A DNA stretch of 64,000 nucleotides from Candidatus Cloacimonadota bacterium (lineage in GTDB: Bacteria > Cloacimonadota > Cloacimonadia > Cloacimonadales > Cloacimonadaceae). The position numbers were made by a program, and so were the translations under genes. The stretch is taken from positions 886-64,885 of the forward strand of contig JAAYJN010000037.1 in NCBI GenBank assembly GCA_012522935.1, written 5' to 3'. The number at the start of each line of letters is the position of its first letter. Within the stretch, counting starts at the first letter, position 1. The notes below the pieces were generated by a model. The model saw nothing but the letters and a program-made list of their open reading frames with translations. It had not been told where the DNA came from and ran no database searches. This document shows positions 1-64,000 of this stretch, piece after piece.

Positions 1-897
1 CGCAAGAAAGTGCCCATAGCACTTGTTATCTTGATTGTCATCATGGTGCTGATCCTATTTTTTATCATACTTTCGTCGCTCCTTTATAGCGCTGGCAATA
101 GCTTGGTGGAAGGTTTGCCCCGTTATCAGGAAAAGTTTACCGTGCTTGTTTCCCAATTGGTGGATTGGTTGGAAAACTGGGGCGAAAAGATGGACTTGGC
201 TTTTGGATCCTTCCCAGCCTTGGATTTACAAAAGATGCTCACCCCGGGCAGTTTTTCCCTCACCAAGCTGGCATCAGATACGATGGGTGGCTTTATCAGC
301 CTGATCTGGAATATATTCCTGACACTTATCTTTTTGCTTTTTATCATTAGTGGAGCCACCTCCCTGGAGGCAAAGCTAAAAAACGCCGTGGGGGAAGACC
401 GTCAACAGCGCAACGTTGCCACTGTTACCAGTATCCAAGCCCAAATCCAGAAATACTTGATGACCAAAACAATTATAAGTGTCATCACCGGTATTATAGG
501 CGGTATTTTGATGTTGATCTTTGGAGTGGATTTTGTATTGGTGGGTGCCATCTTGCTTTTTGCCCTCAATTATATACCCAATATCGGTTCCATCATCGCC
601 TCTGGAATCCCCATGCTGGTTTGTCTGCTTCAATATGGATTTGGCTTTCGGATGGTTGCTTTTTCTATCTTGATCATAGCCACCCAGCTGCTACTTGGCA
701 ATATCCTGGAGCCCAAGCTGCAAGGTGATAGATTGGATCTGAGCCCCATCATGGTGTTGGTTTCGCTGATAGTGTGGGGATGGCTGTGGGGTATTCCGGG
801 AATGTTTATCTCCGTGCCTCTTACATCTGCCATCAATATCATCCTCAAAGAGGTGGATAACAAAAACATAATCTCTGCCATTATCAGTGGATCATAA
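1..897 (+). CDS. AI-2E family transporter (PerM/UPF0118-like permease), N-terminus cut by window edge
   Basis: The frame is open from nt 1 (the ORF track starts at GTG 10). It is a multi-TM protein. The C-terminal block LEPKLQGDRLDLSPIMVLVSLIVWGWLWGIPGMFISVPLT looks like the conserved AI-2E/UPF0118 region. Confidence 0.7.
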   Translation, partial: RKKVPIALVILIVIMVLILFFIILSSLLYSAGNSLVEGLPRYQEKFTVLVSQLVDWLENWGEKMDLAFGSFPALDLQKMLTPGSFSLTKLASDTMGGFISLIWNIFLTLIFLLFIISGATSLEAKLKNAVGEDRQQRNVATVTSIQAQIQKYLMTKTIISVITGIIGGILMLIFGVDFVLVGAILLFALNYIPNIGSIIASGIPMLVCLLQYGFGFRMVAFSILIIATQLLLGNILEPKLQGDRLDLSPIMVLVSLIVWGWLWGIPGMFISVPLTSAINIILKEVDNKNIISAIISGS

Positions 898-921
898 GCC
901 TGTTTCCATAGTTCTTCCCCA

Positions 922-986
922 TTAGCCACCTTTGTCTCACCCTTGTCTCGACAAGGGTGAGACAAGGGTGAGACAAGGGTGGTTAA
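922..986. repeat. Palindromic intergenic repeat, copy 1 (GAGACAAGGGTG-unit hairpin)
   Basis: Sequence is TTAGCCACCTTTGTCTCACCCTTGTCTC-G-ACAAGGGTGAGACAAGGGTGAGACAAGGGTGGTTAA. It consists of inverted arrays of a 12-mer and lies between the convergent AI-2E and EamA genes. The flank continues to about 1040 (..GTCAGGGAACAGGG). Confidence 0.9.
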
Positions 987-1195
987 CAAGGAACAAGGGG
1001 AGGCGGCTTGCCACAGGGGTTAGGGGTCAGGGAACAGGGATACCTGAATTTGCCATGAAACACCGTCTTCCTGAAACTCGTATCGTATTGCTGTATATTG
1101 AGTTGACCTATATTGCCATCTCTGGTGAAACCCTCTAAGGTGCTGGCTGCGCGAGCGATGAAACATGAATAATGAACGATGAATGAGGCAAAAGT

Positions 1196-2098
1196 TTATC
1201 TTTTAATCTTTTGCAGGATATTACTGGCAATGATCATCATCAAACCAATGATGGTGGCGGGGAAGATGGGCTCCCTGAGGATAATGCGGATGAAAACCAA
1301 TGCCAGAAATGGCGTGATAAAGATGAGATTGGAAACGGAGGCGGTGCTGGGTGCTTTTTCCAGGGCTTTATACCAGATTAGGAAGGTGAATCCCATTTCA
1401 AAGATACCCACCCACACGGCAGCCAGAATACCCCAATGAATTGAAGTATTGGCAACAAACCAGCTGGCATCCATGAAGACCCATGCGGCAATGCTCCAAA
1501 CCATTATCAAAAGAGTTCCCACCAGGAAGTTATAGCTCAATTTGATGATGGCAGGGCGCTGGTCTTGCATATTGATGATCCAATATCCTGCCCAAACCAC
1601 TGAGGTGCTGATGGCAATGATTACCCCGATGGGATCAGTGAAATCCAGCTGCCGCAGATTACCTTTTGTGGAGATAATGATCACGCCCACAAAGCTGAAT
1701 AGCAGTGCCCCGATATCTCGCCACTTTAGTTTTTCCTTTCTGACGCCCAAGGTCATCAGGGGCAATACTATTGCCCAAGTGTAGTTTAGCACCTGGGCTT
1801 GTTGGGCAGGCAAACGGTGGTATGCATTAAACAGCATCAGATAATAAACAAATGGGTTGAGGATGCCTGCTTTGAGGGATAAGGTCAGGTTTTTGAGGTG
1901 CTCTTTGCCCATAAGGTTGCGATGGAAAACAAAGAGGTAGGCAAAGAGAAAGAGCGTGGAAACCAGCGATGAGAAGAATAGTAAGCCCAGGGGGCTGAGA
2001 TATCTGAGGCTCAGCTTGAATGCTGTGGAAACGGTAGACCACAACAGAACAGCAAAAGCTCCGTAGAGAAAGGCAGGTTCAAAGCGGGAAGCACGCAT
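1196..2098 (-). CDS. EamA/DMT-superfamily permease
   Basis: The ORF encodes about 10 predicted TM segments with a two-fold EamA-like organisation. I prefer ATG 2098 (MRASRFEP..) preceded by AAGGA, because the longer ORF start at 2122 would run into the upstream terminator hairpin. Confidence 0.7.
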   Translation of the reverse strand: MRASRFEPAFLYGAFAVLLWSTVSTAFKLSLRYLSPLGLLFFSSLVSTLFLFAYLFVFHRNLMGKEHLKNLTLSLKAGILNPFVYYLMLFNAYHRLPAQQAQVLNYTWAIVLPLMTLGVRKEKLKWRDIGALLFSFVGVIIISTKGNLRQLDFTDPIGVIIAISTSVVWAGYWIINMQDQRPAIIKLSYNFLVGTLLIMVWSIAAWVFMDASWFVANTSIHWGILAAVWVGIFEMGFTFLIWYKALEKAPSTASVSNLIFITPFLALVFIRIILREPIFPATIIGLMMIIASNILQKIKR

Positions 2099-2112
2099 GA
2101 TGGAAATCCTTA

Positions 2113-2148
2113 TAAAAAACAAGCCTGTCTTTGGCTACAAGACAGGCT
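2113..2148 (-). terminator. Rho-independent terminator after the TPR lipoprotein gene
   Basis: A perfect 10-bp stem pairs AGCCTGTCTT (2122-2131) with AAGACAGGCT (2139-2148) around a 7-nt loop. On the minus strand it is followed by TGTTTTTTAT. Confidence 0.75.
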
Positions 2149-2170
2149 CGCACTTAATATCTATGGCATC

Positions 2171-3259
2171 TTACTGAAGTTTTTTGAAGATGTCTGTGTA
2201 TTTCTTTTCCAAAGTTTTGTTTTTGAGCTCTTTTGCAGCATTGATGATCAAGAGAAGAGGCTCCTGGTCTTCGGGGCTAAAATCATGCCATTTTTCGGCA
2301 TAAACTACCAATTCTTCGTATTGTTTCAGCTCGTACAAAAGATAGCTGATGCTGCGCAGCTCATCTTCACCTTCCTTGAGGGTGAGCAGTCTCTTCATGT
2401 ATTGCAAAGAGAGCTCTTTATCTCCCTTTTGGTAGGCAATGGAATTTGCATCTGCCAGAGCGTCTGTATTGTTGGGCTCCAAAGAAAGCACCATCTGGAT
2501 GTTTTCCAGAGCCTCATCATATAGATGGAGCTCATATTGGCAAACGGTGAGCAGCAAAAGGTTATTGGTATCCAGCGGCTCTTTTTCTTTTACAATTTCA
2601 AAGAACTCCATGGCCTTGGCATAATCTTGACGATCGTTGAAATAAAAGGCGCCCATGGATTTGACCACGGTAATATCATCGGAGGCTTGTTCAAAGATTT
2701 GGGTCAGGATTTCTTCGGCTTTTTCCGGATTGCTGGCATCATCTTTATAGATCTCATACAGTTTGCGCAGGGGTTCGTCACGCTTGGGGTCCAGTTGCAT
2801 GGCAAGCTCAAAAATCTCGATTGCTTCCTTGGTGTTGCCTTCCTCCTGTTCTTTTGCACCCATCTGGAAGATACGCGTCCAGGCACTGGTGCGCAGATCT
2901 GTCAGTTGTTTGATCTCTTTTTTATCTGCTTCGGTGACAGGGTCAAAACTATTGTATTGCGCGATGGCAGCGGTGAAGTTATTAAAAGCGCGGGTGTAGT
3001 TTTCCAAGGCAATATCTGGAAAATCAGAGGCGTTTTTATAGTAAATGCGGCCGGAATTGTTAAGTGCTTCGGCATGGTCTGGGCGTTCTGCAAGCACAAT
3101 CTCATAGTTTTTGAGCGCCACTTCAATGTTTCCCTGATTTCTCTCCATATTGGCGGTACGAAGGGCAACGTTGGCGGTGGGGCTGATCTTTTGTCTGCTT
3201 CCTGCACATGCTGTAAGCAGCAAGGCGATGGCCAGAACGATGATACTCAGTTGTTTCAT
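2171..3259 (-). CDS. TPR-repeat lipoprotein
   Basis: Signal peptide with a lipobox (LLLTAC), followed by repeated 34-residue TPR-like A/Y/L patterns (..ALKNYEIVLAERPDHAEALNN.., ..AIEIFELAMQLDP..). Confidence 0.75.
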   Translation of the reverse strand: MKQLSIIVLAIALLLTACAGSRQKISPTANVALRTANMERNQGNIEVALKNYEIVLAERPDHAEALNNSGRIYYKNASDFPDIALENYTRAFNNFTAAIAQYNSFDPVTEADKKEIKQLTDLRTSAWTRIFQMGAKEQEEGNTKEAIEIFELAMQLDPKRDEPLRKLYEIYKDDASNPEKAEEILTQIFEQASDDITVVKSMGAFYFNDRQDYAKAMEFFEIVKEKEPLDTNNLLLLTVCQYELHLYDEALENIQMVLSLEPNNTDALADANSIAYQKGDKELSLQYMKRLLTLKEGEDELRSISYLLYELKQYEELVVYAEKWHDFSPEDQEPLLLIINAAKELKNKTLEKKYTDIFKKLQ

Positions 3260-3493
3260 TATCTGTCTCCTAAGATTTATTATATTCTAAAGCGCAACTT
3301 TATCAATTTGCTGTTGGAGTCAAGCCTTTTCTCTATGATGTCATGCCAAAGCGCATGAAATGCATCTTTAAGCCCCTTGTAATATAAGTGGTTAAAGAGA
3401 TGGCTATAAAAAGTGCTTGACTTTGGAATGCAGTTTCATAGTTTGACCTCAAACGACCTTTAATCCGTGCCAGTGAGCCGGAAAGGAGTAACT

Positions 3494-4432
3494 ATGACTG
3501 ATGTACCCCAGTTTTTGGGACGCAACCTCTTTGACCTTGACGATTATTCTGCTGCCGAGATACTCTATATCTTGGAAGCTGCCAAGGGTATGAAAGAAAT
3601 TAACCTTCGTGAGTACAAAAAAATCCCCACCCTGCGCGGCAAAACCGTGTGTACCCTATTTGTGGAAAATAGCACCCGCACCCGGATGAGTTTTGAACTG
3701 GCTGCCAGCAGATTGAGTGCGGATGTGGTGAGTTTTGAAGCGCCGATATCCTCTTTGGGAAAAGGTGAAAGCCTGCAGGATACAATTTACACCCTGGATG
3801 CCATGGGCATTGATCTCTATTGTTTCCGTCACAGCAGCCCCGGCAGCCCGCAATTGGTGCACAAGTATTCTGGAAAACCCGTGATCAATGGGGGAGATGG
3901 AAGACACGCTCACCCCACGCAGGCGCTCTTGGATATCTTTTCCATTTGGGAAAAGCTGGGGTCTTTGGAGGGGCTCAAAGTAGCCATTGTGGGCGATATT
4001 CTCAACAGCAGAGTGGTGAGATCAAACATGATCGGGATGCGCAAGCTGGGAGCCAGCATCACTGTGTGTGGGCCCCGCACCCTGATGCCCACCGGTATCG
4101 AAGAGGTGTATGGCTGTCGCGTGGAATATCAGCTTGCCGAAGCCCTGCTTGATGCCGACGTGGTGATGGGCTTGCGCATGCAGATGGAGCGCATGACAGA
4201 CGGGCTTTTCCCCAGTTTGGAAGAGTATAGCAAATACTATGTGCTCTCCAAAGATACCATCAAATATGCCAAAGATGATGCACTGATCATGCATCCTGGA
4301 CCCATGAACAGAGGCGTGGAGATCCTGCCGGAAATAGCAGATGGAAAACATAGCATCATCGTGGAACAGGTGGCAAACGGCGTGGCAATCAGGATGGCGC
4401 TGATGTTTCTAATCTTGGGCGGCAAGGCATGA
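3494..4432 (+). CDS. pyrB: Aspartate carbamoyltransferase catalytic subunit
   Basis: Motifs STRTR, HPTQ and MHPGP are present. ATG 3494 is preceded by GGAAAGGAG, whereas the ORF track begins at GTG 3467. Confidence 0.93.
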   Translation: MTDVPQFLGRNLFDLDDYSAAEILYILEAAKGMKEINLREYKKIPTLRGKTVCTLFVENSTRTRMSFELAASRLSADVVSFEAPISSLGKGESLQDTIYTLDAMGIDLYCFRHSSPGSPQLVHKYSGKPVINGGDGRHAHPTQALLDIFSIWEKLGSLEGLKVAIVGDILNSRVVRSNMIGMRKLGASITVCGPRTLMPTGIEEVYGCRVEYQLAEALLDADVVMGLRMQMERMTDGLFPSLEEYSKYYVLSKDTIKYAKDDALIMHPGPMNRGVEILPEIADGKHSIIVEQVANGVAIRMALMFLILGGKA

Positions 4433-4442
4433 GGAGGATAAA

Positions 4443-5714
4443 ATGAAGACACTTATCAAGAATGGAATGGTTTATCATGAGGGACATATCCGCAAATTGG
4501 ATATTCTCATCGAAGATACTTTGATCTCCAAGGTTGGCAGTCTGATTGAAGATAAAGAGAGCAAGGTGATAGATGCCAAGGGCAAACACGTTTTTCCCGG
4601 ATTTGTGGATATCCACGCCCACCTGAGAGATCCGGGGCATACCTACAAAGAAGATATCGTCTCCGGCACTCATGCAGCAGCGCATGGAGGGGTCACCTCT
4701 TTATGTGCCATGCCCAATACAGAGCCGGTGGTTGATAACATAGCCACTGTGGATTATGTGCAGCGGCGTGCCAAAGACCTGGGCTATGCCAAAGTGTATG
4801 TGATTGCGGCAATGACAAAGGAATCCTTGGGCAAGGAAATCAGCGAGATGGCAACGATGAAGGCGGGCGGCATTGTGGGGGTTTCCGATGATGGCAATTG
4901 CGTGCAGGACGCTAAGCTGATGCTCAATGGTATGCGTTATGCCCGCAATTTTGACCTGCCGGTAATCATCCATGCCGAGGATTATTCTCTGGCAGGCAGG
5001 GGGCAGATCAATGCCGGCATTGTGGCTACACGCTTGGGCTTGAATGGCTTGACAGGGCTGGCGGAAGAGACCATCATTGCCCGTGATATCATGTTGGCAG
5101 AAGCAGCTGGAGCCAAATTGCATATTGCCCATATCAGTACGGCTCACAGCATTGAAATGGTGAGAGATGCCAAAGAACGGGGATTGGACGTGAGCTGTGA
5201 GGTGACGCCACATCATCTTATCCTTACAGAAGAAGCCTGTTTGGGATATGACACCAATACCAAGATGAAACCGCCCTTGCGCACAGAGGCAGATAGACAG
5301 GCATGTATCAGGGGATTGATAGATGGCACCATCGATTGCATCGCCACAGATCATGCTCCACATGCTGATTTTGAGAAATCACGGGAGTTTGATCGTGCTC
5401 CTTTTGGGATAATTGGTTTTGAGACGGCATTCCCTGCGCTTTATCAATATCTGGTAAAGCCGGGAATCGTGGTGTTGGAGCGCATCATTGAAGCCTATTC
5501 CCTGATCCCTGCTCAGCTGATGGGATTGCCGGATAATAACATCAAAAGAGGCAATGCTGCGGATATCACAATCGTTGATCTGCAGGATGAGAGCTTTATC
5601 ACGGAAGAATTCATCCTTTCCAAAAGCAAGAATACGCCCTGGCTCAATCAAACACTGGCAAGTAAGATTATTTATACCATCATGGATGGCAAGATAAGCT
5701 GGCAGGAGGATTGA
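4443..5714 (+). CDS. pyrC: Dihydroorotase
   Basis: Metal-binding motifs DIHAHLRDPG and ATDHAPH are present. It lies immediately downstream of pyrB. Confidence 0.93.
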   Translation: MKTLIKNGMVYHEGHIRKLDILIEDTLISKVGSLIEDKESKVIDAKGKHVFPGFVDIHAHLRDPGHTYKEDIVSGTHAAAHGGVTSLCAMPNTEPVVDNIATVDYVQRRAKDLGYAKVYVIAAMTKESLGKEISEMATMKAGGIVGVSDDGNCVQDAKLMLNGMRYARNFDLPVIIHAEDYSLAGRGQINAGIVATRLGLNGLTGLAEETIIARDIMLAEAAGAKLHIAHISTAHSIEMVRDAKERGLDVSCEVTPHHLILTEEACLGYDTNTKMKPPLRTEADRQACIRGLIDGTIDCIATDHAPHADFEKSREFDRAPFGIIGFETAFPALYQYLVKPGIVVLERIIEAYSLIPAQLMGLPDNNIKRGNAADITIVDLQDESFITEEFILSKSKNTPWLNQTLASKIIYTIMDGKISWQED

Positions 5715-6448
5715 TGATTTGGCTCAAGACACTGCCCATCGTGCATGCCCAGCGGCTGAATGCCCAATATACCGTGTTGACTGTGGAAGATAAAGACCTT
5801 GCCGCTGCCAGCCATCCGGGGATGTTTTGCGAGCTGCGCGCTCCCAACCAGGAGGGAAGGCAATTTAAGCCCATCAGTATCTACGGGGTGGAGGGTACAA
5901 GGCTGAGCTTTTTCATCAAGAGTGTGGGCTTTGGCACTGATGCCTTGTGTGCGCTTCAGGATGGAGACACTCTGGAAATGATGGGACCCTTGGGCAACAA
6001 GTTCCCAGTATTTGCCGGCAAAAAGGCTCTATTGGTAAGCGGTGGTGTGGGCTATCCTCCCTTGGCATGGCTCAAAGCTAACCTCCCTGATGGCACGACG
6101 GTCATCCACTTGCATGGCGGTGCCAGCTCTGAAGATATCTTTGATTGTGATATTAGCTGTACCATGGACGGCTCTGAGGGGCATCAGGGCTTGGTGACAG
6201 ACCTCGTGCTGCCTCTCATCCAAGAACATGGCATCAACCTCATCTATAGCTGTGGACCCGTGGGAATGCTGAAAAAGCTGACTGAACTGAGTGGGGATAT
6301 CCCTCACTTTGTCTCGATGGAGGCATATATGGCGTGTGGCGTGGGCGTGTGTCATGGATGTGTGATACCCGTGGGCGATGGCTTTCAAAGGGTATGTAAG
6401 GAGGGTGCGGTGTTTGATGCCAAATTGATTGATTGGAGGCAATTATGA
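5711..6448 (+). CDS. pyrK: Dihydroorotate dehydrogenase (class 1B) electron-transfer subunit
   Basis: FAD/NAD-binding fold plus a C-terminal 2Fe-2S cysteine cluster (CGVGVCHGC). The start (TTG 5711 or ATG 5714) overlaps the pyrC stop. Confidence 0.88.
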   Translation: MMIWLKTLPIVHAQRLNAQYTVLTVEDKDLAAASHPGMFCELRAPNQEGRQFKPISIYGVEGTRLSFFIKSVGFGTDALCALQDGDTLEMMGPLGNKFPVFAGKKALLVSGGVGYPPLAWLKANLPDGTTVIHLHGGASSEDIFDCDISCTMDGSEGHQGLVTDLVLPLIQEHGINLIYSCGPVGMLKKLTELSGDIPHFVSMEAYMACGVGVCHGCVIPVGDGFQRVCKEGAVFDAKLIDWRQL

Positions 6449-7365
6449 TGAAGACAAAGCTGGGGCGATTGGCGCTGGATTCGCCCATCACGGTGGCATC
6501 GGGAACCTTTGGCATGGAGTATTTTGAGATTATGGATGTTTTTGATGCGCCCATCCTGCCTCAAGACAAGCTGGGGGCATACATTTGCAAGACGATCACG
6601 CCATTGCCCAAGGCGGGAAATCCCCCTCCACGGATATACGAGACAGAGTGTGGCATGCTCAATTCCATCGGCTTGCCCAATCCTGGTTTGCAGTGCTTTC
6701 TTGATGAGGAATTGCCCATCCTCCTTGAAAAGCTATCCATCCCTCTGATAGTGAGCTTTTCCGGGGGTAGTGTGGATGAATTTTGCATGATGTTGGAAAC
6801 CTTGGAGAAAGCCGAGGGGATAGCTGGCTATGAGATCAACGTATCATGCCCCAATGTAGAGAACGAGGGCATTGCCTTTGGTGCGGATAGCGATGTGTTG
6901 TATCAATTGGTTTCCAGGCTGGCACCTCTTACCAACAAGGAACTGATAGTGAAGCTGAGCCCCAATGTGACAGATATTGGCAGAATGGCAAAAGCGGCTG
7001 AAGCTGGGGGAGCCAGCTCGATTTCCCTTATCAACACCCTGTGGGGAATGGCGATCGATTGGCAGACGGGCAAAGCCAGAATCCCTCGCAAGGTGTGTGG
7101 CTACAGCGGCAAAGGGGTCAAGCCGGTAGCCTTGGCACTCACCTATCAGGCGGCGCAGGCGGTCTCTCTTCCCATCTTGGCGATGGGTGGTATTTCCTGC
7201 TGGCAGGATGCCCTGGAATTTATCTATGCGGGAGCCAGTGCGGTGGCTGTTGGAACCTCTAATTTTACTGATCCCGGCGCCCCTGCCAGGATATATGACG
7301 GCTTGCTGGAACATCTAAAGGCAAAAGGCAGTGGGATAAAGGATTTGATCGGGACGGTGAGCTAA
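6445..7365 (+). CDS. pyrD: Dihydroorotate dehydrogenase catalytic subunit (class 1B)
   Basis: Contains ..PITVASGTFG.., NVSCPN and GGI..W.DA.EF..AGASAV motifs. ATG 6445 lies 5 nt after GGAGG and overlaps the pyrK stop. Confidence 0.92.
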   Translation: MMKTKLGRLALDSPITVASGTFGMEYFEIMDVFDAPILPQDKLGAYICKTITPLPKAGNPPPRIYETECGMLNSIGLPNPGLQCFLDEELPILLEKLSIPLIVSFSGGSVDEFCMMLETLEKAEGIAGYEINVSCPNVENEGIAFGADSDVLYQLVSRLAPLTNKELIVKLSPNVTDIGRMAKAAEAGGASSISLINTLWGMAIDWQTGKARIPRKVCGYSGKGVKPVALALTYQAAQAVSLPILAMGGISCWQDALEFIYAGASAVAVGTSNFTDPGAPARIYDGLLEHLKAKGSGIKDLIGTVS

Positions 7366-8069
7366 GGATTGATTATCCTGATGGAGCCGTGGCTGATGGT
7401 CTTGATCTCGCCATCATCTATCAGCAGAAACCCCTGTTCATCTATCCCCTTCAGGATTCCTGTTTGTATGTTTTTGCCCTGTTCTATCTGCACTTCTTTG
7501 CCTATGCCATAGAGATGTTCCCGGCAATAACCCAGGTAAGAAGCGGGAGTGAAAAGCTCTTCCTTGTAGTCATTCACGATATCAATATAGAGGCTCATCA
7601 GGTGTGGATTGGCAACCTCAAAGCCGAGGATATCGCTCAAAGAGATTGCGTTGAACTCATGCTCGCTATTGGCAAAGGTATTGTTGGTATTTAATCCCAA
7701 ACCTATCGTGTAGCGCTGTTTTTGGAGGCTATGGCGGCACAGCACGCCTGCTAACTTTTTATCCATGTAATAAACGTCATTCGTCCATTTCACTTTTAGG
7801 TGTGGCAGATTGTATAAATCTGATAGGAGGCGATGCAGGCAATGCCCGGCATAAAGGGCGAAAGACTCCACAACCGCCGGGTGGCTGAGAGCGAATGTGA
7901 ACCAGAGTCCACCAGTGGGGGAATACCAGGAGTGTTTATCCCTGCCTCTGCCTTGGGATTGAGAGAGAGCTCGCACGGTGATCTGGGTATTGTCATCACT
8001 GATGCTTTGCAGTTTGTCATATTCCTGCATCGTGCTTTGGGTGCTGGCAAATAGGTAAGCTACCTTCAT
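7362..8069 (-). CDS. birA: Biotin--[acetyl-CoA-carboxylase] ligase (no N-terminal HTH)
   Basis: Signature GRGRDKHSWYSPTGGLWFTF is present. I prefer ATG 8069 (MKVAYL..), which does not overlap the queA end at 8077; the ORF track extends to 8141. Confidence 0.85.
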   Translation of the reverse strand: MKVAYLFASTQSTMQEYDKLQSISDDNTQITVRALSQSQGRGRDKHSWYSPTGGLWFTFALSHPAVVESFALYAGHCLHRLLSDLYNLPHLKVKWTNDVYYMDKKLAGVLCRHSLQKQRYTIGLGLNTNNTFANSEHEFNAISLSDILGFEVANPHLMSLYIDIVNDYKEELFTPASYLGYCREHLYGIGKEVQIEQGKNIQTGILKGIDEQGFLLIDDGEIKTISHGSIRIINP

Positions 8070-8076
8070 AAAAGCC

Positions 8077-9111
8077 TCACTCGATAAGCATGGCATCGCC
8101 ATAGCTGAAAAAGCGATAGCGAAGCCGGACGGCCTCTTCATAAGCCCGTCTTACATTGTCTATGCCGGCAAAAGCGGAGATCATCATCAAGAGGCTGGAT
8201 TTGGGCAGATGGAAGTTGGTAATCATGGCATCCACCACCTGCATGGTCTTGCCCGGATAGATAAAGATATCCGTCCAGCGTGAGCCTGCCTCTATCTCTT
8301 TGCCATTATAAAAGCTTTCCAGGGTGCGGGCACTGGTGCTGCCCACAGCTATGATGCGGCGTCCAGCGCTGCGGGCTTGATTGATGGTGGCAGCGCTCTG
8401 GGGGTCTATAGTACAAAATTCAGCATGCATCTTATGCTGGTCTATGCGTTGAGATTTGACAGGTAGAAAGGTTCCCATGCCCACATGCAGGGTAAGCTTT
8501 ACTATCTGTACACCCCTGCCTTGGAGGGCAGAGATGATTTGGGGACTGAAGTGCAATCCGGCAGTGGGAGCGGCTGCAGAGCCTGGTTGATTGGCATATA
8601 CCGTTTGATAGCTATTCCTATCCTGCAATTGGTCTTCACGTTTAATATAAGGCGGCAGGGGGATGTGTCCCACCTTTTCCAGCTCTTGCCAAAAGTCACC
8701 ATCTGTTTCAAATCTTACCTGCCTCAAGCCGTCTTCATCAGAGAGGGATACATGGGCGCGCATTGTGTCTGATACCTTCAGCCATTGCGGCTCTTTAACC
8801 CTTTTGCCGGGGCGCATCATACACTGCCATACACCGGGGGAGAGCTCGTGCAAGAGAAGTAGCTCCACCTGGCTGCCGCTGTCTTTGTGGGCAAACAAGC
8901 GAGCGGGGATCACCCGGCTATCATTGAGCACCAATACATCATCGGGGTGCACAAGGTCTACAATCTGCCTAAAAGATAGATGCTCGATAAGCCCGCTATT
9001 ACGGTCCAGCCTCAGCAGTCTGGAGTTTTCACGAGGCTGGCAGGGGTGTTGAGCAATCAGCTCTTCCGGCAGATGATAGTCATAGGTTTCCAGAGCCAGA
9101 GGGTCTGTCAT
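8077..9111 (-). CDS. queA: S-adenosylmethionine:tRNA ribosyltransferase-isomerase
   Basis: The N-terminus YDYHLPEELIAQHP and overall length are typical of QueA. Confidence 0.92.
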   Translation of the reverse strand: MTDPLALETYDYHLPEELIAQHPCQPRENSRLLRLDRNSGLIEHLSFRQIVDLVHPDDVLVLNDSRVIPARLFAHKDSGSQVELLLLHELSPGVWQCMMRPGKRVKEPQWLKVSDTMRAHVSLSDEDGLRQVRFETDGDFWQELEKVGHIPLPPYIKREDQLQDRNSYQTVYANQPGSAAAPTAGLHFSPQIISALQGRGVQIVKLTLHVGMGTFLPVKSQRIDQHKMHAEFCTIDPQSAATINQARSAGRRIIAVGSTSARTLESFYNGKEIEAGSRWTDIFIYPGKTMQVVDAMITNFHLPKSSLLMMISAFAGIDNVRRAYEEAVRLRYRFFSYGDAMLIE

Positions 9112-9866
9112 TTAATCTTATAAGGAACGTTGGATGCATCTTTCAGCTCTGCCACGAAGGAACCAAAGGTGACGGCGCTGGTCATCTTGACGGGTATCTT
9201 GTATTGATCATCCGTCACCCAGATCAAGATGGTGCCGCTTTGCTTAAACACAGCAGCGCTCTTCAGTTTTGGTTCAATCACCAGGCAGTTTATCTTACCA
9301 AAGATGGTCTTAATGGATTCTCTCCTATGCACTATGATCTCTGTATTTACAGATCTGCCATCCGAAGTAATGTTCATGTTCACCTTTTTACCAGGAGTGA
9401 GGGTTTGGCTGCGCACATAATAAAATGCGCTCAGCACGTCCTGGCTGTTGGGCAAGAGAGCCATCTCTGTGGAATCATACTTCTTGGATTTGAAGTTCCA
9501 TTTTTGATAAGTGGTGAGGTTGTTGGCATGATCAAAGATATGATTGCGTCTCTGTCTGTAGTTGCCTTCCTGCAGGTTTTTAGTAAATTTATGAGGCAAA
9601 AGGGTGCTTTTATCCCAATAGGATTCCACCCTGTCTCGCACTTTGAAGAATACATCAAAGAAGGGATAGGTCTTGGCATCTGTGCTCAGCAGCCAAGCTG
9701 ATTTCCCTCCATAACTGGTGGATTTGGCCTCCAGAGTAGCTTCCGCAGCATGCACAAGGCCATAACGAACGGTGAAAACAAGCTTTTCGCCATCTCTGAA
9801 TGCCACATTTGCACCCAGCGGCAGGATGGCAACAATCAAGGTAAGCCATATTATAAGGCGTTTCAT
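9108..9866 (-). CDS. DUF3108-like secreted protein
   Basis: Signal peptide followed by GEKLVFTVRYGLVHAAEATLEA.., which I recognise as the DUF3108 N-terminal pattern. It overlaps queA by 4 nt. Confidence 0.6.
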   Translation of the reverse strand: MKRLIIWLTLIVAILPLGANVAFRDGEKLVFTVRYGLVHAAEATLEAKSTSYGGKSAWLLSTDAKTYPFFDVFFKVRDRVESYWDKSTLLPHKFTKNLQEGNYRQRRNHIFDHANNLTTYQKWNFKSKKYDSTEMALLPNSQDVLSAFYYVRSQTLTPGKKVNMNITSDGRSVNTEIIVHRRESIKTIFGKINCLVIEPKLKSAAVFKQSGTILIWVTDDQYKIPVKMTSAVTFGSFVAELKDASNVPYKIK

Positions 9867-10612
9867 AAGGAGCCTCCATTGATAATTATTTCTTGCCCTG
9901 TGAGGTTTTCCAAGGCATCACTAATCAATAATACACTCATCTCCGCCAGTTCCTGCACACTGATTAGTTTGTGCGTGGGAGATTTGGCAATGTAAGCCTC
10001 AAAATACCTCTCTCTAAACTCCAGATACTCCCCTTCATAATCGGATGCCAGATCAGTGGCTATCGGTCCCGGAGAGATGCAATTGATGAGGATATCATGG
10101 GCGGCATTCTCCAGGGCGGCGCTTTTTACCAGATTCACGATTGCGGCCTTGGCTGCGGCATAAGCAGCACCATTTGCCAAGCCTGTTGCAGTAACCACCG
10201 AGCCGTATAATACATATCTGCCAAAGCCAGCCTTGCGGGAATGGGGCAGCAGGGTGCGCAGGACATTCAAGGCAGCCATTATATTTGTATTTAAGGTGTG
10301 GGAAAACACTTTGGGATCACACTCCGCAACGCTCGTGGCATCGCTGGAACGCACAGCCGCTGTATGGATCAGCCGTGTGGGGAGGCAGCCAAAATAATCG
10401 TTTGCCTCTTGGATGCAGGCAGCCAGGGCGTTTATATCCATCAAGTTGCATTGTTTTAGCAGGCGATCGGGCGCATTATCCAAGCCTTGCAGCCTATCCT
10501 GTCGCTGGTGATATAAAAGCAGCTGTGGGTACTTGGCAAGCTGCGGAAAGTGTGCCAAGTAAGAGCCTACTTGCCCATTGGCGCCGGTGATAACGAGGTA
10601 ACCTTGTTTCAT
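9863..10612 (-). CDS. SDR-family oxidoreductase
   Basis: Rossmann motif ITGANGQVG and catalytic YAAAK (YxxxK) are present. Confidence 0.8.
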   Translation of the reverse strand: MKQGYLVITGANGQVGSYLAHFPQLAKYPQLLLYHQRQDRLQGLDNAPDRLLKQCNLMDINALAACIQEANDYFGCLPTRLIHTAAVRSSDATSVAECDPKVFSHTLNTNIMAALNVLRTLLPHSRKAGFGRYVLYGSVVTATGLANGAAYAAAKAAIVNLVKSAALENAAHDILINCISPGPIATDLASDYEGEYLEFRERYFEAYIAKSPTHKLISVQELAEMSVLLISDALENLTGQEIIINGGSL

Positions 10613-11781
10613 AACGCTTTGATATTATCTATGATAGCATGTGCTACTTGATGTTTTGCACCAGATAGCATGGTGTAATCATCTTCACTGTTGTCTGATG
10701 AGCGTATTAGGGTAATCTCTGTATCATCAGCTCCAGCGGTGCTCAGCAGGTTGGCACAGATCATATCCAGGTTCTTCTTTTCCAGCTTGGCTCTGGCTTT
10801 TGCTATCAGGTCGTGGCTTTGAGCGGCAAAGCCAATCAGCTTTTGATCTTTACCTTTGATAGAGCCCAAACGCATCAGGATATCTGGTGTGGGAACAAGC
10901 TCCAGGGTTAGTTTATCACCTTTTTCCAGCTTCTGTGTATGCTTTTGCGCCGGTGTATAATCGGATACAGCAGCAGTTTTGATGATCCAATCCATCTTTT
11001 GGCTTCTCTCTACTACCTCTTCCAACATGGAATGTACATCCGGGGTAAAGACGGTCTCGTGCAGGTAGTAAGGTGGGGCAAGGCTCATCCTGCCATGTAC
11101 CAGAGTTACTTGTGCGCCTCGCAATGCCAGCGCTCTGCTGATGGCAAGCCCCATCTTTCCGGTGGAAGCATTGGTGATATTGCGCATGGGATCGATAGCC
11201 TCTTCCGTGGCACCGGCAGTAACCAATACCTTGATTCCCTCCAGATCGCGTCCATGTTGCAAATAGCAATCAACGGCAGCCAGCACTTCTTCATTGGGAG
11301 GGTATTTGCCCTTGCCCTCATAACCGCATGCCAAAAGGCCTGTCACTGGCTCCAAGAGATAATCTCCCCGTTCTTTGAGGATGGCAAGATTGCTCTGGGT
11401 GGCAGGGTTTTGATACATATTCACGTTCATCGCCGGGATCCAGAGTTTGGGCTTGGTATGAGCCAAGAGAGTGGTGGAACAAAGGTCGTCTGCCATCCCA
11501 TGCACCGCCTTGGCAATGATATTGGCTGTGGCTGGTGCAATCACCACCAAATCTGCCCAATCTGCAAGGGTGATATGCGGGATGGGATCGGCATCCTCAA
11601 AATTGCTGGTATGCACGCTTTCGCCGGTAATGGCACTGAAATTGATGGGTTGCACAAATTCGCAGGCATTAGCCGTGAGAATGGTGCGCACCCGGTGCCC
11701 TGCTTTCTTCAGCTGGCTTGCCAAATCTATGGCTTTATAGGCGGCGATACCACCGCTTACAAATAGTAGTATATTACTCAT
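10609..11781 (-). CDS. coaBC: Bifunctional phosphopantothenoylcysteine decarboxylase / phosphopantothenate-cysteine ligase
   Basis: Flavoprotein N-terminus ILLFVSGGIAAYKAIDL plus a C-terminal DFP/CoaB domain, in 390 aa. Confidence 0.92.
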   Translation of the reverse strand: MSNILLFVSGGIAAYKAIDLASQLKKAGHRVRTILTANACEFVQPINFSAITGESVHTSNFEDADPIPHITLADWADLVVIAPATANIIAKAVHGMADDLCSTTLLAHTKPKLWIPAMNVNMYQNPATQSNLAILKERGDYLLEPVTGLLACGYEGKGKYPPNEEVLAAVDCYLQHGRDLEGIKVLVTAGATEEAIDPMRNITNASTGKMGLAISRALALRGAQVTLVHGRMSLAPPYYLHETVFTPDVHSMLEEVVERSQKMDWIIKTAAVSDYTPAQKHTQKLEKGDKLTLELVPTPDILMRLGSIKGKDQKLIGFAAQSHDLIAKARAKLEKKNLDMICANLLSTAGADDTEITLIRSSDNSEDDYTMLSGAKHQVAHAIIDNIKAL

Positions 11782-11851
11782 AACTCCTCTTTTTAAACTA
11801 TCTTACAAACAAGTAAAATACGCATATTATGTCAATCACAAAGTAGAGAGC

Positions 11852-14050
11852 TCATTTCTCATCCTTACCACGGGATAAAAGAACACAAGCAGAGCCATTT
11901 CCCAGAATAATCTTATCATCCAGCAATGTGGCATCATTGTGGGTAAAGAGAAGCTTCATGGATGCAGGAGTGTTGAAGACATATTCTTTGCCAGATAGAT
12001 TCAGCCACACCTCAATCTGAGATTCTTTATCATAACGGGAGAAAGCAAGCACATCAGACGGTGCGTCCTTCCAGGCAAATTCACCATCCTGCAACAGGGG
12101 ATAACACTTCCTCAGCCTGATAAGCTGGATGAGGAAATCCCGGTGCAAAACTGCCTCCTCATCATCAGCCCATTTCCAGTTGAAAGGCCTGCGGTTATCC
12201 GGATCTGATGCACCCTGCATCAGGATTTCATCACCATAATATATGTGCGGGGTTCCGATAAAACACATCTGAAAGACAAGTGCCAAACGCAGCCTATTCC
12301 AGCTATCCTGTGCAAGAGTGGCGATGCGATGGGTATCATGACTGCCCAGCAGGTTCATCATCGCTTTGGTGGCATGTGCCGGATATCGCGCCAATCCTTG
12401 AGCGATGCGCTCTTTGAACTGGGCATCATCGATAAGCTGCAGGATAAAATACTCCAAGACAGGATCTTTGAAAGAAGCATAATTCATCACAGAATCAAAG
12501 TAGCGGCCATCCACCCAGCCCTCTGCGTTATGCCAGATTTCTCCAACCAGCCAGGCATCCGGCTTGATTTGCTTTACATGATGTCTGAAAAGCTGCCAAA
12601 ACCAATATGGCACTTCATCCGGTACATCCAGCCTAAAGCCGTCTATGCCGATATCCACCAGCCACCATCTCACGCTATCCAGGATATAATCCACCAAGCT
12701 CTGATTTACCACGGCTTTGCGAATGTCACGCACATAATTTTCCGCGGGATGGCTGCGGCTGAGGTCAAAATTGAGATCGGGCATATCCTTGATGCCCCAC
12801 CAGCACTGATAATACGCTTTGGGATCAAAATCATGCGGCAAGGGCTTGGGTAGCGGCCACTTGTGCCAATCATACCAATTCCACCAGGGAGAATCCGGCC
12901 CATTTTGAACGCAATCCACAAAAGCCCAAAAAGCCTCTCCTGTATGATTGAAAGCCACATCCACTATAATCTTCATCCCACGCTGATGGGCTTTATCACA
13001 CAACTCCTTCATCAGCCTCTCATCACCAAAATGGGGATCAATGCTCTTATAATCCGCAGCATCATATTTATGATTGGATTTGGCCTGCCACAGCGGATTG
13101 AAATAAAGGATATTCACGCCCAATTCACTTAGGTAATCCAATTTGGAGATTATCCCCGGCAGATCCCCTCCATAAAAACTCCACCAATCCGGCGTTCCCT
13201 CTCCTTGCCAGGGGCTTTGCCTTAACCCGGCAGTGTCATACCAATCATCCACAAAGTGAAAGTATTCCACATTCTTGGGCAACACCTGCCCAGATGGGGG
13301 AGGGGTATTGCTATCCCGGTAATACCACTCTGTAAAATCAGGATTTAAGGAAGCATCGCCGTTACAGAACCTTTCGGGAAATATCTGATAGATAATACCT
13401 TCCTGAACCCAGCCAGGAACAGCAAAGACGGGCAGACGACTTGCCTGGATAGTAATTGCAGCCAAATCCTGCAGATCCTTCACAAAACCATGTGCCCCAT
13501 AAAACAGCTCTTTATCACGATGCCTAAAGCGCAGCGCCACCTGGAAGCTATCCCCAGTATGCTGGAAGATACAGTGATACACCTCTTTATTATCGGTTAC
13601 ACCCAGTTTAAAGCACTCATGATAGGCTTCATCCAGTAGCAGATGCACCTCACAATCAATGCCCGGATACCAATCTATGCGCAGCTCAAAGCTATCATCC
13701 CCAGTTTTAATGATCTCAAAATAACGCCCCAAACGTTGTGCCAAAAGAGAGGTATCATGATATATCTGCTGCCAGGATAGAGGCTGGGCTTGCGAGGTTT
13801 CTACTACTAAAATAGAGTTTTCCCCGCCAAAAGGATCGGGCTCCTTCAGGGGATTGGCAGGATCTGCCATCCACACTCCATCCACGATGAATTTATATCG
13901 ATAATGCCCGGCTTCCAAGGGCAGGATGATGGCATACAAACCGCCAAAATCCTGCAAATCCAGAATATCCCAAGAGCTAAAATCCCCGGCAATGCCCACT
14001 TCATGCCTGCCGGCTGTGGGTGCTTGATAGGTAAACCTGATATTGGGCAT
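11852..14050 (-). CDS. GH13 alpha-amylase-family enzyme with N-terminal CBM48/E-set domain (neopullulanase/cyclomaltodextrinase-like)
   Basis: GH13 regions I-IV are present: DVAFNHTG, DGFRLDVPDEV, GEIWH and LLGSHDTHR. The N-terminal GRHEVGIAGDFSSWD is CBM48-like. Confidence 0.88.
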   Translation of the reverse strand: MPNIRFTYQAPTAGRHEVGIAGDFSSWDILDLQDFGGLYAIILPLEAGHYRYKFIVDGVWMADPANPLKEPDPFGGENSILVVETSQAQPLSWQQIYHDTSLLAQRLGRYFEIIKTGDDSFELRIDWYPGIDCEVHLLLDEAYHECFKLGVTDNKEVYHCIFQHTGDSFQVALRFRHRDKELFYGAHGFVKDLQDLAAITIQASRLPVFAVPGWVQEGIIYQIFPERFCNGDASLNPDFTEWYYRDSNTPPPSGQVLPKNVEYFHFVDDWYDTAGLRQSPWQGEGTPDWWSFYGGDLPGIISKLDYLSELGVNILYFNPLWQAKSNHKYDAADYKSIDPHFGDERLMKELCDKAHQRGMKIIVDVAFNHTGEAFWAFVDCVQNGPDSPWWNWYDWHKWPLPKPLPHDFDPKAYYQCWWGIKDMPDLNFDLSRSHPAENYVRDIRKAVVNQSLVDYILDSVRWWLVDIGIDGFRLDVPDEVPYWFWQLFRHHVKQIKPDAWLVGEIWHNAEGWVDGRYFDSVMNYASFKDPVLEYFILQLIDDAQFKERIAQGLARYPAHATKAMMNLLGSHDTHRIATLAQDSWNRLRLALVFQMCFIGTPHIYYGDEILMQGASDPDNRRPFNWKWADDEEAVLHRDFLIQLIRLRKCYPLLQDGEFAWKDAPSDVLAFSRYDKESQIEVWLNLSGKEYVFNTPASMKLLFTHNDATLLDDKIILGNGSACVLLSRGKDEK

Positions 14051-14055
14051 AGGTT

Positions 14056-16959
14056 CTATTTGCTGGCTGCTTTCTTGGGCTTGATGCCGGATACCAGCAT
14101 CTTTTCATCTTTATCTTTACAGTTTGGATTTTGCCGCTGCAAGAGCTCCTTCAGATAGGTTCCGGTAAATGATTTTGTGCTTTTGGCAATCGCCTCCGGA
14201 GTGCCGGCTTTGATTACCTTGCCACCGCCATCACCGCCATCAGGGCCCATATCTATCACCCAATCTGCAGATTTGATTACATCCAGATTATGCTCTATCA
14301 CCACCACGGTATTTCCCAGTGCCACCAGCTTTTGCAATACCTTTAGCAGCTTGTTGATATCATCAAAATGCAGACCGGTGGTGGGCTCATCCAACAAGTA
14401 CAGCGTATTGCCAGTATTGGCCTTGCTTAGCTCGCGCGATAGCTTGATGCGTTGTGCCTCGCCTCCGGAGAGAGTGGTGGAGGGCTGTCCCAGCTTGATA
14501 TAATCCAAGCCCACCTGTTTCAGGAGCCCCAGCTTTTGTTTCAGCGTGGGGATGTTTTCAAAGAAATCATACGCCTCCTGCACGTCCATATCCAATATAT
14601 CGGCAATATTCCGCCCTTTATAGCGCACAGCCAGCGTTTCTTTATTATAGCGCTTGCCCTTGCACACTTCGCAGGTCACATAGATATCTGCCATAAAGTG
14701 CATCTCAATCTGCTTCACACCCGCTCCTTCGCAGGCCTCACAGCGTCCGCCACGTACGTTGAAGGAAAAGCGTCCCGGCTTATAGCCCTTCATCTTGGAA
14801 GCAGGCAATTCGGCAAACAGAGTGCGGATGGGATCAAATAGCTTCACATAGGTGCTGGGATTGGAGCGTGGCGTTCTGCCGATGGGCTGTTGATCGATGG
14901 TGATCACCTTATCGATATGTTCCATCCCTTCGATGGCACGATGCGCCCCCACCTTATGGCTGCTGCGGTAAAAGTGGTTTTGCAGATACGGAGCCAGAGT
15001 TTGATTGATCAAAGAGCTCTTGCCGCTGCCGGAAACCCCGGTCACACATACAAAGAGCCCAATGGGGATATTTACGTTGATATTCTTGAGGTTATTATGC
15101 TTTGCGCCTTTGATGGCGATAACTCGCTTATCCGGCTTCACGCGGCGAGGTGGGATGGGAATGCACAGCCTGCCATCAATATAAGCCCCCGTCAAAGATA
15201 GGGGAGTGGAGATAATCTTTTTGAGGCTGCCCACAGCTACAATCTCACCTCCGCTCACTCCGGCGCGGGGTCCAAAATCCACTATCACATCAGCGGCTCG
15301 GATGGTATTTTCGTCATGTTCCACCACGATTACGGTATTGCCCAAATCCCGCAAGCGCAACAGCATTTCCACCAAGCGGGAGTTATCCCTTTGATGCAGC
15401 CCAATGGATGGCTCATCCAGAATATACATCACGCCCACCAGTTGAGAGCCAATTTGGCTGGCCAGACGAATGCGCTGGCTTTCTCCTCCAGAGAGCGTGG
15501 GAGAGCGTCTATCCAAGCTGAGGTAATGCAAGCCCACGCTTTCCAGAAAGCCCAGTCTGGCTTGGATTTCCTTCAAAACCTCTGCTGCTATCAGCTTTTG
15601 ATTGCCTTCCAATTTCACTTCTTTAAAAAAGCCAAGGGCCATGCGCACATCCATAGCCGTCACTTCGCCGATATTCTTACCAGCCACATATACAGCCAGT
15701 GAGGCTGGCTTCAGCTTCAATCCTCCACATTCATCACAGGGTTTATCGCTGATATACTGCATATAATAGCGCTGCATCTCTTCGGAACTGGTTTGATGCA
15801 TCCTGCGCTTCAATTGAGGTATCACGCCTTCATAGCGCATCATATATTCACGGGATCCGGCTGCCGATTTCCAAGCCACCTTCACCCTCTTTCCCTTGGA
15901 GCCAGAAAGGATAAGTTCCCTCACCTTTTCGGGCAGGTCTTTCCAGGGTTTATCCAACGAAAATCCGTATGCAGTGGCAAGGTTTTGCACCGTGGTCATA
16001 GTCCAGCCGTCTTTCTTTTCTTCCAGCCTGCCCCAGGGTGCCACAGCGCCATCCATGATGCTGCGTGAGGGATCCGGCACCACCAGTTCGGGATCAAATT
16101 CCAGCTTGTAGCCCAATCCGTTACAGGCAACGCAGGATCCCACTGGGCTATTAAAAGAAAAGTGCTGCGGGCTCAGCTCTTCAAAACCGATATTGCAGCG
16201 GGGACAGGCGTTTTGAGCGGAGAGAGTCTGCTCTTCCTTGGTATCAGGAAATTGCAGCTTTACAAAGCCTTCTGTGATGCGCAGTGCCAGCTCCAGAGAA
16301 TCTGCCAGACGGGATTGTACGCCTTCTTTGATCACGATCCTATCAATCACCACGTCTATGGTGTGCTTGCTCTTTTTATCCAGGACGATATTCTCTTCCA
16401 GCTCCCGCTGCACGCCATTGATCAGCACACGCACAAAGCCCTGCATACGCAGGTTTTGAAGCTCATCCTTGTGCTCTCCCTTACGGTTTTGCACCAAAGG
16501 CGAGAGGATCTGCAGCTTGGTGCCTTCGGGGTAGCTCATCAGATGTTCCACCATCTGATCCACCGTCTGCGAGCCCACTTTATCTCCACAAATAGGGCAA
16601 TGCTGTTCCCCAATCCTGGCATAAAGCACGCGCAAATAGTCGTAAATCTCCGTCACAGTGCCCACGGTGGAACGCGGGTTTTTGCTGGCAGCTTTTTGCT
16701 CTATGGAAATGGCAGGGGATAGCCCTTCTATATAATCCACCTTGGGTTTATCCATCTGACCCAAAAACTGGCGGGCATAGGCGGAAAGGGATTCCACATA
16801 GCGGCGTTGACCCTCCGCATAAAGGGTATCAAATGCCAGGGATGATTTGCCAGAGCCGCTTACACCGGTGAAAACAATCAGTTTATTGCGGGGAATCTCC
16901 AGATTTATATTCTTTAGGTTATGCTCGGAAGCACCTTTGATGATGATCTTGGTTTTCAA
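14056..16959 (-). CDS. uvrA: Excinuclease ABC subunit A
   Basis: Two ABC ATPase modules (GVSGSGKSSL twice, LSGGE.QR twice) and zinc-finger cysteines, in 967 aa. TTG start after GAGG. Confidence 0.97.
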   Translation of the reverse strand: MKTKIIIKGASEHNLKNINLEIPRNKLIVFTGVSGSGKSSLAFDTLYAEGQRRYVESLSAYARQFLGQMDKPKVDYIEGLSPAISIEQKAASKNPRSTVGTVTEIYDYLRVLYARIGEQHCPICGDKVGSQTVDQMVEHLMSYPEGTKLQILSPLVQNRKGEHKDELQNLRMQGFVRVLINGVQRELEENIVLDKKSKHTIDVVIDRIVIKEGVQSRLADSLELALRITEGFVKLQFPDTKEEQTLSAQNACPRCNIGFEELSPQHFSFNSPVGSCVACNGLGYKLEFDPELVVPDPSRSIMDGAVAPWGRLEEKKDGWTMTTVQNLATAYGFSLDKPWKDLPEKVRELILSGSKGKRVKVAWKSAAGSREYMMRYEGVIPQLKRRMHQTSSEEMQRYYMQYISDKPCDECGGLKLKPASLAVYVAGKNIGEVTAMDVRMALGFFKEVKLEGNQKLIAAEVLKEIQARLGFLESVGLHYLSLDRRSPTLSGGESQRIRLASQIGSQLVGVMYILDEPSIGLHQRDNSRLVEMLLRLRDLGNTVIVVEHDENTIRAADVIVDFGPRAGVSGGEIVAVGSLKKIISTPLSLTGAYIDGRLCIPIPPRRVKPDKRVIAIKGAKHNNLKNINVNIPIGLFVCVTGVSGSGKSSLINQTLAPYLQNHFYRSSHKVGAHRAIEGMEHIDKVITIDQQPIGRTPRSNPSTYVKLFDPIRTLFAELPASKMKGYKPGRFSFNVRGGRCEACEGAGVKQIEMHFMADIYVTCEVCKGKRYNKETLAVRYKGRNIADILDMDVQEAYDFFENIPTLKQKLGLLKQVGLDYIKLGQPSTTLSGGEAQRIKLSRELSKANTGNTLYLLDEPTTGLHFDDINKLLKVLQKLVALGNTVVVIEHNLDVIKSADWVIDMGPDGGDGGGKVIKAGTPEAIAKSTKSFTGTYLKELLQRQNPNCKDKDEKMLVSGIKPKKAASK

Positions 16960-17061
16960 TGTTTATTTACCTCTATGTATGAACCAAAAATAGGGGAGGG
17001 ATGTGTTGTCAACTTAAAAAAAGACGCAGTTATCAGCAACATCAAATAAGAGTATATTGCC

Positions 17062-17106
17062 CATAAAATAGAAATGACCGCATCCCGCAACGCAGTCTGA
17101 GGTCAT
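17062..17106 (-). terminator. Possible terminator downstream of ssrA
   Basis: ATGACC (17074-17079) pairs with GGTCAT (17101-17106) and is followed on the minus strand by TTTCTATTTT. The stem is only 6 bp and the loop is large (21 nt), so this is weak. Confidence 0.3.
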
Positions 17107-17122
17107 CTACAATCTATCAAAA

Positions 17123-17474
17123 TGGTGGAGGTGGCGGGGATCGAACCCGCGTCCAAAAAACCGGCAACAGGAGAATCTACATGCTTAGTCGTCTTTAAGT
17201 CTTAAACCAAGTGGCAGAGACGATCAGACCCACCAGGTTCCAGCTCATAATCTTAGGCAATGCCTATGAGCATTAGCATTGCAGCGTCCGCACTGTTACG
17301 ACGTCTGTTTCAAATCCGGCGGCCCGAAATGGACAGACGTTAGCAGCTTATGCTGCTAAGAGTAAGTTGTTGTTTGCAGTTAATTTTGCAATTTGCTACT
17401 TTTTGACGGAGTGGATAGCATCTCCGGCATGCATCTTTTGCATCCTGATTTCCTGTCGAAACCATGTCACCCCC
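17123..17474 (-). ncRNA. ssrA: tmRNA (transfer-messenger RNA)
   Basis: The minus strand reads 5' GGGGGUGACAUGGUUUCGACAGG ... GGACGCGGGUUCGAUCCCCGCCACCUCCACCA 3'. The acceptor stem GGGGGUG/CACCUCC contains a G3:U pair, and a T-arm and CCA end are present. The internal tag frame is GCA AAA UUA ACU GCA AAC AAC AAC UUA CUC UUA GCA GCA UAA (..ANNNLLLAA stop). Confidence 0.95.
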
Positions 17475-17741
17475 ATATATACTTGTGAAAGAACAGATTA
17501 AATTGGGATTAAAAACAGATGCCCTGTATTTTCTTAAGACAATTTATGCGGATGTGTTTGGATGTCAAGGAAAAACTGAATGATGCCCGCTGTGTGAGCC
17601 TTGAGATGGGCTTTTTTCCCACTAATTACTCTAATTAAACGAATTTTAATAATTGAAAATAGACTTGGCAGTAGCGAAGCCCCTGTTCACTGGCACCTGT
17701 TCACTGACACCTTGGCGCTCCGCGCCAGCTCGCCTCCCTTA

Positions 17742-17792
17742 TACCACCCTTGTCTCACCCTTGTGTAGACAAAGGAGAGACAAAGGAGGCTC
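17742..17792. repeat. Palindromic intergenic repeat, copy 2 (degenerate)
   Basis: Sequence is TACCACCCTTGTCTCACCCTTGTGTAGACAAAGGAGAGACAAAGGAGGCTC. The flanks (17682-17730 and 17793-17812) are also shared with other copies. It sits at the ssrA-side edge of the AT-rich island. Confidence 0.8.
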
Positions 17793-17896
17793 ATAGGGAA
17801 GAAGTGGCAGAATCATAGATCAATGAGCAGGATATTTACTGGTGGACTTCCTTATGATTACGATAAGACTAATTTATTATATCTATATAAAGCTTG

Positions 17897-18784
17897 TCAA
17901 TCCTCTGAAAGTGTATTATCCGCATCTTGTTCTCTCAAGACTCTAGACATAAGCTCTTTAAGAGGTTTTTCTGAGGCCCTGTAATTTTTATTATTCAAGA
18001 AAAAGGAGAATCTCTTATGGGGATCAAAATATTGGAACGGTACACTGTTTTTGTTTAAAAGATCCTTTAAAGATTCTACTAATTCCTCACACTGCCTGAC
18101 GCTGACTTCCATAAGGAAATTTGGATATTTTCTTTTATGAAATGAAATAACGTTCCTGCTATTATATGTAAGAGCAATGTAGGCTTTGACATAATTAGCC
18201 CTTATTTGTTTAAATTCTTCTGCCAAAGCATTCATTACTGTATTAGATCCTTGTAGAACCCACTCATAATTCTTACCCCAATACTCTTCATTAACAATTT
18301 CTTGTTCTTCCTGAATATCAGGTTCTTCATAGACATCTAATACTTTTACAAAATTCAAAAGATAATCCTTATTTACTTTAATCAGTTCAACCTGAATTGC
18401 AATCAAGGGGAAATTCATGCTTAATAGTTGGATCACATTATAAAACCTTCTTGTAATTACTTCTGCAATCAGGACTGCATAATGTTGTCTTTGGGGATAC
18501 CTTCTCCTTTCTATGTCCCAATATTCCAAAGTTCGAATAATGTGAGATGGATCTGTGCTGCCTAACATTACTTCCACCTCATACATGGCATTTTGATCCT
18601 GGTCGAAGAGCAACATATCAAACCTTCCTCCGCTCGATTGCTTTTTTTCTCTTTTTAGAGGCTGCAGATTATCGGACAATTGCAGCATTTCAGGGTTAGC
18701 AAAAATTTGTTCCTGTAACCAATTCTCGTTTAATCCAACTGATCTAATCAAGTGCTTTGAATATTTTGTCAATTTTACAGCCAT
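17897..18784 (-). CDS. Hypothetical protein with restriction-endonuclease-like (PD-(D/E)xK / NucS-like) N-terminal core
   Basis: 295-aa ORF. GGRFDMLLFDQDQNAMYEVEVMLG (D56, E69, E71) resembles the GRxDLL..D..G...v.E.K core of NucS-type nucleases, but M replaces the K. It is AT-rich and lies 127 nt downstream of the helicase gene. Confidence 0.45.
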   Translation of the reverse strand: MAVKLTKYSKHLIRSVGLNENWLQEQIFANPEMLQLSDNLQPLKREKKQSSGGRFDMLLFDQDQNAMYEVEVMLGSTDPSHIIRTLEYWDIERRRYPQRQHYAVLIAEVITRRFYNVIQLLSMNFPLIAIQVELIKVNKDYLLNFVKVLDVYEEPDIQEEQEIVNEEYWGKNYEWVLQGSNTVMNALAEEFKQIRANYVKAYIALTYNSRNVISFHKRKYPNFLMEVSVRQCEELVESLKDLLNKNSVPFQYFDPHKRFSFFLNNKNYRASEKPLKELMSRVLREQDADNTLSED

Positions 18785-18911
18785 TGTTATACCTCGTTTT
18801 ATTGTATTTTTTCATGTTTAATAATATGTGTTATTTGAGTCCCAAGGGTTGATGTAACATCAACTCATTATTTTAAGGCGTATAGGAAATTAACATATTT
18901 TTCTCAAGTTG

Positions 18912-21032
18912 TCACTCAATGGGTGGTTCGAATCCAAATAATATTGCCTGCTCCTGGCTAATCTCAATTGGGGTGCTGTTTTTTAGTCTTGAAAGTATAC
19001 TGAATATAGCTTCATCCTTTAACCAATACTGTAGGTATTCATAAAGTTGCATATTGAGAGGCAAAAGCATTTGAAATAATGACTGTGATAATGCTTTATC
19101 AAACAGTTTAGGAAAAATAGATTCATATTCTTGAGGATTATCTGATAATTGATCCCAATGGACTGGAGAACTGACTACAATGGAGATGTCATTTATCTCA
19201 AAATTGCAATGGTTCTGAATCAAAGCAATTGCACGATTAACTAGCTGTCCTCCAAATGTAAAATAGCAAATGCTGTTATGTGATCTATAATATGGTATTG
19301 ATGATTCTTCTATATATTTTCTTAATGGAGTTCGAATAGTATTGAAGAAAACTCCTATCTTCTCTTCAAATAAATGATTGTAATTTCGATCTGAATTAAG
19401 AATCTTCCAAACATTATTAAGAATGAATGGATCAGCCATCCAGGTGCCACTATAGTAAGTAAAATCAACAGGTTTTTTCTTACTATCTGTCGGTTTCAAA
19501 TATATTACACTGGGCGTCAGGTTTTTTACTCTCCAATATCGTCCTTGAAATCGCACTACACAGCCTCTTCGCAACTTTAATAGATTGATTTCAGGCACTT
19601 CACCTAAGTTTTTTGATTCGTGGTTAATCTGAACATACCTTGAACCGAGGCTGATGTTGCCATAAATCATCCTAAGATCTTTAAGCTTATGCAATTTCTC
19701 GTATGCAGCATACCTATATTTGAAATCGTGTTTTTTTACATAGTCTTTCTGCTCCAGCTCATTCAGTAGCTCATCAATCGCCGACCTACATACATGTGGC
19801 AAGTGTTCTGTTAGGTCGTAAAAATGAGATGTTTTTAAGAATGATCCCTCGTCTGATGCTAATATGCTAAGACATTGTTGTGCAACAGATCCGTATAGTT
19901 CATAAGGTGCTTTTCTGGGCATTACACCCTTTACGGAACTATCTAATAGAACACAGAATTTTAACAATTCCAAGAAAACCGTCTTAATGTAATCAGGGAC
20001 TAGGCAAATAACATTGACTTTATTTGACCGTCGATTACCTCTGCCAATTCTTTGCATAAAAGATTCAACGCCATCTGGACACCCCCATATTATTACAGCG
20101 TCGATATCTCCAATGTCAATGCCCAATTCCAGTGTACTTGTTGCAATGCAAAGTGCTGATTTTGAAGATTCAAATTTTCTCTCTGTTTCAACCCTAACTT
20201 GTTGTGATAGGGAAGAATAGTGTACAAGGAGAAAAGGTGCAAGGATGTCTGAACTGCTGAGACTTGAAGACAAACGCTCACATTCTTTGCGAGAGTCTGC
20301 AAAGAGAAGAAGCTTTCGATTATTATTTTTCATTAAGCGTTCTAGCAGATACTGAAGTTCTGATAGGTGTCTAATGTGCCTTATCTCACAATCTATACTT
20401 CTTTCAGATGAATAGCTAAAGAAATCTGCTTTGTCTTCTGGACCCATTAGAAAATCTCTGACAAATGACACTTCTCCTACGGTTGCTGACAGAGCAGCCC
20501 ATTGAAGCTTATGACTTATTACAGATTGTAGCCTCTTTATCAATAAGGATAATTGTAGTCCTCTCTGAGTATTATACAAAATATGGACTTCATCTAGAAT
20601 AATGGCTTTCACATTGTTTAGACATTGGTCTTTCCTAAATAAAATAACATCAAGAGATTCAGGAGTAGTAATCAAGATATTTGGTAGTCTTTTTGTTTTT
20701 AGATCATCCCTGTCACCATGACGGATTCCAACATGCAACCCCAACGAAGTGAGAGGAGGATATAGCCGCTTAAAAAGATCGTTTACCAAAGCCTTAGTAG
20801 GAGATATATAGACAAGGAAGAGTTCATTTTTCACTACTGCGTAATGATAGTATCTACTAATTATCGGAGCAACAACGGCCTCAGTCTTGCCAGAACCAGT
20901 ACCTGATGAAAGTACAATATTGTCTCCGTTAACAAGTGGTTCTATAACATCCTGCTGAGATTGGCGAACAGAGGTGAAGCTACCGTAGAATGCTGTAGCT
21001 ACCTTCTTGTTTAATAGATCAACCGGAGTCAC
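18912..21032 (-). CDS. Superfamily-2 DEAD/DEAH-box helicase, Lhr/BrxHI-like
   Basis: Helicase motifs I SGTGSGKTEA, Ia SPTKAL, II DEVH, III SAT, V/VI TSTLELGIDIG and QRIGRGNRR all lie within the first 335 aa or so. About 370 further residues carry no motif I recognise. It overlaps the upstream ATPase gene by 4 nt. Confidence 0.85.
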   Translation of the reverse strand: MTPVDLLNKKVATAFYGSFTSVRQSQQDVIEPLVNGDNIVLSSGTGSGKTEAVVAPIISRYYHYAVVKNELFLVYISPTKALVNDLFKRLYPPLTSLGLHVGIRHGDRDDLKTKRLPNILITTPESLDVILFRKDQCLNNVKAIILDEVHILYNTQRGLQLSLLIKRLQSVISHKLQWAALSATVGEVSFVRDFLMGPEDKADFFSYSSERSIDCEIRHIRHLSELQYLLERLMKNNNRKLLLFADSRKECERLSSSLSSSDILAPFLLVHYSSLSQQVRVETERKFESSKSALCIATSTLELGIDIGDIDAVIIWGCPDGVESFMQRIGRGNRRSNKVNVICLVPDYIKTVFLELLKFCVLLDSSVKGVMPRKAPYELYGSVAQQCLSILASDEGSFLKTSHFYDLTEHLPHVCRSAIDELLNELEQKDYVKKHDFKYRYAAYEKLHKLKDLRMIYGNISLGSRYVQINHESKNLGEVPEINLLKLRRGCVVRFQGRYWRVKNLTPSVIYLKPTDSKKKPVDFTYYSGTWMADPFILNNVWKILNSDRNYNHLFEEKIGVFFNTIRTPLRKYIEESSIPYYRSHNSICYFTFGGQLVNRAIALIQNHCNFEINDISIVVSSPVHWDQLSDNPQEYESIFPKLFDKALSQSLFQMLLPLNMQLYEYLQYWLKDEAIFSILSRLKNSTPIEISQEQAILFGFEPPIE

Positions 21033-22216
21033 ATAGATTCCTGTAAAAGACTATCTAATGCTTCAACTACAGTTACAATGACCTTTCTAACTCTGTCTTG
21101 GATTCTTACTGAAGCTGCATTCCAAACGATTGACTTTAGCTGCGAATCCAGCATAACAGTATCTGGCTCCCAAGCGTATGCTATCCCATGTACTTCTAAT
21201 ATCAATAAAGCGAGATCTTCCATTTCAGATGTTTCTATGGGGCTCATTTCATACATAGGCAACTTATCAAATCTCGAATAATCAAAATCCCTTCTTTCCT
21301 TAAGGAACAATTCAGTTTTGCATTTATCCACAAACTCCGGAGTTACAGCGAAGAAGGTTTTACCAGGGAACGCCTTACCTGCGTAAAAGTGGAATAAGTT
21401 CCAAAAAGCAGCTTCCTTGTAATTAATGTTTTTAAGATTCGTAATTACGTCTTCAAATTCGTCAAATAAGATGACAAAACCATTTAATCCAGCTTCTTTG
21501 CAGAGAGTATTAATATCTCTAAGCAATGCCCAACTTTGTGCATGCCCACTTCTGTTCATTACAAAAACATCATCAGCGTAGAATTTCCTATCTGATCTGG
21601 GATCTCTAAATTTACTTCGCAAATCTGTAATCAGTGCTTTCAAGAGCAACTTTCGTTGGCTGTTGTAATCGTAAGGATGGTAAAACCAATCAGAGATAGT
21701 GTTTTGCACTGATTGTATTTTAGTAGACCATGCCCTAATAGCCACATACATTGCATCTGAATCTAAAACCTCAGAATGATCCCATTTGCCTTGACTACTC
21801 AATTTCTGAAAAAAGGGATTATCTGCAATTCCTTTATTTATCTCCTCTGTTAAGAAATCCATCAGCGGTGGCAACCCTTTTTCCCCAATCATGCCCGGGA
21901 CTTCTATATTGCGGCATACAGCCCCAATGATTTGGTCCATTCGATTAAATCTTACACCCGAATTTGCATCTAAGGTTACTAAGCTAACTGCATAGTTCTG
22001 TTCCAGGGCTTCTTCACGAATAAATTTGAGTAGGTGAGTTTTACCTGAACCATAATTAGCTTTAAGTAAAAGAGCTGTGCTATTATGAGTATTCAATCTT
22101 TGTCTCAGATCATTAATCTCATTCTTACGACCTACCGTAAAGTATCTTACGAATCCCTCAGGTGGAATGCCTTTACGAAGCGACTCGATAATCACTTGTG
22201 CCTTAATATTATTCAT
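21029..22216 (-). CDS. P-loop NTPase, BrxD/DUF2791-like (paralog 2)
   Basis: N-terminal VIIESLRKGIPPEG, Walker A NYGSGKTHLL and Walker B FVILFDEFED. It is a clear paralog of the upstream gene. Confidence 0.6.
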   Translation of the reverse strand: MNNIKAQVIIESLRKGIPPEGFVRYFTVGRKNEINDLRQRLNTHNSTALLLKANYGSGKTHLLKFIREEALEQNYAVSLVTLDANSGVRFNRMDQIIGAVCRNIEVPGMIGEKGLPPLMDFLTEEINKGIADNPFFQKLSSQGKWDHSEVLDSDAMYVAIRAWSTKIQSVQNTISDWFYHPYDYNSQRKLLLKALITDLRSKFRDPRSDRKFYADDVFVMNRSGHAQSWALLRDINTLCKEAGLNGFVILFDEFEDVITNLKNINYKEAAFWNLFHFYAGKAFPGKTFFAVTPEFVDKCKTELFLKERRDFDYSRFDKLPMYEMSPIETSEMEDLALLILEVHGIAYAWEPDTVMLDSQLKSIVWNAASVRIQDRVRKVIVTVVEALDSLLQESM

Positions 22217-22221
22217 CTTGT

Positions 22222-23493
22222 CTACTCGTTTCTTAGTCTCTCCATTATGTCGTCGTAAAGGATCTCCGAAGACCTTACTTCCCCTTCGAGGTGATCGTCA
22301 AAATCGGCTATCATAGATGATACCAATAGCCTCCAAAACCGTATCCCAGCCAAGTGTGAATGTTGTTGAAATAGCTCACGAACGCGTTTCTCTACATCTG
22401 AGTCTTGCGGTAACAGAGCATCGGAACTGGGAAATGCACTACGATAAATATTTTTGATCTTTACTGCAGCTTTCTGGTAATCTTCAAGAACTGTTTGTAC
22501 AGCATCCAGGTTCCAAATAGTATCCAGCGCTCTTGGATACTTATTATCATCTGGCTTACCAATTCTTCCTGATAACGCTCCATAAATAACTATTCCAAAC
22601 TTTGGATCTGAGTAGAAATCTGGTGTAGTGGCATAAATCATGAAAAGCCCGGGTAGGGTCTCAATATTGTTGATCAAGGATAACAAGTTATTATGTGCTT
22701 CCCTAAGGGTGGATTGACGCATAACAGAATAAGCCTGCTCAGCCTCATCAAAGAGTATTAACAACCCATTGTAGCCGGAAAGCCTAACAAATCCAGCCAG
22801 GGATTGTAGCATAATCTTAGCATTGTCTTTGGATACCAGTTTACTTACTCCGAATTTTTTTCTGTAAACCCCAATGCTGCCCTCACCACCGAACCACTGC
22901 AGAATCTCTCCTCTAGTTTGTTCGGTAATCGATTTATCTGGAGCTTCTGGTAAAAAAGTTTCCCAGTACTGCTTCACCATTTTTTTGAAGTCGATGTCAA
23001 TACCATGATCAGACATGAGTTTCTCGACAGCTTTTTGGTAGCCGTCGTAGTTCACTTCAGATCCAGAGCCATGAACTCCGGTTGATAGCCATGATAAGGA
23101 TTCACTGATCACAGTGCCAAATGGTGCAATCTCCTGGATAGTGTTTCCAGCATAATATGATGGTGTTGCAACCATTCTGACAATCGCCGCGAAAACACTC
23201 TGAAATTTATTCAGTGCTGCACTACTTTTTTCCAGTTCCACATTTGAAACCAAGCAGTTGTTTTGTAGGGCAACCTCCCTTAATAGCCTAAAGAAATGAG
23301 TCTTTCCTGATCCCCATTGCCCACTTACAAACCTGATAATCCCATGATTTTGCATACCGGGGAAATGTAATTTCTTGATCCCTTCGATTATCTTTTCATT
23401 TCCTACAGAATAAAGTTCTACTCCTCTCTGAGGAGGAATACCTGTACGAAGTGACTCAACGATCTGTGACGATAACGCATTATCGATATTCAT
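22222..23493 (-). CDS. P-loop NTPase, BrxD/DUF2791-like (paralog 1)
   Basis: N-terminal QIVESLRTGIPPQRG, Walker A GQWGSGKTHFF and Walker B LLILFDEAEQ. Its ATG overlaps the upstream stop (ATGA at 23490-23493). Confidence 0.6.
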   Translation of the reverse strand: MNIDNALSSQIVESLRTGIPPQRGVELYSVGNEKIIEGIKKLHFPGMQNHGIIRFVSGQWGSGKTHFFRLLREVALQNNCLVSNVELEKSSAALNKFQSVFAAIVRMVATPSYYAGNTIQEIAPFGTVISESLSWLSTGVHGSGSEVNYDGYQKAVEKLMSDHGIDIDFKKMVKQYWETFLPEAPDKSITEQTRGEILQWFGGEGSIGVYRKKFGVSKLVSKDNAKIMLQSLAGFVRLSGYNGLLILFDEAEQAYSVMRQSTLREAHNNLLSLINNIETLPGLFMIYATTPDFYSDPKFGIVIYGALSGRIGKPDDNKYPRALDTIWNLDAVQTVLEDYQKAAVKIKNIYRSAFPSSDALLPQDSDVEKRVRELFQQHSHLAGIRFWRLLVSSMIADFDDHLEGEVRSSEILYDDIMERLRNE

Positions 23494-24347
23494 GTTGTCT
23501 CCTTAAATATTATAAATCCAATGTATCCCCTGGAAGCCGCTCCAGCTAGGAGAACCCCTTGCCTTGTATCTTTAGTTTGTTGTAAGTCTATAAATTTACC
23601 GTCTACTTCATGAGGACCTTTTTCTGCTAAAGCAGATAAATCTGCTACAAATTCATCCATGCGAAATTCTTTATCCCTCTTCTTCAAGTTCTTAGTGATT
23701 TCTCTGATTGGGACGCTAGCCCCATCGCTCAGATGTTCTCTCTCAATAATCTTTTTGTATTGTGCTCTGATTTTTTTCAAGAAATTAGGACCATGAAACC
23801 TTCTGTCAAAAACACGTCTATATTCTATTCTAATTATTTCTATTACGGCTTCTAAATCAGCAGGTAGTTCAGCGAGCTTCCCTTCTAAATTGCTGATTTT
23901 AGCAGTACGCTTATTCTCATTAATCTCAATTTTGAAGAAACCGTTTTTAACGCTATATTTTGGGTGGGGGCTATTTTTATCAAGCGTAATGTTGGATGCC
24001 TTGCAGGCTTCATCGAATAAAGATGGATATCGTCTCATTATACGATCAGATTCTTCTTTAGCTTGCCTGTATGCTTCTTCAAGTCTCTGGATTTGCGTAA
24101 TCCCATCACTACGTAGCTTATTCAGTATTTTAGCCTCTTTCTCAGCAAGGTTTACAAAGTGCATTGACCATCCCTGTTCTAAGTATGAGAGCAAAGCTGA
24201 AATTAAAACACTCTTTTTCTGAGCTTCTTCTAATTCAAGTTTCAGCGTATTGCTTTTCTCCTGCAGTCGGCAATTTAACTGCTTCATGGATTCTATAATA
24301 TCCATGCTAAAGTTCATAATTTTCTCCATAACATAAGCTGTCCTCAA
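23490..24347 (-). CDS. Hypothetical coiled-coil protein, first gene of the island operon
   Basis: 285-aa ORF. The track starts at TTG 24347, but ATG near 24317 (MNFSMD..) preceded by GGAG is more plausible. The N-terminal half is charged and heptad-like (LKLELEEAQKK.., RLEEAYRQAKEESDR). I see no recognisable catalytic motif. Confidence 0.6.
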   Translation of the reverse strand: MRTAYVMEKIMNFSMDIIESMKQLNCRLQEKSNTLKLELEEAQKKSVLISALLSYLEQGWSMHFVNLAEKEAKILNKLRSDGITQIQRLEEAYRQAKEESDRIMRRYPSLFDEACKASNITLDKNSPHPKYSVKNGFFKIEINENKRTAKISNLEGKLAELPADLEAVIEIIRIEYRRVFDRRFHGPNFLKKIRAQYKKIIEREHLSDGASVPIREITKNLKKRDKEFRMDEFVADLSALAEKGPHEVDGKFIDLQQTKDTRQGVLLAGAASRGYIGFIIFKETT

Positions 24348-24635
24348 CTGTTAGTGTGACTCCAACTCTTTGTATTTTGGTATTGTAGATATGCTTTCTA
24401 TCGTCAATTCTAATATCATATTTATAAACTAACTCTCAATTGCAGGATTTTCATTTCTTCGATCCTTGTCAAGCGCAATTTTCATCAATATCAACTTTGA
24501 TATAGTCAATTGGGGCATTGTGAAGGTGTTATTAAGTCATAAATGAGTTCATATATTCCAAAACTGGATAAACAAAAAAGTGGAGAATAGTTGAATGGAA
24601 GGATTAATACAATGGTTGCCACAATAGCTAATAAT

Positions 24636-26102
24636 TTATTCCGGCATTCTCCATTCCCAATTTCCCAGCGGGGTGCCGGGGATATTCATCCTTGCGGCTG
24701 CATCCAGATTGAGCAGGTCTTGCATGGGGAAGATGCAGATCTCACAACCGCTCTTTTGGGCTATATTGATCATAGCTTCAGCGGCATTTGTAAGATTTAC
24801 TTTGCCGTCTGAATTGGAGATAAGGTGGGGGCGTGAATTTACATAGGCAGTGAAGTTTTGGTATTCGGCAGATTCAGGATCCAGCTCTTCAAACCACTGG
24901 CGGGTGGTGAGGTTATCGTGAGTGCCGGTATAGATGATTTTATCTGCAGGGTAGGCGGCCACATCCGGTTCGCCATCCTGCCAGCAAAATTGCAGCACAA
25001 TCATCCCCGGAAAGCCAAATTGCGCTCTGATATTATTCACCTCTTCGGTAAGGATGCCCAAATCCTCTGCGATAAAGGGTTTGTTGCCAAATTCAGCCGT
25101 GATGGTCTCAAACAGCTTTTGCGCTGGGGCTTTGATCCATTCTCCTGCCTTGGCATCCTGAGGCAAAATGGGGCTGCCGTCATTGTCAAGCGGGCAGGGA
25201 ATACTCCAATAATTCACATAGCCGATGAAGTGATCGAGGCGGATGCGGTCTGCATAGCTGAGTACATCGCGGATGCGGGCGGTAATCAGCTCAAAGACCT
25301 CAGTTTCACGCTCTTGCCAGAGATAGATGGGATTGCCCCACAGCTGACCCTCCTCGCTGAAGGCATCGGGAGGAACACCTGCCACCTGCAGCCTATTGCC
25401 GGCATCATCCAGGGCAAAAAGATGAGGGTTTGCCCACACATCTGCAGAGTGGTAGGAGAGGTAGATGGGCAAATCTCCCCACAGCTCGATATTGAGCTCT
25501 TTCAGCTGGGTTTTGAGCTCTGCCAGTTGTTCTCTCAGAATGGCTTGGATGGCTGCCTGGCTGAGGATGAAGGGCTCAAAATCACGCAACTGGCTCTGCC
25601 ACAGCTCAGGAGTGTAATGGAGATGCTGGCTTTGCCACTGGCTCCAATGGATTTCATCATAGAGGCGGTCGAGGCTCAAAAAAGTGAGGTAGGGCTTTAG
25701 CCAAGCTTCGTTTTGGCTGATGAAAGCATCAATATTATTAGATTTCAGATAGCGGTTGGCAGCAGTTTCAAGGAGCTTGCATTTGTTGCGAAAAACATGC
25801 TCGAAAAAGACCCTGTCTGTGGCAGGGATGGTGGCTTCCTCCAAGTCTGCAGCGTCAACCAGCCCTTTTTCATACAAGAGCTCCGGACTGATGAGCAGAG
25901 GGTCCAGGGCAAAGGCGGAAATGGGATTGTATGGGGAATTGCCATAGCCACGATGATTGAGGGGCAGGGTTTGCCAGATTGTGTAGCCTTGGTCATTCAG
26001 AAATTGGGCAAAAGAGAGGGCTTCAGGTCCCAGATCGCCAATGCCAAAATCTCCGGGGAGAGAGCTGAAATGGAGTAGCACTCCCTTCTGTTTTAACGAC
26101 AC
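24636..26102 (-). CDS. malQ: 4-alpha-glucanotransferase (amylomaltase, GH77)
   Basis: N-terminus GVLLHFSSLPGDFGIGDLG and length are typical of MalQ. Confidence 0.92.
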   Translation of the reverse strand: MSLKQKGVLLHFSSLPGDFGIGDLGPEALSFAQFLNDQGYTIWQTLPLNHRGYGNSPYNPISAFALDPLLISPELLYEKGLVDAADLEEATIPATDRVFFEHVFRNKCKLLETAANRYLKSNNIDAFISQNEAWLKPYLTFLSLDRLYDEIHWSQWQSQHLHYTPELWQSQLRDFEPFILSQAAIQAILREQLAELKTQLKELNIELWGDLPIYLSYHSADVWANPHLFALDDAGNRLQVAGVPPDAFSEEGQLWGNPIYLWQERETEVFELITARIRDVLSYADRIRLDHFIGYVNYWSIPCPLDNDGSPILPQDAKAGEWIKAPAQKLFETITAEFGNKPFIAEDLGILTEEVNNIRAQFGFPGMIVLQFCWQDGEPDVAAYPADKIIYTGTHDNLTTRQWFEELDPESAEYQNFTAYVNSRPHLISNSDGKVNLTNAAEAMINIAQKSGCEICIFPMQDLLNLDAAARMNIPGTPLGNWEWRMPE

Positions 26103-27058
26103 GCCATAATCCTCATGGCACAGAGTTGCAGGAGGGTGCGTTCTGTGGCCCTGCTTAATTTGAGTGAGCTATCGGTATCAAGCAGGATTTGATAGATATC
26201 TGGGAAGCTGTGCAGGCTGTACTTTTCTGAGAACTGGACAAACTCCTTGCGCTGGCTGTCGTAAAGCTCTGGCAGGTGTTTGGAAATGATTTCCTGTGGG
26301 GTGCGGTGGTTGTGGCGTAAGAGCAGGATTTTGTGGATGATGGTAAAGACCTTGTTCATCTGAAAAAAGATCTGTAATGCTTCCCAATCAGAACTCAACA
26401 TGCGCTCTATGGTGGAGAGGATGGAAGGGAGATCACGATTTCCCAGTGCTCGATAAAAGTCAATCATGGTGCCCACCCTGGTGGTACCCAGTGCTTGCCC
26501 CACATCGTCTTGGGTGATGGTTTTGCGGTTGCCCAAGAGGATGATGATTTTTTGTAGTACACTGAAGCTGCTGGCATAATCCAGCTCTGTTCTGGATAGG
26601 AATAGAGCTCTGGCGCGGGCATCCATTTGCACGTTTTGCTGGGCTAATACCACATTGAGCCACTTGGTGAGGTCAAAGCTGCTGCGGGGAGGATCACACT
26701 TGATAAAGAGGCTTGAATTGCGGATGGCTTTCCAGCCGGAGGTTCTGAAATCTGCCTTATCAGTTACTATGATCAAGCTTTGGGCGTCGGAAGGTGATTC
26801 CACGTAAGATGCCAGGGCGGCAAGTTCCTTTTTGCCCAATGCCTCGGCATTCTTGAGGATTATCAGCTTTTGAGTGGAAAATATGGAGAGGGTATCCAAG
26901 ATATCATTCAGCTGAGCCACCTTGATATCATCTCCGTAGATATGCACGATATCCACGTCGTATTTGCTTTTCAGCCTCTGACGAATGGGGTTGGTGACGG
27001 AATCTATGAGCCAGGCATCTGTGCCCAAGAGCAGGTAGCTCTTTCCAATATCGATCAT
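26093..27058 (-). CDS. holA: DNA polymerase III delta subunit
   Basis: Length is about 320 aa with YLLLGTDAWLI.. and LIILKNAEAL patterns typical of HolA. I prefer ATG 27058 (MIDIGKSY), which avoids overlap with uppP; the ORF track extends to 27154. Confidence 0.7.
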   Translation of the reverse strand: MIDIGKSYLLLGTDAWLIDSVTNPIRQRLKSKYDVDIVHIYGDDIKVAQLNDILDTLSIFSTQKLIILKNAEALGKKELAALASYVESPSDAQSLIIVTDKADFRTSGWKAIRNSSLFIKCDPPRSSFDLTKWLNVVLAQQNVQMDARARALFLSRTELDYASSFSVLQKIIILLGNRKTITQDDVGQALGTTRVGTMIDFYRALGNRDLPSILSTIERMLSSDWEALQIFFQMNKVFTIIHKILLLRHNHRTPQEIISKHLPELYDSQRKEFVQFSEKYSLHSFPDIYQILLDTDSSLKLSRATERTLLQLCAMRIMACR

Positions 27059-27105
27059 CTTGGGGGCAAAATCGAGAGCTTCGATGGTGGATACTGCCAC
27101 AACAA

Positions 27106-27921
27106 TCAACCTATCACGCTGAAGTAAATAATGCTGGCAAAACCTACAACCCAACAGTAGATGGCAAAGTATTTGAGCTTTGCCCGCTGGATGAGGCTGA
27201 TCATGAGGGCAATCACGGCATAGCCAACCACAAAAGAGGCAATGAAGCCCGCCAAGTAGATGAAAAGCTGTTTGGCGCCCAGGGAGGTGAATTCCTTGTA
27301 TTTAAGGATATTTGCAGCCATGATGGCGGGTATGGAAAGCAAAAAGGAAAAGCTGGCGGCGTCTTTTCTGCGCACCCCGCTAAATAGGGAAGCGGAAATG
27401 GTGGAGCCAGAGCGGGAGATGCCGGGGATGATGGCAATTCCCTGGGCGATGCCAATCACAAAAGAGCGGATGATGCCCATGGAGACAGAGGGAATGGAGC
27501 CGTTTTTGATGTAGTCTGAGATAAAGATGATGATGCCGGTGATGATGAGCATGGTAGCCACCACAACGGGGTATTTCTCCAGGCTTTCAAACCATTTGCC
27601 GGCGACCAAGTATACCACGCCAGTGGCAAAGGTCGCCACAATCAGATAAAAGATGAGGTTGCGGTGGTAGCGATGAGGTCTATTTTCAGTGCTGTCTCCC
27701 CATTTGAATAGCGATATAAACAGCTCCAAGATCATTTTGCGGAAGTAGATGAGAACGGCTAAGACGGTGCCCAAATGTAAGAATATCTCAAAGGTGAGAT
27801 CTTCGCTGCCCTGGAATCCAAAATAGTGCTGCACCAAAGCCAGGTGTCCAGAGGAGCTGACGGGTAGAAACTCGGTCAATCCCTGCACAATGCCCAGTAA
27901 TATTGATTGTAGTAGTGTCAT
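27106..27921 (-). CDS. uppP: Undecaprenyl-diphosphate phosphatase
   Basis: The GIVQGLTEFLPVSSSGHL signature is present in a protein with 8 or so TM segments. Confidence 0.95.
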   Translation of the reverse strand: MTLLQSILLGIVQGLTEFLPVSSSGHLALVQHYFGFQGSEDLTFEIFLHLGTVLAVLIYFRKMILELFISLFKWGDSTENRPHRYHRNLIFYLIVATFATGVVYLVAGKWFESLEKYPVVVATMLIITGIIIFISDYIKNGSIPSVSMGIIRSFVIGIAQGIAIIPGISRSGSTISASLFSGVRRKDAASFSFLLSIPAIMAANILKYKEFTSLGAKQLFIYLAGFIASFVVGYAVIALMISLIQRAKLKYFAIYCWVVGFASIIYFSVIG

Positions 27922-27933
27922 AATATTTTATCC

Positions 27934-29193
27934 CTATAAAATGGCTGGAACGCTGTATTTCCCGCTTTGGGAGAGGGGTACCAGCGTGAAGCCTGCTTGT
28001 TGGGCGCGCTGGATGAACCTCTTTAAATAGTTGAGCTTATCTTGATTGTGACAGTGGGTGATGGCTACCAGATGGGGGTTTCTTTGGCTGAGGCTTTCCA
28101 GCTCTCTCAGTTTTTTATTCATGGTGGCTTCGCTAATATCGGGGGAATCTAGGAAGATGCTGTTTCTGAAAGCCGGTATATGGGCTTGTTGGGCCTGTTG
28201 ATATGCCACGGAGACGTTTGAGGTGCGGCTATCCAAAAAGAGCTTGTTGCGGGCTTTGAGCACCTTCATTACCGATGTCATCACGTCTGTATCGGCTGTG
28301 GCAAGGCTGCCCATGTGGTTGTTGATGCCAATGCAGAGCGGGAGGCCGTCTATCAGCTTGTTGAGCAGCTTGGAGATTTCGGCTTCTTTCATCTGAACCA
28401 AGATGGCATTCTTTCCGGGGTTGGTCTGAGGATAGCCAATGGGTTCCATCGGTACATGAATGATGGATTCACGTCCCTGTTCGTGAGCTTTTTGCATGGT
28501 ATAAACGCTGTGCTTGTATTCCGGCATGATGGCAAAGGTGACCGAAGTGGGAAGGCCGAGAAAGCCACTAAGCAGGTTGCCGCCGATTTCGCCAAAATCA
28601 TCCACCACAATGGCGAGGGTCTTGGTGGGAGCCTTCTGGGCATAGGGCTTGGCATCATAGTAAAGCTCCACCTTCCACTTGGTATCGCTCTTGTCATGGG
28701 CAAATTCCAAGGTTTGCGTCTTGCGGGATTCCTTGGCAGAGACAAATCTGCCTCCGGCTTTTTCCACACGTCCTTTCAGAATCATATTGGCAAAATTGAG
28801 GTCATACACGTTGTCATCAAGGGGCACCTTGAAGGTGACGGTGTTTCCTTTCTTTTGCAGTTTGTAGATGTTATCGTGTATATCCAGCTCTTTGAGGGCA
28901 GCGATGATGGTGGGTTCCAGATCGGGCGTTTTGCGGGCGGCATCTGCATCAGGTGTGTCAGCACTGGTTTTGGCTTTCTTATCTTTTGTGGCTTTGTCCT
29001 GTTTCTGTGCGATATCGCTGGATTCGGTTTGTGTGGAAGGCAGTTTTGCTGAGGGTTTATAGCTGAGGATAAACCATATGATTGCAGTGGAGATCAAGCC
29101 GGCAACGATGAACATCCAGAGTTTGGAAGAGGATTGTTTCTTGCGTTTGCGAGGGCGTGCTGCAGGCTTTTTGGCGGGTTTACGCTTGGGCAT
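27934..29193 (-). CDS. Divergent polysaccharide deacetylase family protein (YibQ-like) with basic N-terminus and TM anchor
   Basis: LAIVVDDFGE and NNHMGS motifs of the YibQ-type family are present, with an N-terminal KRK-rich tail plus one TM segment. Confidence 0.8.
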   Translation of the reverse strand: MPKRKPAKKPAARPRKRKKQSSSKLWMFIVAGLISTAIIWFILSYKPSAKLPSTQTESSDIAQKQDKATKDKKAKTSADTPDADAARKTPDLEPTIIAALKELDIHDNIYKLQKKGNTVTFKVPLDDNVYDLNFANMILKGRVEKAGGRFVSAKESRKTQTLEFAHDKSDTKWKVELYYDAKPYAQKAPTKTLAIVVDDFGEIGGNLLSGFLGLPTSVTFAIMPEYKHSVYTMQKAHEQGRESIIHVPMEPIGYPQTNPGKNAILVQMKEAEISKLLNKLIDGLPLCIGINNHMGSLATADTDVMTSVMKVLKARNKLFLDSRTSNVSVAYQQAQQAHIPAFRNSIFLDSPDISEATMNKKLRELESLSQRNPHLVAITHCHNQDKLNYLKRFIQRAQQAGFTLVPLSQSGKYSVPAIL

Positions 29194-30076
29194 TATCTGA
29201 TCGCTCCTGAGGGGTGGGCTTGGATTTTTGTATGCGGATGGGGTGCATTATCTGGCAGGCATGCTTGGCAAGCCAAACCAGGGGGATAAAAAAGAAGTTG
29301 GAAAGAAGGAAGGCAAACGCCAATAGGACTATATTGGTGAGTAAAGGCAGGGTGGAAGCAACGGGCAAGAGCTCAAATCTGGGCAGGAAGCCCGTCAGGT
29401 AGCCAATAAAGCTGAACAGAGGGTGGTATATCACTTCCATGATGGAGGTATAGAGTTTTGCCAAGATAATGATGGCAAAGACAAGGTAGAGATTGAAGGC
29501 TATGAATTTGAAGGGGTGTAAGCGGGGATAGACAAGGGCTCTCTTTTGGGCGTTTTGCAGGCTGTGCCCCAGCTTTTGCCAGGGGTGGATCCAAACGTTT
29601 TTGACGAATGCATAGATAATCCAGGCGCTTGCCAACACTCTGGTAGCAATTGTGGCAAGATGCCCAGTGGATACTTGGATGCCATAGAAGTATTTGATGA
29701 ATATGGAAAGGGCAAAGAAGACAGTGTATGCAATTAGGGCGGGGACCAGTACTTTGTGTATTTTGATAACGTGATGGGCTATATCACTACTGCCGAGGGG
29801 CAACTGGTGATAATCCATCAGGTGGAATTTGAGAATCATAAACAGGACAAAAAGTAAGAGAAGGAAGAAGACAGTGAGGGGCATCAGATGCAAGCCGGTG
29901 CCCATCAAATCATAAGCTGCTCCCACCAGGCTATCACCCTTGATCCAATATACCAGCAGGCTGGGATATAAAAACACCTGAATCCCATTGAAGCTGCCCA
30001 GTAGATAGTGTAGGAATGCCCTCCACAGGGAGGGTTCCGGAGGCTGTAAGGATTGGGAGTGGGGAGTTAGTGCCAT
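29180..30076 (-). CDS. Hypothetical polytopic membrane protein
   Basis: 298 aa with 6-7 or so hydrophobic segments and no recognisable motif. It overlaps both neighbours. Confidence 0.6.
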   Translation of the reverse strand: MALTPHSQSLQPPEPSLWRAFLHYLLGSFNGIQVFLYPSLLVYWIKGDSLVGAAYDLMGTGLHLMPLTVFFLLLLFVLFMILKFHLMDYHQLPLGSSDIAHHVIKIHKVLVPALIAYTVFFALSIFIKYFYGIQVSTGHLATIATRVLASAWIIYAFVKNVWIHPWQKLGHSLQNAQKRALVYPRLHPFKFIAFNLYLVFAIIILAKLYTSIMEVIYHPLFSFIGYLTGFLPRFELLPVASTLPLLTNIVLLAFAFLLSNFFFIPLVWLAKHACQIMHPIRIQKSKPTPQERSDNAQA

Positions 30077-31569
30077 ATATACTTTACTTGCAAATAGAGC
30101 CTTCTGCCTTCAGCTGGCAATCCTTCCCATTGGATGTGGGCTTTGTCCAGGATGTTTTGCAATCCACCTTCAAACCAAAGCGCAGGGCTGTAACGGTACT
30201 GGGCTGTGAGGCTGAGATCTATCACTTCGGGTAAATTGCGCTTCTGATGATCCTTTTGGTTGTAGCGTTGATTCAGGATGAGGTTGGTTACAAGCTTCCT
30301 GTATTGATAGCTGAACGAGGTCTGGGAGATGAAGCGGGGCGTATAGGGGGTACGGATTCTGCCTTGATGGGGCAGATAGTGCAGATTGAAAGCCAATTCC
30401 TGCCTCAGCACGCCCCAGGGTAGGCGCAGCAGTGCGTTGCTGGTTAAGGAGTGATTCCAGGCGGGTTCCAGGCTGATAATGGGGATGGGGGTGTTGCCTT
30501 CCTTAAGAACAGGTTGATTGTATGTGTAGGCACTGCGGATGCCTCCTGCATTATTATTGAGCGGCTGGGGGCGTTGGTGAGAGTATACGTCTTTCCAAAA
30601 GGAAGGAAGTGTATAGGTGATTTGTGCCTTCACATCCAAAGGAGAATAGGGAACACTGCCCAATGTGGGTTGGATTCCCCAAGGGAATTGCTGCATCAAT
30701 TGAGAGCGGGTAAGCGGCTGCATCCCAGGGTAGTTACCCGCTTGCAGCAAGAGCGAAGGGTTGAGGGGTCTTTCGTAATGTACCTGTATTTGCGGCAAGA
30801 CGTGGTGCAGGTCGCTCATCAAGCCAAGAGATGCCTTCTTCAATCCGGGAAGGTGAAGCGGGACATGATAGGCAGAGGCAATGGCAAACCTGCCCATAGC
30901 GGAGCCCAGATGGGTATCCACAAGGTTATCTTCATATTGCAAACGATGGGAATGCCAAAAGCCGGGGTTCAGGTGATAATCCCTATCTGAGGCATTTCTC
31001 TGCCAAGTGTTTTCCCACCATAGGCGGGTATCCACCTGATGCAGGGTAATTCCTTTATCCGAGAGGCTGTCTGCATGGTGGCTGGCGCTTAGCAGCAGAG
31101 CATTTGCCACGTATTGATCCGCACTGGAATGCTGGTAATGGAGGCGGCTTTTGGGCTGGAATGTATCATCAAACACCAGGCTGGCAAAGGCTTGGTGATC
31201 CACATGCTTAAAGTGATCAGGCAAGAATCTGTTTTCCAAATCAACCCTTAGATGAGGCAGCCTGCGGTGCAGATTGTATAAGGAGCCTTGGGCAAACACT
31301 TGCCAATCTGTATTTACCCTGCCTGAAAACCAGCCATTAAGCGGCTTTTTATAAGGTGAAGCGGGTTTGGGAATGGGGGGTATCCCGACAGGGAAGAAGG
31401 GTCCCAAGCTATCGGAATGGGTGATAATGGTAAAGGGAAGTGAACTGCGCTTTGCCAGGGGAATCTTTACCTGTGCATCACCCATGATTTCCACCACGGG
31501 CAATTCACTGGTTTGAGCCACAAGCATCCCACAAAGCAGGATAAATAAGATAGAATAAACCCACTTCAT
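30067..31569 (-). CDS. Hypothetical secreted protein, possible outer-membrane beta-barrel
   Basis: Signal peptide (ILLCGMLVAQT). The sequence is rich in alternating aromatic/polar stretches and has an aromatic-rich C-terminus (..LQVKYIWH). The fold call is inference only. Confidence 0.45.
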   Translation of the reverse strand: MKWVYSILFILLCGMLVAQTSELPVVEIMGDAQVKIPLAKRSSLPFTIITHSDSLGPFFPVGIPPIPKPASPYKKPLNGWFSGRVNTDWQVFAQGSLYNLHRRLPHLRVDLENRFLPDHFKHVDHQAFASLVFDDTFQPKSRLHYQHSSADQYVANALLLSASHHADSLSDKGITLHQVDTRLWWENTWQRNASDRDYHLNPGFWHSHRLQYEDNLVDTHLGSAMGRFAIASAYHVPLHLPGLKKASLGLMSDLHHVLPQIQVHYERPLNPSLLLQAGNYPGMQPLTRSQLMQQFPWGIQPTLGSVPYSPLDVKAQITYTLPSFWKDVYSHQRPQPLNNNAGGIRSAYTYNQPVLKEGNTPIPIISLEPAWNHSLTSNALLRLPWGVLRQELAFNLHYLPHQGRIRTPYTPRFISQTSFSYQYRKLVTNLILNQRYNQKDHQKRNLPEVIDLSLTAQYRYSPALWFEGGLQNILDKAHIQWEGLPAEGRRLYLQVKYIWH

Positions 31570-34466
31570 CTTTCGTCATCCAACAGGTTATTGATGTTCA
31601 TCACCTGATCATCGCTAAGGGTGCTTTGCACCTCCCAGAGCGTGAGCTGTGCCTCTTTGAGGGCACCGGTGTGGATGAGGCTTAAAATGTAATGATACTG
31701 TGCACCACTCTGGATGAGGGGATATTCCCTATACAACACTCGCACCCGCTTGAATGATGATATGGCGCGCGCATAATCTTCCTTCAGATAGTGCATTCTT
31801 GCCAGTTCATAATCTGCCTGTGCCCTGATATATTGGTTGCTCTGGGTATCCAGGATTTGATTTGCCATCATTGAGGATTCATCAAAGAGCTCGTTTTGGT
31901 TCAGGTAAACGATGCGGTTGATACGTGCCTGGGGATGATCCATCGCCATCTCCTTACCCAGGTCCCAGATCTCATCATAGTCTTTAAAATCGTTCTCTTG
32001 GGCGATATCCAAGAGGGCAAGCCAGTTGGCGGCAGTAGGTTGGATTTCATATAAAAGCAGGTACTTTTCCTGGGCAATATCCAAGTCTCCGGTGCTGTGT
32101 GCCAATTTGGCAAGGGAAAGCAGGCTTTCGGGGCTTTGAGTCTCTTCAAACACCTGTGATGCCAATTCCTCTGCTTCCTTTTGCTGGTTGAGCTGGAAAA
32201 GGGATTCTGCCATCAGCAAATCAAGCTCCGGCCGCTTTTGTTCAGGATAGCTCCTTCTCAGCTCCTCGGCTTCTTCCAACACCTGATCCCAATGCCCCAG
32301 GCTGGCATAGAGCTGGATGATAAGATAGTTAATTTCAAAGCGGATATATTCACTTTCAAAGGTATCCGCCAATCCAAGGAGATCGGCGATGGGGGAGATG
32401 TCGTCCATATTGTCCAAACAGAGCTGCAGCCCGGTAAAGGCATCCCTCAAAAGGCTCACTTCTTCCGGGGTGAATGAGGTGGTATTACGGAAGCGCACCA
32501 GGATATTGAGCCAATCGCTGAAGGATTGATTGTAGTCTCCCAAGTTGTAATTACAAAGAGCCACCTGAGCCAGCACAGAGAGGAAGTGATCAGATTCTGG
32601 ATAATCTTCCAAAAAGCGCTCATACAATTCCAACGCTCTGCGATAGGAGCCTCCCTGATAAGCAGCCCTGCCGGCTTGGAACAGATAGCTATCCACATTT
32701 GGATTCAATTGGGAAAGCGAGAGGAAGAGCTGGCTGGCTTCGTCAAAACGCTTTAAAAAATACAGGGTATAAGCCTGATAGCTGGTGCACTCCTGTCTTT
32801 GCACCTCAGAGGCGGCATGTTCCTCCGCCTGTTGATAGAGGCTGAGGGCATGGGCAAAATCCTTGTTGTTAAAGCTCACGCTGGCTTCCAAGATCAGCGT
32901 TTCAAAGTTGGGGGGATAATTTGCCAATTCTGCAAGCAGGATTTGCACTTCAGTAAAGCGATTGAGATAGTAAAGAGACTGCGCCTGTCTGAGCAGGATG
33001 CTATAGCTGTGATCATGGTTCAGGGCTATTGCCTGGAAGGAATCCAGCGCACTTTGGAAGTTGCCAGACATAAACTCCAATTCCCCAAAGTAGAACAAGG
33101 CATCTTCGCGATACATGGAATCAGGGTATCTATCCAAGAGCGCCTTCAAGTTTTGCTTGGCTCCAGCATAGTCTTTGGCTTCAAACATCAGCATGCCCAG
33201 CCAATAAAAAGCCCTGTCCCGATAGCGTCCGTTTTGATAGGTATTCAAATAACGGTTGTAATGCTCTTGGGCAAGGTAGTGTTGATTGATCTGGTAATAG
33301 GCGTCTGCAATGGAGATCTCCACGTCATCCAGCAATTCGGGAGAGAGCTCAAAGCGCCGCGCCTCTGCCCACAGGGTGAGTGCCTTCTCATAATACCCTT
33401 CCTGAGCGGCAAAGCTTGCCATCAGGATATGCTGTTGTCCACGATATTGAGATGGCAAATCAGCATTCATATAATCCTGCAAAAGCTTGTATGCCCTTGC
33501 CGGGTCACTGGCATACAGTATTTTGAGGTGTTCAAGGTAGGAGAGAACCTGTATCTCAGGTTCAGCCTCTTTCACCAGGATGCGAAACAGAGAATCAGCA
33601 GCAGCCACTTCGCCTTGTTTGAGATGCAGCAGGGCGCCATAGTAGCTGCTGTGAGACGATCGAGGCATTTCGTCCAAAAGAGCCTGGGCTTCGTGCAGAT
33701 TGTTCAAAGTGAGATTCTTACGCAGCAAAAGCAGCTTGATAGGCTCGGATTCCAGCTCCTGGGGGTCTTCTATTTGCGCAAGGAATTCATCCATCTCTGC
33801 AAAGCGTTGGTCATAAAGAAGGTGTTTGAGCCAATGCAGGCGATAGTTTGGACCGTATTCGTCATCCGCCATCCGGTACATTATCTGGAAGGCTTCATCT
33901 TCTCTTTGCAATAATATCAATAGCTTGAAGTAATCATACTTCATCTCTTTATCGTTGTCATCTATTGCCATTGCCTTTTTATACTCATGCTCCGCCGAAA
34001 GCAATTGCCCCAAATCACGATAGCATTTCCCACGCCAGAGATTACCCTGATACTGATAATAGGGATGTTCGGTAAAGCGCCCCAATTCCAGCAGCATGGA
34101 AAGGGCAGATTGCACGTCTCCCATGCCATACAAGCAGATCGCATAGTTGAGGTACACATCAGCCTTTATCTCGGTTTGCAGGGGCACAGTCATCAGCTCC
34201 TGATACATTTGGGCGGCTTCTTCCCACCTTGCCTCATTGAGCCAGATATTGGCATTGATATACAACAGATAGGGCATCTTGTCGCTATTGGGATAGGTCT
34301 GCCTAAAATACTCTATCTCTGCCATCGCCTCCTCAATATCTCCCATCTCGTAAAGCCTCACGATATAGGTATAATCATCTTGTTCCCTTAGTGACATGGC
34401 AAACACAGCAGATACAGTGGCAGCCAATATCACCGCCATCAACAATCGTTTTAGCATCGTTTTCAT
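31566..34466 (-). CDS. Large TPR-repeat protein (secreted or membrane-anchored)
   Basis: 966 aa with an N-terminal hydrophobic signal and many TPR-like repeats throughout (..AEALFYFGELEFMSGNFQSALDSF.. and similar). Confidence 0.8.
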   Translation of the reverse strand: MKTMLKRLLMAVILAATVSAVFAMSLREQDDYTYIVRLYEMGDIEEAMAEIEYFRQTYPNSDKMPYLLYINANIWLNEARWEEAAQMYQELMTVPLQTEIKADVYLNYAICLYGMGDVQSALSMLLELGRFTEHPYYQYQGNLWRGKCYRDLGQLLSAEHEYKKAMAIDDNDKEMKYDYFKLLILLQREDEAFQIMYRMADDEYGPNYRLHWLKHLLYDQRFAEMDEFLAQIEDPQELESEPIKLLLLRKNLTLNNLHEAQALLDEMPRSSHSSYYGALLHLKQGEVAAADSLFRILVKEAEPEIQVLSYLEHLKILYASDPARAYKLLQDYMNADLPSQYRGQQHILMASFAAQEGYYEKALTLWAEARRFELSPELLDDVEISIADAYYQINQHYLAQEHYNRYLNTYQNGRYRDRAFYWLGMLMFEAKDYAGAKQNLKALLDRYPDSMYREDALFYFGELEFMSGNFQSALDSFQAIALNHDHSYSILLRQAQSLYYLNRFTEVQILLAELANYPPNFETLILEASVSFNNKDFAHALSLYQQAEEHAASEVQRQECTSYQAYTLYFLKRFDEASQLFLSLSQLNPNVDSYLFQAGRAAYQGGSYRRALELYERFLEDYPESDHFLSVLAQVALCNYNLGDYNQSFSDWLNILVRFRNTTSFTPEEVSLLRDAFTGLQLCLDNMDDISPIADLLGLADTFESEYIRFEINYLIIQLYASLGHWDQVLEEAEELRRSYPEQKRPELDLLMAESLFQLNQQKEAEELASQVFEETQSPESLLSLAKLAHSTGDLDIAQEKYLLLYEIQPTAANWLALLDIAQENDFKDYDEIWDLGKEMAMDHPQARINRIVYLNQNELFDESSMMANQILDTQSNQYIRAQADYELARMHYLKEDYARAISSFKRVRVLYREYPLIQSGAQYHYILSLIHTGALKEAQLTLWEVQSTLSDDQVMNINNLLDDER

Positions 34467-37400
34467 GATGTGGTAAACCCCTGTTTGCTTTCTTTGAAGG
34501 GTAATATCATAAACACCGTAGTTCCCTCATTCTCTTTGCTTTTGATGGTGATCTCTCCACCATGCAGTTCTGCGATTCGTTTGGCGGTAGCCAAGCCCAA
34601 ACCCAACCCGCTGGAACGGTATTCCACGGTACCGGATTTGTGTGCGTATATTTCGTTGAGTTCATAAAACTTCCTGAACACATTTTTGAGCTGATACTCC
34701 GGGATGCCAATGCCATTATCCTGAACAAAGATAACCAGGCTTTCCCGGTTGTTTATCTTCTCTGTGGGGAATACAGAGCGTCTGGCACCGATCACCACCG
34801 TGCCAAAGTCGTTTGTAAAGCGGATGGCATTCAAGACAACGTTGTGCACCATGCGATGGATGGCTTCCCAGTTTGCATACAGTTCAGACAGATTTTCTTC
34901 CACTTCCAGCTTGATAAACATCTTGCGCTTGCGGGAGAGGATATCCACCTCCTGCTGCACTAGCTCCAAGATCTCATATATATCACAGGGAGCCTTGGTG
35001 AGGCTCTTTTGCAGGTTGTAATAATTCATGGTGCTGATATCACCACTGCTGATGATCAGCTTCCTCACGGAGGATTCCAACCTGGAAATCAAATCCTGCT
35101 TTTCCTCTTCATCAGCATACAGCCTGCGCTTGAGGCGTGAGACGTATCCCTGCAGCGTGGTGAGCGGCGTATTGAGTTCATGTGCCACAATCGCCATAAA
35201 TTCGTTTTTGAGGGATTCAAATTCGCTCAGCTCATGGCTCTTTTGGATCACCGCTTCATACTGGGTGGCGTTCTTGAAAGCTATTGCCACCTGGGCTTGA
35301 AAGAGGCTGAGGATATCTTCATTCAGATACATCTCCCGGCTATTCTCGCCCATATTATCAAAGTAAAGCCAGGCAATGGGCTGGTCGTTGATCAAGATGG
35401 GACAGCAGAAGATGGAGTGGATGCCATAATCCTGAACGCTGATGGAGTTTTTGAAGCTTTGGTCTTCCTGCGCATTATAGCTGATCACAGGCTTGAGGGT
35501 TGCCTGACACAGACCAATGGCTGTTTTGCTGATACCCGTCACAGTGGCAAGGGGTTGCTTGCGGTTATTCATCTGCACCCGGTATTGATTGTTGCCATCA
35601 TGATCCAGCCTGATCAGAAATCCACGTGTGGCATTGATAAAATCTATCGCTTTGGAGATTATTTCCCATTCCAGGTTATACATCTCCACGATGCTCATCA
35701 ATTCGTGCGAGATATGCATCAGCTCGTTCATCTTGCTCATGCGCATGGTGATCTGTTCATAATCATTGACGCGGATAATGAGGGCAGCCAAGTGCTGTTT
35801 GATATTGCGCATCAAGTTGATCTCATTGCGGGTATACTCCAGCTCTCCCTCGTCAAATACCAACAGATAGCCTATCCTTGAGGAGCCGGATATCAGGGGG
35901 ATGATCATGGCATGCACCCCCTGGATATTGGTTCCCACCAGACTGTCTGTGTTAAAGGCTCTGTCAATCAGAGGCTGCAGCTCCGGCGGAATCATCTCAT
36001 CTTCTGCACTGTTATAAGAGTGGAAACAATAGAAGTTTGAGATTTGTTCGGAATACGTCATCAGCTTGAAAGAAGCGGGGCAGAGCACTCTCTCCAAGCC
36101 TTTTTCGATCAGGAATTTCACCCTTTCGATGCTGTTTACATTCACGATGTTATACAGCAGCTCATTCCAGCGGTTGCGCAGGTCTTTACGGCGCGATGCC
36201 AGGGGCAGGGCATTCAGCTTTTTAAGGTTTTTGATGTTATAGTATGCCACCTGCAGATAGTTTTCCCTGTCTTCCTCTTCAATGCCATCGGTGATGCGCT
36301 CCAAGAGCTGACGGTATTCCTCATACTCGGTATTTGCCAAGGTATCCAGGCTCAGCTCGATTAGTATCTGCAGGCGTATCTGCCTCAGCTCCACTTCCAA
36401 TTGATAGTAAAGGTGCTTGGTGCATACTTCCAACAGCCGATTCACCCTGCGCAAGATACCTCTCAGGGGCTCTTCCGGATTCATCAAATCCAGCTTCACA
36501 ATCAAAATCAGCATCTTGGTTTCCCAATAGCGATAACGATTTTCACGGATGGGCTTCAAGGCGGAATCTGCCAATTCCCGTGCTTTTGCATATTCTTTCA
36601 AGCCATAGTAACAGCTCACCTGCAACACATTAAACACGGCAATGGCATAGTTGTTATTCACCTCTCCGGCAAAGAACATCGCCTGCTTCAGCTCTGCCTG
36701 GGCGGTATTATAATCACCGGCGCTCATCGCCGTGAGGCTGAGGATATTGTGGTAGAACTCCTCTTCATTGATGTGTTTATAATTGATATGCACGTTTTTG
36801 CGTATCAGGTGGTCCAGCCTTTTCAGGTTTGCCGTTTCGTGCAGGTAATAAAAGTAGGTTTTTACCAGAGGATTAATCTCATCGATATGCCCTTTGATCA
36901 GTTTTGGTTCTGCTTCACTGATAAACTGGTAATAATAGCCAAAGCCGCGGATCTTGCTTTTGGCAAGAGCCAGGTTGCGTTGAATGGCATCCAGATGCCT
37001 GGTGCTGCCCACAGAGGTGATCAAGTCCCGCGCTGCCAACAGATTCTTTTCCGCCAGCTCAAAATCCCCCATCTTGATATTGGTCTCGCCCTGATTGAGC
37101 TTGGCATGCGCCTGGGAGATTGTGATATTGAGCTCGGAACTGTATTTGTAGCCCAGGCTGGAATACTCCCGTGCCTGCAGGGTGAAGCCCTGTTTGAGAT
37201 ACAGGTCTGCGATATTATTGTAGATCAAGCCCAGATAGCGTTTGATATTGTGTCTTTTCCAGATGGAGAGGGCGATATTGAGGTGCTCCGTAGCCTCAGG
37301 GATATTCTTTTGGATGCTGTACAGCGCACCCAAATCGTTGTGCATGGCAGCCAGATATATCATTGCCTGATTATCGTGTTCGGGCGGTAAGGTGGCAAGG

Positions 37401-39982
37401 AATTCCTCAATTATCTTGATCGCCTGATCATATTCGTCCAAGGCAGACCAATACACTGCCAGCCTGTCTGTATATATGATTTTCAACTCCAAGGTGAGCT
37501 CCTTGGGGTCTATCATATCCAGGATTCTTTTCACCGCCTCATTACTCACCTGAGTGGCAATCCGGGAGAGATATAAAAGTGCCTGCACGCGCTGTTTGCC
37601 AGTTATTGCCAGCTCCAACGCCTTGTCAAACATCTCCTTGGCTTCTCGGTGAGATTCCGCCAATAGCTTCAGGGTGCCCAGCACGTAGTATTTCTCAAAG
37701 AATTCCGGTATCCTGTCAGCATTTTGCTCCACGAACCCAGCCTGCAGATAAAAGCCAATGGCCTCCGTTTTATCGTGGAACTTGCGCAGGTCCATCATGA
37801 TCTCAGAGGCGGGAATGCTCAGCTTGTCCGGTTCCTCTTCCGAGGGTGGTCCCAGCTCAAAATCTATCCTCAATACATTGATAATGGCGGCATAAGCCTT
37901 TTCCTGTTCAAAGTCATCGCTTTGAATGTCATACAGGCGCAGATAGTATTTGCGCTCACTCAGCAAATCTGCAGCGGATTGAGCGTTTTCAATCAGCCCA
38001 ATGCAGGTTTCTGCATCTTCCACCAATACATTCTCATAAAACTGCAGTACGCGCCTGGAAATCTCTGTATTGGTCTCCTGCGGGGTTTCATCCCAAAACT
38101 TCTGCCGCGCCTCCGGGAAGGTATAGTAATAGTGTTTTTCGCGCTTGATCAGGATTTCGTTATAAATGGCATCACTAAGGAGGGAATATTGTTCCCTGTC
38201 TCCCAGATTGAGGATATGCACTATCAATTCCCGGCTCAGCGGTGTGCGCACGTTTGACAGCATTTGCAGCTGTTCATAGCTTTTGGGCAGGAGGTGATTC
38301 ATGCGCAGGTAGATGGATTGCAGAATCTTGGGAGGCAGGCGGTAATCAACCAGATCAGCAGGGAATTTATATCCGTCATCGTCACTAATCTGTTTCTTCA
38401 GCACCAGATCCAACAGGATTTCCCGGATAAAATGGGGATTGCCTGCCGATCGCTTGTAGATGCTTTGGGACAAGCTGTCTGGCAATTGCGCCCCCAAAAG
38501 TCGGTTCATATATTCAATTGCTTCTACCTCTTTCAGCATGGGCACGTGGAGCAGGATGGTGTTTTGGATCTGTTGGATTTTATTAAAGTCGTTGCAGGAG
38601 AGCACCACTAAGATGCGCTGTCTGACGATGGTTTGGGCTAAGTAATTGATAAAATCTATGGTGTGTCTATGTACGTATTGGAAGTTGCGAACTATGAAAA
38701 TCAGTGGTTTCTGGTTTGACAGATCACCCAAGAGGTCGCGCACCGAGGCAAAGTCATCCTTCAATTCCTCTTGACTTTGGGTGATGCTCTTTGCCTGTTT
38801 CTCAGAATCGAAGAGGTAACTGCGGAATTTGTCCGAGATGTTTTTGAGGCTCTCAAAGCCCTCTATTTCCTCCTCCGAGAGCGAGCTGAGATACTCTTTG
38901 ATGAGGGCAAAGAACGCTTCATGATCCCGCTTTGTGCAGCTATAATCAAACAGGTAAAACTCTCCGCCCAAGAGGTGGTAACGGAAGAGGGAGAGGATAT
39001 TGTCTTTGCCCAAGCCATCTCCGCCAATCACCGAGATAATCTTGCCATTGCCTTGACGCAGGGCTGGCAGATAGTCCAAAAGCTGATGTGACAATTGCTC
39101 GCGAACGATATAGCTATTAAAGCGCAGGGTATTTGCCATCGACCAGGATACGGAGAATGGATAGCTGCGCTGGGAGATGCGATTCACATAGGCTATCAGC
39201 TCTTTTCCGCTGTGAAAGCGGTTGTCTGGATTGCGTTCCAAAAGCCTCAATATCAGCTTTTCCAATGCCAAGGGGATATCAGGATTGAGCTCTGAGGGGA
39301 AAATGGGGATAAAGTATTGCTGGCTGCCGCTCATCAAGGCGGAAATCTGGTCCAGACTGATGGGGAAGGTCCCTGTGCAAATCTTATATAGAATTACTCC
39401 CAAAGAATAAAAGTCGCTCTCCGGGGTGGCGCCTTCGCCCAGATATACTTCTGGAGCGATATAGGGCAGAGTTCCACTCACCAGATGGTTTTCCTTTTCA
39501 AAATCTATCTTGGAAAAACCGTAATCGATGAGCTCAACCTCCATTTTCCTGCCACTAAAACGATAAAGCACGTTTTCCAGCTTCAGATCTTTGTGCAATA
39601 TATTCTGTGTGTGCAAGGCGTGCAAAGCGTAGGCACACTGCACCACCAGGTTGTATATCTGATCCACCCTGCCCTTGCTGAACTGGAAATTGACCAAAGA
39701 GCTGCCCTCAAAGAATTCGCTGATATAATAGATATGGTCTGCCACATGCCCAAAATCCTCAATGTGGCTGAGGTTGGGATGATCGATCATCGTGATGCGA
39801 TGCATCTCTTCAGCACTGAATTTAGCATAAAGGTCTTCAGAGGAGATATAGCGGAAAAGCTTGAGCGAATACAAGCGATCCGTGCGTATATCCCTTACTT
39901 TATACACCTGAGCCCAGGTACCAGTTCCCAGGATCTCCAGCACTTCATATCTATGATCTATATACATTGCGGCAATCTCCAT
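34463..39982 (-). CDS. Giant multidomain sensor: Ser/Thr protein kinase + P-loop NTPase (AAA_16/STAND-like) + TPR + GAF + histidine kinase (HisKA/HATPase_c)
   Basis: Kinase motifs are LGTGTWAQVY, ..SLKLF, HKDLKLENV, DYG and YIAPE. A P-loop VIGGDGLGKDN lies near residue 320, followed by a long TPR-like middle region. The H-box FMAIVAHELNTPLTTL lies near residue 1597 (nt about 35190). G-box SSGLGLGLATAKRIAELHGGEI lies near the C-terminus. Confidence 0.85.
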   Translation of the reverse strand: MEIAAMYIDHRYEVLEILGTGTWAQVYKVRDIRTDRLYSLKLFRYISSEDLYAKFSAEEMHRITMIDHPNLSHIEDFGHVADHIYYISEFFEGSSLVNFQFSKGRVDQIYNLVVQCAYALHALHTQNILHKDLKLENVLYRFSGRKMEVELIDYGFSKIDFEKENHLVSGTLPYIAPEVYLGEGATPESDFYSLGVILYKICTGTFPISLDQISALMSGSQQYFIPIFPSELNPDIPLALEKLILRLLERNPDNRFHSGKELIAYVNRISQRSYPFSVSWSMANTLRFNSYIVREQLSHQLLDYLPALRQGNGKIISVIGGDGLGKDNILSLFRYHLLGGEFYLFDYSCTKRDHEAFFALIKEYLSSLSEEEIEGFESLKNISDKFRSYLFDSEKQAKSITQSQEELKDDFASVRDLLGDLSNQKPLIFIVRNFQYVHRHTIDFINYLAQTIVRQRILVVLSCNDFNKIQQIQNTILLHVPMLKEVEAIEYMNRLLGAQLPDSLSQSIYKRSAGNPHFIREILLDLVLKKQISDDDGYKFPADLVDYRLPPKILQSIYLRMNHLLPKSYEQLQMLSNVRTPLSRELIVHILNLGDREQYSLLSDAIYNEILIKREKHYYYTFPEARQKFWDETPQETNTEISRRVLQFYENVLVEDAETCIGLIENAQSAADLLSERKYYLRLYDIQSDDFEQEKAYAAIINVLRIDFELGPPSEEEPDKLSIPASEIMMDLRKFHDKTEAIGFYLQAGFVEQNADRIPEFFEKYYVLGTLKLLAESHREAKEMFDKALELAITGKQRVQALLYLSRIATQVSNEAVKRILDMIDPKELTLELKIIYTDRLAVYWSALDEYDQAIKIIEEFLATLPPEHDNQAMIYLAAMHNDLGALYSIQKNIPEATEHLNIALSIWKRHNIKRYLGLIYNNIADLYLKQGFTLQAREYSSLGYKYSSELNITISQAHAKLNQGETNIKMGDFELAEKNLLAARDLITSVGSTRHLDAIQRNLALAKSKIRGFGYYYQFISEAEPKLIKGHIDEINPLVKTYFYYLHETANLKRLDHLIRKNVHINYKHINEEEFYHNILSLTAMSAGDYNTAQAELKQAMFFAGEVNNNYAIAVFNVLQVSCYYGLKEYAKARELADSALKPIRENRYRYWETKMLILIVKLDLMNPEEPLRGILRRVNRLLEVCTKHLYYQLEVELRQIRLQILIELSLDTLANTEYEEYRQLLERITDGIEEEDRENYLQVAYYNIKNLKKLNALPLASRRKDLRNRWNELLYNIVNVNSIERVKFLIEKGLERVLCPASFKLMTYSEQISNFYCFHSYNSAEDEMIPPELQPLIDRAFNTDSLVGTNIQGVHAMIIPLISGSSRIGYLLVFDEGELEYTRNEINLMRNIKQHLAALIIRVNDYEQITMRMSKMNELMHISHELMSIVEMYNLEWEIISKAIDFINATRGFLIRLDHDGNNQYRVQMNNRKQPLATVTGISKTAIGLCQATLKPVISYNAQEDQSFKNSISVQDYGIHSIFCCPILINDQPIAWLYFDNMGENSREMYLNEDILSLFQAQVAIAFKNATQYEAVIQKSHELSEFESLKNEFMAIVAHELNTPLTTLQGYVSRLKRRLYADEEEKQDLISRLESSVRKLIISSGDISTMNYYNLQKSLTKAPCDIYEILELVQQEVDILSRKRKMFIKLEVEENLSELYANWEAIHRMVHNVVLNAIRFTNDFGTVVIGARRSVFPTEKINNRESLVIFVQDNGIGIPEYQLKNVFRKFYELNEIYAHKSGTVEYRSSGLGLGLATAKRIAELHGGEITIKSKENEGTTVFMILPFKESKQGFTTS

Positions 39983-40145
39983 TTTTGCTATTATGCTACA
40001 ATTTTCGTCTATCTCTTGCTGTCAACTACAATTTTCAGGTTTGTCATGCCTTGTTTTGGGGAAGATTAAAAACTGGGCTTTAAAAACCATGCTTTTGCAT
40101 TGTTTTACAAGCAGTTCCAGCCCACTTTTTCCCACCCCTTCCCTG

Positions 40146-40210
40146 TTAGCCACCCTTGTCTCTCCTTTGCTCAGACAAGGGTGAGACAAGGGTGAGACAA
40201 GGGTGGTTAA
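40146..40210. repeat. Palindromic intergenic repeat, copy 3
   Basis: Sequence is TTAGCCACCCTTGTCTCTCCTTTGCTCAGACAAGGGTGAGACAAGGGTGAGACAAGGGTGGTTAA. Conserved flanks extend from about 40120 to 40262. It lies between the divergent kinase gene and hutU. Confidence 0.9.
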
Positions 40211-40340
40211 TGGGCAAGGAGTGGCAAGTCCTTGTATCCCTTGGCATTAGGTTATATATTTAATTATAACAACAATTCCATGTTTTTATAGAGTTCAGTT
40301 ATAATATCTCTCAAAACTATGACAAAATGGGGTGATAAAA

Positions 40341-40370
40341 GTGACGACCTATGTCAGGATATGATATAAT
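40341..40370 (+). promoter_or_regulatory. Candidate sigma70-type promoter upstream of hutU
   Basis: GTGACG (40341-40346), 18-nt spacer, extended -10 TGATATAAT (40362-40370). It lies about 165 nt upstream of the hutU ATG. This is a sequence match only. Confidence 0.3.
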
Positions 40371-40532
40371 AGTGGCAATATAATTCACCCATCCGGCTGA
40401 TTTATCTTGACAGATAGTAAAGGGTCTGACATTGTAGGACAAAGCAAATATGTCTGCCAGCAATGGGGATAATGTTAGTACTAACCATTACCTGGCAATG
40501 AATAAGATATTATTAGTTAAAGAGGATTATAG

Positions 40533-42551
40533 ATGATGCCTACACAAGGTCTTTACAAAGTTGGATTAAGCAAACAATTGCCACCTGCTCCCGTGTTTGA
40601 AGCAGGTATTCGTCGAGCTCCCAATCGTGGCTTGGATTTGAGCCCTGCCGAAGTGAGGCTGGCTCTCAAAAACGCACTGAGGTATATCCCCACCGAACTG
40701 CATGAAACCTTGGCTCCTGAATTCTTGCAGGAACTGCGGGAAAAGGGCAGGATTTATGGATACCGCTACCGTCCTGAGGGAAAGATTTGGGGCAGACCCA
40801 TTGATGATTATAAGGGAATAACCGCCGCCAGAGCCATGCAGGTGATGATAGATAACAACCTGGATTTTGATATCGCCCTCTATCCCTATGAACTTGTTAC
40901 TTATGGAGAGACAGGGCAGGTGTGCCAAAACTGGATGCAATATCAGCTCTTGATGCAGTATTTGCAGGTGATGACAGAAGAGCAGACCCTGGTGGTACAA
41001 AGCGGCCATCCCCTGGGACTGTTTCCCTCATCCCCGGCTGCACCGAGGGTGATCTCCACCAACGGACTGGTGATTGGCAAGTGGGATAATCCCGAAGAAT
41101 TTAAGCGTCTCACCGCTCTGGGCGTGGCAAATTATGGTCAAATGACCGCCGGTGGCTGGATGTATATAGGTCCGCAAGGCATCGTGCATGGCACCTATAT
41201 CATCCTGCTAAATGCCGGGCGCAAATATCTGGGTATTCCCGCTGATAAAGACTTGGCTGGCGTGCTATTTATCTCCAGCGGTTTGGGCGGAATGAGCGGC
41301 GCACAATCCAAGGCTGTGGAGATTGCCGGTGGCATCGGTGTGATAGCCGAAGTGGATTATAGCCGCATAGAAACCCGCCACAATCAAGGCTGGGTGGGGC
41401 GTGTATCCGATAAACCGGAAGAGATTTTCGCCTGGGTGGATGAATTCAGGCGTTCCAAACAGTCCATATCCATCGCCTATCATGGCAACGTGGTTGACCT
41501 CCTGGAATATGTGGATCAGCACAACATCCCCGTGGAGCTGCTGAGCGACCAGACCTCCTGTCATGCCGTTTATGAGGGTGGTTATACCCCTGCAGGTGTG
41601 AGCTTTGAAGAGGGACGCAGGCTGATCAGCCAGGATGTGGAGACCTTCAAGACCAAGGTGGATGAATCCCTGAGGCGTCACTACCGTGTGCTAAAGCGTC
41701 TCAGCGCCAAGGGAGCCCATTTTTGGGATTATGGCAACAGCTTTATGGCATCTGTGTTTGATGCTGGAGAGAAGGAGATTTCCCGCAACGGCGTGGATAC
41801 CAATGACGGCTTTATCTGGCCCTCCTATGTGGAAGATATCATGGGGCCGATGAGCTTTGACTATGGCTATGGTCCATTCCGCTGGGTGTGCCTCAGCCGC
41901 AAGGATGAAGACCTTTATAAGACCGATGCTGCGGCGAAGGCTTTGATTGATCCCAACCGTAATTCCATGGATAGGGATAACTACCATTGGATTTCCAACG
42001 CCAAGGAAAACAAGCTGGTGGTGGGCACCAAGGCGCGCATCCTGTATGCAGATGAAGAAGGGCGCGTGCGCATTGCCCTCAAATTTAATGAAATGATACG
42101 CAATAAAGAGATTGGTCCTGTGATCTTGGGCCGTGATCATCATGACGTTTCCGGCACGGATTCACCTTTCCGCGAAACAGCCAATATCCGCGATGGCAGC
42201 AATATGATGGCAGATATGGCTACGCATTGCTTTGCCGGCAACGTTGCCCGGGGCATGAGCCTGGTGGTGCTATCCAATGGCGGCGGCGTGGGCATAGGAC
42301 GCTCTGTGAATGGTGGCAATGGCATTGTATTGGACGGTTCCCAGCGGATGGATGAGGTGGTAAAGAGTGCCCTTTCCTGGGACGTGATGGGCGGCGTGGC
42401 TCGCAGAAGCTGGGCGCGCAATCCCAATGCCATTGATACTGCATCTGCATGGAATGATGCGCATGCAGATATTGGAGCCATCACCATCCCCACACCCGTG
42501 GATGAAGCCTTGTTGGATGATGTGACCGCTAAGAATCCCGGAGAAAAATGA
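40533..42551 (+). CDS. hutU: Urocanate hydratase, long (about 670 aa, UROC1-like) form
   Basis: Contains GGMSGAQ and other urocanase blocks (YGNSF.., GRDHHD..). The N-terminal extension ..RAPNRGLDLSPAEVRLALKNALRYIP..LAPEF.. resembles long-form urocanases. RBS AAGAGGA precedes ATG 40533. Confidence 0.92.
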   Translation: MMPTQGLYKVGLSKQLPPAPVFEAGIRRAPNRGLDLSPAEVRLALKNALRYIPTELHETLAPEFLQELREKGRIYGYRYRPEGKIWGRPIDDYKGITAARAMQVMIDNNLDFDIALYPYELVTYGETGQVCQNWMQYQLLMQYLQVMTEEQTLVVQSGHPLGLFPSSPAAPRVISTNGLVIGKWDNPEEFKRLTALGVANYGQMTAGGWMYIGPQGIVHGTYIILLNAGRKYLGIPADKDLAGVLFISSGLGGMSGAQSKAVEIAGGIGVIAEVDYSRIETRHNQGWVGRVSDKPEEIFAWVDEFRRSKQSISIAYHGNVVDLLEYVDQHNIPVELLSDQTSCHAVYEGGYTPAGVSFEEGRRLISQDVETFKTKVDESLRRHYRVLKRLSAKGAHFWDYGNSFMASVFDAGEKEISRNGVDTNDGFIWPSYVEDIMGPMSFDYGYGPFRWVCLSRKDEDLYKTDAAAKALIDPNRNSMDRDNYHWISNAKENKLVVGTKARILYADEEGRVRIALKFNEMIRNKEIGPVILGRDHHDVSGTDSPFRETANIRDGSNMMADMATHCFAGNVARGMSLVVLSNGGGVGIGRSVNGGNGIVLDGSQRMDEVVKSALSWDVMGGVARRSWARNPNAIDTASAWNDAHADIGAITIPTPVDEALLDDVTAKNPGEK

Positions 42552-43921
42552 TGAGCAACAACAGCCAAAAGTTCTCCAGAATGATGAAATCCTCAGGCAT
42601 AGCTGAGCCCGTGATTCGCACCTTCCTCAGCTATTACGAGCGTTTGGTGAAGGGAGAGAAGGGCGTGTTGCCAGAGAGTGAGATAATGCCTCCTTCCGCA
42701 GACAAGATTGCCAAGTATGAGGAGATAGGGTCTTATCGCAGCTTGGCGATGCTCAAAAAGATTGTGGTGATCAAGCTGAATGGTGGGCTGGGTACTTCCA
42801 TGGGGCTTACCCGTGCCAAATCGCTATTGCCGGTGAAAGGCAACATGAACTTCTTGGATGTGATCACACGGCAGATCTTGGCTGCCAGGGCAAGCTCTGG
42901 GTATGATCTGCAGCTCTTGTTTATGAATAGCTATAATACCGAGGAAGATACCGTCCAATACCTGCAAAAATACCCCGATCTGGCAAGGCAAAACCTGCCC
43001 ATCTCCTTTGTGCAAAACAGGTTTCCGCGGATTCGCCAGCAGGATCTTACTCCCTTTGAAGCTCAGGATAGCTCTCAGATGTGGAACCCTCCCGGGCATG
43101 GGGATTTGTATACTGCCCTGGCGGCGGATGGTCTGTTGGATAAACTGATAGAAAGTGGCTATCGTTATGCATTTGTATCCAATGCCGACAACCTGGGTGC
43201 CACCGTGGATACTGCGATTGCCGGCTGGATGGAAGAAAAGGGCGTGAACTTTCTGATGGAGGTGTGCGAGCGCAGCGAAGTGGATAAAAAGGGCGGGCAT
43301 CTTTGTGAAGATAAAGACGGCCAGCTGCTTTTGCGGGAAGTGGCTCAGACTCCTGTGGAAGATCAGGATAGGTTCCAAGACATATCATATTATAAATACT
43401 TTAACACCAATAACCTGTGGATTGATCTCAAGGCATTGCAATGGGAGCTCATCTCCTCTGGAGGGGTGTTTTTGTTGCCCTTGATAGTAAATCCCAAAAC
43501 CGTAAATGACGTGCCTGTCTATCAGCTGGAAACGGCGATGGGTGCGGCGATCAATGTGTTCACCAATGCCAGGGCAATGCACGTTCCCAGACAGCGTTTT
43601 GCCCCCGTAAAAAAGAATACAGACCTGTTGGCAATATGGTCGGATGCGTATGAACTGAACGATCAGTATCAGATAGTGCTGCGCAGGGGCTTGGCATCAC
43701 CACCACAGATAGAACTGGATGATGCCTATTATGGCACCATCGACCAGATGTTGGAACGCTTCAAGGACGGTGTGCCTTCCCTCATGGATTGTAGCCATCT
43801 AAAGCTAAAAGGTGATATCAGCTTTGGCGAGGATGTGATCTGCGAAGGCAAGGTTTCCATCCAAGCCCAAGAAGCCATCCACATCAAAAGCCGGATGCTG
43901 ACAGGAGAGATTAGTTTGTAA
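42548..43921 (+). CDS. UTP--glucose-1-phosphate uridylyltransferase, eukaryotic UDPGP family type
   Basis: KLNGGLGTSMG signature plus NPPGHGD and FVSNADNLGA blocks typical of the UGP2/UDPGP family, not GalU. ATGA overlap with the hutU stop. Confidence 0.85.
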   Translation: MMSNNSQKFSRMMKSSGIAEPVIRTFLSYYERLVKGEKGVLPESEIMPPSADKIAKYEEIGSYRSLAMLKKIVVIKLNGGLGTSMGLTRAKSLLPVKGNMNFLDVITRQILAARASSGYDLQLLFMNSYNTEEDTVQYLQKYPDLARQNLPISFVQNRFPRIRQQDLTPFEAQDSSQMWNPPGHGDLYTALAADGLLDKLIESGYRYAFVSNADNLGATVDTAIAGWMEEKGVNFLMEVCERSEVDKKGGHLCEDKDGQLLLREVAQTPVEDQDRFQDISYYKYFNTNNLWIDLKALQWELISSGGVFLLPLIVNPKTVNDVPVYQLETAMGAAINVFTNARAMHVPRQRFAPVKKNTDLLAIWSDAYELNDQYQIVLRRGLASPPQIELDDAYYGTIDQMLERFKDGVPSLMDCSHLKLKGDISFGEDVICEGKVSIQAQEAIHIKSRMLTGEISL

Positions 43922-43961
43922 ACCAGCTTTTTTGCTGCTGGCAAAAAGGAAGTGAGAGAAT

Positions 43962-45260
43962 ATGTTATCAAAAGCGCAAAAGATTAGATTGGGAGCCTTC
44001 GTGATGGCGGGTAGCGTGCTGCTGTTGGTGATCCTGATCGCCGTGGCAGGCAGCAAGCTTGTGGATAAGAAGGATATCTATTATGTCAGCTTTGAAAACT
44101 ACTCTGTGACAGGCTTGCAGGTGGGAGGCACCGTCTCCTATCGCGGCATCAAAGTGGGCAGAGTGGAAGATATCAAGATAGACCCCAAGGATATCAACAA
44201 GGTGATCATAACGGTGGCTATCGACCGGGACACTCCCATCAAAGTGGATGCGGAAGCAGTCCTCATCTTTATGGGCATCACGGGGGTGAAGGCTGTGGAG
44301 ATCACCGGCGGCACCAATGAGGCAGCGTTACTAAAGCCCAAAAGCTTTATCAAAACAGGCTCCACCATGATTGATGATATCAGCGACAGGGCGCTTTCCA
44401 TAGCCGAGAAGATTGATCTCATAGCCTCCAATATCAGCAGTCTTACGGACGAACAAAATAGGCAACACATTGCAGACATCCTGCGCCAAACCAGCCAGAT
44501 CCTCGATGATACGGGAGAGAACCTGAAAACCACGATGGAATCCCTCAATCTGGTAGCCATCAATACTGCAAAGCTGACTGATGGCCTGGATGAAACCATC
44601 ACCCAGATTACTGAGACCTTCGTAGATAACGTCAATAAACTCACGGATAGCGCCACTGGAAGCATCAGCAGCCTGTCTGACAATGCCAACCGGATGATGA
44701 ATAGAAAGAGCGACGAGGTGGTGGACAAACTGGATATACTTACCATCACCACTACAAGCAGCGTGGAAGGATTAGTGAATCAGCTCAGCTTGGAATTGCA
44801 AACGATAAGCACCAGCCTGGATGAGGCAATCAGAGATGTAAATACCAATGCAAACCTGCTGCTAAGCGATACCAGAATACAGCTCAATACCCTCAGCGGC
44901 AGTGGCAACAAACTGATACTGGATACCAGCAAGCAGGTGGCAGAGCTGAGCGCCCAGATCAACCGCTCTTTGGAGAGGATCAACGTCTTGATCGAATCTG
45001 ACGAAATGAGCGGGGTGATGAGCAACCTGGAAAGGCTTTCCGGACAGCTGGCAGATGCCAACATGAGAGACTTGGTGACGGAGCTTACCACCACTTTATC
45101 CAAAGCCAGCAGCGCCATTGGCACGATAGATCGCACCCTTGTGCGCAACAGGTCAAACCTCAATGAAACACTGGATTCTCTGAGGGAAGCAAGCGCCAAT
45201 CTGAACGAGTTTTCCAGACAAATCGCAGAGCAGCCAGCTCTCATCTTTAGAGGCAATTAA
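43962..45260 (+). CDS. mlaD: MlaD/MCE-family protein with long helical C-terminal extension
   Basis: N-terminal TM segment, an MCE domain (..VTGLQVGGTVSYRGIKVGRVEDIKIDP..), then about 300 aa of low-complexity helical repeats. Confidence 0.8.
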   Translation: MLSKAQKIRLGAFVMAGSVLLLVILIAVAGSKLVDKKDIYYVSFENYSVTGLQVGGTVSYRGIKVGRVEDIKIDPKDINKVIITVAIDRDTPIKVDAEAVLIFMGITGVKAVEITGGTNEAALLKPKSFIKTGSTMIDDISDRALSIAEKIDLIASNISSLTDEQNRQHIADILRQTSQILDDTGENLKTTMESLNLVAINTAKLTDGLDETITQITETFVDNVNKLTDSATGSISSLSDNANRMMNRKSDEVVDKLDILTITTTSSVEGLVNQLSLELQTISTSLDEAIRDVNTNANLLLSDTRIQLNTLSGSGNKLILDTSKQVAELSAQINRSLERINVLIESDEMSGVMSNLERLSGQLADANMRDLVTELTTTLSKASSAIGTIDRTLVRNRSNLNETLDSLREASANLNEFSRQIAEQPALIFRGN

Positions 45261-45273
45261 AGGAGCTGATGGA

Positions 45274-47442
45274 ATGAAACAAACCAAGATATATCTCCTG
45301 CTGCTGATTGGCATCACACTCTTTGCCGGAGGATGCCTCAGCAAAGTGGACAGGGTGACCACAAACTACTATATCCTTGATTATAAGAAATCAACCGAGC
45401 AGCCTGTATTCAGGATTTCAGAGCCTTTCCCCATAAGCTGTGAAGTGTTTGATACCGAGGTAAACCGCACCTACAACCGCAGTCAGATGGTGATCAAAGA
45501 AAGCTTTTCCAAAGTGTCTTACCTCTCTGGAGACCTATGGGCAAACAGGCTGTCAGACGCCGTGCCCAACCTGATCGTACAGAGATTCAAAGCTTACAAT
45601 ATCTTTCGCCAGGTGGCACGCTCCACTGGTGATATAGCCCCTGATTACTACTTGGAGACCAATCTCAACAGTATAGAAAAGGTAAAGGCCAGCGATTCCA
45701 AAGCCGCCATCAATCTGGAATTCAAGCTCCGCGATGCCAAAACCCAAAGGAGCGTGGTGAGCTATTTGTATGACAAGGCAGAACCCCTCCACGCCAGCGA
45801 TGTGGCATACCTGGTGGAGGTATATAATGACATGATTATGGAGGCTACCGATATCTTTGCCGGCAAATGCCGTCTCTTTCTGGAAGGCAAACCCTCCGCC
45901 CTGGATTATACCCAGCCCGTGGCAAGTGAAGTGGAGCGCTATGTGGGCGAACTGGAGGACATCCTGAATGCACAGACTCATGATGGTGAGCTGCTGCTTT
46001 TGACCAGCTTTGATACAGATTCTGAGATGCATTACACCTATTATGCCAGCGACAAGCCAGAGATAATCAAGCGTGAAGGCGTGTTTGGCGTCACGGAAAC
46101 CCTGAGCCCCGGCAAATATAAGCTGCTCTTGGGGGAGAACCAGGAATTCCCCGTGAATGTGGAGGTGAAGCCCAAGAAACGCACGGTTGTAAATCAGGAG
46201 TGGGCAGAGCTGATAGTGCATGTTCAGGATCAAAGCCAAACCAAAGTACGCCTTGGGTATAATCTTTGGAAGAAGGTCTTGGGAGAGTATGACTATTATT
46301 TTTATGGCTCGGATACCAGCTTGGGAGAGGATGACTTTGGGCAGAAGGACAAGATCTGGATACTCACACCCGGCACTTACATGGTAAAATTAGGGAGTGG
46401 ACACTGGAACGAACTGAAGGATTTTACAACCGTCACAGTGGAAAAGGGTGACAATAAGCTGCTCACTGTGGTAGTGGATCCCACAGGCGAAGGCAACTAT
46501 ATGCTGGGAGCAGGACTATTGGGAAACAAGGAAAGCGTATTGGGGCGCAGCAAAATCCACAAAGGCACCCTGTCCCTTGACCTGAATATCAACTCCAGCA
46601 ATGAAATATCTGATGATGAACCCAGCTATGATGCTTCACTGGTGGGGCGTACAGACAATACTTTTGATGTGCAGCGAGGATCACAGCGTTTCACTGCCCG
46701 CAGCCTCTACAGCCTGGGTTTGAAGTATGACAACCAGTATGATCTGCGTATCAATCCAGACACCTACTCCCTCAAAAACGTCTTTCTCTACACACCCCTG
46801 CGCAAAAGACGATACTTCAAAAACTTCTCATTCTATGGCAGGGGAGATGTAAACACCCATTTCTTTGATGAATACATCCACTTTTCAGAGCCCCGCAACC
46901 TCATCTATGTTTGCGGAAAGGGTGATACCCTGTGGTTGGCCACCGGACAGGATAAGGCGCGCACCAAGATCGCCCTCTTCCCGCTCAGGCTCAAAGAAGG
47001 CGTTGGCATCACATACCGCTGGGTTCCCAGTCCCAAGTTTAATGCCAGCATCAGGGGAGGCTATGGCTGGCAACAGGATTTTGACAAGCACTCTTATACA
47101 CTGTTACACAGCAATGTACACAGCCAGGTGCCCGGAGACACCCTGCGCTATGACATCTACAACGGTTCTTGTGACAATTTCAGCTCTGGCATAGAGAGCA
47201 CACTGGTGTTATCCGCAATCAATATCCTCAAGTTCCTTACCATCAATTCCAGCGTAGATGTGCTTTTCCCAATGGATAAAGACGATTACTCCCCTCGTTT
47301 TGAAAGTGAAACCCGCTTTAATATCAAGCTTTATCGCAATATCTCCATGGATTTTAGCGTGCTCTTGGAGTATGACAAAGCCAGGCATGATTGGCTGGTC
47401 TATAAATATAACACCTACCTCAGATTATCGATATTCTACTGA
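45274..47442 (+). CDS. Lipoprotein with PqiC/DUF330-like N-terminal domain fused to a large C-terminal region (possible beta-barrel)
   Basis: Lipobox LFAGGC. The YYILDY.. and ..DYYLETNL.. patterns match ABC-transport auxiliary lipoproteins. About 500 extra residues end in ..YNTYLRLSIFY (aromatic terminus). Confidence 0.5.
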   Translation: MKQTKIYLLLLIGITLFAGGCLSKVDRVTTNYYILDYKKSTEQPVFRISEPFPISCEVFDTEVNRTYNRSQMVIKESFSKVSYLSGDLWANRLSDAVPNLIVQRFKAYNIFRQVARSTGDIAPDYYLETNLNSIEKVKASDSKAAINLEFKLRDAKTQRSVVSYLYDKAEPLHASDVAYLVEVYNDMIMEATDIFAGKCRLFLEGKPSALDYTQPVASEVERYVGELEDILNAQTHDGELLLLTSFDTDSEMHYTYYASDKPEIIKREGVFGVTETLSPGKYKLLLGENQEFPVNVEVKPKKRTVVNQEWAELIVHVQDQSQTKVRLGYNLWKKVLGEYDYYFYGSDTSLGEDDFGQKDKIWILTPGTYMVKLGSGHWNELKDFTTVTVEKGDNKLLTVVVDPTGEGNYMLGAGLLGNKESVLGRSKIHKGTLSLDLNINSSNEISDDEPSYDASLVGRTDNTFDVQRGSQRFTARSLYSLGLKYDNQYDLRINPDTYSLKNVFLYTPLRKRRYFKNFSFYGRGDVNTHFFDEYIHFSEPRNLIYVCGKGDTLWLATGQDKARTKIALFPLRLKEGVGITYRWVPSPKFNASIRGGYGWQQDFDKHSYTLLHSNVHSQVPGDTLRYDIYNGSCDNFSSGIESTLVLSAINILKFLTINSSVDVLFPMDKDDYSPRFESETRFNIKLYRNISMDFSVLLEYDKARHDWLVYKYNTYLRLSIFY

Positions 47443-48524
47443 TGTATACACTGCATTTTGAGAATGGCATACTTGCCGTTAGCGGCAAACTGAATAGGGA
47501 TAATGCAACCCAGTTCCAAAAAAGTGCCAGGCTCCTGACAGTAAAAAATGCACCCAACACCCTGGATCTCAGTGGATTGGAGGCATTGGATAGTGCCGGA
47601 GTGGCAAGCATTGAGGAGTTGGTTGCTCATTTTAACCATAAAGATTCACAGCTTAAGATCATCCCTGCTTCCCCAGATGTGGAAGCTGTGCGCAACACCT
47701 TCAAAAGCACAGCCCAGATAGTTGATAAGCCGCCCCAGCCCAATATCTTTGAAAAGTTGGGTGGCAATATGGAAGCATGGTTTCGATCCATGGGTGAGGC
47801 TCTTGTTTTGTGCAGCGAGCTATTCTATTGGTCTATAGTGGGCATCTTCGACCGCAAGGGGCAACGCAAAGGCAGCTTTGGTGCCCAAGGCTTGCTCTTG
47901 GGCTACAACGCCTTGCCTGTGGTGGCTCTGCTATCATTCATCATAGGCTTTATCCTCTCCCTGCAATCTGCAGCTCAGTTAAAAAACTATGGCGGCAATG
48001 TATTTTTGCCGGATTTGTTGGCGATCACCCTCGTGCGCGAAATGGCACCTTTGATCACAGCAATCATCGTGGCTGGCAGAAGCGGTTCTGCGATAGCATC
48101 CGAGATCGCCACCATGCAGGTATCAGAAGAGATAGACGCCCTCAGGATGATGGCAATCAACCCCATTCGCTATGTGGTGGTGCCAAAGTTTCACGCCATC
48201 ACCGTGGTGATGCCGCTCCTGGTGGTTTTCTCCATCGTGGTGGGAGAGCTGGGAGGCTTTATGATAGCCACCAGCATGTTGGATCTCAGCCTTGGCACCT
48301 TTGTCTCACGCAGCGTCAATATCATCAAGTTTAAAGATATCTTCATTTCGCTCACCAAGAGCACCGTCTTTGCATGGTTGATTGTAATCATCGGTGCCTA
48401 TAACGGCTTTAGAGTGCGTGGTGGCGCAGAGGGAGTGGGCAAGGCAACCACAGCCTCCGTGGTAGCCGCCATCTTCGCCATTGTGATCGCAGATGCCTTG
48501 TTTAGCCTGTTGTATTTGCTATAA
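47442..48524 (+). CDS. mlaE: MlaE-family ABC permease with N-terminal STAS (MlaB-like) domain
   Basis: The first 100 aa or so look like STAS (LDLSGLEALDSAGVASIEEL). The permease core is LVREMAPLITAIIVAGRSGSAIASEIATMQVSEEIDALR. The start overlaps the upstream stop by 1 nt. Confidence 0.85.
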   Translation: MYTLHFENGILAVSGKLNRDNATQFQKSARLLTVKNAPNTLDLSGLEALDSAGVASIEELVAHFNHKDSQLKIIPASPDVEAVRNTFKSTAQIVDKPPQPNIFEKLGGNMEAWFRSMGEALVLCSELFYWSIVGIFDRKGQRKGSFGAQGLLLGYNALPVVALLSFIIGFILSLQSAAQLKNYGGNVFLPDLLAITLVREMAPLITAIIVAGRSGSAIASEIATMQVSEEIDALRMMAINPIRYVVVPKFHAITVVMPLLVVFSIVVGELGGFMIATSMLDLSLGTFVSRSVNIIKFKDIFISLTKSTVFAWLIVIIGAYNGFRVRGGAEGVGKATTASVVAAIFAIVIADALFSLLYLL

Positions 48525-49279
48525 TGATTATCAATAATATGGAACCCATCATCAGCGTTCGCGGCCTGGAAGCCCGCTATGGGGAAAAGCGCATCCTCAA
48601 TGATATCAGCTTTGATATCTTTGCCGGGCAAGTGACGGTGATCCTGGGACCCAGCGGCTGCGGTAAAACCACCTTGCTCAAGAATATGCTGCGTTTACAT
48701 GAGCCAGTCAGGGGCAGTGTAAAGTTTTGGGGCGAAGAAGTACTGCAAATGGATGAGACCAGCTTTAACGCAGTATTGAGGAAGGTGGGAATGCTCTTTC
48801 AGGGTGGAGCGCTATTAAACTCCATCTCAGTAATGGAAAACGTTGCCATACCCTTGGAACAGCATACCCGGCTTAGCCGCAGCGTTATCGAAAGGATAAT
48901 CAGGGTAAAATTGGATTTGGTGGGCTTGCATCATGCTATTCATCTACTGCCCTCCGAGCTTTCAGGAGGTATGCGCAAAAGGGCAGGTTTGGCACGGGCG
49001 ATGGTGATGGATCCTCCCATTCTCTTTTGTGACGAGCCCTCCGCAGGTTTGGATCCGCTCACCTCGGCATCTTTGGACGAGCTGCTGTTGGATCTTAAAA
49101 AGCAGCTGAATATGAGCATTGTGATAGTAACCCACGAGCTGGCATCCATTTATCGGGTGGCGGATAGGGTGATCTTTTTGGATGAAGGAGCTCTGATCTA
49201 TGAGGGAACGTTAGATGGGGCGAGGCAGGCTGGCATTCCCACCATCGATCGCTTTTTTGAGGCAGGTAAATATGAATGA
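48524..49279 (+). CDS. mlaF: MlaF-like ABC transporter ATP-binding protein
   Basis: Walker A GPSGCGKTT, signature LSGGMRKR and Walker B ILFCDEP. TAATG overlap with mlaE. Confidence 0.9.
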   Translation: MIINNMEPIISVRGLEARYGEKRILNDISFDIFAGQVTVILGPSGCGKTTLLKNMLRLHEPVRGSVKFWGEEVLQMDETSFNAVLRKVGMLFQGGALLNSISVMENVAIPLEQHTRLSRSVIERIIRVKLDLVGLHHAIHLLPSELSGGMRKRAGLARAMVMDPPILFCDEPSAGLDPLTSASLDELLLDLKKQLNMSIVIVTHELASIYRVADRVIFLDEGALIYEGTLDGARQAGIPTIDRFFEAGKYE

Positions 49280-49781
49280 CATCCCCATGGCATTGATAGC
49301 TGCGATGGACCGTAATGGGCTGATTGGGGCGAAAGGACACATGCCCTGGCATCTGCCGGAGGATTTGCGTTGGTTCAAGGAAAACACGATGGGCAATCCC
49401 ATTCTGATGGGACGCAAGACATACGAATCCATCGGGGGGAAGCTGCCGGGGCGCAGCAACCTGGTTTTGAGCCGGAACAAAGACTTGAAGGTGGAAGAAG
49501 GGGTGGCGGTGATACCGGATCTGCCCTCTGCAATCACCCTGGCAGAGCAATTGATAACTGAACCGGAACAGAAGATATTTGTGATAGGCGGAGCGCAGAT
49601 TTTCAAGGAGTGCCTACCCCTCAGTCAATATCTATACCTCACCTTTATAGATACCGAATTTGAAGGCGAGACCTACTTTCCTGAATACGACAAAAGCCAG
49701 TGGGCACTACTTTCCCAAAAAGAGAGCCAAACCAAAGAGGGAATCAAGCTTACTTTTACAATCTGGAAGCGGGTGAATTGA
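49272..49781 (+). CDS. folA: Dihydrofolate reductase
   Basis: Contains IAAMDRNGLIGAKGHMPWHLPEDLRWFKENTMGNPILMGRKTYESIG. I prefer ATG 49272, whereas the ORF track starts at 49215. Confidence 0.92.
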   Translation: MNDIPMALIAAMDRNGLIGAKGHMPWHLPEDLRWFKENTMGNPILMGRKTYESIGGKLPGRSNLVLSRNKDLKVEEGVAVIPDLPSAITLAEQLITEPEQKIFVIGGAQIFKECLPLSQYLYLTFIDTEFEGETYFPEYDKSQWALLSQKESQTKEGIKLTFTIWKRVN

Positions 49782-49783
49782 GA

Positions 49784-49870
49784 GTGCTTGCCCGTTAGCC
49801 TCTCTTGTACCACCCTTGTCTCTCCTTTGCTGAGACAAGGGAGAGACAAGGGTGGCTAAAGAGGGAGCAC
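49784..49870. repeat. Palindromic intergenic repeat, copy 4; probable bidirectional terminator
   Basis: Sequence is GTGCTTGCCCGTTAGCC..CCACCCTTGTCTCTCCTTTGC-T-GAGACAAGGGAGAGACAAGGGTGGCTAAAGAGGGAGCAC. It lies exactly between convergent folA (stop 49781) and the aldolase gene (stop 49888). It is followed on the plus strand by TGTGTTTTTA (49871-49880). Confidence 0.85.
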
Positions 49871-49887
49871 TGTGTTTTTAGTATGCA

Positions 49888-50583
49888 TTATTTGGGGTAG
49901 GAGCGAGCAAGTTGCAGCCAGATATCACAAGCCTTATCGATGATTTCCATAAAGTCAAAAGCCTGATCCAAGGTCTCTCCCATACATAAAAGACCATGTT
50001 TGAGCCAGATGATGGCGTTGGAATCATGCAGGCAGGCACCGCTGGCACTTGCCAAAGCTTGAGAACCAGGGGGCAGATGGGGGCAAATGCTTATGCCTTT
50101 GGGCAGATAGAGTGTCAATTCCGGCAGCATCTCCGCCAGCTCTTTATTGAGCCTTACTACATCCTGACAGATATCATGATGAGAGATGGCGATAACTGAA
50201 TTGGGGTGGGAATGCAAGACCACTTTGGCAGGGCTTTTGATATGGATCAGATGCTGATGTATTGCCAGATGGGCATCCCATTCAGAGGTGGGTTTCAGGC
50301 CTTCATCCACTGCTTGCCACTCTCCATTTTGAACCTGGATTATCATCATGTTTTGCATGGGGTCATTGGCAAATTGCCGATAGCGTGTTCCTGTGCGTGA
50401 AACCAGATAATGGATGGCTTCGTGGGGGACGTCTCCAACTTCACTAAGCCTGATGGAGACGTTGCCGGCATTGGCTTCCGCCCATCCTCGTTGCCAGATA
50501 AGCGGGGCAATCTCTGCCAATGCGCTCAAATGCAGGCTTAACTGCGGTTCAAAATCGGATACTTGGATATAAATGGGTGTCAT
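49888..50583 (-). CDS. Class II aldolase/adducin-family protein
   Basis: The ANAGNVSIRL and VVLHSHP motifs of the class II aldolase fold are present. Confidence 0.8.
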   Translation of the reverse strand: MTPIYIQVSDFEPQLSLHLSALAEIAPLIWQRGWAEANAGNVSIRLSEVGDVPHEAIHYLVSRTGTRYRQFANDPMQNMMIIQVQNGEWQAVDEGLKPTSEWDAHLAIHQHLIHIKSPAKVVLHSHPNSVIAISHHDICQDVVRLNKELAEMLPELTLYLPKGISICPHLPPGSQALASASGACLHDSNAIIWLKHGLLCMGETLDQAFDFMEIIDKACDIWLQLARSYPK

Positions 50584-52115
50584 TCGCCGTTGAAGCTGCG
50601 TTCGCGGCAGATGCGCTCCACCTCCCTGAAATTGACCTTGCCGCTTGCCATCATGGGAATATCTTCAATTACGTAGAATTTGCGGGGGATAGCGATGGAG
50701 GGAAGCTCTTTCTTGAGTTTGGAGAGCACCGCTTTCATGTCAAAATCTCCATTTGCCACAGCCGCCACCACGTCTGCTCCCTTCTTCATATTGGGGATAT
50801 CCACCACACAGCAGATCACGTCTTCTGGCAATAGCTGGCTGAGAACTTCTTCCACCTTTGCCAAAGAGACCATCTCGCCACCCACTTTGGCAAAGCGTTT
50901 TAGCCTGCCACGATGCCACAGATAGCCGTCATCATCAATCAAGCCAATATCGCCGGTATCATACCAGCCATTGCGAATGCGGAGGGTGGTTTCTTCATAA
51001 TCTCCCAAATAGCCTTCCATCACGAGGTCTCCCTTTACGAGGATTTTACCTTCCTTGTTGGGACCCAAGATCTTGTCTGTATTGATATCGGTGATGCGCA
51101 ACCACACGTTGGGGATGGGTTTGCCCACGGAGCCCAGCTTGTGTTGACCGGGGTAGTTTGTGGAAATCACGGGTGAGGTCTCGGTGGTGCCATAGCCCTC
51201 ATAAATCTTGATTTTATGTTTTTGTAAAAAGCCTTCATACACCTTCATGGGCAGCTTGTCTGCACCTGCAATGGCAAAGCGGATGGTGGAAAAATCACCG
51301 GGTGTGGATTTTTGTAAATAGCCATAGAAAAATGAGGGGGTGGCAGTCATAAAGGTCACTTTATACTTGCGCACCAGATCGCTAACCGTCTTGTAGTCAA
51401 GCGGATTGGGGTAGGTGATCATGGTGCCGCCCAGAATGGCAGGTATCCAGAAATTGGTGGTGAGTCCAAAGACGTGGAAGAAGGGCAGAATACAGATAAA
51501 GACGTCATTATGGTCCAAATGCACCATCTGTGGCACGGCATCCACATTATGCAGGATATTACGATGGGAAAGCTGAACGGCTTTGGGCTCCTTTTCGCTG
51601 CCACTGGTAAAGAGGATCACGCTGGTATCCGAGGGTTTGCCGCCATACATCAGCTTGCTGAGCACAAAATAGGGGAGTTTGGAGAGCAGGGCTGCCTTGA
51701 TCTTGGATACTATCGTCACCTGGGCCAGGATATCTTCCACCATGATCATGTGGTCGATGGGCTTTAAATCCAGCTTTTCCAAGAGTTTGCTGGAGGTGAT
51801 GATGGTTTTGAAAGAGCATTTATCACGGGCATAGTGACAGTTTTCTATGGCTCCGGTAGAGTAATTTATCATCACGGGGATCTTGCCGCTCATCAGGGTG
51901 CCGATTACGCCCAACATGCATCCCATGGAGGTGGGCAGCATGATGCCTACGTATTTGCCCCTGATTTTGCTGATATGGTCTTTGAGTATGAGGGAGGCAA
52001 TGAGCATTTTGGAATATGTGTAATCATTGCCTGTGGCTTTGTCATGCACGGCAATCTTATCTGAGTGTTTTTGTGCTGTTTTGATAAAACGTTGGTGCAG
52101 TTGCAACATATACAT
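50580..52115 (-). CDS. AMP-dependent synthetase/ligase (acyl-CoA or acyl-ACP synthetase-like)
   Basis: Adenylation motifs LFTSGSEKEPKAV, YEGYGTTE and ..TGDIG.. are present in 511 aa. Confidence 0.85.
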   Translation of the reverse strand: MYMLQLHQRFIKTAQKHSDKIAVHDKATGNDYTYSKMLIASLILKDHISKIRGKYVGIMLPTSMGCMLGVIGTLMSGKIPVMINYSTGAIENCHYARDKCSFKTIITSSKLLEKLDLKPIDHMIMVEDILAQVTIVSKIKAALLSKLPYFVLSKLMYGGKPSDTSVILFTSGSEKEPKAVQLSHRNILHNVDAVPQMVHLDHNDVFICILPFFHVFGLTTNFWIPAILGGTMITYPNPLDYKTVSDLVRKYKVTFMTATPSFFYGYLQKSTPGDFSTIRFAIAGADKLPMKVYEGFLQKHKIKIYEGYGTTETSPVISTNYPGQHKLGSVGKPIPNVWLRITDINTDKILGPNKEGKILVKGDLVMEGYLGDYEETTLRIRNGWYDTGDIGLIDDDGYLWHRGRLKRFAKVGGEMVSLAKVEEVLSQLLPEDVICCVVDIPNMKKGADVVAAVANGDFDMKAVLSKLKKELPSIAIPRKFYVIEDIPMMASGKVNFREVERICRERSFNGE

Positions 52116-52244
52116 TTCTCCTTAGCAGCTTGGAAGCTCTATAATCGCCCAAGCGTATGGTACTTTATATTTATCATTGTTATCTTGAATCTTATTCATA
52201 TTGTAAATAATATAAGACGAGCTGAGTGTGAAAGCCATATATTT

Positions 52245-52883
52245 CTAATTGATGATGTGTAACCAATCCTTGCGCAGGAATTCCAAGCGTCCTATCAAGA
52301 GAGAGATGCGCGCCATCACCGTGTAGCCAAAGGTGGCACCGAAACTAACCATGAGAAAGTAAACGCCGATCTTGGAGGGTATCTTTGCCAATCCTTCCTG
52401 CTTTTTGCTGAAGTAAAAGAAATACACTCCGCAAAGGGTGCCGATGATGACCAGCAGGTTACCGCTGATTTCCGAGGCAGTGCTTCCCTGGAAAGGGTTG
52501 ATGATGGTGGCGCCCACTTGCAGCAGCAGATCAGTCTTCAAGCTGCGCATCACGCTGATGGCGGCACTGGTGCCGATGACAATGGAGATGGGATAGCGGC
52601 TAATCCATTGCGTTTTGGGGTAGATGCGGGTGAGCATCATCAAGCCCAGGGCAAAGGGTATCAACAGGATGAGATTGCCGCTAAAATCCTGGCTTAGCTT
52701 GGCAAAGAGATTGGGAACCATGGTGGAATAGACCACGTAGATGAGTCCGTATCCGGCAGAGAGACCCACGAAGATTTGTTCTGCCAGTTTATAAAAGGGA
52801 TTATCCCTATACAAAAAGCTGAAGATGCAGAAGGTGAAAAAGGCTGCTAACCAGATTCCAATAGTGTTCATAAGATCAGGCAT
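52245..52883 (-). CDS. Hypothetical polytopic membrane protein (operon gene 5)
   Basis: 212 aa with 6 or so hydrophobic segments. It overlaps the upstream gene by 8 nt. Confidence 0.6.
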   Translation of the reverse strand: MPDLMNTIGIWLAAFFTFCIFSFLYRDNPFYKLAEQIFVGLSAGYGLIYVVYSTMVPNLFAKLSQDFSGNLILLIPFALGLMMLTRIYPKTQWISRYPISIVIGTSAAISVMRSLKTDLLLQVGATIINPFQGSTASEISGNLLVIIGTLCGVYFFYFSKKQEGLAKIPSKIGVYFLMVSFGATFGYTVMARISLLIGRLEFLRKDWLHIIN

Positions 52884-53733
52884 TTTGTCCTCCTGTGAGG
52901 TTTGCTTTGGCTCGTTTGCGTCTGAAGGCGGTGATATTGCCCAAGGTGATCAGCAAGAGAATCACGATATGTGCCACAGATTGGGCATCCATCTTGGTGG
53001 TGGCGGGTCCTTTCTTATCAATCAGCATTTCATATTCTGAGGCAGCCTTGAGACCGCCCAAGAGGCCGTGAAGCTGCTTTTGATCGTTTACATAGGGCAA
53101 AAAGCCGGGTGCGCTTACGGCAGTGGTGCCACCCGTGACGGGTACATTGTGCACATCATGGGCTATCATCACCCATTCCTTGAGGCCGGGAACTCCTGAA
53201 GAGAGGGAGGAAACCCATGCCAAATCCTTTAAGGTGCGTATTCCCTTCAGCATGGGGAGGTCATCCCAGTTTTTGCCAGAGGAATCCTTGGGATACACAT
53301 CCCGGATGCTGCTGCCCATCGCCTGCAGGGTGACGATTCCGCCCACTTTGTAGCCCAGATTCACATAATCCACCCCATATTCCTTATCGGCATAAGCGGG
53401 GTTCCTTTTGGCTTCGGCAAAGCTGGCTTCAGCCATCTGCGGTCCCTGGGGCCAGAGGGCGGTGGCTATTATCTTTTGCCCCTTGGACCAAGCGTGTTCT
53501 ATCTGTGCCACAGCCATGGGTTGCAGTTCGGTGATGGTGGAAGCTTCATAATCAAAGGAAATGAGGCCATATTTCCCTGCGGGGGTCTCATCAATCAAGT
53601 CGTAAGACATCCTTGCAATGGGGGATACCTCGCTGCCCCAGCCAATGGGGAAGATCAGGGGCACCATCACTGCCAGGAAGATGATGAGAAATACTATTCT
53701 GCGTTCGGTGTGGGAGCTGGTGTTCACGCTCAT
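52876..53733 (-). CDS. Hypothetical bitopic membrane protein with large extracytoplasmic domain (operon gene 4)
   Basis: 285 aa with an N-terminal TM (IVFLIIFLAVMVPLIF), a soluble domain of about 200 aa, a C-terminal TM (HIVILLLITLGNI) and a basic tail. Confidence 0.6.
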   Translation of the reverse strand: MSVNTSSHTERRIVFLIIFLAVMVPLIFPIGWGSEVSPIARMSYDLIDETPAGKYGLISFDYEASTITELQPMAVAQIEHAWSKGQKIIATALWPQGPQMAEASFAEAKRNPAYADKEYGVDYVNLGYKVGGIVTLQAMGSSIRDVYPKDSSGKNWDDLPMLKGIRTLKDLAWVSSLSSGVPGLKEWVMIAHDVHNVPVTGGTTAVSAPGFLPYVNDQKQLHGLLGGLKAASEYEMLIDKKGPATTKMDAQSVAHIVILLLITLGNITAFRRKRAKANLTGGQNA

Positions 53734-54428
53734 TTGTCACCTCCCAGATAGGAACGCTCAATGCCTAAGATAATCCTGAGTCCACTGCCGATTACGCCCA
53801 AGGCGGCACTGATCATGATCGCTCTCTGAGCGGCTGTGTTTGGGTATTGCATGATATAATCCGCCAGATTGGGCAGATGCCAAAAGCGGTAGCTCTCTGG
53901 CAGCCAGCCGGTGAGCATGGTTCCAAAACCGGTACGCCCCAATATCACAATGACGGCGGCAATCATCAGCAGGTTGGATTCCAAAGTGCGGATGATGAAT
54001 GCACGATAGGCGGCGGAGGCTATGAAGAACGCCAACAGCGAAAAGAGGGTGGCAGAGAGGGGAACAAACACATGGGTGTAAGTGTAATCAAAGGGCTTTT
54101 TGCCCAGCCAGGCACTGATGGAGGCTCCCTGACCCAGGATGCCAGCCTGTTCTTCCATTCCCCATAAGGCACCCATCAAGACCATCAATCCAAAGCTGAT
54201 GATGCCAATCAAATGATATTGCCAATCTGGCGAGCGGGTGCTAACCTTGGCGGCGTTCATCCTGAGCAAAGACATCACGCCCAAAAGCATGGCAAAGCCG
54301 GAGATGATCATGAACCATTCCTGCAGTGAATCCACGATGGAGCTGAAAGGACGGTGGGGGATAAACTCCGAAAAGATAACAATCAATCCGGAGACAAATG
54401 CCAAAATCAAAGGTATATTGCGCTTCAT
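53730..54428 (-). CDS. Hypothetical polytopic membrane protein (operon gene 3)
   Basis: About 6 TM segments. I prefer ATG 54428 (MKRNIPL..), which forms an ATGA overlap with the upstream stop; the ORF track begins at GTG 54461. Confidence 0.6.
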   Translation of the reverse strand: MKRNIPLILAFVSGLIVIFSEFIPHRPFSSIVDSLQEWFMIISGFAMLLGVMSLLRMNAAKVSTRSPDWQYHLIGIISFGLMVLMGALWGMEEQAGILGQGASISAWLGKKPFDYTYTHVFVPLSATLFSLLAFFIASAAYRAFIIRTLESNLLMIAAVIVILGRTGFGTMLTGWLPESYRFWHLPNLADYIMQYPNTAAQRAIMISAALGVIGSGLRIILGIERSYLGGDK

Positions 54429-55543
54429 GAACCTGCTCCCATCAAAAAGGATTTGAACCACCCCTGACCTGCAATTTCCAGGATAATGCCCACCACAATG
54501 AGGAGGATTACCAGGAGCTTGCCAAAGTCGTGCCCCTTGAGGCTGCCCACCTGTTGAGCATCACGGGAGAGATAAGCCGAGGCGGCAAATAGCTCCTCTC
54601 CAATCAAGGTGTAATCGCAAGAGACCACAAAGAAGGGTAGCTGGTGGGCATTGGCGGTGCCGGCGGTTTGGATGGCACCAGTACTGAGGCCTGTTTCTGC
54701 CAAGATAAGGGATTCCGCGTAGAAGGAGCCTAAGAAGAAATTGGCGGCGGGCTCTTCGCGCACGATGATGCCATCGATGCCAGCCACATAGCCAAATTGA
54801 TCATCCGTAAGGTAAAAGATGCGGTCTTCACGATAGGCATCAGGGCGTCCTGCCTTGAGATAGGCTTCTTTCACCACTTCACGAGCCGCGGAAAGCACCA
54901 TGGCAAAGCGGCAAGGGACGATGATTTCTGTGTTATATTCAGCGGCACGTTGGGCAAGCTGGCCCAAAATGGAGAGGGAGGCGATGGTCTGAATATCATC
55001 CAGCTCTGAAATGCCGGGCACGAAGAGGATGGGCTTTCCCTTTTCTGTGGCGCGGCCGATTGCCTCTTCCATGGAATCCAATCCACTGATGCGGCGGATA
55101 TAAAAGTCTTTGCCACGGCGGGCTGCCATCACATAAAAGACGATGGCAGAACCCAATATCAGAAAGAGCAGCAAAAAAGAAAGCTTGTGCATATAAAACC
55201 AGTTTTCCTTTGGCTGCCCTTGTGCCTCGATAAAGATACTATCCGCCAAAGCGTCATTATAAGCAATCAAGCGGTAGTGATAGGTCTCATCGGGATCCAG
55301 ATTGTCATCCACAAAGCCGGAGACCAGTGGCTCATCCAGTTCCATGTCTTGATAAACCATCAGGGAATCGGCCTTTTGGAGATTCAGCCTGTCATAGCCA
55401 TCCGGCAGATTCCAATTGAGAATCAAGGCCTCGCCTTTATCCCAAGGTTTATCGCTGATGGTAAAGCTGGACGTGGTATTTGCCCACAGCATTGCCGATT
55501 GCAAAAGCAATAAGACAATCAACAAGTAATAGATATGCTTCAT
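54425..55543 (-). CDS. Hypothetical membrane protein: signal peptide + FN3/Ig-like ectodomain + TM + conserved-looking cytoplasmic domain (operon gene 2)
   Basis: FN3-like pattern (..LILNWNLPDGY.., DPDETYHYRLIAYN), a TM segment (FLLLFLILGSAIVFYVMA), then about 220 aa including GKPILFVPGISELDDIQTIASL.., and a C-terminal TM. The function is not recognised. Confidence 0.55.
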   Translation of the reverse strand: MKHIYYLLIVLLLLQSAMLWANTTSSFTISDKPWDKGEALILNWNLPDGYDRLNLQKADSLMVYQDMELDEPLVSGFVDDNLDPDETYHYRLIAYNDALADSIFIEAQGQPKENWFYMHKLSFLLLFLILGSAIVFYVMAARRGKDFYIRRISGLDSMEEAIGRATEKGKPILFVPGISELDDIQTIASLSILGQLAQRAAEYNTEIIVPCRFAMVLSAAREVVKEAYLKAGRPDAYREDRIFYLTDDQFGYVAGIDGIIVREEPAANFFLGSFYAESLILAETGLSTGAIQTAGTANAHQLPFFVVSCDYTLIGEELFAASAYLSRDAQQVGSLKGHDFGKLLVILLIVVGIILEIAGQGWFKSFLMGAGS

Positions 55544-55590
55544 TGGCTACCTCTTTGCCGGTGGTGAAATATGGTGTAAGGAAGGGTTGT

Positions 55591-56394
55591 TCATTGTTGG
55601 AAGATGCTCTTAAGCTGGGCACTGGCTTCCTGGAGTTCTGTAAGCTGCTCAGCTGTGTAATTGGTGTTGGTATCTGATAGTATGATCTGGTGAATTTGGG
55701 TGAGGAGAGGCAGGGTTTGAGTGAAAAAGGGAGCTTCTGTGAATGCGGGATCTTGCATCAATTCGAGGTTTGACAAGAGGGAATTGAGCGCCTCATGCTG
55801 GTGCAGCACCACAGTGGCACCAGCCTGATAATCCTCCAGAAGATGGGTGCTGATACGATTTATGCCCTGCATCCAAGTTCCCAGATTATAAAGAGTGTAC
55901 AGCTCATATTCCTCATTTTGCCAGAGGCTGTCTGCCACCATCTTGGTAAAGCCATCAAAATACGTCTCCAGTCTGGACCAGTTGGAGGCTTTGAGCAGCT
56001 GTTTCATATCCGTATCCAGCGTTTTGGTATCTATATCCAGCTCCAGCATCTTTGGGGTGGCAAGCATGGTTTGGGAAAGCTGGGTGGCACGGGCTTTGTT
56101 ATTTGTTTTACAAGCCATCAGGGCGTCATAATACTGCACACCCAAGGCAAAGACAATGTGGGAGGCTTCCGGTTTGCCTTGGTAATCTTCAGCAGATGCC
56201 AGCACTGTATATTCTGTGGGGGAAAGGGAGGTAAAGCTGCGTAAGAGCTCCTTGCCACTGGGGAGCGGGGCAAAGGCGGCAATCTGATCCTTCAGGGATT
56301 TATCAGGAAGGTTGCGAGAGCTCCTGCTGCATTTGCAGGCATTTGTGCCCACAAGAAGAGCAAGAGCAATTAAAAACAAAAATATCTTTTTCAT
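55591..56394 (-). CDS. Hypothetical lipoprotein (operon gene 1)
   Basis: Lipobox LLVGTNAC followed by a helical soluble domain with no motif I recognise. Confidence 0.6.
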   Translation of the reverse strand: MKKIFLFLIALALLVGTNACKCSRSSRNLPDKSLKDQIAAFAPLPSGKELLRSFTSLSPTEYTVLASAEDYQGKPEASHIVFALGVQYYDALMACKTNNKARATQLSQTMLATPKMLELDIDTKTLDTDMKQLLKASNWSRLETYFDGFTKMVADSLWQNEEYELYTLYNLGTWMQGINRISTHLLEDYQAGATVVLHQHEALNSLLSNLELMQDPAFTEAPFFTQTLPLLTQIHQIILSDTNTNYTAEQLTELQEASAQLKSIFQQ

Positions 56395-56553
56395 ATGGAT
56401 TCCTATTTGATGTGAGGCATTTGACTAAACATCTTTTATGCAGCTCCATCACGATGTATAAAGAGGATGGCAGGCTGTGAATATGGTTTTTTGATTACCA
56501 CATTACTGTCAATCATTATTTTAAGGGGGAGTCAACTGGAATAAGCATAAAAA

Positions 56554-57852
56554 TCAGAGTGTACGTAGCTTGCGGCATTCATCACAATAATGAAACTGGC
56601 AATAGCGCTGGTGCAATTCAATGAGTGCCTGCTGATAGATGGCATGGGAATTGATCAGCTTTTGGTAAGATGGGTCTATGTGGCTGCCCATACTGCGTGT
56701 GAGGTGGTTTTCAGCCAAGCCGCCATAGTTTTGAAAGGCAGTGCTTACCTGAGACAGTAAATCCTGATCGCTGGTCTTTTGTGCCCATAGATAGAAGATG
56801 GGCAGGCAGATATTGATATAGATATTGTTCAGCACACCTTTCCCAGGACGTGGCAAGGCTTCGGCACCGGGGAGGGTGGTATTTACAAACATCTCCAAGA
56901 ATGCCTTTTCTATGACCTTCTGAGGAAGACGGGGATGCAATTGGCTTAAGAGAGACGCCATCAAGCCATCCTCTCCATAGCGCAACACCATGGGCAGGCT
57001 GGCTATCAATCTATAAATGGGATGATTGGCAGGGCGTATCCTGAAAAGCTGCCAGTCTATATCCAAACTGGTGGCATATTTATTCTGATGCTCCCAGCTT
57101 GATTGCAAGATCTGAAACATCTCTGGCGGGATCAGCTTGGAAGAGCGTTGCAAGAGCCCACTTGCCATGCTGAGGATGGATAATATCTCCACAGCCTGCA
57201 ATCCATCCCGGCGCCATTCCAAGAGCAAAGAAAGGGGCAAAGTCTGAGCCAGGGAGAGCATGGCAGTCTTGTTTTTGTCATAACCCATGGCTTCCAGGAT
57301 GCCTTCGTACATTATCTGATCAAAATCGCTAAACATCAGGCTGGCATTAAAGCGGCGCACCTTGCCCTGCAGACGCTGCATGCCTATGTTCTTTAGCGTC
57401 ATCTGCAACCTGTCTTTATCCAAGGCGGAGAGAAGGTCACAATACGTGGGGCGTGAGAGGGGCAGACGTGGCTGATGCTCTTGCAGCAGTTTTCCGATTT
57501 CCTCGCTGAGCTGGTGCTGTAGCTCCAGAATCTCTATTCTTTCGCCGTTTTCCTTGATGGTGAGCTCACGGGCGGTATTGTGCTTATAAACCACGTGCAG
57601 GATCACGTTGTTATAAAAGGGGTCTTCGGAATGGTTGTGAGCATGCCAATCGCTGGTCTGCTGATGAATCTCCACATCTCCCCGCGTCGCTTGAGAATCC
57701 ATCACCATGCCACAGCCCAAAAAGTCCGGGCCCCTATTGGTGTTGTATTGCCCAGAATAGGAGATGCGCAGGCGTTTGCCGCTGACTGTGGTGAGCTCCA
57801 GATTCAGGTGCGAGCCATCCCAGATATGATGCAGAAACTTTTCATCCATCAA
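56554..57852 (-). CDS. DUF2851-family protein
   Basis: The N-terminus EKFLHHIWDG..GPDF..GDVEIH..SDWHAHNH..D.FYNNVILHVV matches my memory of the DUF2851 signature. A C-terminal Cys cluster (CQFHYCDEC) is present. Confidence 0.7.
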   Translation of the reverse strand: MMDEKFLHHIWDGSHLNLELTTVSGKRLRISYSGQYNTNRGPDFLGCGMVMDSQATRGDVEIHQQTSDWHAHNHSEDPFYNNVILHVVYKHNTARELTIKENGERIEILELQHQLSEEIGKLLQEHQPRLPLSRPTYCDLLSALDKDRLQMTLKNIGMQRLQGKVRRFNASLMFSDFDQIMYEGILEAMGYDKNKTAMLSLAQTLPLSLLLEWRRDGLQAVEILSILSMASGLLQRSSKLIPPEMFQILQSSWEHQNKYATSLDIDWQLFRIRPANHPIYRLIASLPMVLRYGEDGLMASLLSQLHPRLPQKVIEKAFLEMFVNTTLPGAEALPRPGKGVLNNIYINICLPIFYLWAQKTSDQDLLSQVSTAFQNYGGLAENHLTRSMGSHIDPSYQKLINSHAIYQQALIELHQRYCQFHYCDECRKLRTL

Positions 57853-58544
57853 TAATACCTCACCAGCATGTTATAACGTTGCCGTACGGAAGGGGAGAGG
57901 TGATAGGTCTGGGGGCTATATCTGATGGGGCTGCTGAGGATGGATACCAGTTTACGGGATTGATCACGGCTGATTCTCTTGCAGCTGCGTCCATAATAAT
58001 GCAGGGAGGCAGTCTCAATGCCATAAATCCCCTTGCCCCATTCCACATAGTTCATATACAATTCCAGCATCCTGCGCTTGCTGAGCGTGATCTCCATAAT
58101 AATGGTCACCTGGGCTTCCAGATATTTGCGCAGATAGTTGCGCTCTGTATTCAGGAAGATGGTGCGCGCCAATTGGTTGCTGATGGTGCTGGCTCCAAAC
58201 CTGATCTTACCCGCTTTCTTATTACGTTCTCGCGCCTTCTTGATCTCGCCAAATTCAAAGCCAAAATGCTTGTAATAATTGGCATCCTCCACGCCTATCA
58301 CCATGTTCACAGTGGAGGAAGGGATGTGCTCCAGCTCTATAAATTGCCTTTTTTGCCAATCGAATCCATTGATCAGATACCGTTGCAGCATCAAAGGGGT
58401 GATGGGTGGATTGATGAAATTATAAAGAAGTGAAAAGAAGGCGATGATGCCCCAGAAAACACAGTGTGCAAAGAATACAAAGCGGAGAAGCCTAACCAGC
58501 CAGGACCTCTGCTTTTTGCCCTTTTTAGAGCCTTTCGCACCCAA
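57849..58544 (-). CDS. mtgA: Monofunctional peptidoglycan glycosyltransferase (GT51)
   Basis: GT51 motifs EDANYYKHFGF and GASTISNQLAR are present, with an N-terminal TM anchor. TTG start after GGAGGAG. Confidence 0.88.
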   Translation of the reverse strand: MGAKGSKKGKKQRSWLVRLLRFVFFAHCVFWGIIAFFSLLYNFINPPITPLMLQRYLINGFDWQKRQFIELEHIPSSTVNMVIGVEDANYYKHFGFEFGEIKKARERNKKAGKIRFGASTISNQLARTIFLNTERNYLRKYLEAQVTIIMEITLSKRRMLELYMNYVEWGKGIYGIETASLHYYGRSCKRISRDQSRKLVSILSSPIRYSPQTYHLSPSVRQRYNMLVRYY

Positions 58545-58611
58545 GATAACTCCTCCAGGCCAACCCCTTAATGGCCAGCCTGGAAATACTATAAGCTAAA
58601 AAACCAAACCC

Positions 58612-58878
58612 TTATTCAGCAGGATTGGCTTCTTTATTCACATAAGCAGCGATGCGGGCTTTGCGGCGGGAAGCGGTACGCTTGTGTATCACACCCTTTT
58701 TGGCGGCTTTATCCAGTTGGGAATAAATCTGATCCAAAAGCGCTTGCTTTTCTTCTACGGGCATATCAGTGTGAATCTTCTTGGAAAGCGTATGAATGGT
58801 GCGCTTTACATAGTTATTACGAGCATTCCTTTTTGCATCGGTTACCAAACGCTTTTTAGCGGATGCATTCTTGGCCAT
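58612..58878 (-). CDS. rpsT: 30S ribosomal protein S20
   Basis: 88-aa basic protein beginning MAKNASAKKR.., with the typical S20 helical pattern. Confidence 0.92.
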   Translation of the reverse strand: MAKNASAKKRLVTDAKRNARNNYVKRTIHTLSKKIHTDMPVEEKQALLDQIYSQLDKAAKKGVIHKRTASRRKARIAAYVNKEANPAE

Positions 58879-59001
58879 GTTTACCTCTTTTGATTGTTAA
58901 TCTTATTTATTATTGATAGCGGACGGCACACTTGATGCGTTTGCAATCTCATTACCATTTGTGCCATAACTGTATCCCTCTCTTTTTTGTCAATAATAAT
59001 C

Positions 59002-60273
59002 TTAAGTAACCAGCAATTTTAACAGCAGCTGGAATTGGAAATCTGAGCTTAATTCAGACGCATCCTGCTTTTCTAAAAAGGGGAGCCCCGCCATAGATTG
59101 CTGATACTGATGGTTTAACCACTTTTGCGCTTCCTCCACTTGCCCCTCGTCCACACAGATGCCTCCCTCATATCTATCAATCAATATTTCCGCCTCTGAC
59201 CCGCGCGGACCTATGGCCAAGATAGGTGCCTCCATCGCCAAATACTCATACAGCTTGGTGGTGATCATACCCTCAAAGCCCCGATAGTGATTAATGAGCA
59301 CAACCAGCACTTGCGAGGATGCCATTTTGCCAAGAGCTTCCTGGTGGCTCACAAAGGGAATCAGCTCCCATTTATTGCCCAAAGCCTCTGTGAGCAGCTG
59401 TTTTTGTGCATCATTCAACTGGCTGCCCACAAAGCTAAGATTAAGCCCCTGCATGTCTGCAAAAGGACGCACTATCTTTGCCAATAATGCCAAATCCTGC
59501 CCTTCCGTCACCTGCCCAATATAGCTGATGGTAAAAGCCTCTTTATTGCGTGGTGGAGATATATCTTTTGCCTTTGCCACTGCCTGTGCATCAAAACCGT
59601 TGCGCAAAAGAGCCTTCTTGCCCTCTGGCAGATTGTCAAAGAGGTGTTGCGAGATTACCAGGTTCAGATCGGCAGTTTTGCACACCTTCTTTTCCAGATG
59701 CCTGTGCAAAGCCTTACCCAACATGGATGGCGGATTGAGCTGCAGATAGTAAACCCCCGTCCAGGGATCACGCCAATCGGCAATCCAGCGCAGATTAAAC
59801 GCCTTCTTCAGCCTGATGCCTGCAAGATGAGTGGAATGTGGTGGCCCAGTGGTAATCACCGTCTTTATGCCCTGATTACGAATAATCTGCCTTGCCTTAC
59901 GATATGCAGAGGGTATCCAAAAGATGCGAATATCAGGGATAATGAGATTGAGCCGTACCCAAATCAAGAGTCTTTGCAAGAGTGGCGAGTCTTTGCCCAC
60001 CGTCAAAGAACCGTGAGGCAACCTGGCCTTATTACCAAAGAAAAACCGCCAAAGCTTGGATAAAGCCGGTGCTTTGGTGCGATATACATGGATGGATGGA
60101 GGCAGATCTGCAAGGAGGGATTCATCCAAAAATGGATAATCCGCACCATCGGCAGTCACCACGCTCACATCCCAGCCCGCCTTCACCAAATGAGGCAATA
60201 GCCTCTGCCAGCGCTGCACCGGTGCGCCTCCACAGGGAGGAAAATAGTAGCTTATCAATAGTAACTTCTTCAC
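59002..60273 (-). CDS. Glycosyltransferase (GT4/GT-B family)
   Basis: N-terminus LLISYYFPPCGGAPVQR.., characteristic of GT-B glycosyltransferases, in 423 aa. Confidence 0.75.
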   Translation of the reverse strand: MKKLLLISYYFPPCGGAPVQRWQRLLPHLVKAGWDVSVVTADGADYPFLDESLLADLPPSIHVYRTKAPALSKLWRFFFGNKARLPHGSLTVGKDSPLLQRLLIWVRLNLIIPDIRIFWIPSAYRKARQIIRNQGIKTVITTGPPHSTHLAGIRLKKAFNLRWIADWRDPWTGVYYLQLNPPSMLGKALHRHLEKKVCKTADLNLVISQHLFDNLPEGKKALLRNGFDAQAVAKAKDISPPRNKEAFTISYIGQVTEGQDLALLAKIVRPFADMQGLNLSFVGSQLNDAQKQLLTEALGNKWELIPFVSHQEALGKMASSQVLVVLINHYRGFEGMITTKLYEYLAMEAPILAIGPRGSEAEILIDRYEGGICVDEGQVEEAQKWLNHQYQQSMAGLPFLEKQDASELSSDFQFQLLLKLLVT

Positions 60274-61376
60274 TCCAACACCAGTTCTGCCAGTTTCTGC
60301 CAGGTATATTCCTGCGCCCTTTCTATCACCTGCGGATGCATCTTTTCATACATATCCATGCTAAAATATTGCACAATGGCAGCCGCCAAAGCCTCCGGAT
60401 TTGGTTCCGGATTGGCATCCACCATCAATCCACTGCGGTTTTCATCAATATACTGCGCCATCCCCGGCAAACGCGAAGCCAACACAGGCAATCCAAAGGC
60501 ATAGGCAAGGGCAATAATCCCGCTTTGAGTGGCATCTCGATATGGCAATACACAGAGGCTGGCACGCTGAAAGAACACCGCTACATCCGTATCCGGGACA
60601 AACTGCAAATGCGGCTCCACATTGCCCTCTATGTCCAGCTCTTGGATCAGGTTCAGATACTCTTCATCAGCGCCATACACTTCACCCGCTATCAACAGTT
60701 TCAGCTGCGGCAATTCAGCTTTGGCAATTGCCACCGCCTTTAGGAGAATGTCCAAACCCTTATAACGCTTAATCAGCCCGAAAAAGAGCATGGTAAAGGG
60801 CTCCCGCTTTGTCCCCTCAGATTTATAATCCAGATACTTGTCATAGATGGGATGAAAGCCCAGGCGCGCCTTGCGGGCGATGTGGTTGGGCATCTTGCTC
60901 TTCAATTCATCAAACACGGTTTGCGAGAGGCACACGCTCATCTGACATTGAGTCAGCAGCAGCCGGGCAAAGGTCTTTGCCCCCGGTATCCTTTCATGGG
61001 GGAGTAGGTTGTGCACCAAGGCGATCTTGCGCAATTGGGGCAGTTTTTTACAGATATGGATGTAGGAGGGGGCGAAAAAGGGCAGAAAATAGGAGATGAT
61101 AAGGATATCCGGAGCATATTCTTTGATTGCCTTCACTGCTTTTACCCACGTCCAGGGCAGATAGGGGATATGGGAATTGATGATTTCCAGTTGCGGATCC
61201 ACCTCAAATTCTGCTGTTTGCGTTTTACCGGGGAAGATCAGCCGTGGGTACTGCTTTTCAAACCCAAAGAGTTTTACCGTGTGCCCATCCTTCAGGAATG
61301 TCTCTGCCAAGCTGAGCGCAAATTGCGAAATCCCGCCCTTATAGGGTGGGGCAGGTCCCAAAATGGCTATTTTCAT
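60270..61376 (-). CDS. Glycosyltransferase family 4 (GT-B)
   Basis: N-terminal MKIAILGPAPPYKGGISQF and a C-terminal E..G..alEA-like region (PYRDATQSGIIALAYAFGLPVLAS). Confidence 0.78.
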   Translation of the reverse strand: MKIAILGPAPPYKGGISQFALSLAETFLKDGHTVKLFGFEKQYPRLIFPGKTQTAEFEVDPQLEIINSHIPYLPWTWVKAVKAIKEYAPDILIISYFLPFFAPSYIHICKKLPQLRKIALVHNLLPHERIPGAKTFARLLLTQCQMSVCLSQTVFDELKSKMPNHIARKARLGFHPIYDKYLDYKSEGTKREPFTMLFFGLIKRYKGLDILLKAVAIAKAELPQLKLLIAGEVYGADEEYLNLIQELDIEGNVEPHLQFVPDTDVAVFFQRASLCVLPYRDATQSGIIALAYAFGLPVLASRLPGMAQYIDENRSGLMVDANPEPNPEALAAAIVQYFSMDMYEKMHPQVIERAQEYTWQKLAELVLE

Positions 61377-61396
61377 CCCTCAATCCCTTAATATAA

Positions 61397-62374
61397 CTAA
61401 TCTCTGGTTTGTAAAAAGAAGCGCCGCACCGTTTCGGCATCCTCATATTTGCCAAACAGTGCCATCAATTTCAGCCTCACCTTCAGGCCCTGCAGGTCTC
61501 CAGCCAAGAGGGCACCCATATCCTGCAGGTGTTTGCCACCGCCTTCATAGCCATATTCGGGCAAAACTCTGCCTGTGACGGCGCGCGTGGCTATCACCAC
61601 CAATATCCCCTTGTCAAGGGCTGCTTTGATGGAAGGCAAGGGCTCCAATGGCAGATTGCCGCGCCCCATCGCCTCGATCACAATGGCGCGGGCACCGCTT
61701 TGCACGCTGGCATCGATATGACGTCCATCCATGCCTGCCACAGCTTTGATGAGGTCTACGCGGGTGTCCAGCTCTTCTGTCCACACATTTTCCCGATACA
61801 GTGTGGCATGATGATACACCACTATATCAGGATCCACAAAGCCGAGAGGACCATAGCCGGGAGAGGTGAAGGAATCTATCTTTCCCGTATCGGATTTTAC
61901 TACATCGCGGGCGGTATGGATCTCGTCGTTCATCACCACCAAAACGCCTTTATCAGCAGATTCATGGTGGCTGGCAACGCGCACGGCATCGATGATGTTG
62001 CGCGGTCCATCCAAGCCCAGTTCACTGCCACTGCGCATGGCGGCTGTGAATACGATTGGCTTGCGCGTGGTGAGCACCAGATCACACAAAAACGCAGTCT
62101 CTTCCAAGGTGTCTGTGCCATGGGTGATTACCACTCCATCGTAAGACGCTCCCTTGCAATCGATCAGCTTTGCCAGTTCCAGCATGGTGTCTGGCGTCAT
62201 GTGGGGGCTGGGAACATTCAAAAACTCCAACACATCCACATTGGCAACGCTGATCAGCTGGGGAAACTGCTTCAGAAAGTCTACCAATTCGTTGCTGGGA
62301 ACCACGCCCAGATTGCCGGATTCCTTCATGCCGATGGTGCCACCCGTGAGAATAATGAGTATGTTCTTTTTCAT
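61397..62374 (-). CDS. ansA: L-asparaginase, type I
   Basis: Active-site blocks ILTGGTIGM and ITHGTDTLEETA are present. Confidence 0.9.
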   Translation of the reverse strand: MKKNILIILTGGTIGMKESGNLGVVPSNELVDFLKQFPQLISVANVDVLEFLNVPSPHMTPDTMLELAKLIDCKGASYDGVVITHGTDTLEETAFLCDLVLTTRKPIVFTAAMRSGSELGLDGPRNIIDAVRVASHHESADKGVLVVMNDEIHTARDVVKSDTGKIDSFTSPGYGPLGFVDPDIVVYHHATLYRENVWTEELDTRVDLIKAVAGMDGRHIDASVQSGARAIVIEAMGRGNLPLEPLPSIKAALDKGILVVIATRAVTGRVLPEYGYEGGGKHLQDMGALLAGDLQGLKVRLKLMALFGKYEDAETVRRFFLQTRD

Positions 62375-63051
62375 ATATCGTTCCTGCTGTATTTTATCGG
62401 GTCTGCAAAGCCAGCCCGGCTGAAGGCATTGAGCCTCAAGCGGCAGCTGTCACACATCCCACATGCCTCATCGGTTGCAAAATAACAGCTCCAAGACAAT
62501 TCAAAGGGTGCCTTCAGCTTCATGCCCAAAGCCACAATCTCGGATTTGTGCAAATCAATCACCGGAGTGTGAATGCTAATGGGAGGGTTGTTGCCACTGC
62601 CTGTTTCAATGGTCTTTTGCATTGCTTCAAAGAATACCTTGCGACAATCCGGATAGCCTGAGCTATCTTCCTCCACCGCGCCTATATAGATGCGATTTGC
62701 CTGCACCACTTCTGCCCAGGCTACAGCTGCACACAGCAGGGTGGCATTGCGGAAGGGCACGTAGGTATCGGGGAAATCCTGCTGCTTTTGACTTTTTACA
62801 GGCTGATAGGAGGCATCCGTGAGCCGTGAACCTCCCATCTCTGCCAGCCATCTCCAATCCAACACCTTGGTTTGCACAGGCTGGTAATGACGGCTAATCT
62901 CGGCAAAGCTTTGCAGCTCCCTTTCCTGGGTTCTTTGTCCGTAAGAGACGTGCAGAAAATACAATTCCTCACACTGTGTGGCAGCCACGGCAGCGGTCAC
63001 CAAACTATCCAAGCCTCCGCTCAGTAATACAATGGCTTTTTCCATTTTCAC
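62371..63051 (-). CDS. queC: 7-cyano-7-deazaguanine synthase
   Basis: PP-loop VLLSGGLDS and a C-terminal zinc-binding cysteine cluster (..CGMCDSCRLR). Confidence 0.93.
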   Translation of the reverse strand: MKMEKAIVLLSGGLDSLVTAAVAATQCEELYFLHVSYGQRTQERELQSFAEISRHYQPVQTKVLDWRWLAEMGGSRLTDASYQPVKSQKQQDFPDTYVPFRNATLLCAAVAWAEVVQANRIYIGAVEEDSSGYPDCRKVFFEAMQKTIETGSGNNPPISIHTPVIDLHKSEIVALGMKLKAPFELSWSCYFATDEACGMCDSCRLRLNAFSRAGFADPIKYSRNDI

Positions 63052-63104
63052 CTTTATAAATATGATGTTTTATAGATACAACACTCTGTAGCAGTGGTTT
63101 TGTG

Positions 63105-63716
63105 TCAAGCGCTGCCTTTTTGGGGGAGCTTAAACTTTTGGGCTTGATCTGCCAAAATCGGATGTCTGTGACAACCCGCCAGGTGATCGTTTATCAAGCC
63201 GGTGGCCTGCATAATGGCATAACAGGTGGTGGGACCCATAAAGATCATCCCTCTTTTCTTCAGTTCTTTGCTGAGGGCGGTGGATGCATCTGAAAAGGCG
63301 GGAACTTCCTCCGGCAGTTGCCATTGATTGACGATGGGTTTATTATCCACAAAGCTCCAGATAAATTTGGTAAAACTGCCAAATTCCTTTTGTATCTCCA
63401 AAAAGCGCTGGGCATTGTTGATGGTGGCTTCAAACTTGCGCCGGTTGCGTATCATCCCTTCATCCCGGATCAATTCCTCCAGTTTGGATTCATCATAATG
63501 GGCTATCAAGCGGGGATCAAAATTGTCCAAAGCCTCTTTAAAACGGGCTCTCTTTTTCATGATAATAGACCAGCTGAGCCCCGCCTGGAAGGTATCCAAA
63601 ACGATATGCTCAAAAAATACTCTGTCATCGGTGGTGGGAACTCCCCATTCATCCTCATGATATGCTAACATCAGAGGGTCTTTGCCCACCCAGGCACAAA
63701 TATTGTGTTGCTTCAT
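63105..63716 (-). CDS. tag: DNA-3-methyladenine glycosylase I
   Basis: Signature CAWVGKDPLMLAYHEDEWGVP is present. I prefer ATG 63716 (MKQHNIC..) preceded by GAGG, whereas the ORF track starts at 63782. Confidence 0.88.
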   Translation of the reverse strand: MKQHNICAWVGKDPLMLAYHEDEWGVPTTDDRVFFEHIVLDTFQAGLSWSIIMKKRARFKEALDNFDPRLIAHYDESKLEELIRDEGMIRNRRKFEATINNAQRFLEIQKEFGSFTKFIWSFVDNKPIVNQWQLPEEVPAFSDASTALSKELKKRGMIFMGPTTCYAIMQATGLINDHLAGCHRHPILADQAQKFKLPQKGSA

Positions 63717-63821
63717 ATTCCTAACCTCAATTGTATTTAAGCCAAAGGTAGATGAAGGGATAATTCTGTCAAGCACCATCAAGGTATGCTTTTTCTTTAT
63801 GTTTTGCCCACCTCTTCCTTA

Positions 63822-63886
63822 TTAACCACCCTTGTCTCTCCTTTGTCTCGACAAGGGTGAGACAAGGGTGGTGCAAGGGTGGCTAA
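63822..63886. repeat. Palindromic intergenic repeat, copy 5
   Basis: Sequence is TTAACCACCCTTGTCTCTCCTTTGTCTCGACAAGGGTGAGACAAGGGTGGTGCAAGGGTGGCTAA. Conserved flanks run from about 63803 to 63962 and are shared with copy 3. Confidence 0.9.
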
Positions 63887-64000
63887 TGGGCAAGGAGTGC
63901 CAAAGCCTTGTATCCCCTGGATTTAGCCGGGCGTTTCACCGATTTCAGTCGGTTATATAATTAAGGCAATATTTCAATATATACGATATGTTGCGGTCAT

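Follow-up and report, generated by a model that had tools for sequence, protein, structure and literature searches.

A conserved four-gene cassette of an Lhr-like helicase, two BrxD-like ATPases and a family-specific protein resembles the helper modules of Shango and BREX type 2

A 64-kb stretch of DNA from a Candidatus Cloacimonadota bacterium (the window) carries a cassette of four genes for a family-specific protein (P1), two BrxD-like ATPases (ATPase-A and ATPase-B) and an Lhr-like helicase, whose order and tight coupling are kept in some 28 loci spread over more than 12 phyla. We favour, with moderate confidence, a model in which this cassette is mobile, represents a third independent lineage of BrxD-like ATPase plus Lhr-like helicase, and acts as an autonomous, nuclease-free system against phages or other mobile elements. 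We infer this function as well as the autonomy, which we consider probable; gene content, strict synteny, coupling, intact catalytic motifs, the clades formed by the enzymes, the loss of an Arg-bearing segment from ATPase-B and the types of genomic neighbourhood were observed directly.

Results

The cassette lies in an AT-rich island, the composition of which (Table 1) bears out the original prediction for this DNA, and all five minus-strand open reading frames that the prediction had joined into a single operon are present where it placed them, with the fifth, gene 5, following the helicase after a spacer of 127 nt, as had also been said. The conserved flanks of the insertion are uvrA and ssrA and, gene 5 aside, the cassette of the window sits among housekeeping genes, as in some other loci such as L046. 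A scan of the 41 other open reading frames of the window with PADLOC and Pfam found no gene for PglX, PglZ, PglW, BrxC/PglY or TerB, in agreement with the earlier statement that PglX, PglZ, PglW and TerB are missing from it; the PADLOC matches obtained elsewhere in the window were generic only, namely UvrA to mad3/mad8 and a Ser/Thr-kinase domain to mad6/PD-T4-6. The region between malQ and P1 contains a single weak promoter-like match (24439-24412), and promoter-like counts there showed no excess over shuffles. The tmRNA gene, absent from the original prediction, lies between uvrA and gene 5 and marks the side of the island that faces uvrA.

Table 1. Features of the island and its surroundings, in window coordinates.
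Feature	Coordinates	Strand	Description
tmRNA (ssrA) gene	17123..17474	-	ARAGORN; Rfam RF00023, 178.6 bits, E 5.8e-72
AT-rich island	~18-25 kb		GC 34-40% vs ~49% in flanks
Gene 5	17897..18784	-	295 aa, predicted N-terminal PD-(D/E)xK and C-terminal YdhG/DUF1801-like domain
Four-gene cassette	18912-24317	-	P1, ATPase-A, ATPase-B, helicase
Helicase	18912..21032	-	706 aa, SF2 Lhr/Ski2-like DEVH, GTG start, GTGA overlap with ATPase-B stop
ATPase-B	21029..22216	-	395 aa, paralogue of ATPase-A, 22% identity
ATPase-A	22222..23493	-	423 aa, BrxD-like, PF10923, ORC/Cdc6-type AAA+
P1	23490..24317	-	275 aa, family-specific subunit; start inferred from orthologues and GGAG
malQ-P1 intergenic region	24318..24635	-	Presumed cassette promoter region

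The order of the four genes is identical in all loci with enough sequence, with P1 as the first gene and two ATPases in every locus. These loci belong to Cloacimonadota, Atribacterota, Chloroflexota, Nitrospirota, Planctomycetota, Acidobacteriota, Verrucomicrobiota, Cyanobacteriota, Thermodesulfobacteriota and others, and the carriers include the chromosome of Dehalococcoides mccartyi as well as plasmids in both Aulosira laxa and Desulfomonile tiedjei; in the latter the genes are WP_014813311-WP_014813314 of pDESTI.01. The synteny check thus came out in favour of a strongly conserved neighbourhood, for four genes and without gene 5. Over 20 loci the median junction gaps are -4, +3 and -4 nt, with a maximum of 8 nt, and we define the cassette as a P1-family gene, a clade-A ATPase, a clade-B ATPase and the cognate helicase, joined by junctions of at most 8 nt; the window agrees with this definition in each of the four genes, and its spacing is like that of 20 other loci. 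Of the coupling described earlier for the window, the ATGA at 23490-23493 and the 5-nt gap at 22217-22221 stand, while the overlap at 21029-21032 is GTGA and not ATGA, because the start codon of the helicase is GTG.

P1 was listed as an open reading frame reaching a TTG at 24347, and its sequence makes the ATG at 24317 (MNFSMDII..., with GGAG upstream) the most likely start, in line with its 275-aa orthologues. The description as a 285-aa coiled-coil protein needs amending in the length, most likely 275 aa, and in that P1 is more than a coiled coil, joining its helical N-terminal part to a conserved alpha/beta, winged-helix-like part. The AF2 model (pLDDT 93.4) starts with a variable helical hairpin that takes up about residues 1-103, followed by a sheet of four strands accompanied by helices and by a C-terminus that resembles a winged helix, and it is this C-terminal alpha/beta and winged-helix-like part that is strongly conserved; S-x-HP-x-Y, LQQTKDT and RGYIGF are conserved motifs of the protein. 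No relatives were found by sequence or fold in Pfam, PADLOC, NCBIfam, PHROGs or PDB.

The motifs quoted earlier for the ATPases and the helicase were all found in the respective proteins, and the assignment of both NTPases to DUF2791 is upheld by PF10923 (BrxC_BrxD; 7.6e-47 for ATPase-A, 1.5e-21 for ATPase-B) and by the best PADLOC models, which are BrxD (6e-36 and 2.5e-16) and then SngB (1e-29 and 8e-12). ATPase-A has the Walker A motif GQWGSGKTHF (K64), the Walker B motif LLILFDEAE (D249-E250), the sensor-1 residue T290 and a conserved R310, and ATPase-B has NYGSGKTHL (K59) and FVILFDEFE (DE) with the sensor-1 Thr retained; the N-terminal 'ESLRxGIPP' motif common to both is real and conserved. 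In both ATPases, neither the Walker A Lys nor the Walker B DE nor the sensor-1 Thr varies across 20 loci. An Arg at the position of R310, a putative arginine finger, is present in 19 of 20 A sequences, 2/2 BrxD and 3/3 SngB, whereas the Arg-bearing segment common to A, BrxD and SngB is deleted from B (gapped in 19/20 sequences). The family of ATPase-B comprises 688 clusters.

The helicase, with SGTGSGKTEA, DEVH, SAT and QRIGRGNRR all intact and motifs I, II, III and VI conserved in 20 loci, matches DEAD (3.5e-29), Helicase_C (3e-18) and, weakly, WH_Lhr in Pfam. Its description as Lhr/BrxHI-like is supported: the C-terminal region is BrxHI-like and the top PADLOC match is BrxHI (1.1e-86 over residues 18-673, near full length; 25.5% identity to BrxHI references), followed by SngC (3.9e-75 over residues 18-664; 24.7% identity to SngC references).

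Gene 5, for which a restriction-endonuclease-like core had been proposed, does have a predicted nuclease fold. Its AF2 model (pLDDT 86) matches EndoMS/NucS 5gke in Foldseek (E 3.4e-4, probability 1.0, 24% identity over 101 columns) as well as BspD6I subunits (probability 1.0), and the modelled alpha-beta-beta-beta-alpha-beta core, together with conserved acidic residues (D56, E69 and E71, invariant in 40 sequences), assigns it to the PD-(D/E)xK superfamily. The N-terminal domain superposes on the catalytic domain of EndoMS and on the BspD6I subunits, but gene 5 differs from them by a Glu at the canonical Lys position of 'ExK' (E-V-E) and by its YdhG/DUF1801-type C-terminal domain, and it had no sequence-level match in Pfam, NCBIfam, PADLOC, PHROG or PDB. 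Such a fold, in a co-directional gene closely downstream in the same AT-rich island, could suggest that the ATPases and helicase use gene 5 as their nuclease effector, which is what the five-gene operon of the original prediction amounted to, and in other loci lineage-specific genes do follow the helicase (SbcCD in L001 and L018; in D. mccartyi an MBL-fold gene, 38 nt after it). We nevertheless regard this role as very improbable. Among all cassette loci, gene 5 stands beside the cassette only in the window's own lineage (L003/L004), close Cloacimonadota relatives being among those that lack it; its family comprises about 3000 clusters, archaeal ones included, and is thus about 40-fold larger than that of P1 with its 68, and the sampled members are solitary, in unrelated contexts with no BrxD or helicase near; and the spacer between helicase and gene 5 contains a hairpin, a promoter-like site and gene 5's own Shine-Dalgarno, with no translational coupling. 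Being located in the island without being a component of the conserved cassette, gene 5 is therefore a separate single-gene passenger. The operon of five genes with an appended nuclease is accordingly given up and, since gene 5 is no part of the conserved system, in which no nuclease, toxin or methyltransferase is recognisable, so is the 'NTPase + helicase + nuclease' logic that had been invoked for it.

Discussion

The distribution of the cassette is rare and patchy: at 90% identity the P1 family forms 68 clusters, and at 50% identity it accounts for 303 of 1.84 billion representatives. Mobility is indicated by the AT-rich island, by different genomic sites in close Cloacimonadota relatives and by the plasmid copies. 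Its neighbours look like those typical of defence islands when read locus by locus, not against a genomic background, and the expected defence-island association is upheld to that extent. Restriction-modification genes adjoin it in the form of type I HsdR (L031), type IIG (L029) and type I together with McrBC (L045), PDC-S68 is the neighbour in L015, and other contexts include a PLD nuclease with DUF87, and SIR2 with a methyltransferase and toxin-antitoxin genes. BREX-class genes adjoin the cassette in 5 of 28 loci: in a Cloacimonadales chromosome BREX-1 lies directly upstream and the start of P1 falls within the end of brxL, an overlap implying that the two are co-transcribed; in Aulosira the BREX-2 genes PglZ-BrxD-BrxHI are directly upstream; PglZ and BrxC abut in L007, BrxL is nearby in L025, and HmaB/HmaC (DUF499, a BREX-related system) are upstream in L017. 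The label 'stand-alone' given to the locus in the window, which has no BREX core genes, has to be qualified for the cassette at large in view of these five loci.

These BREX-class and restriction-modification neighbours, and the fact that the cassette is without an effector of its own, might mean that it is a non-autonomous accessory module of helicase and loader, working in the manner of BrxD/BrxHI in BREX type 2 together with a restriction-modification system, BREX-class or other, whose genes may lie in cis or at another site in the genome. We consider this rather unlikely, as in most loci no BREX gene lies within 10 kb of the cassette, the whole of the window is BREX-free, the complete 27-kb Desulfomonile plasmid has the cassette with AbiE alone nearby, the BREX-2 of Aulosira already has its own BrxD/BrxHI, and, as Shango shows, the module can work without BREX. 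In addition, the partners vary by locus (BREX-1, BREX-2, Hma, type I, type IIG), and therefore co-location in islands fits better than a specific partnership.

A role outside defence would be served by a DNA-repair or replication-restart module built on the Lhr-type helicase, or by the ORC/Cdc6-like initiator and helicase of a mobile element. The top NCBIfam match of the helicase is indeed the ligase-associated DNA-damage-response DEXH helicase TIGR04121 (1.7e-64), the neighbours include uvrA (in the window) and SbcCD (L001, L018), BrxD-type ATPases have been placed in the ORC/Cdc6 clade (PMC12839542), and some cassettes are plasmid-borne. However, the score of 217.9 bits is far below the TIGR04121 cut-off of 850, as is that of 103.9 bits for Lhr PRK09751 against a cut-off of 1496; uvrA and ssrA are merely conserved flanks of the insertion; and no integrase, relaxase or replication-origin features accompany the cassette. 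Given also the rare and patchy distribution, the variable sites in close relatives, the AT-rich composition and the recurrent RM, BREX and Abi neighbours, we think a function of this kind improbable.

Under the autonomous anti-phage model that we favour, the two ORC/Cdc6-type ATPases would form an asymmetric A-B hetero-oligomer, in which B, having kept the residues for ATP binding and hydrolysis and lost the conserved Arg segment, would probably depend on A in trans. On foreign DNA, or on intermediates of replication, this complex may serve the helicase as a loader or as a switch that depends on ATP. Here we speculate that P1 might be the sensor or targeting subunit, in the place that SngA has in Shango and PglW with the BREX core has in BREX type 2, as its variable N-terminal helices would suit recognition and its conserved winged-helix-like C-terminus would suit docking to DNA or to the ATPases. 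The helicase, as a 3'-5' Lhr/Ski2-type motor, might then interfere with the replication of phages or make DNA accessible to nucleases of the host. The analogy with BrxD/BrxHI and SngB/SngC, for its part, carries little mechanistic weight.

Comparison with known systems

No name for the four-gene cassette was found in the literature searched or in PADLOC 2023, and the earlier view that it can be placed neither in Shango nor in BREX type 2 is confirmed by the PADLOC and NCBIfam scores and by the missing TerB and BREX core genes. A, B, BrxD and SngB share 17-22% identity pairwise (19-21% between the cassette ATPases and BrxD references, 17-20% with SngB references), and the helicase is about 25% identical to BrxHI and SngC. 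In a neighbour-joining tree with 100 bootstraps, drawn with only 2 BrxD and 3 SngB references, support out of 100 was 91 for A, 100 for B, 99 for {A+B} vs {BrxD+SngB}, 100 for SngB and 100 for the helicase clade. By these sequence comparisons the clades of the cassette ATPases and helicase are about as far from BrxD/BrxHI as from SngB/SngC, and the A/B duplication is placed as ancestral.

The helicase has the SF2 DEVH core, followed by an Lhr-type winged-helix and C-terminal region, in common with Lhr/ligase-associated DEXH helicases and HamB. A role in defence has been noted for Ski2-like helicases, HamB among them (PMC12839542), but the HamB models of Hachiman cover only the motor domains of the cassette helicase (1e-12 to 1e-18) and the cassette has no HamA-like nuclease partner.

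Shango has the same enzymatic core and no nuclease, and protects against phages (10.1101/2022.11.11.516204; 10.1101/2022.05.11.491447). Like the cassette, it is a small, tightly coupled operon that encodes, in this order, a non-enzymatic first product, a PF10923/DUF2791 ATPase and an Lhr-like DEAD/DEAH helicase, without nuclease or methyltransferase, and the two share the N-terminal G-x-x-P motif, Walker A/B, the sensor-1 Thr and, in clade A, the R310-type Arg. The cassette helicase directly follows an ATPase, which is the position of SngC, but its identity to SngC references is only 24.7%, it forms a clade of its own and the BrxHI model scores higher than that of SngC. In contrast, SngA has 540-1050 aa with TerB_N, TerB and TerB_C, whereas P1 has about 275 aa and none of these domains: P1 and its orthologues gave no TerB-family match at E<=1 in Pfam or PADLOC, reference SngA proteins match all three strongly, and hhalign of P1 with SngA returned a probability of 0.4%. 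Shango, moreover, has one SngB ATPase in place of the two paralogues, the second of which is without the Arg segment. With no TerB first gene, two ATPases instead of one, and separate clades, membership of Shango is rejected.

BrxD and BrxHI, the best-scoring PADLOC models for the cassette enzymes, have been described as specific to type 2 BREX, in an account that holds no description of the four-gene cassette and proposes a helicase-loader role for BrxD (PMC12839542). The ATPase-helicase pair is tightly linked in both systems, and the cassette is in some cases physically attached to BREX loci; it differs by the duplicated ATPase, the additional P1 gene and its separate clades. Membership of BREX type 2 is likewise rejected, as the core genes are absent from the window, the clades are separate, and ATPase-A and ATPase-B score 120.7 and 58.2 bits against the NCBIfam BrxD equivalog NF033438, below its cut-off of 350. 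The Aulosira cassette lies beside a BREX-2 with its own BrxD and BrxHI, and therefore cassette and BrxD/BrxHI are not the same thing. The cassette looks like a third relative of Shango and of the helper modules of BREX type 2.

A conserved four-gene cassette in an AT-rich island

The five minus-strand ORFs of the original prediction, together with all the ATPase and helicase motifs that it quoted, were found in the sequence and its translations, and the GC content of the island falls to 34-40% at about 18-25 kb of the window against about 49% on both sides. Its observations were confirmed with minor corrections, while its interpretation was supported in part and lost the five-gene unit. P1 and ATPase-A share the predicted ATGA overlap at 23493-23490 (the minus strand reads 'ACATGA') and ATPase-A and ATPase-B are separated by the predicted 5-nt gap (TAG-acaag-ATG, minus strand). 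The overlap of ATPase-B with the helicase exists as well ('ATGTGA'), but it is GTGA and not ATGA, with GTG as the helicase start. The most likely start of P1 opens with MNFSMDII... and gives the length of its orthologues.

A scan of GTDB species representatives yielded 26 cassette loci from many phyla, in which the order P1, clade-A ATPase, clade-B ATPase and helicase was kept wherever the contig was long enough. Metagenomic contigs and three cultured organisms showed the same four-gene order. Measured at 20 loci, the gaps between the genes have medians of -4, +3 and -4 nt with a maximum of at most 8 nt. The conserved neighbourhood that the original prediction proposed to look for among homologues held for these four genes, with the fifth gene outside. 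The nearest relatives are from Cloacimonadota, so that the window probably belongs to this phylum. The P1 family is small, with 68 clusters at 90% identity in a collection of 5.8 billion proteins; an exhaustive profile search gave 303 clusters at 50% identity. Nearly all members are about 275 aa long.

The exceptions to the four-gene order are decayed copies. Genes are truncated and the helicase is missing in L033, and the ORFs of L020 and L028 are fragmented with a split ATPase or helicase, which may be due to frameshifts or assembly errors. The Entotheonella locus L030 was considered as a variant architecture and rejected, as it is a remnant in which a P1-like gene is followed by an IS66-type transposase. 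All four broken copies reflect either pseudogenisation or frameshift errors in long-read MAG assemblies. Pseudogenisation is common among defence genes.

Gene 5 as a separate passenger

The fifth gene of the original prediction, referred to here as gene 5, follows the helicase after the expected 127 nt. Among the cassette loci, however, it occurs only in the window's own lineage (L003/L004), and close Cloacimonadota relatives lack it; in these, SbcCD, a convergent gene or cpn10 comes after the helicase. The gene 5 family comprises about 3000 clusters at 90% identity from bacteria and archaea, the sampled members of which are solitary, in unrelated contexts and with no BrxD or helicase nearby. 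Since gene 5 is restricted to one lineage at the cassette and solitary elsewhere, the system is limited to four genes, with gene 5 as a separate passenger of the island. The five-gene unit was therefore rejected on both cassette synteny and the contexts of gene 5 itself, and a model in which gene 5 acts as part of the system is highly improbable; co-directional genes that share an AT-rich island need not form a single system.

The predicted nuclease fold of gene 5 was borne out by an AF2 model (pLDDT 86) with an N-terminal PD-(D/E)xK domain, for which the best fold match is the catalytic domain of EndoMS/NucS (E 3.4e-4), followed by BspD6I subunits, and a C-terminal domain that resembles YdhG/DUF1801-type folds. 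The residues D56, E69 and E71 are invariant (D56...E69-x-E71), with Glu at the usual Lys position. Gene 5 had no match in Pfam, PADLOC, NCBIfam or PHROGs, and its family, while unannotated, is unusually well conserved, with 40-50% identity across bacteria and archaea. Homologues are sometimes found near HNH, Eco29kI-like, methylase or IS21 genes. Gene 5 may represent an independent single-gene defence or selfish element, and this very widespread nuclease-fold family merits a study of its own. A 9-bp hairpin in the spacer and a promoter-like site within the helicase 3' end would fit separate transcription of gene 5; promoter and terminator scans gave counts no higher than shuffled sequences and are thus weakly informative.

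Surroundings of the island

The remainder of the window is housekeeping. In agreement with the original prediction, it holds no BREX core elsewhere, the PADLOC hits there being generic. A second defence system was considered and rejected, as the hits to mad3, mad8, mad6, PD-T4-6 and MkoA are generic matches to UvrA and a Ser/Thr-kinase domain. The kinase domain (residues ~7-275; PD-T4-6, mad6 and MkoA models) forms the N-terminus of a 1839-aa ORF and is followed by about 1550 further residues. Integration of the island at ssrA was likewise rejected, given that the tmRNA gene has the island on its 5' side whereas the usual side is 3'; there are no flanking direct repeats at the island boundaries and no integrase at the island in the window. 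A core defence hotspot of P. aeruginosa described by Johnson et al. is also flanked by ssrA. The 420-nt non-coding stretch from the tmRNA gene to gene 5 contains a tandem pair of 14-nt direct repeats.

Features of the window and of the comparison loci that carry the cassette (L numbers)
Locus	Feature	Position	Strand	Remarks
Window	Cassette (P1, ATPase-A, ATPase-B, helicase)	18912-24317	-	
Window	P1, most likely start	24317	-	275 aa; ATG, upstream GGAG, orthologue length
Window	Gene 5	17897-18784	-	
Window	Hairpin	18846-18866		GGGTTGATG-TAA-CATCAACTC
Window	Promoter-like site	18967-18938		TTGAGA-18-TATTAT
Window	tmRNA (ssrA), in the flank between uvrA and the island	17123-17474	-	ARAGORN; Rfam 178.6 bits
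Window	Opposite flank, malQ/holA			
Window	Tandem direct repeats	17679-17706	+	GCCCCTGTTCACTG / GCACCTGTTCACTG
Window	Kinase-domain ORF	34466-39982	-	
L001/L006	BREX-1, complete-looking			Directly upstream; P1 overlaps brxL
L001	SbcD/SbcC-type genes	15528-20440		
L018	SbcD/SbcC-type genes	15618-18877		
L039	PglZ-BrxD-BrxHI	1-11094 (both modules)		Directly upstream; cultured carrier, Aulosira laxa NIES-50 plasmid3
L007	PglZ (9e-244) and BrxC (E = 0)			Atribacter; convergent, abutting
L025	BrxL (PADLOC 3.5e-170)	5688-9660 (region)		2 kb downstream
L017	HmaB/HmaC (DUF1156 methylase, DUF499 ATPase)			Upstream
L031, L045	Type I RM with or without McrBC			
L029	Type IIG RE-MTase			
L015	PDC-S68			
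L020	DolB/PDC-M37B-like protein			
L020	Fragmented copy	12077-15344		
L028	Fragmented copy	10722-11867		
L032	PLD nuclease, DUF87			
L033	SIR2, methyltransferase, toxin-antitoxin genes			
L033	Truncated copy	10001-12819		
L030	Remnant	9815-13244		
L048	DUF1998/MZB helicase, transposase, GIY-YIG gene			
pDESTI.01	AbiE			Cultured carrier, Desulfomonile tiedjei DSM 6799 plasmid
D. mccartyi	PD-(D/E)xK and MBL-fold genes			Cultured carrier, Dehalococcoides mccartyi
L047 (D. mccartyi)	Metallo-beta-lactamase-fold gene	13334-15577		

The cassette proteins

P1 was modelled with high confidence (pLDDT 93.4, pTM 0.81) with three parts: the N-terminus forms a long helical hairpin, a sheet of four strands with helices comes next, and the C-terminal helix-helix-hairpin unit looks, in the model, like a winged helix. 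Conservation climbs from 0.47 over residues 1-45 to 0.80 over residues 196-271, and the invariant polar residues are concentrated in S-x-HP-x-Y, DE and LQQTKDT/RGYIGF. P1 had no match in Pfam, PADLOC, NCBIfam or PHROGs. Fold searches returned nothing significant against the PDB (best E 0.34) or against viral models (best E 0.02, with poor TM-scores), and the P1 profile found only keratin-type coiled-coil noise among PDB sequences. The possibility of a cryptic TerB/SngA relative was rejected (hhalign against SngA, 0.4%).

Both ATPases belong to PF10923 (BrxC_BrxD; 7.6e-47 for A and 1.5e-21 for B) and have BrxD as the best and SngB as the second PADLOC model, with neither reaching the cut-off of 350 bits of the NCBIfam BrxD equivalog (A 120.7, B 58.2 bits). 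For comparison we used BrxD and BrxHI from the Polaromonas and Aulosira BREX-2 loci, and SngA, SngB and SngC from the Klebsiella, Paenibacillus and Roseovarius Shango loci. The Walker A Lys, the Walker B Asp-Glu and the sensor-1 Thr, which sits in the motif A/G-T-P-D/E-F, are invariant across A, B, BrxD and SngB. Downstream of sensor-1, a motif 'aL..R(I/L)' is common to A, BrxD and SngB, and its Arg (R310 of ATPase-A) occurs in 19 of 20 A sequences (Lys in the remaining one), 2 of 2 BrxD and 3 of 3 SngB, whereas the whole segment is deleted in clade B (gapped in 19 of 20). R310 is a candidate arginine finger, and the presence of this segment in A and its absence from B suggests, at the level of the alignment, an asymmetric A-B assembly. 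The duplicated ATPase constitutes a natural experiment on mechanism, in which one copy has the Arg segment, the other lacks it and both ATP sites are kept.

The A sequences share 65% identity among themselves and the B sequences 51%, compared with 22% between A and B, 19-21% between either and BrxD and 17-20% between either and SngB, so that the four groups are roughly equidistant. In a distance-based neighbour-joining tree with few BrxD and SngB reference sequences, bootstrap values out of 100 were 91 for A, 100 for B, 88 for BrxD, 100 for SngB and 99 for the split between {A+B} and {BrxD+SngB}. The A/B duplication is therefore ancestral to the cassette lineage and found in no other branch of the tree. 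In the helicase, DEAD and Helicase_C domains were identified, and motifs I, II (DEvH), III (SAT) and VI are conserved. Among PADLOC models it matches BrxHI best (1.1e-86, near full length) and then SngC (3.9e-75), and it scores 217.9 bits against the NCBIfam ligase-associated DEXH helicase, below the cut-off of 850. Helicases of the family share 53% identity with one another, 25.5% with BrxHI and 24.7% with SngC, and the clade has a neighbour-joining bootstrap of 100/100.

Genomic neighbourhoods and proposed function

BREX-class genes adjoin the cassette in 5 of the 28 loci with usable flanks, namely L001/L006, L039, L007, L025 and L017, and defence or mobile genes can be recognised next to the cassette in at least 13 of the 28, so that the cassette is, qualitatively, associated with defence neighbours. 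The BREX-seed phmmer search missed the BrxC and PglZ of L007 that PADLOC found, and seed-based negatives for BREX adjacency are hence lower bounds. Surroundings are housekeeping in L046 and in the window itself. We consider it unlikely that the cassette is an accessory module that needs BREX or RM to work. The chromosomal site of the cassette differs between close relatives, which points to horizontal mobility.

The BrxL homologue of L025 is full-length and separated from the cassette by two ORFs, and no further BREX gene is visible on this 10-kb contig. In the Aulosira locus, two ATPase-helicase modules stand back to back, the BREX-2 PglZ-BrxD-BrxHI genes being followed after 172 nt by P1-A-B-helicase, which provides a natural system to test redundancy or cooperation. 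SbcD/SbcC-type genes lie directly 3' of the helicase and on the same strand in L001 and L018 (Cloacimonadales, Dehalococcoidales), which could mean either that the cassette inserted by chance near housekeeping sbcCD or that it works together with a host nuclease; that the cassette itself is a repair or replication module appears quite improbable. In D. mccartyi, a gene for a 747-aa metallo-beta-lactamase-fold protein (Lactamase_B_2/RMMBL) begins 38 nt past the helicase stop, a placement like that of gene 5 in the window, and may be a lineage-specific nuclease add-on.

The Shango precedent, together with the composition, mobility and neighbourhoods of the cassette, is best explained, by analogy, by an autonomous system directed against phages or plasmids. 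Shango confers phage protection on both E. coli and P. aeruginosa (10.1101/2022.11.11.516204; 10.1101/2022.05.11.491447). In such an autonomous system, P1 might take the place of Shango's TerB protein as a sensor or targeting subunit, A and B might form an asymmetric AAA+ switch or loader, and the Lhr-type helicase would be the output, either disrupting phage replication intermediates directly or feeding DNA to host nucleases, the sole and weak hint for the latter being the SbcCD-type genes 3' of the helicase in two phyla. We tentatively propose, as a possible reading, an effector-less immune system of a new type, in which the new-fold P1 senses infection and controls an A-B heteromer, with B needing A's arginine in trans, that loads the helicase onto phage DNA. 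If true, the cassette would, with Shango and BREX type 2, place a portable 'BrxD-type loader + Lhr-type helicase' engine in at least three unrelated sensor/partner sets and offer a handle on the role of BrxD/BrxHI in Pgl/BREX-2. If validated, it would add a defence system whose carriers belong mostly to anaerobic and uncultured phyla that have received little study, and the three cultured carriers (Aulosira laxa NIES-50, Desulfomonile tiedjei DSM 6799 and Dehalococcoides mccartyi) make the candidate testable.

Relation to Shango and BREX type 2

The original prediction could not place the cassette in a named system, and on testing it belonged to neither Shango nor BREX type 2; a PADLOC run showed that PADLOC-DB 2.0 has no P1 model and no fitting system. 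PGAP labels the four genes 'hypothetical protein', 'BREX system ATP-binding domain-containing protein' (twice) and 'DEAD/DEAH box helicase'. In the passages searched, a 2026 survey of BREX diversity (PMC12839542) treats BrxD/BrxHI as a type 2-specific part of BREX and mentions neither Shango nor the P1-A-B-helicase cassette, and no paper naming the cassette was found in the literature searched on Shango, BrxD/BrxHI and DUF2791. Given the ancestral, lineage-specific duplication and the separate clades, the cassette lineage is, in sequence terms, a third branch of the module of BrxD-type ATPase and Lhr-type helicase. This pair has so far been seen as a peculiarity of BREX type 2 or a part of Shango, and here has the look of an ancient engine of two enzymes, portable and able to join different front ends, namely PglW and the BREX core, SngA, or P1. 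The cassette is a variation on a known theme and a credible candidate for an apparently unnamed defence-cassette lineage with one novel protein, P1, and an informative ATPase duplication. It shares its two-enzyme engine with Shango and BREX type 2 and, like Shango with the same enzymatic core, has no nuclease, but differs from both in that the ATPase is duplicated and differentiated and the first component is new.
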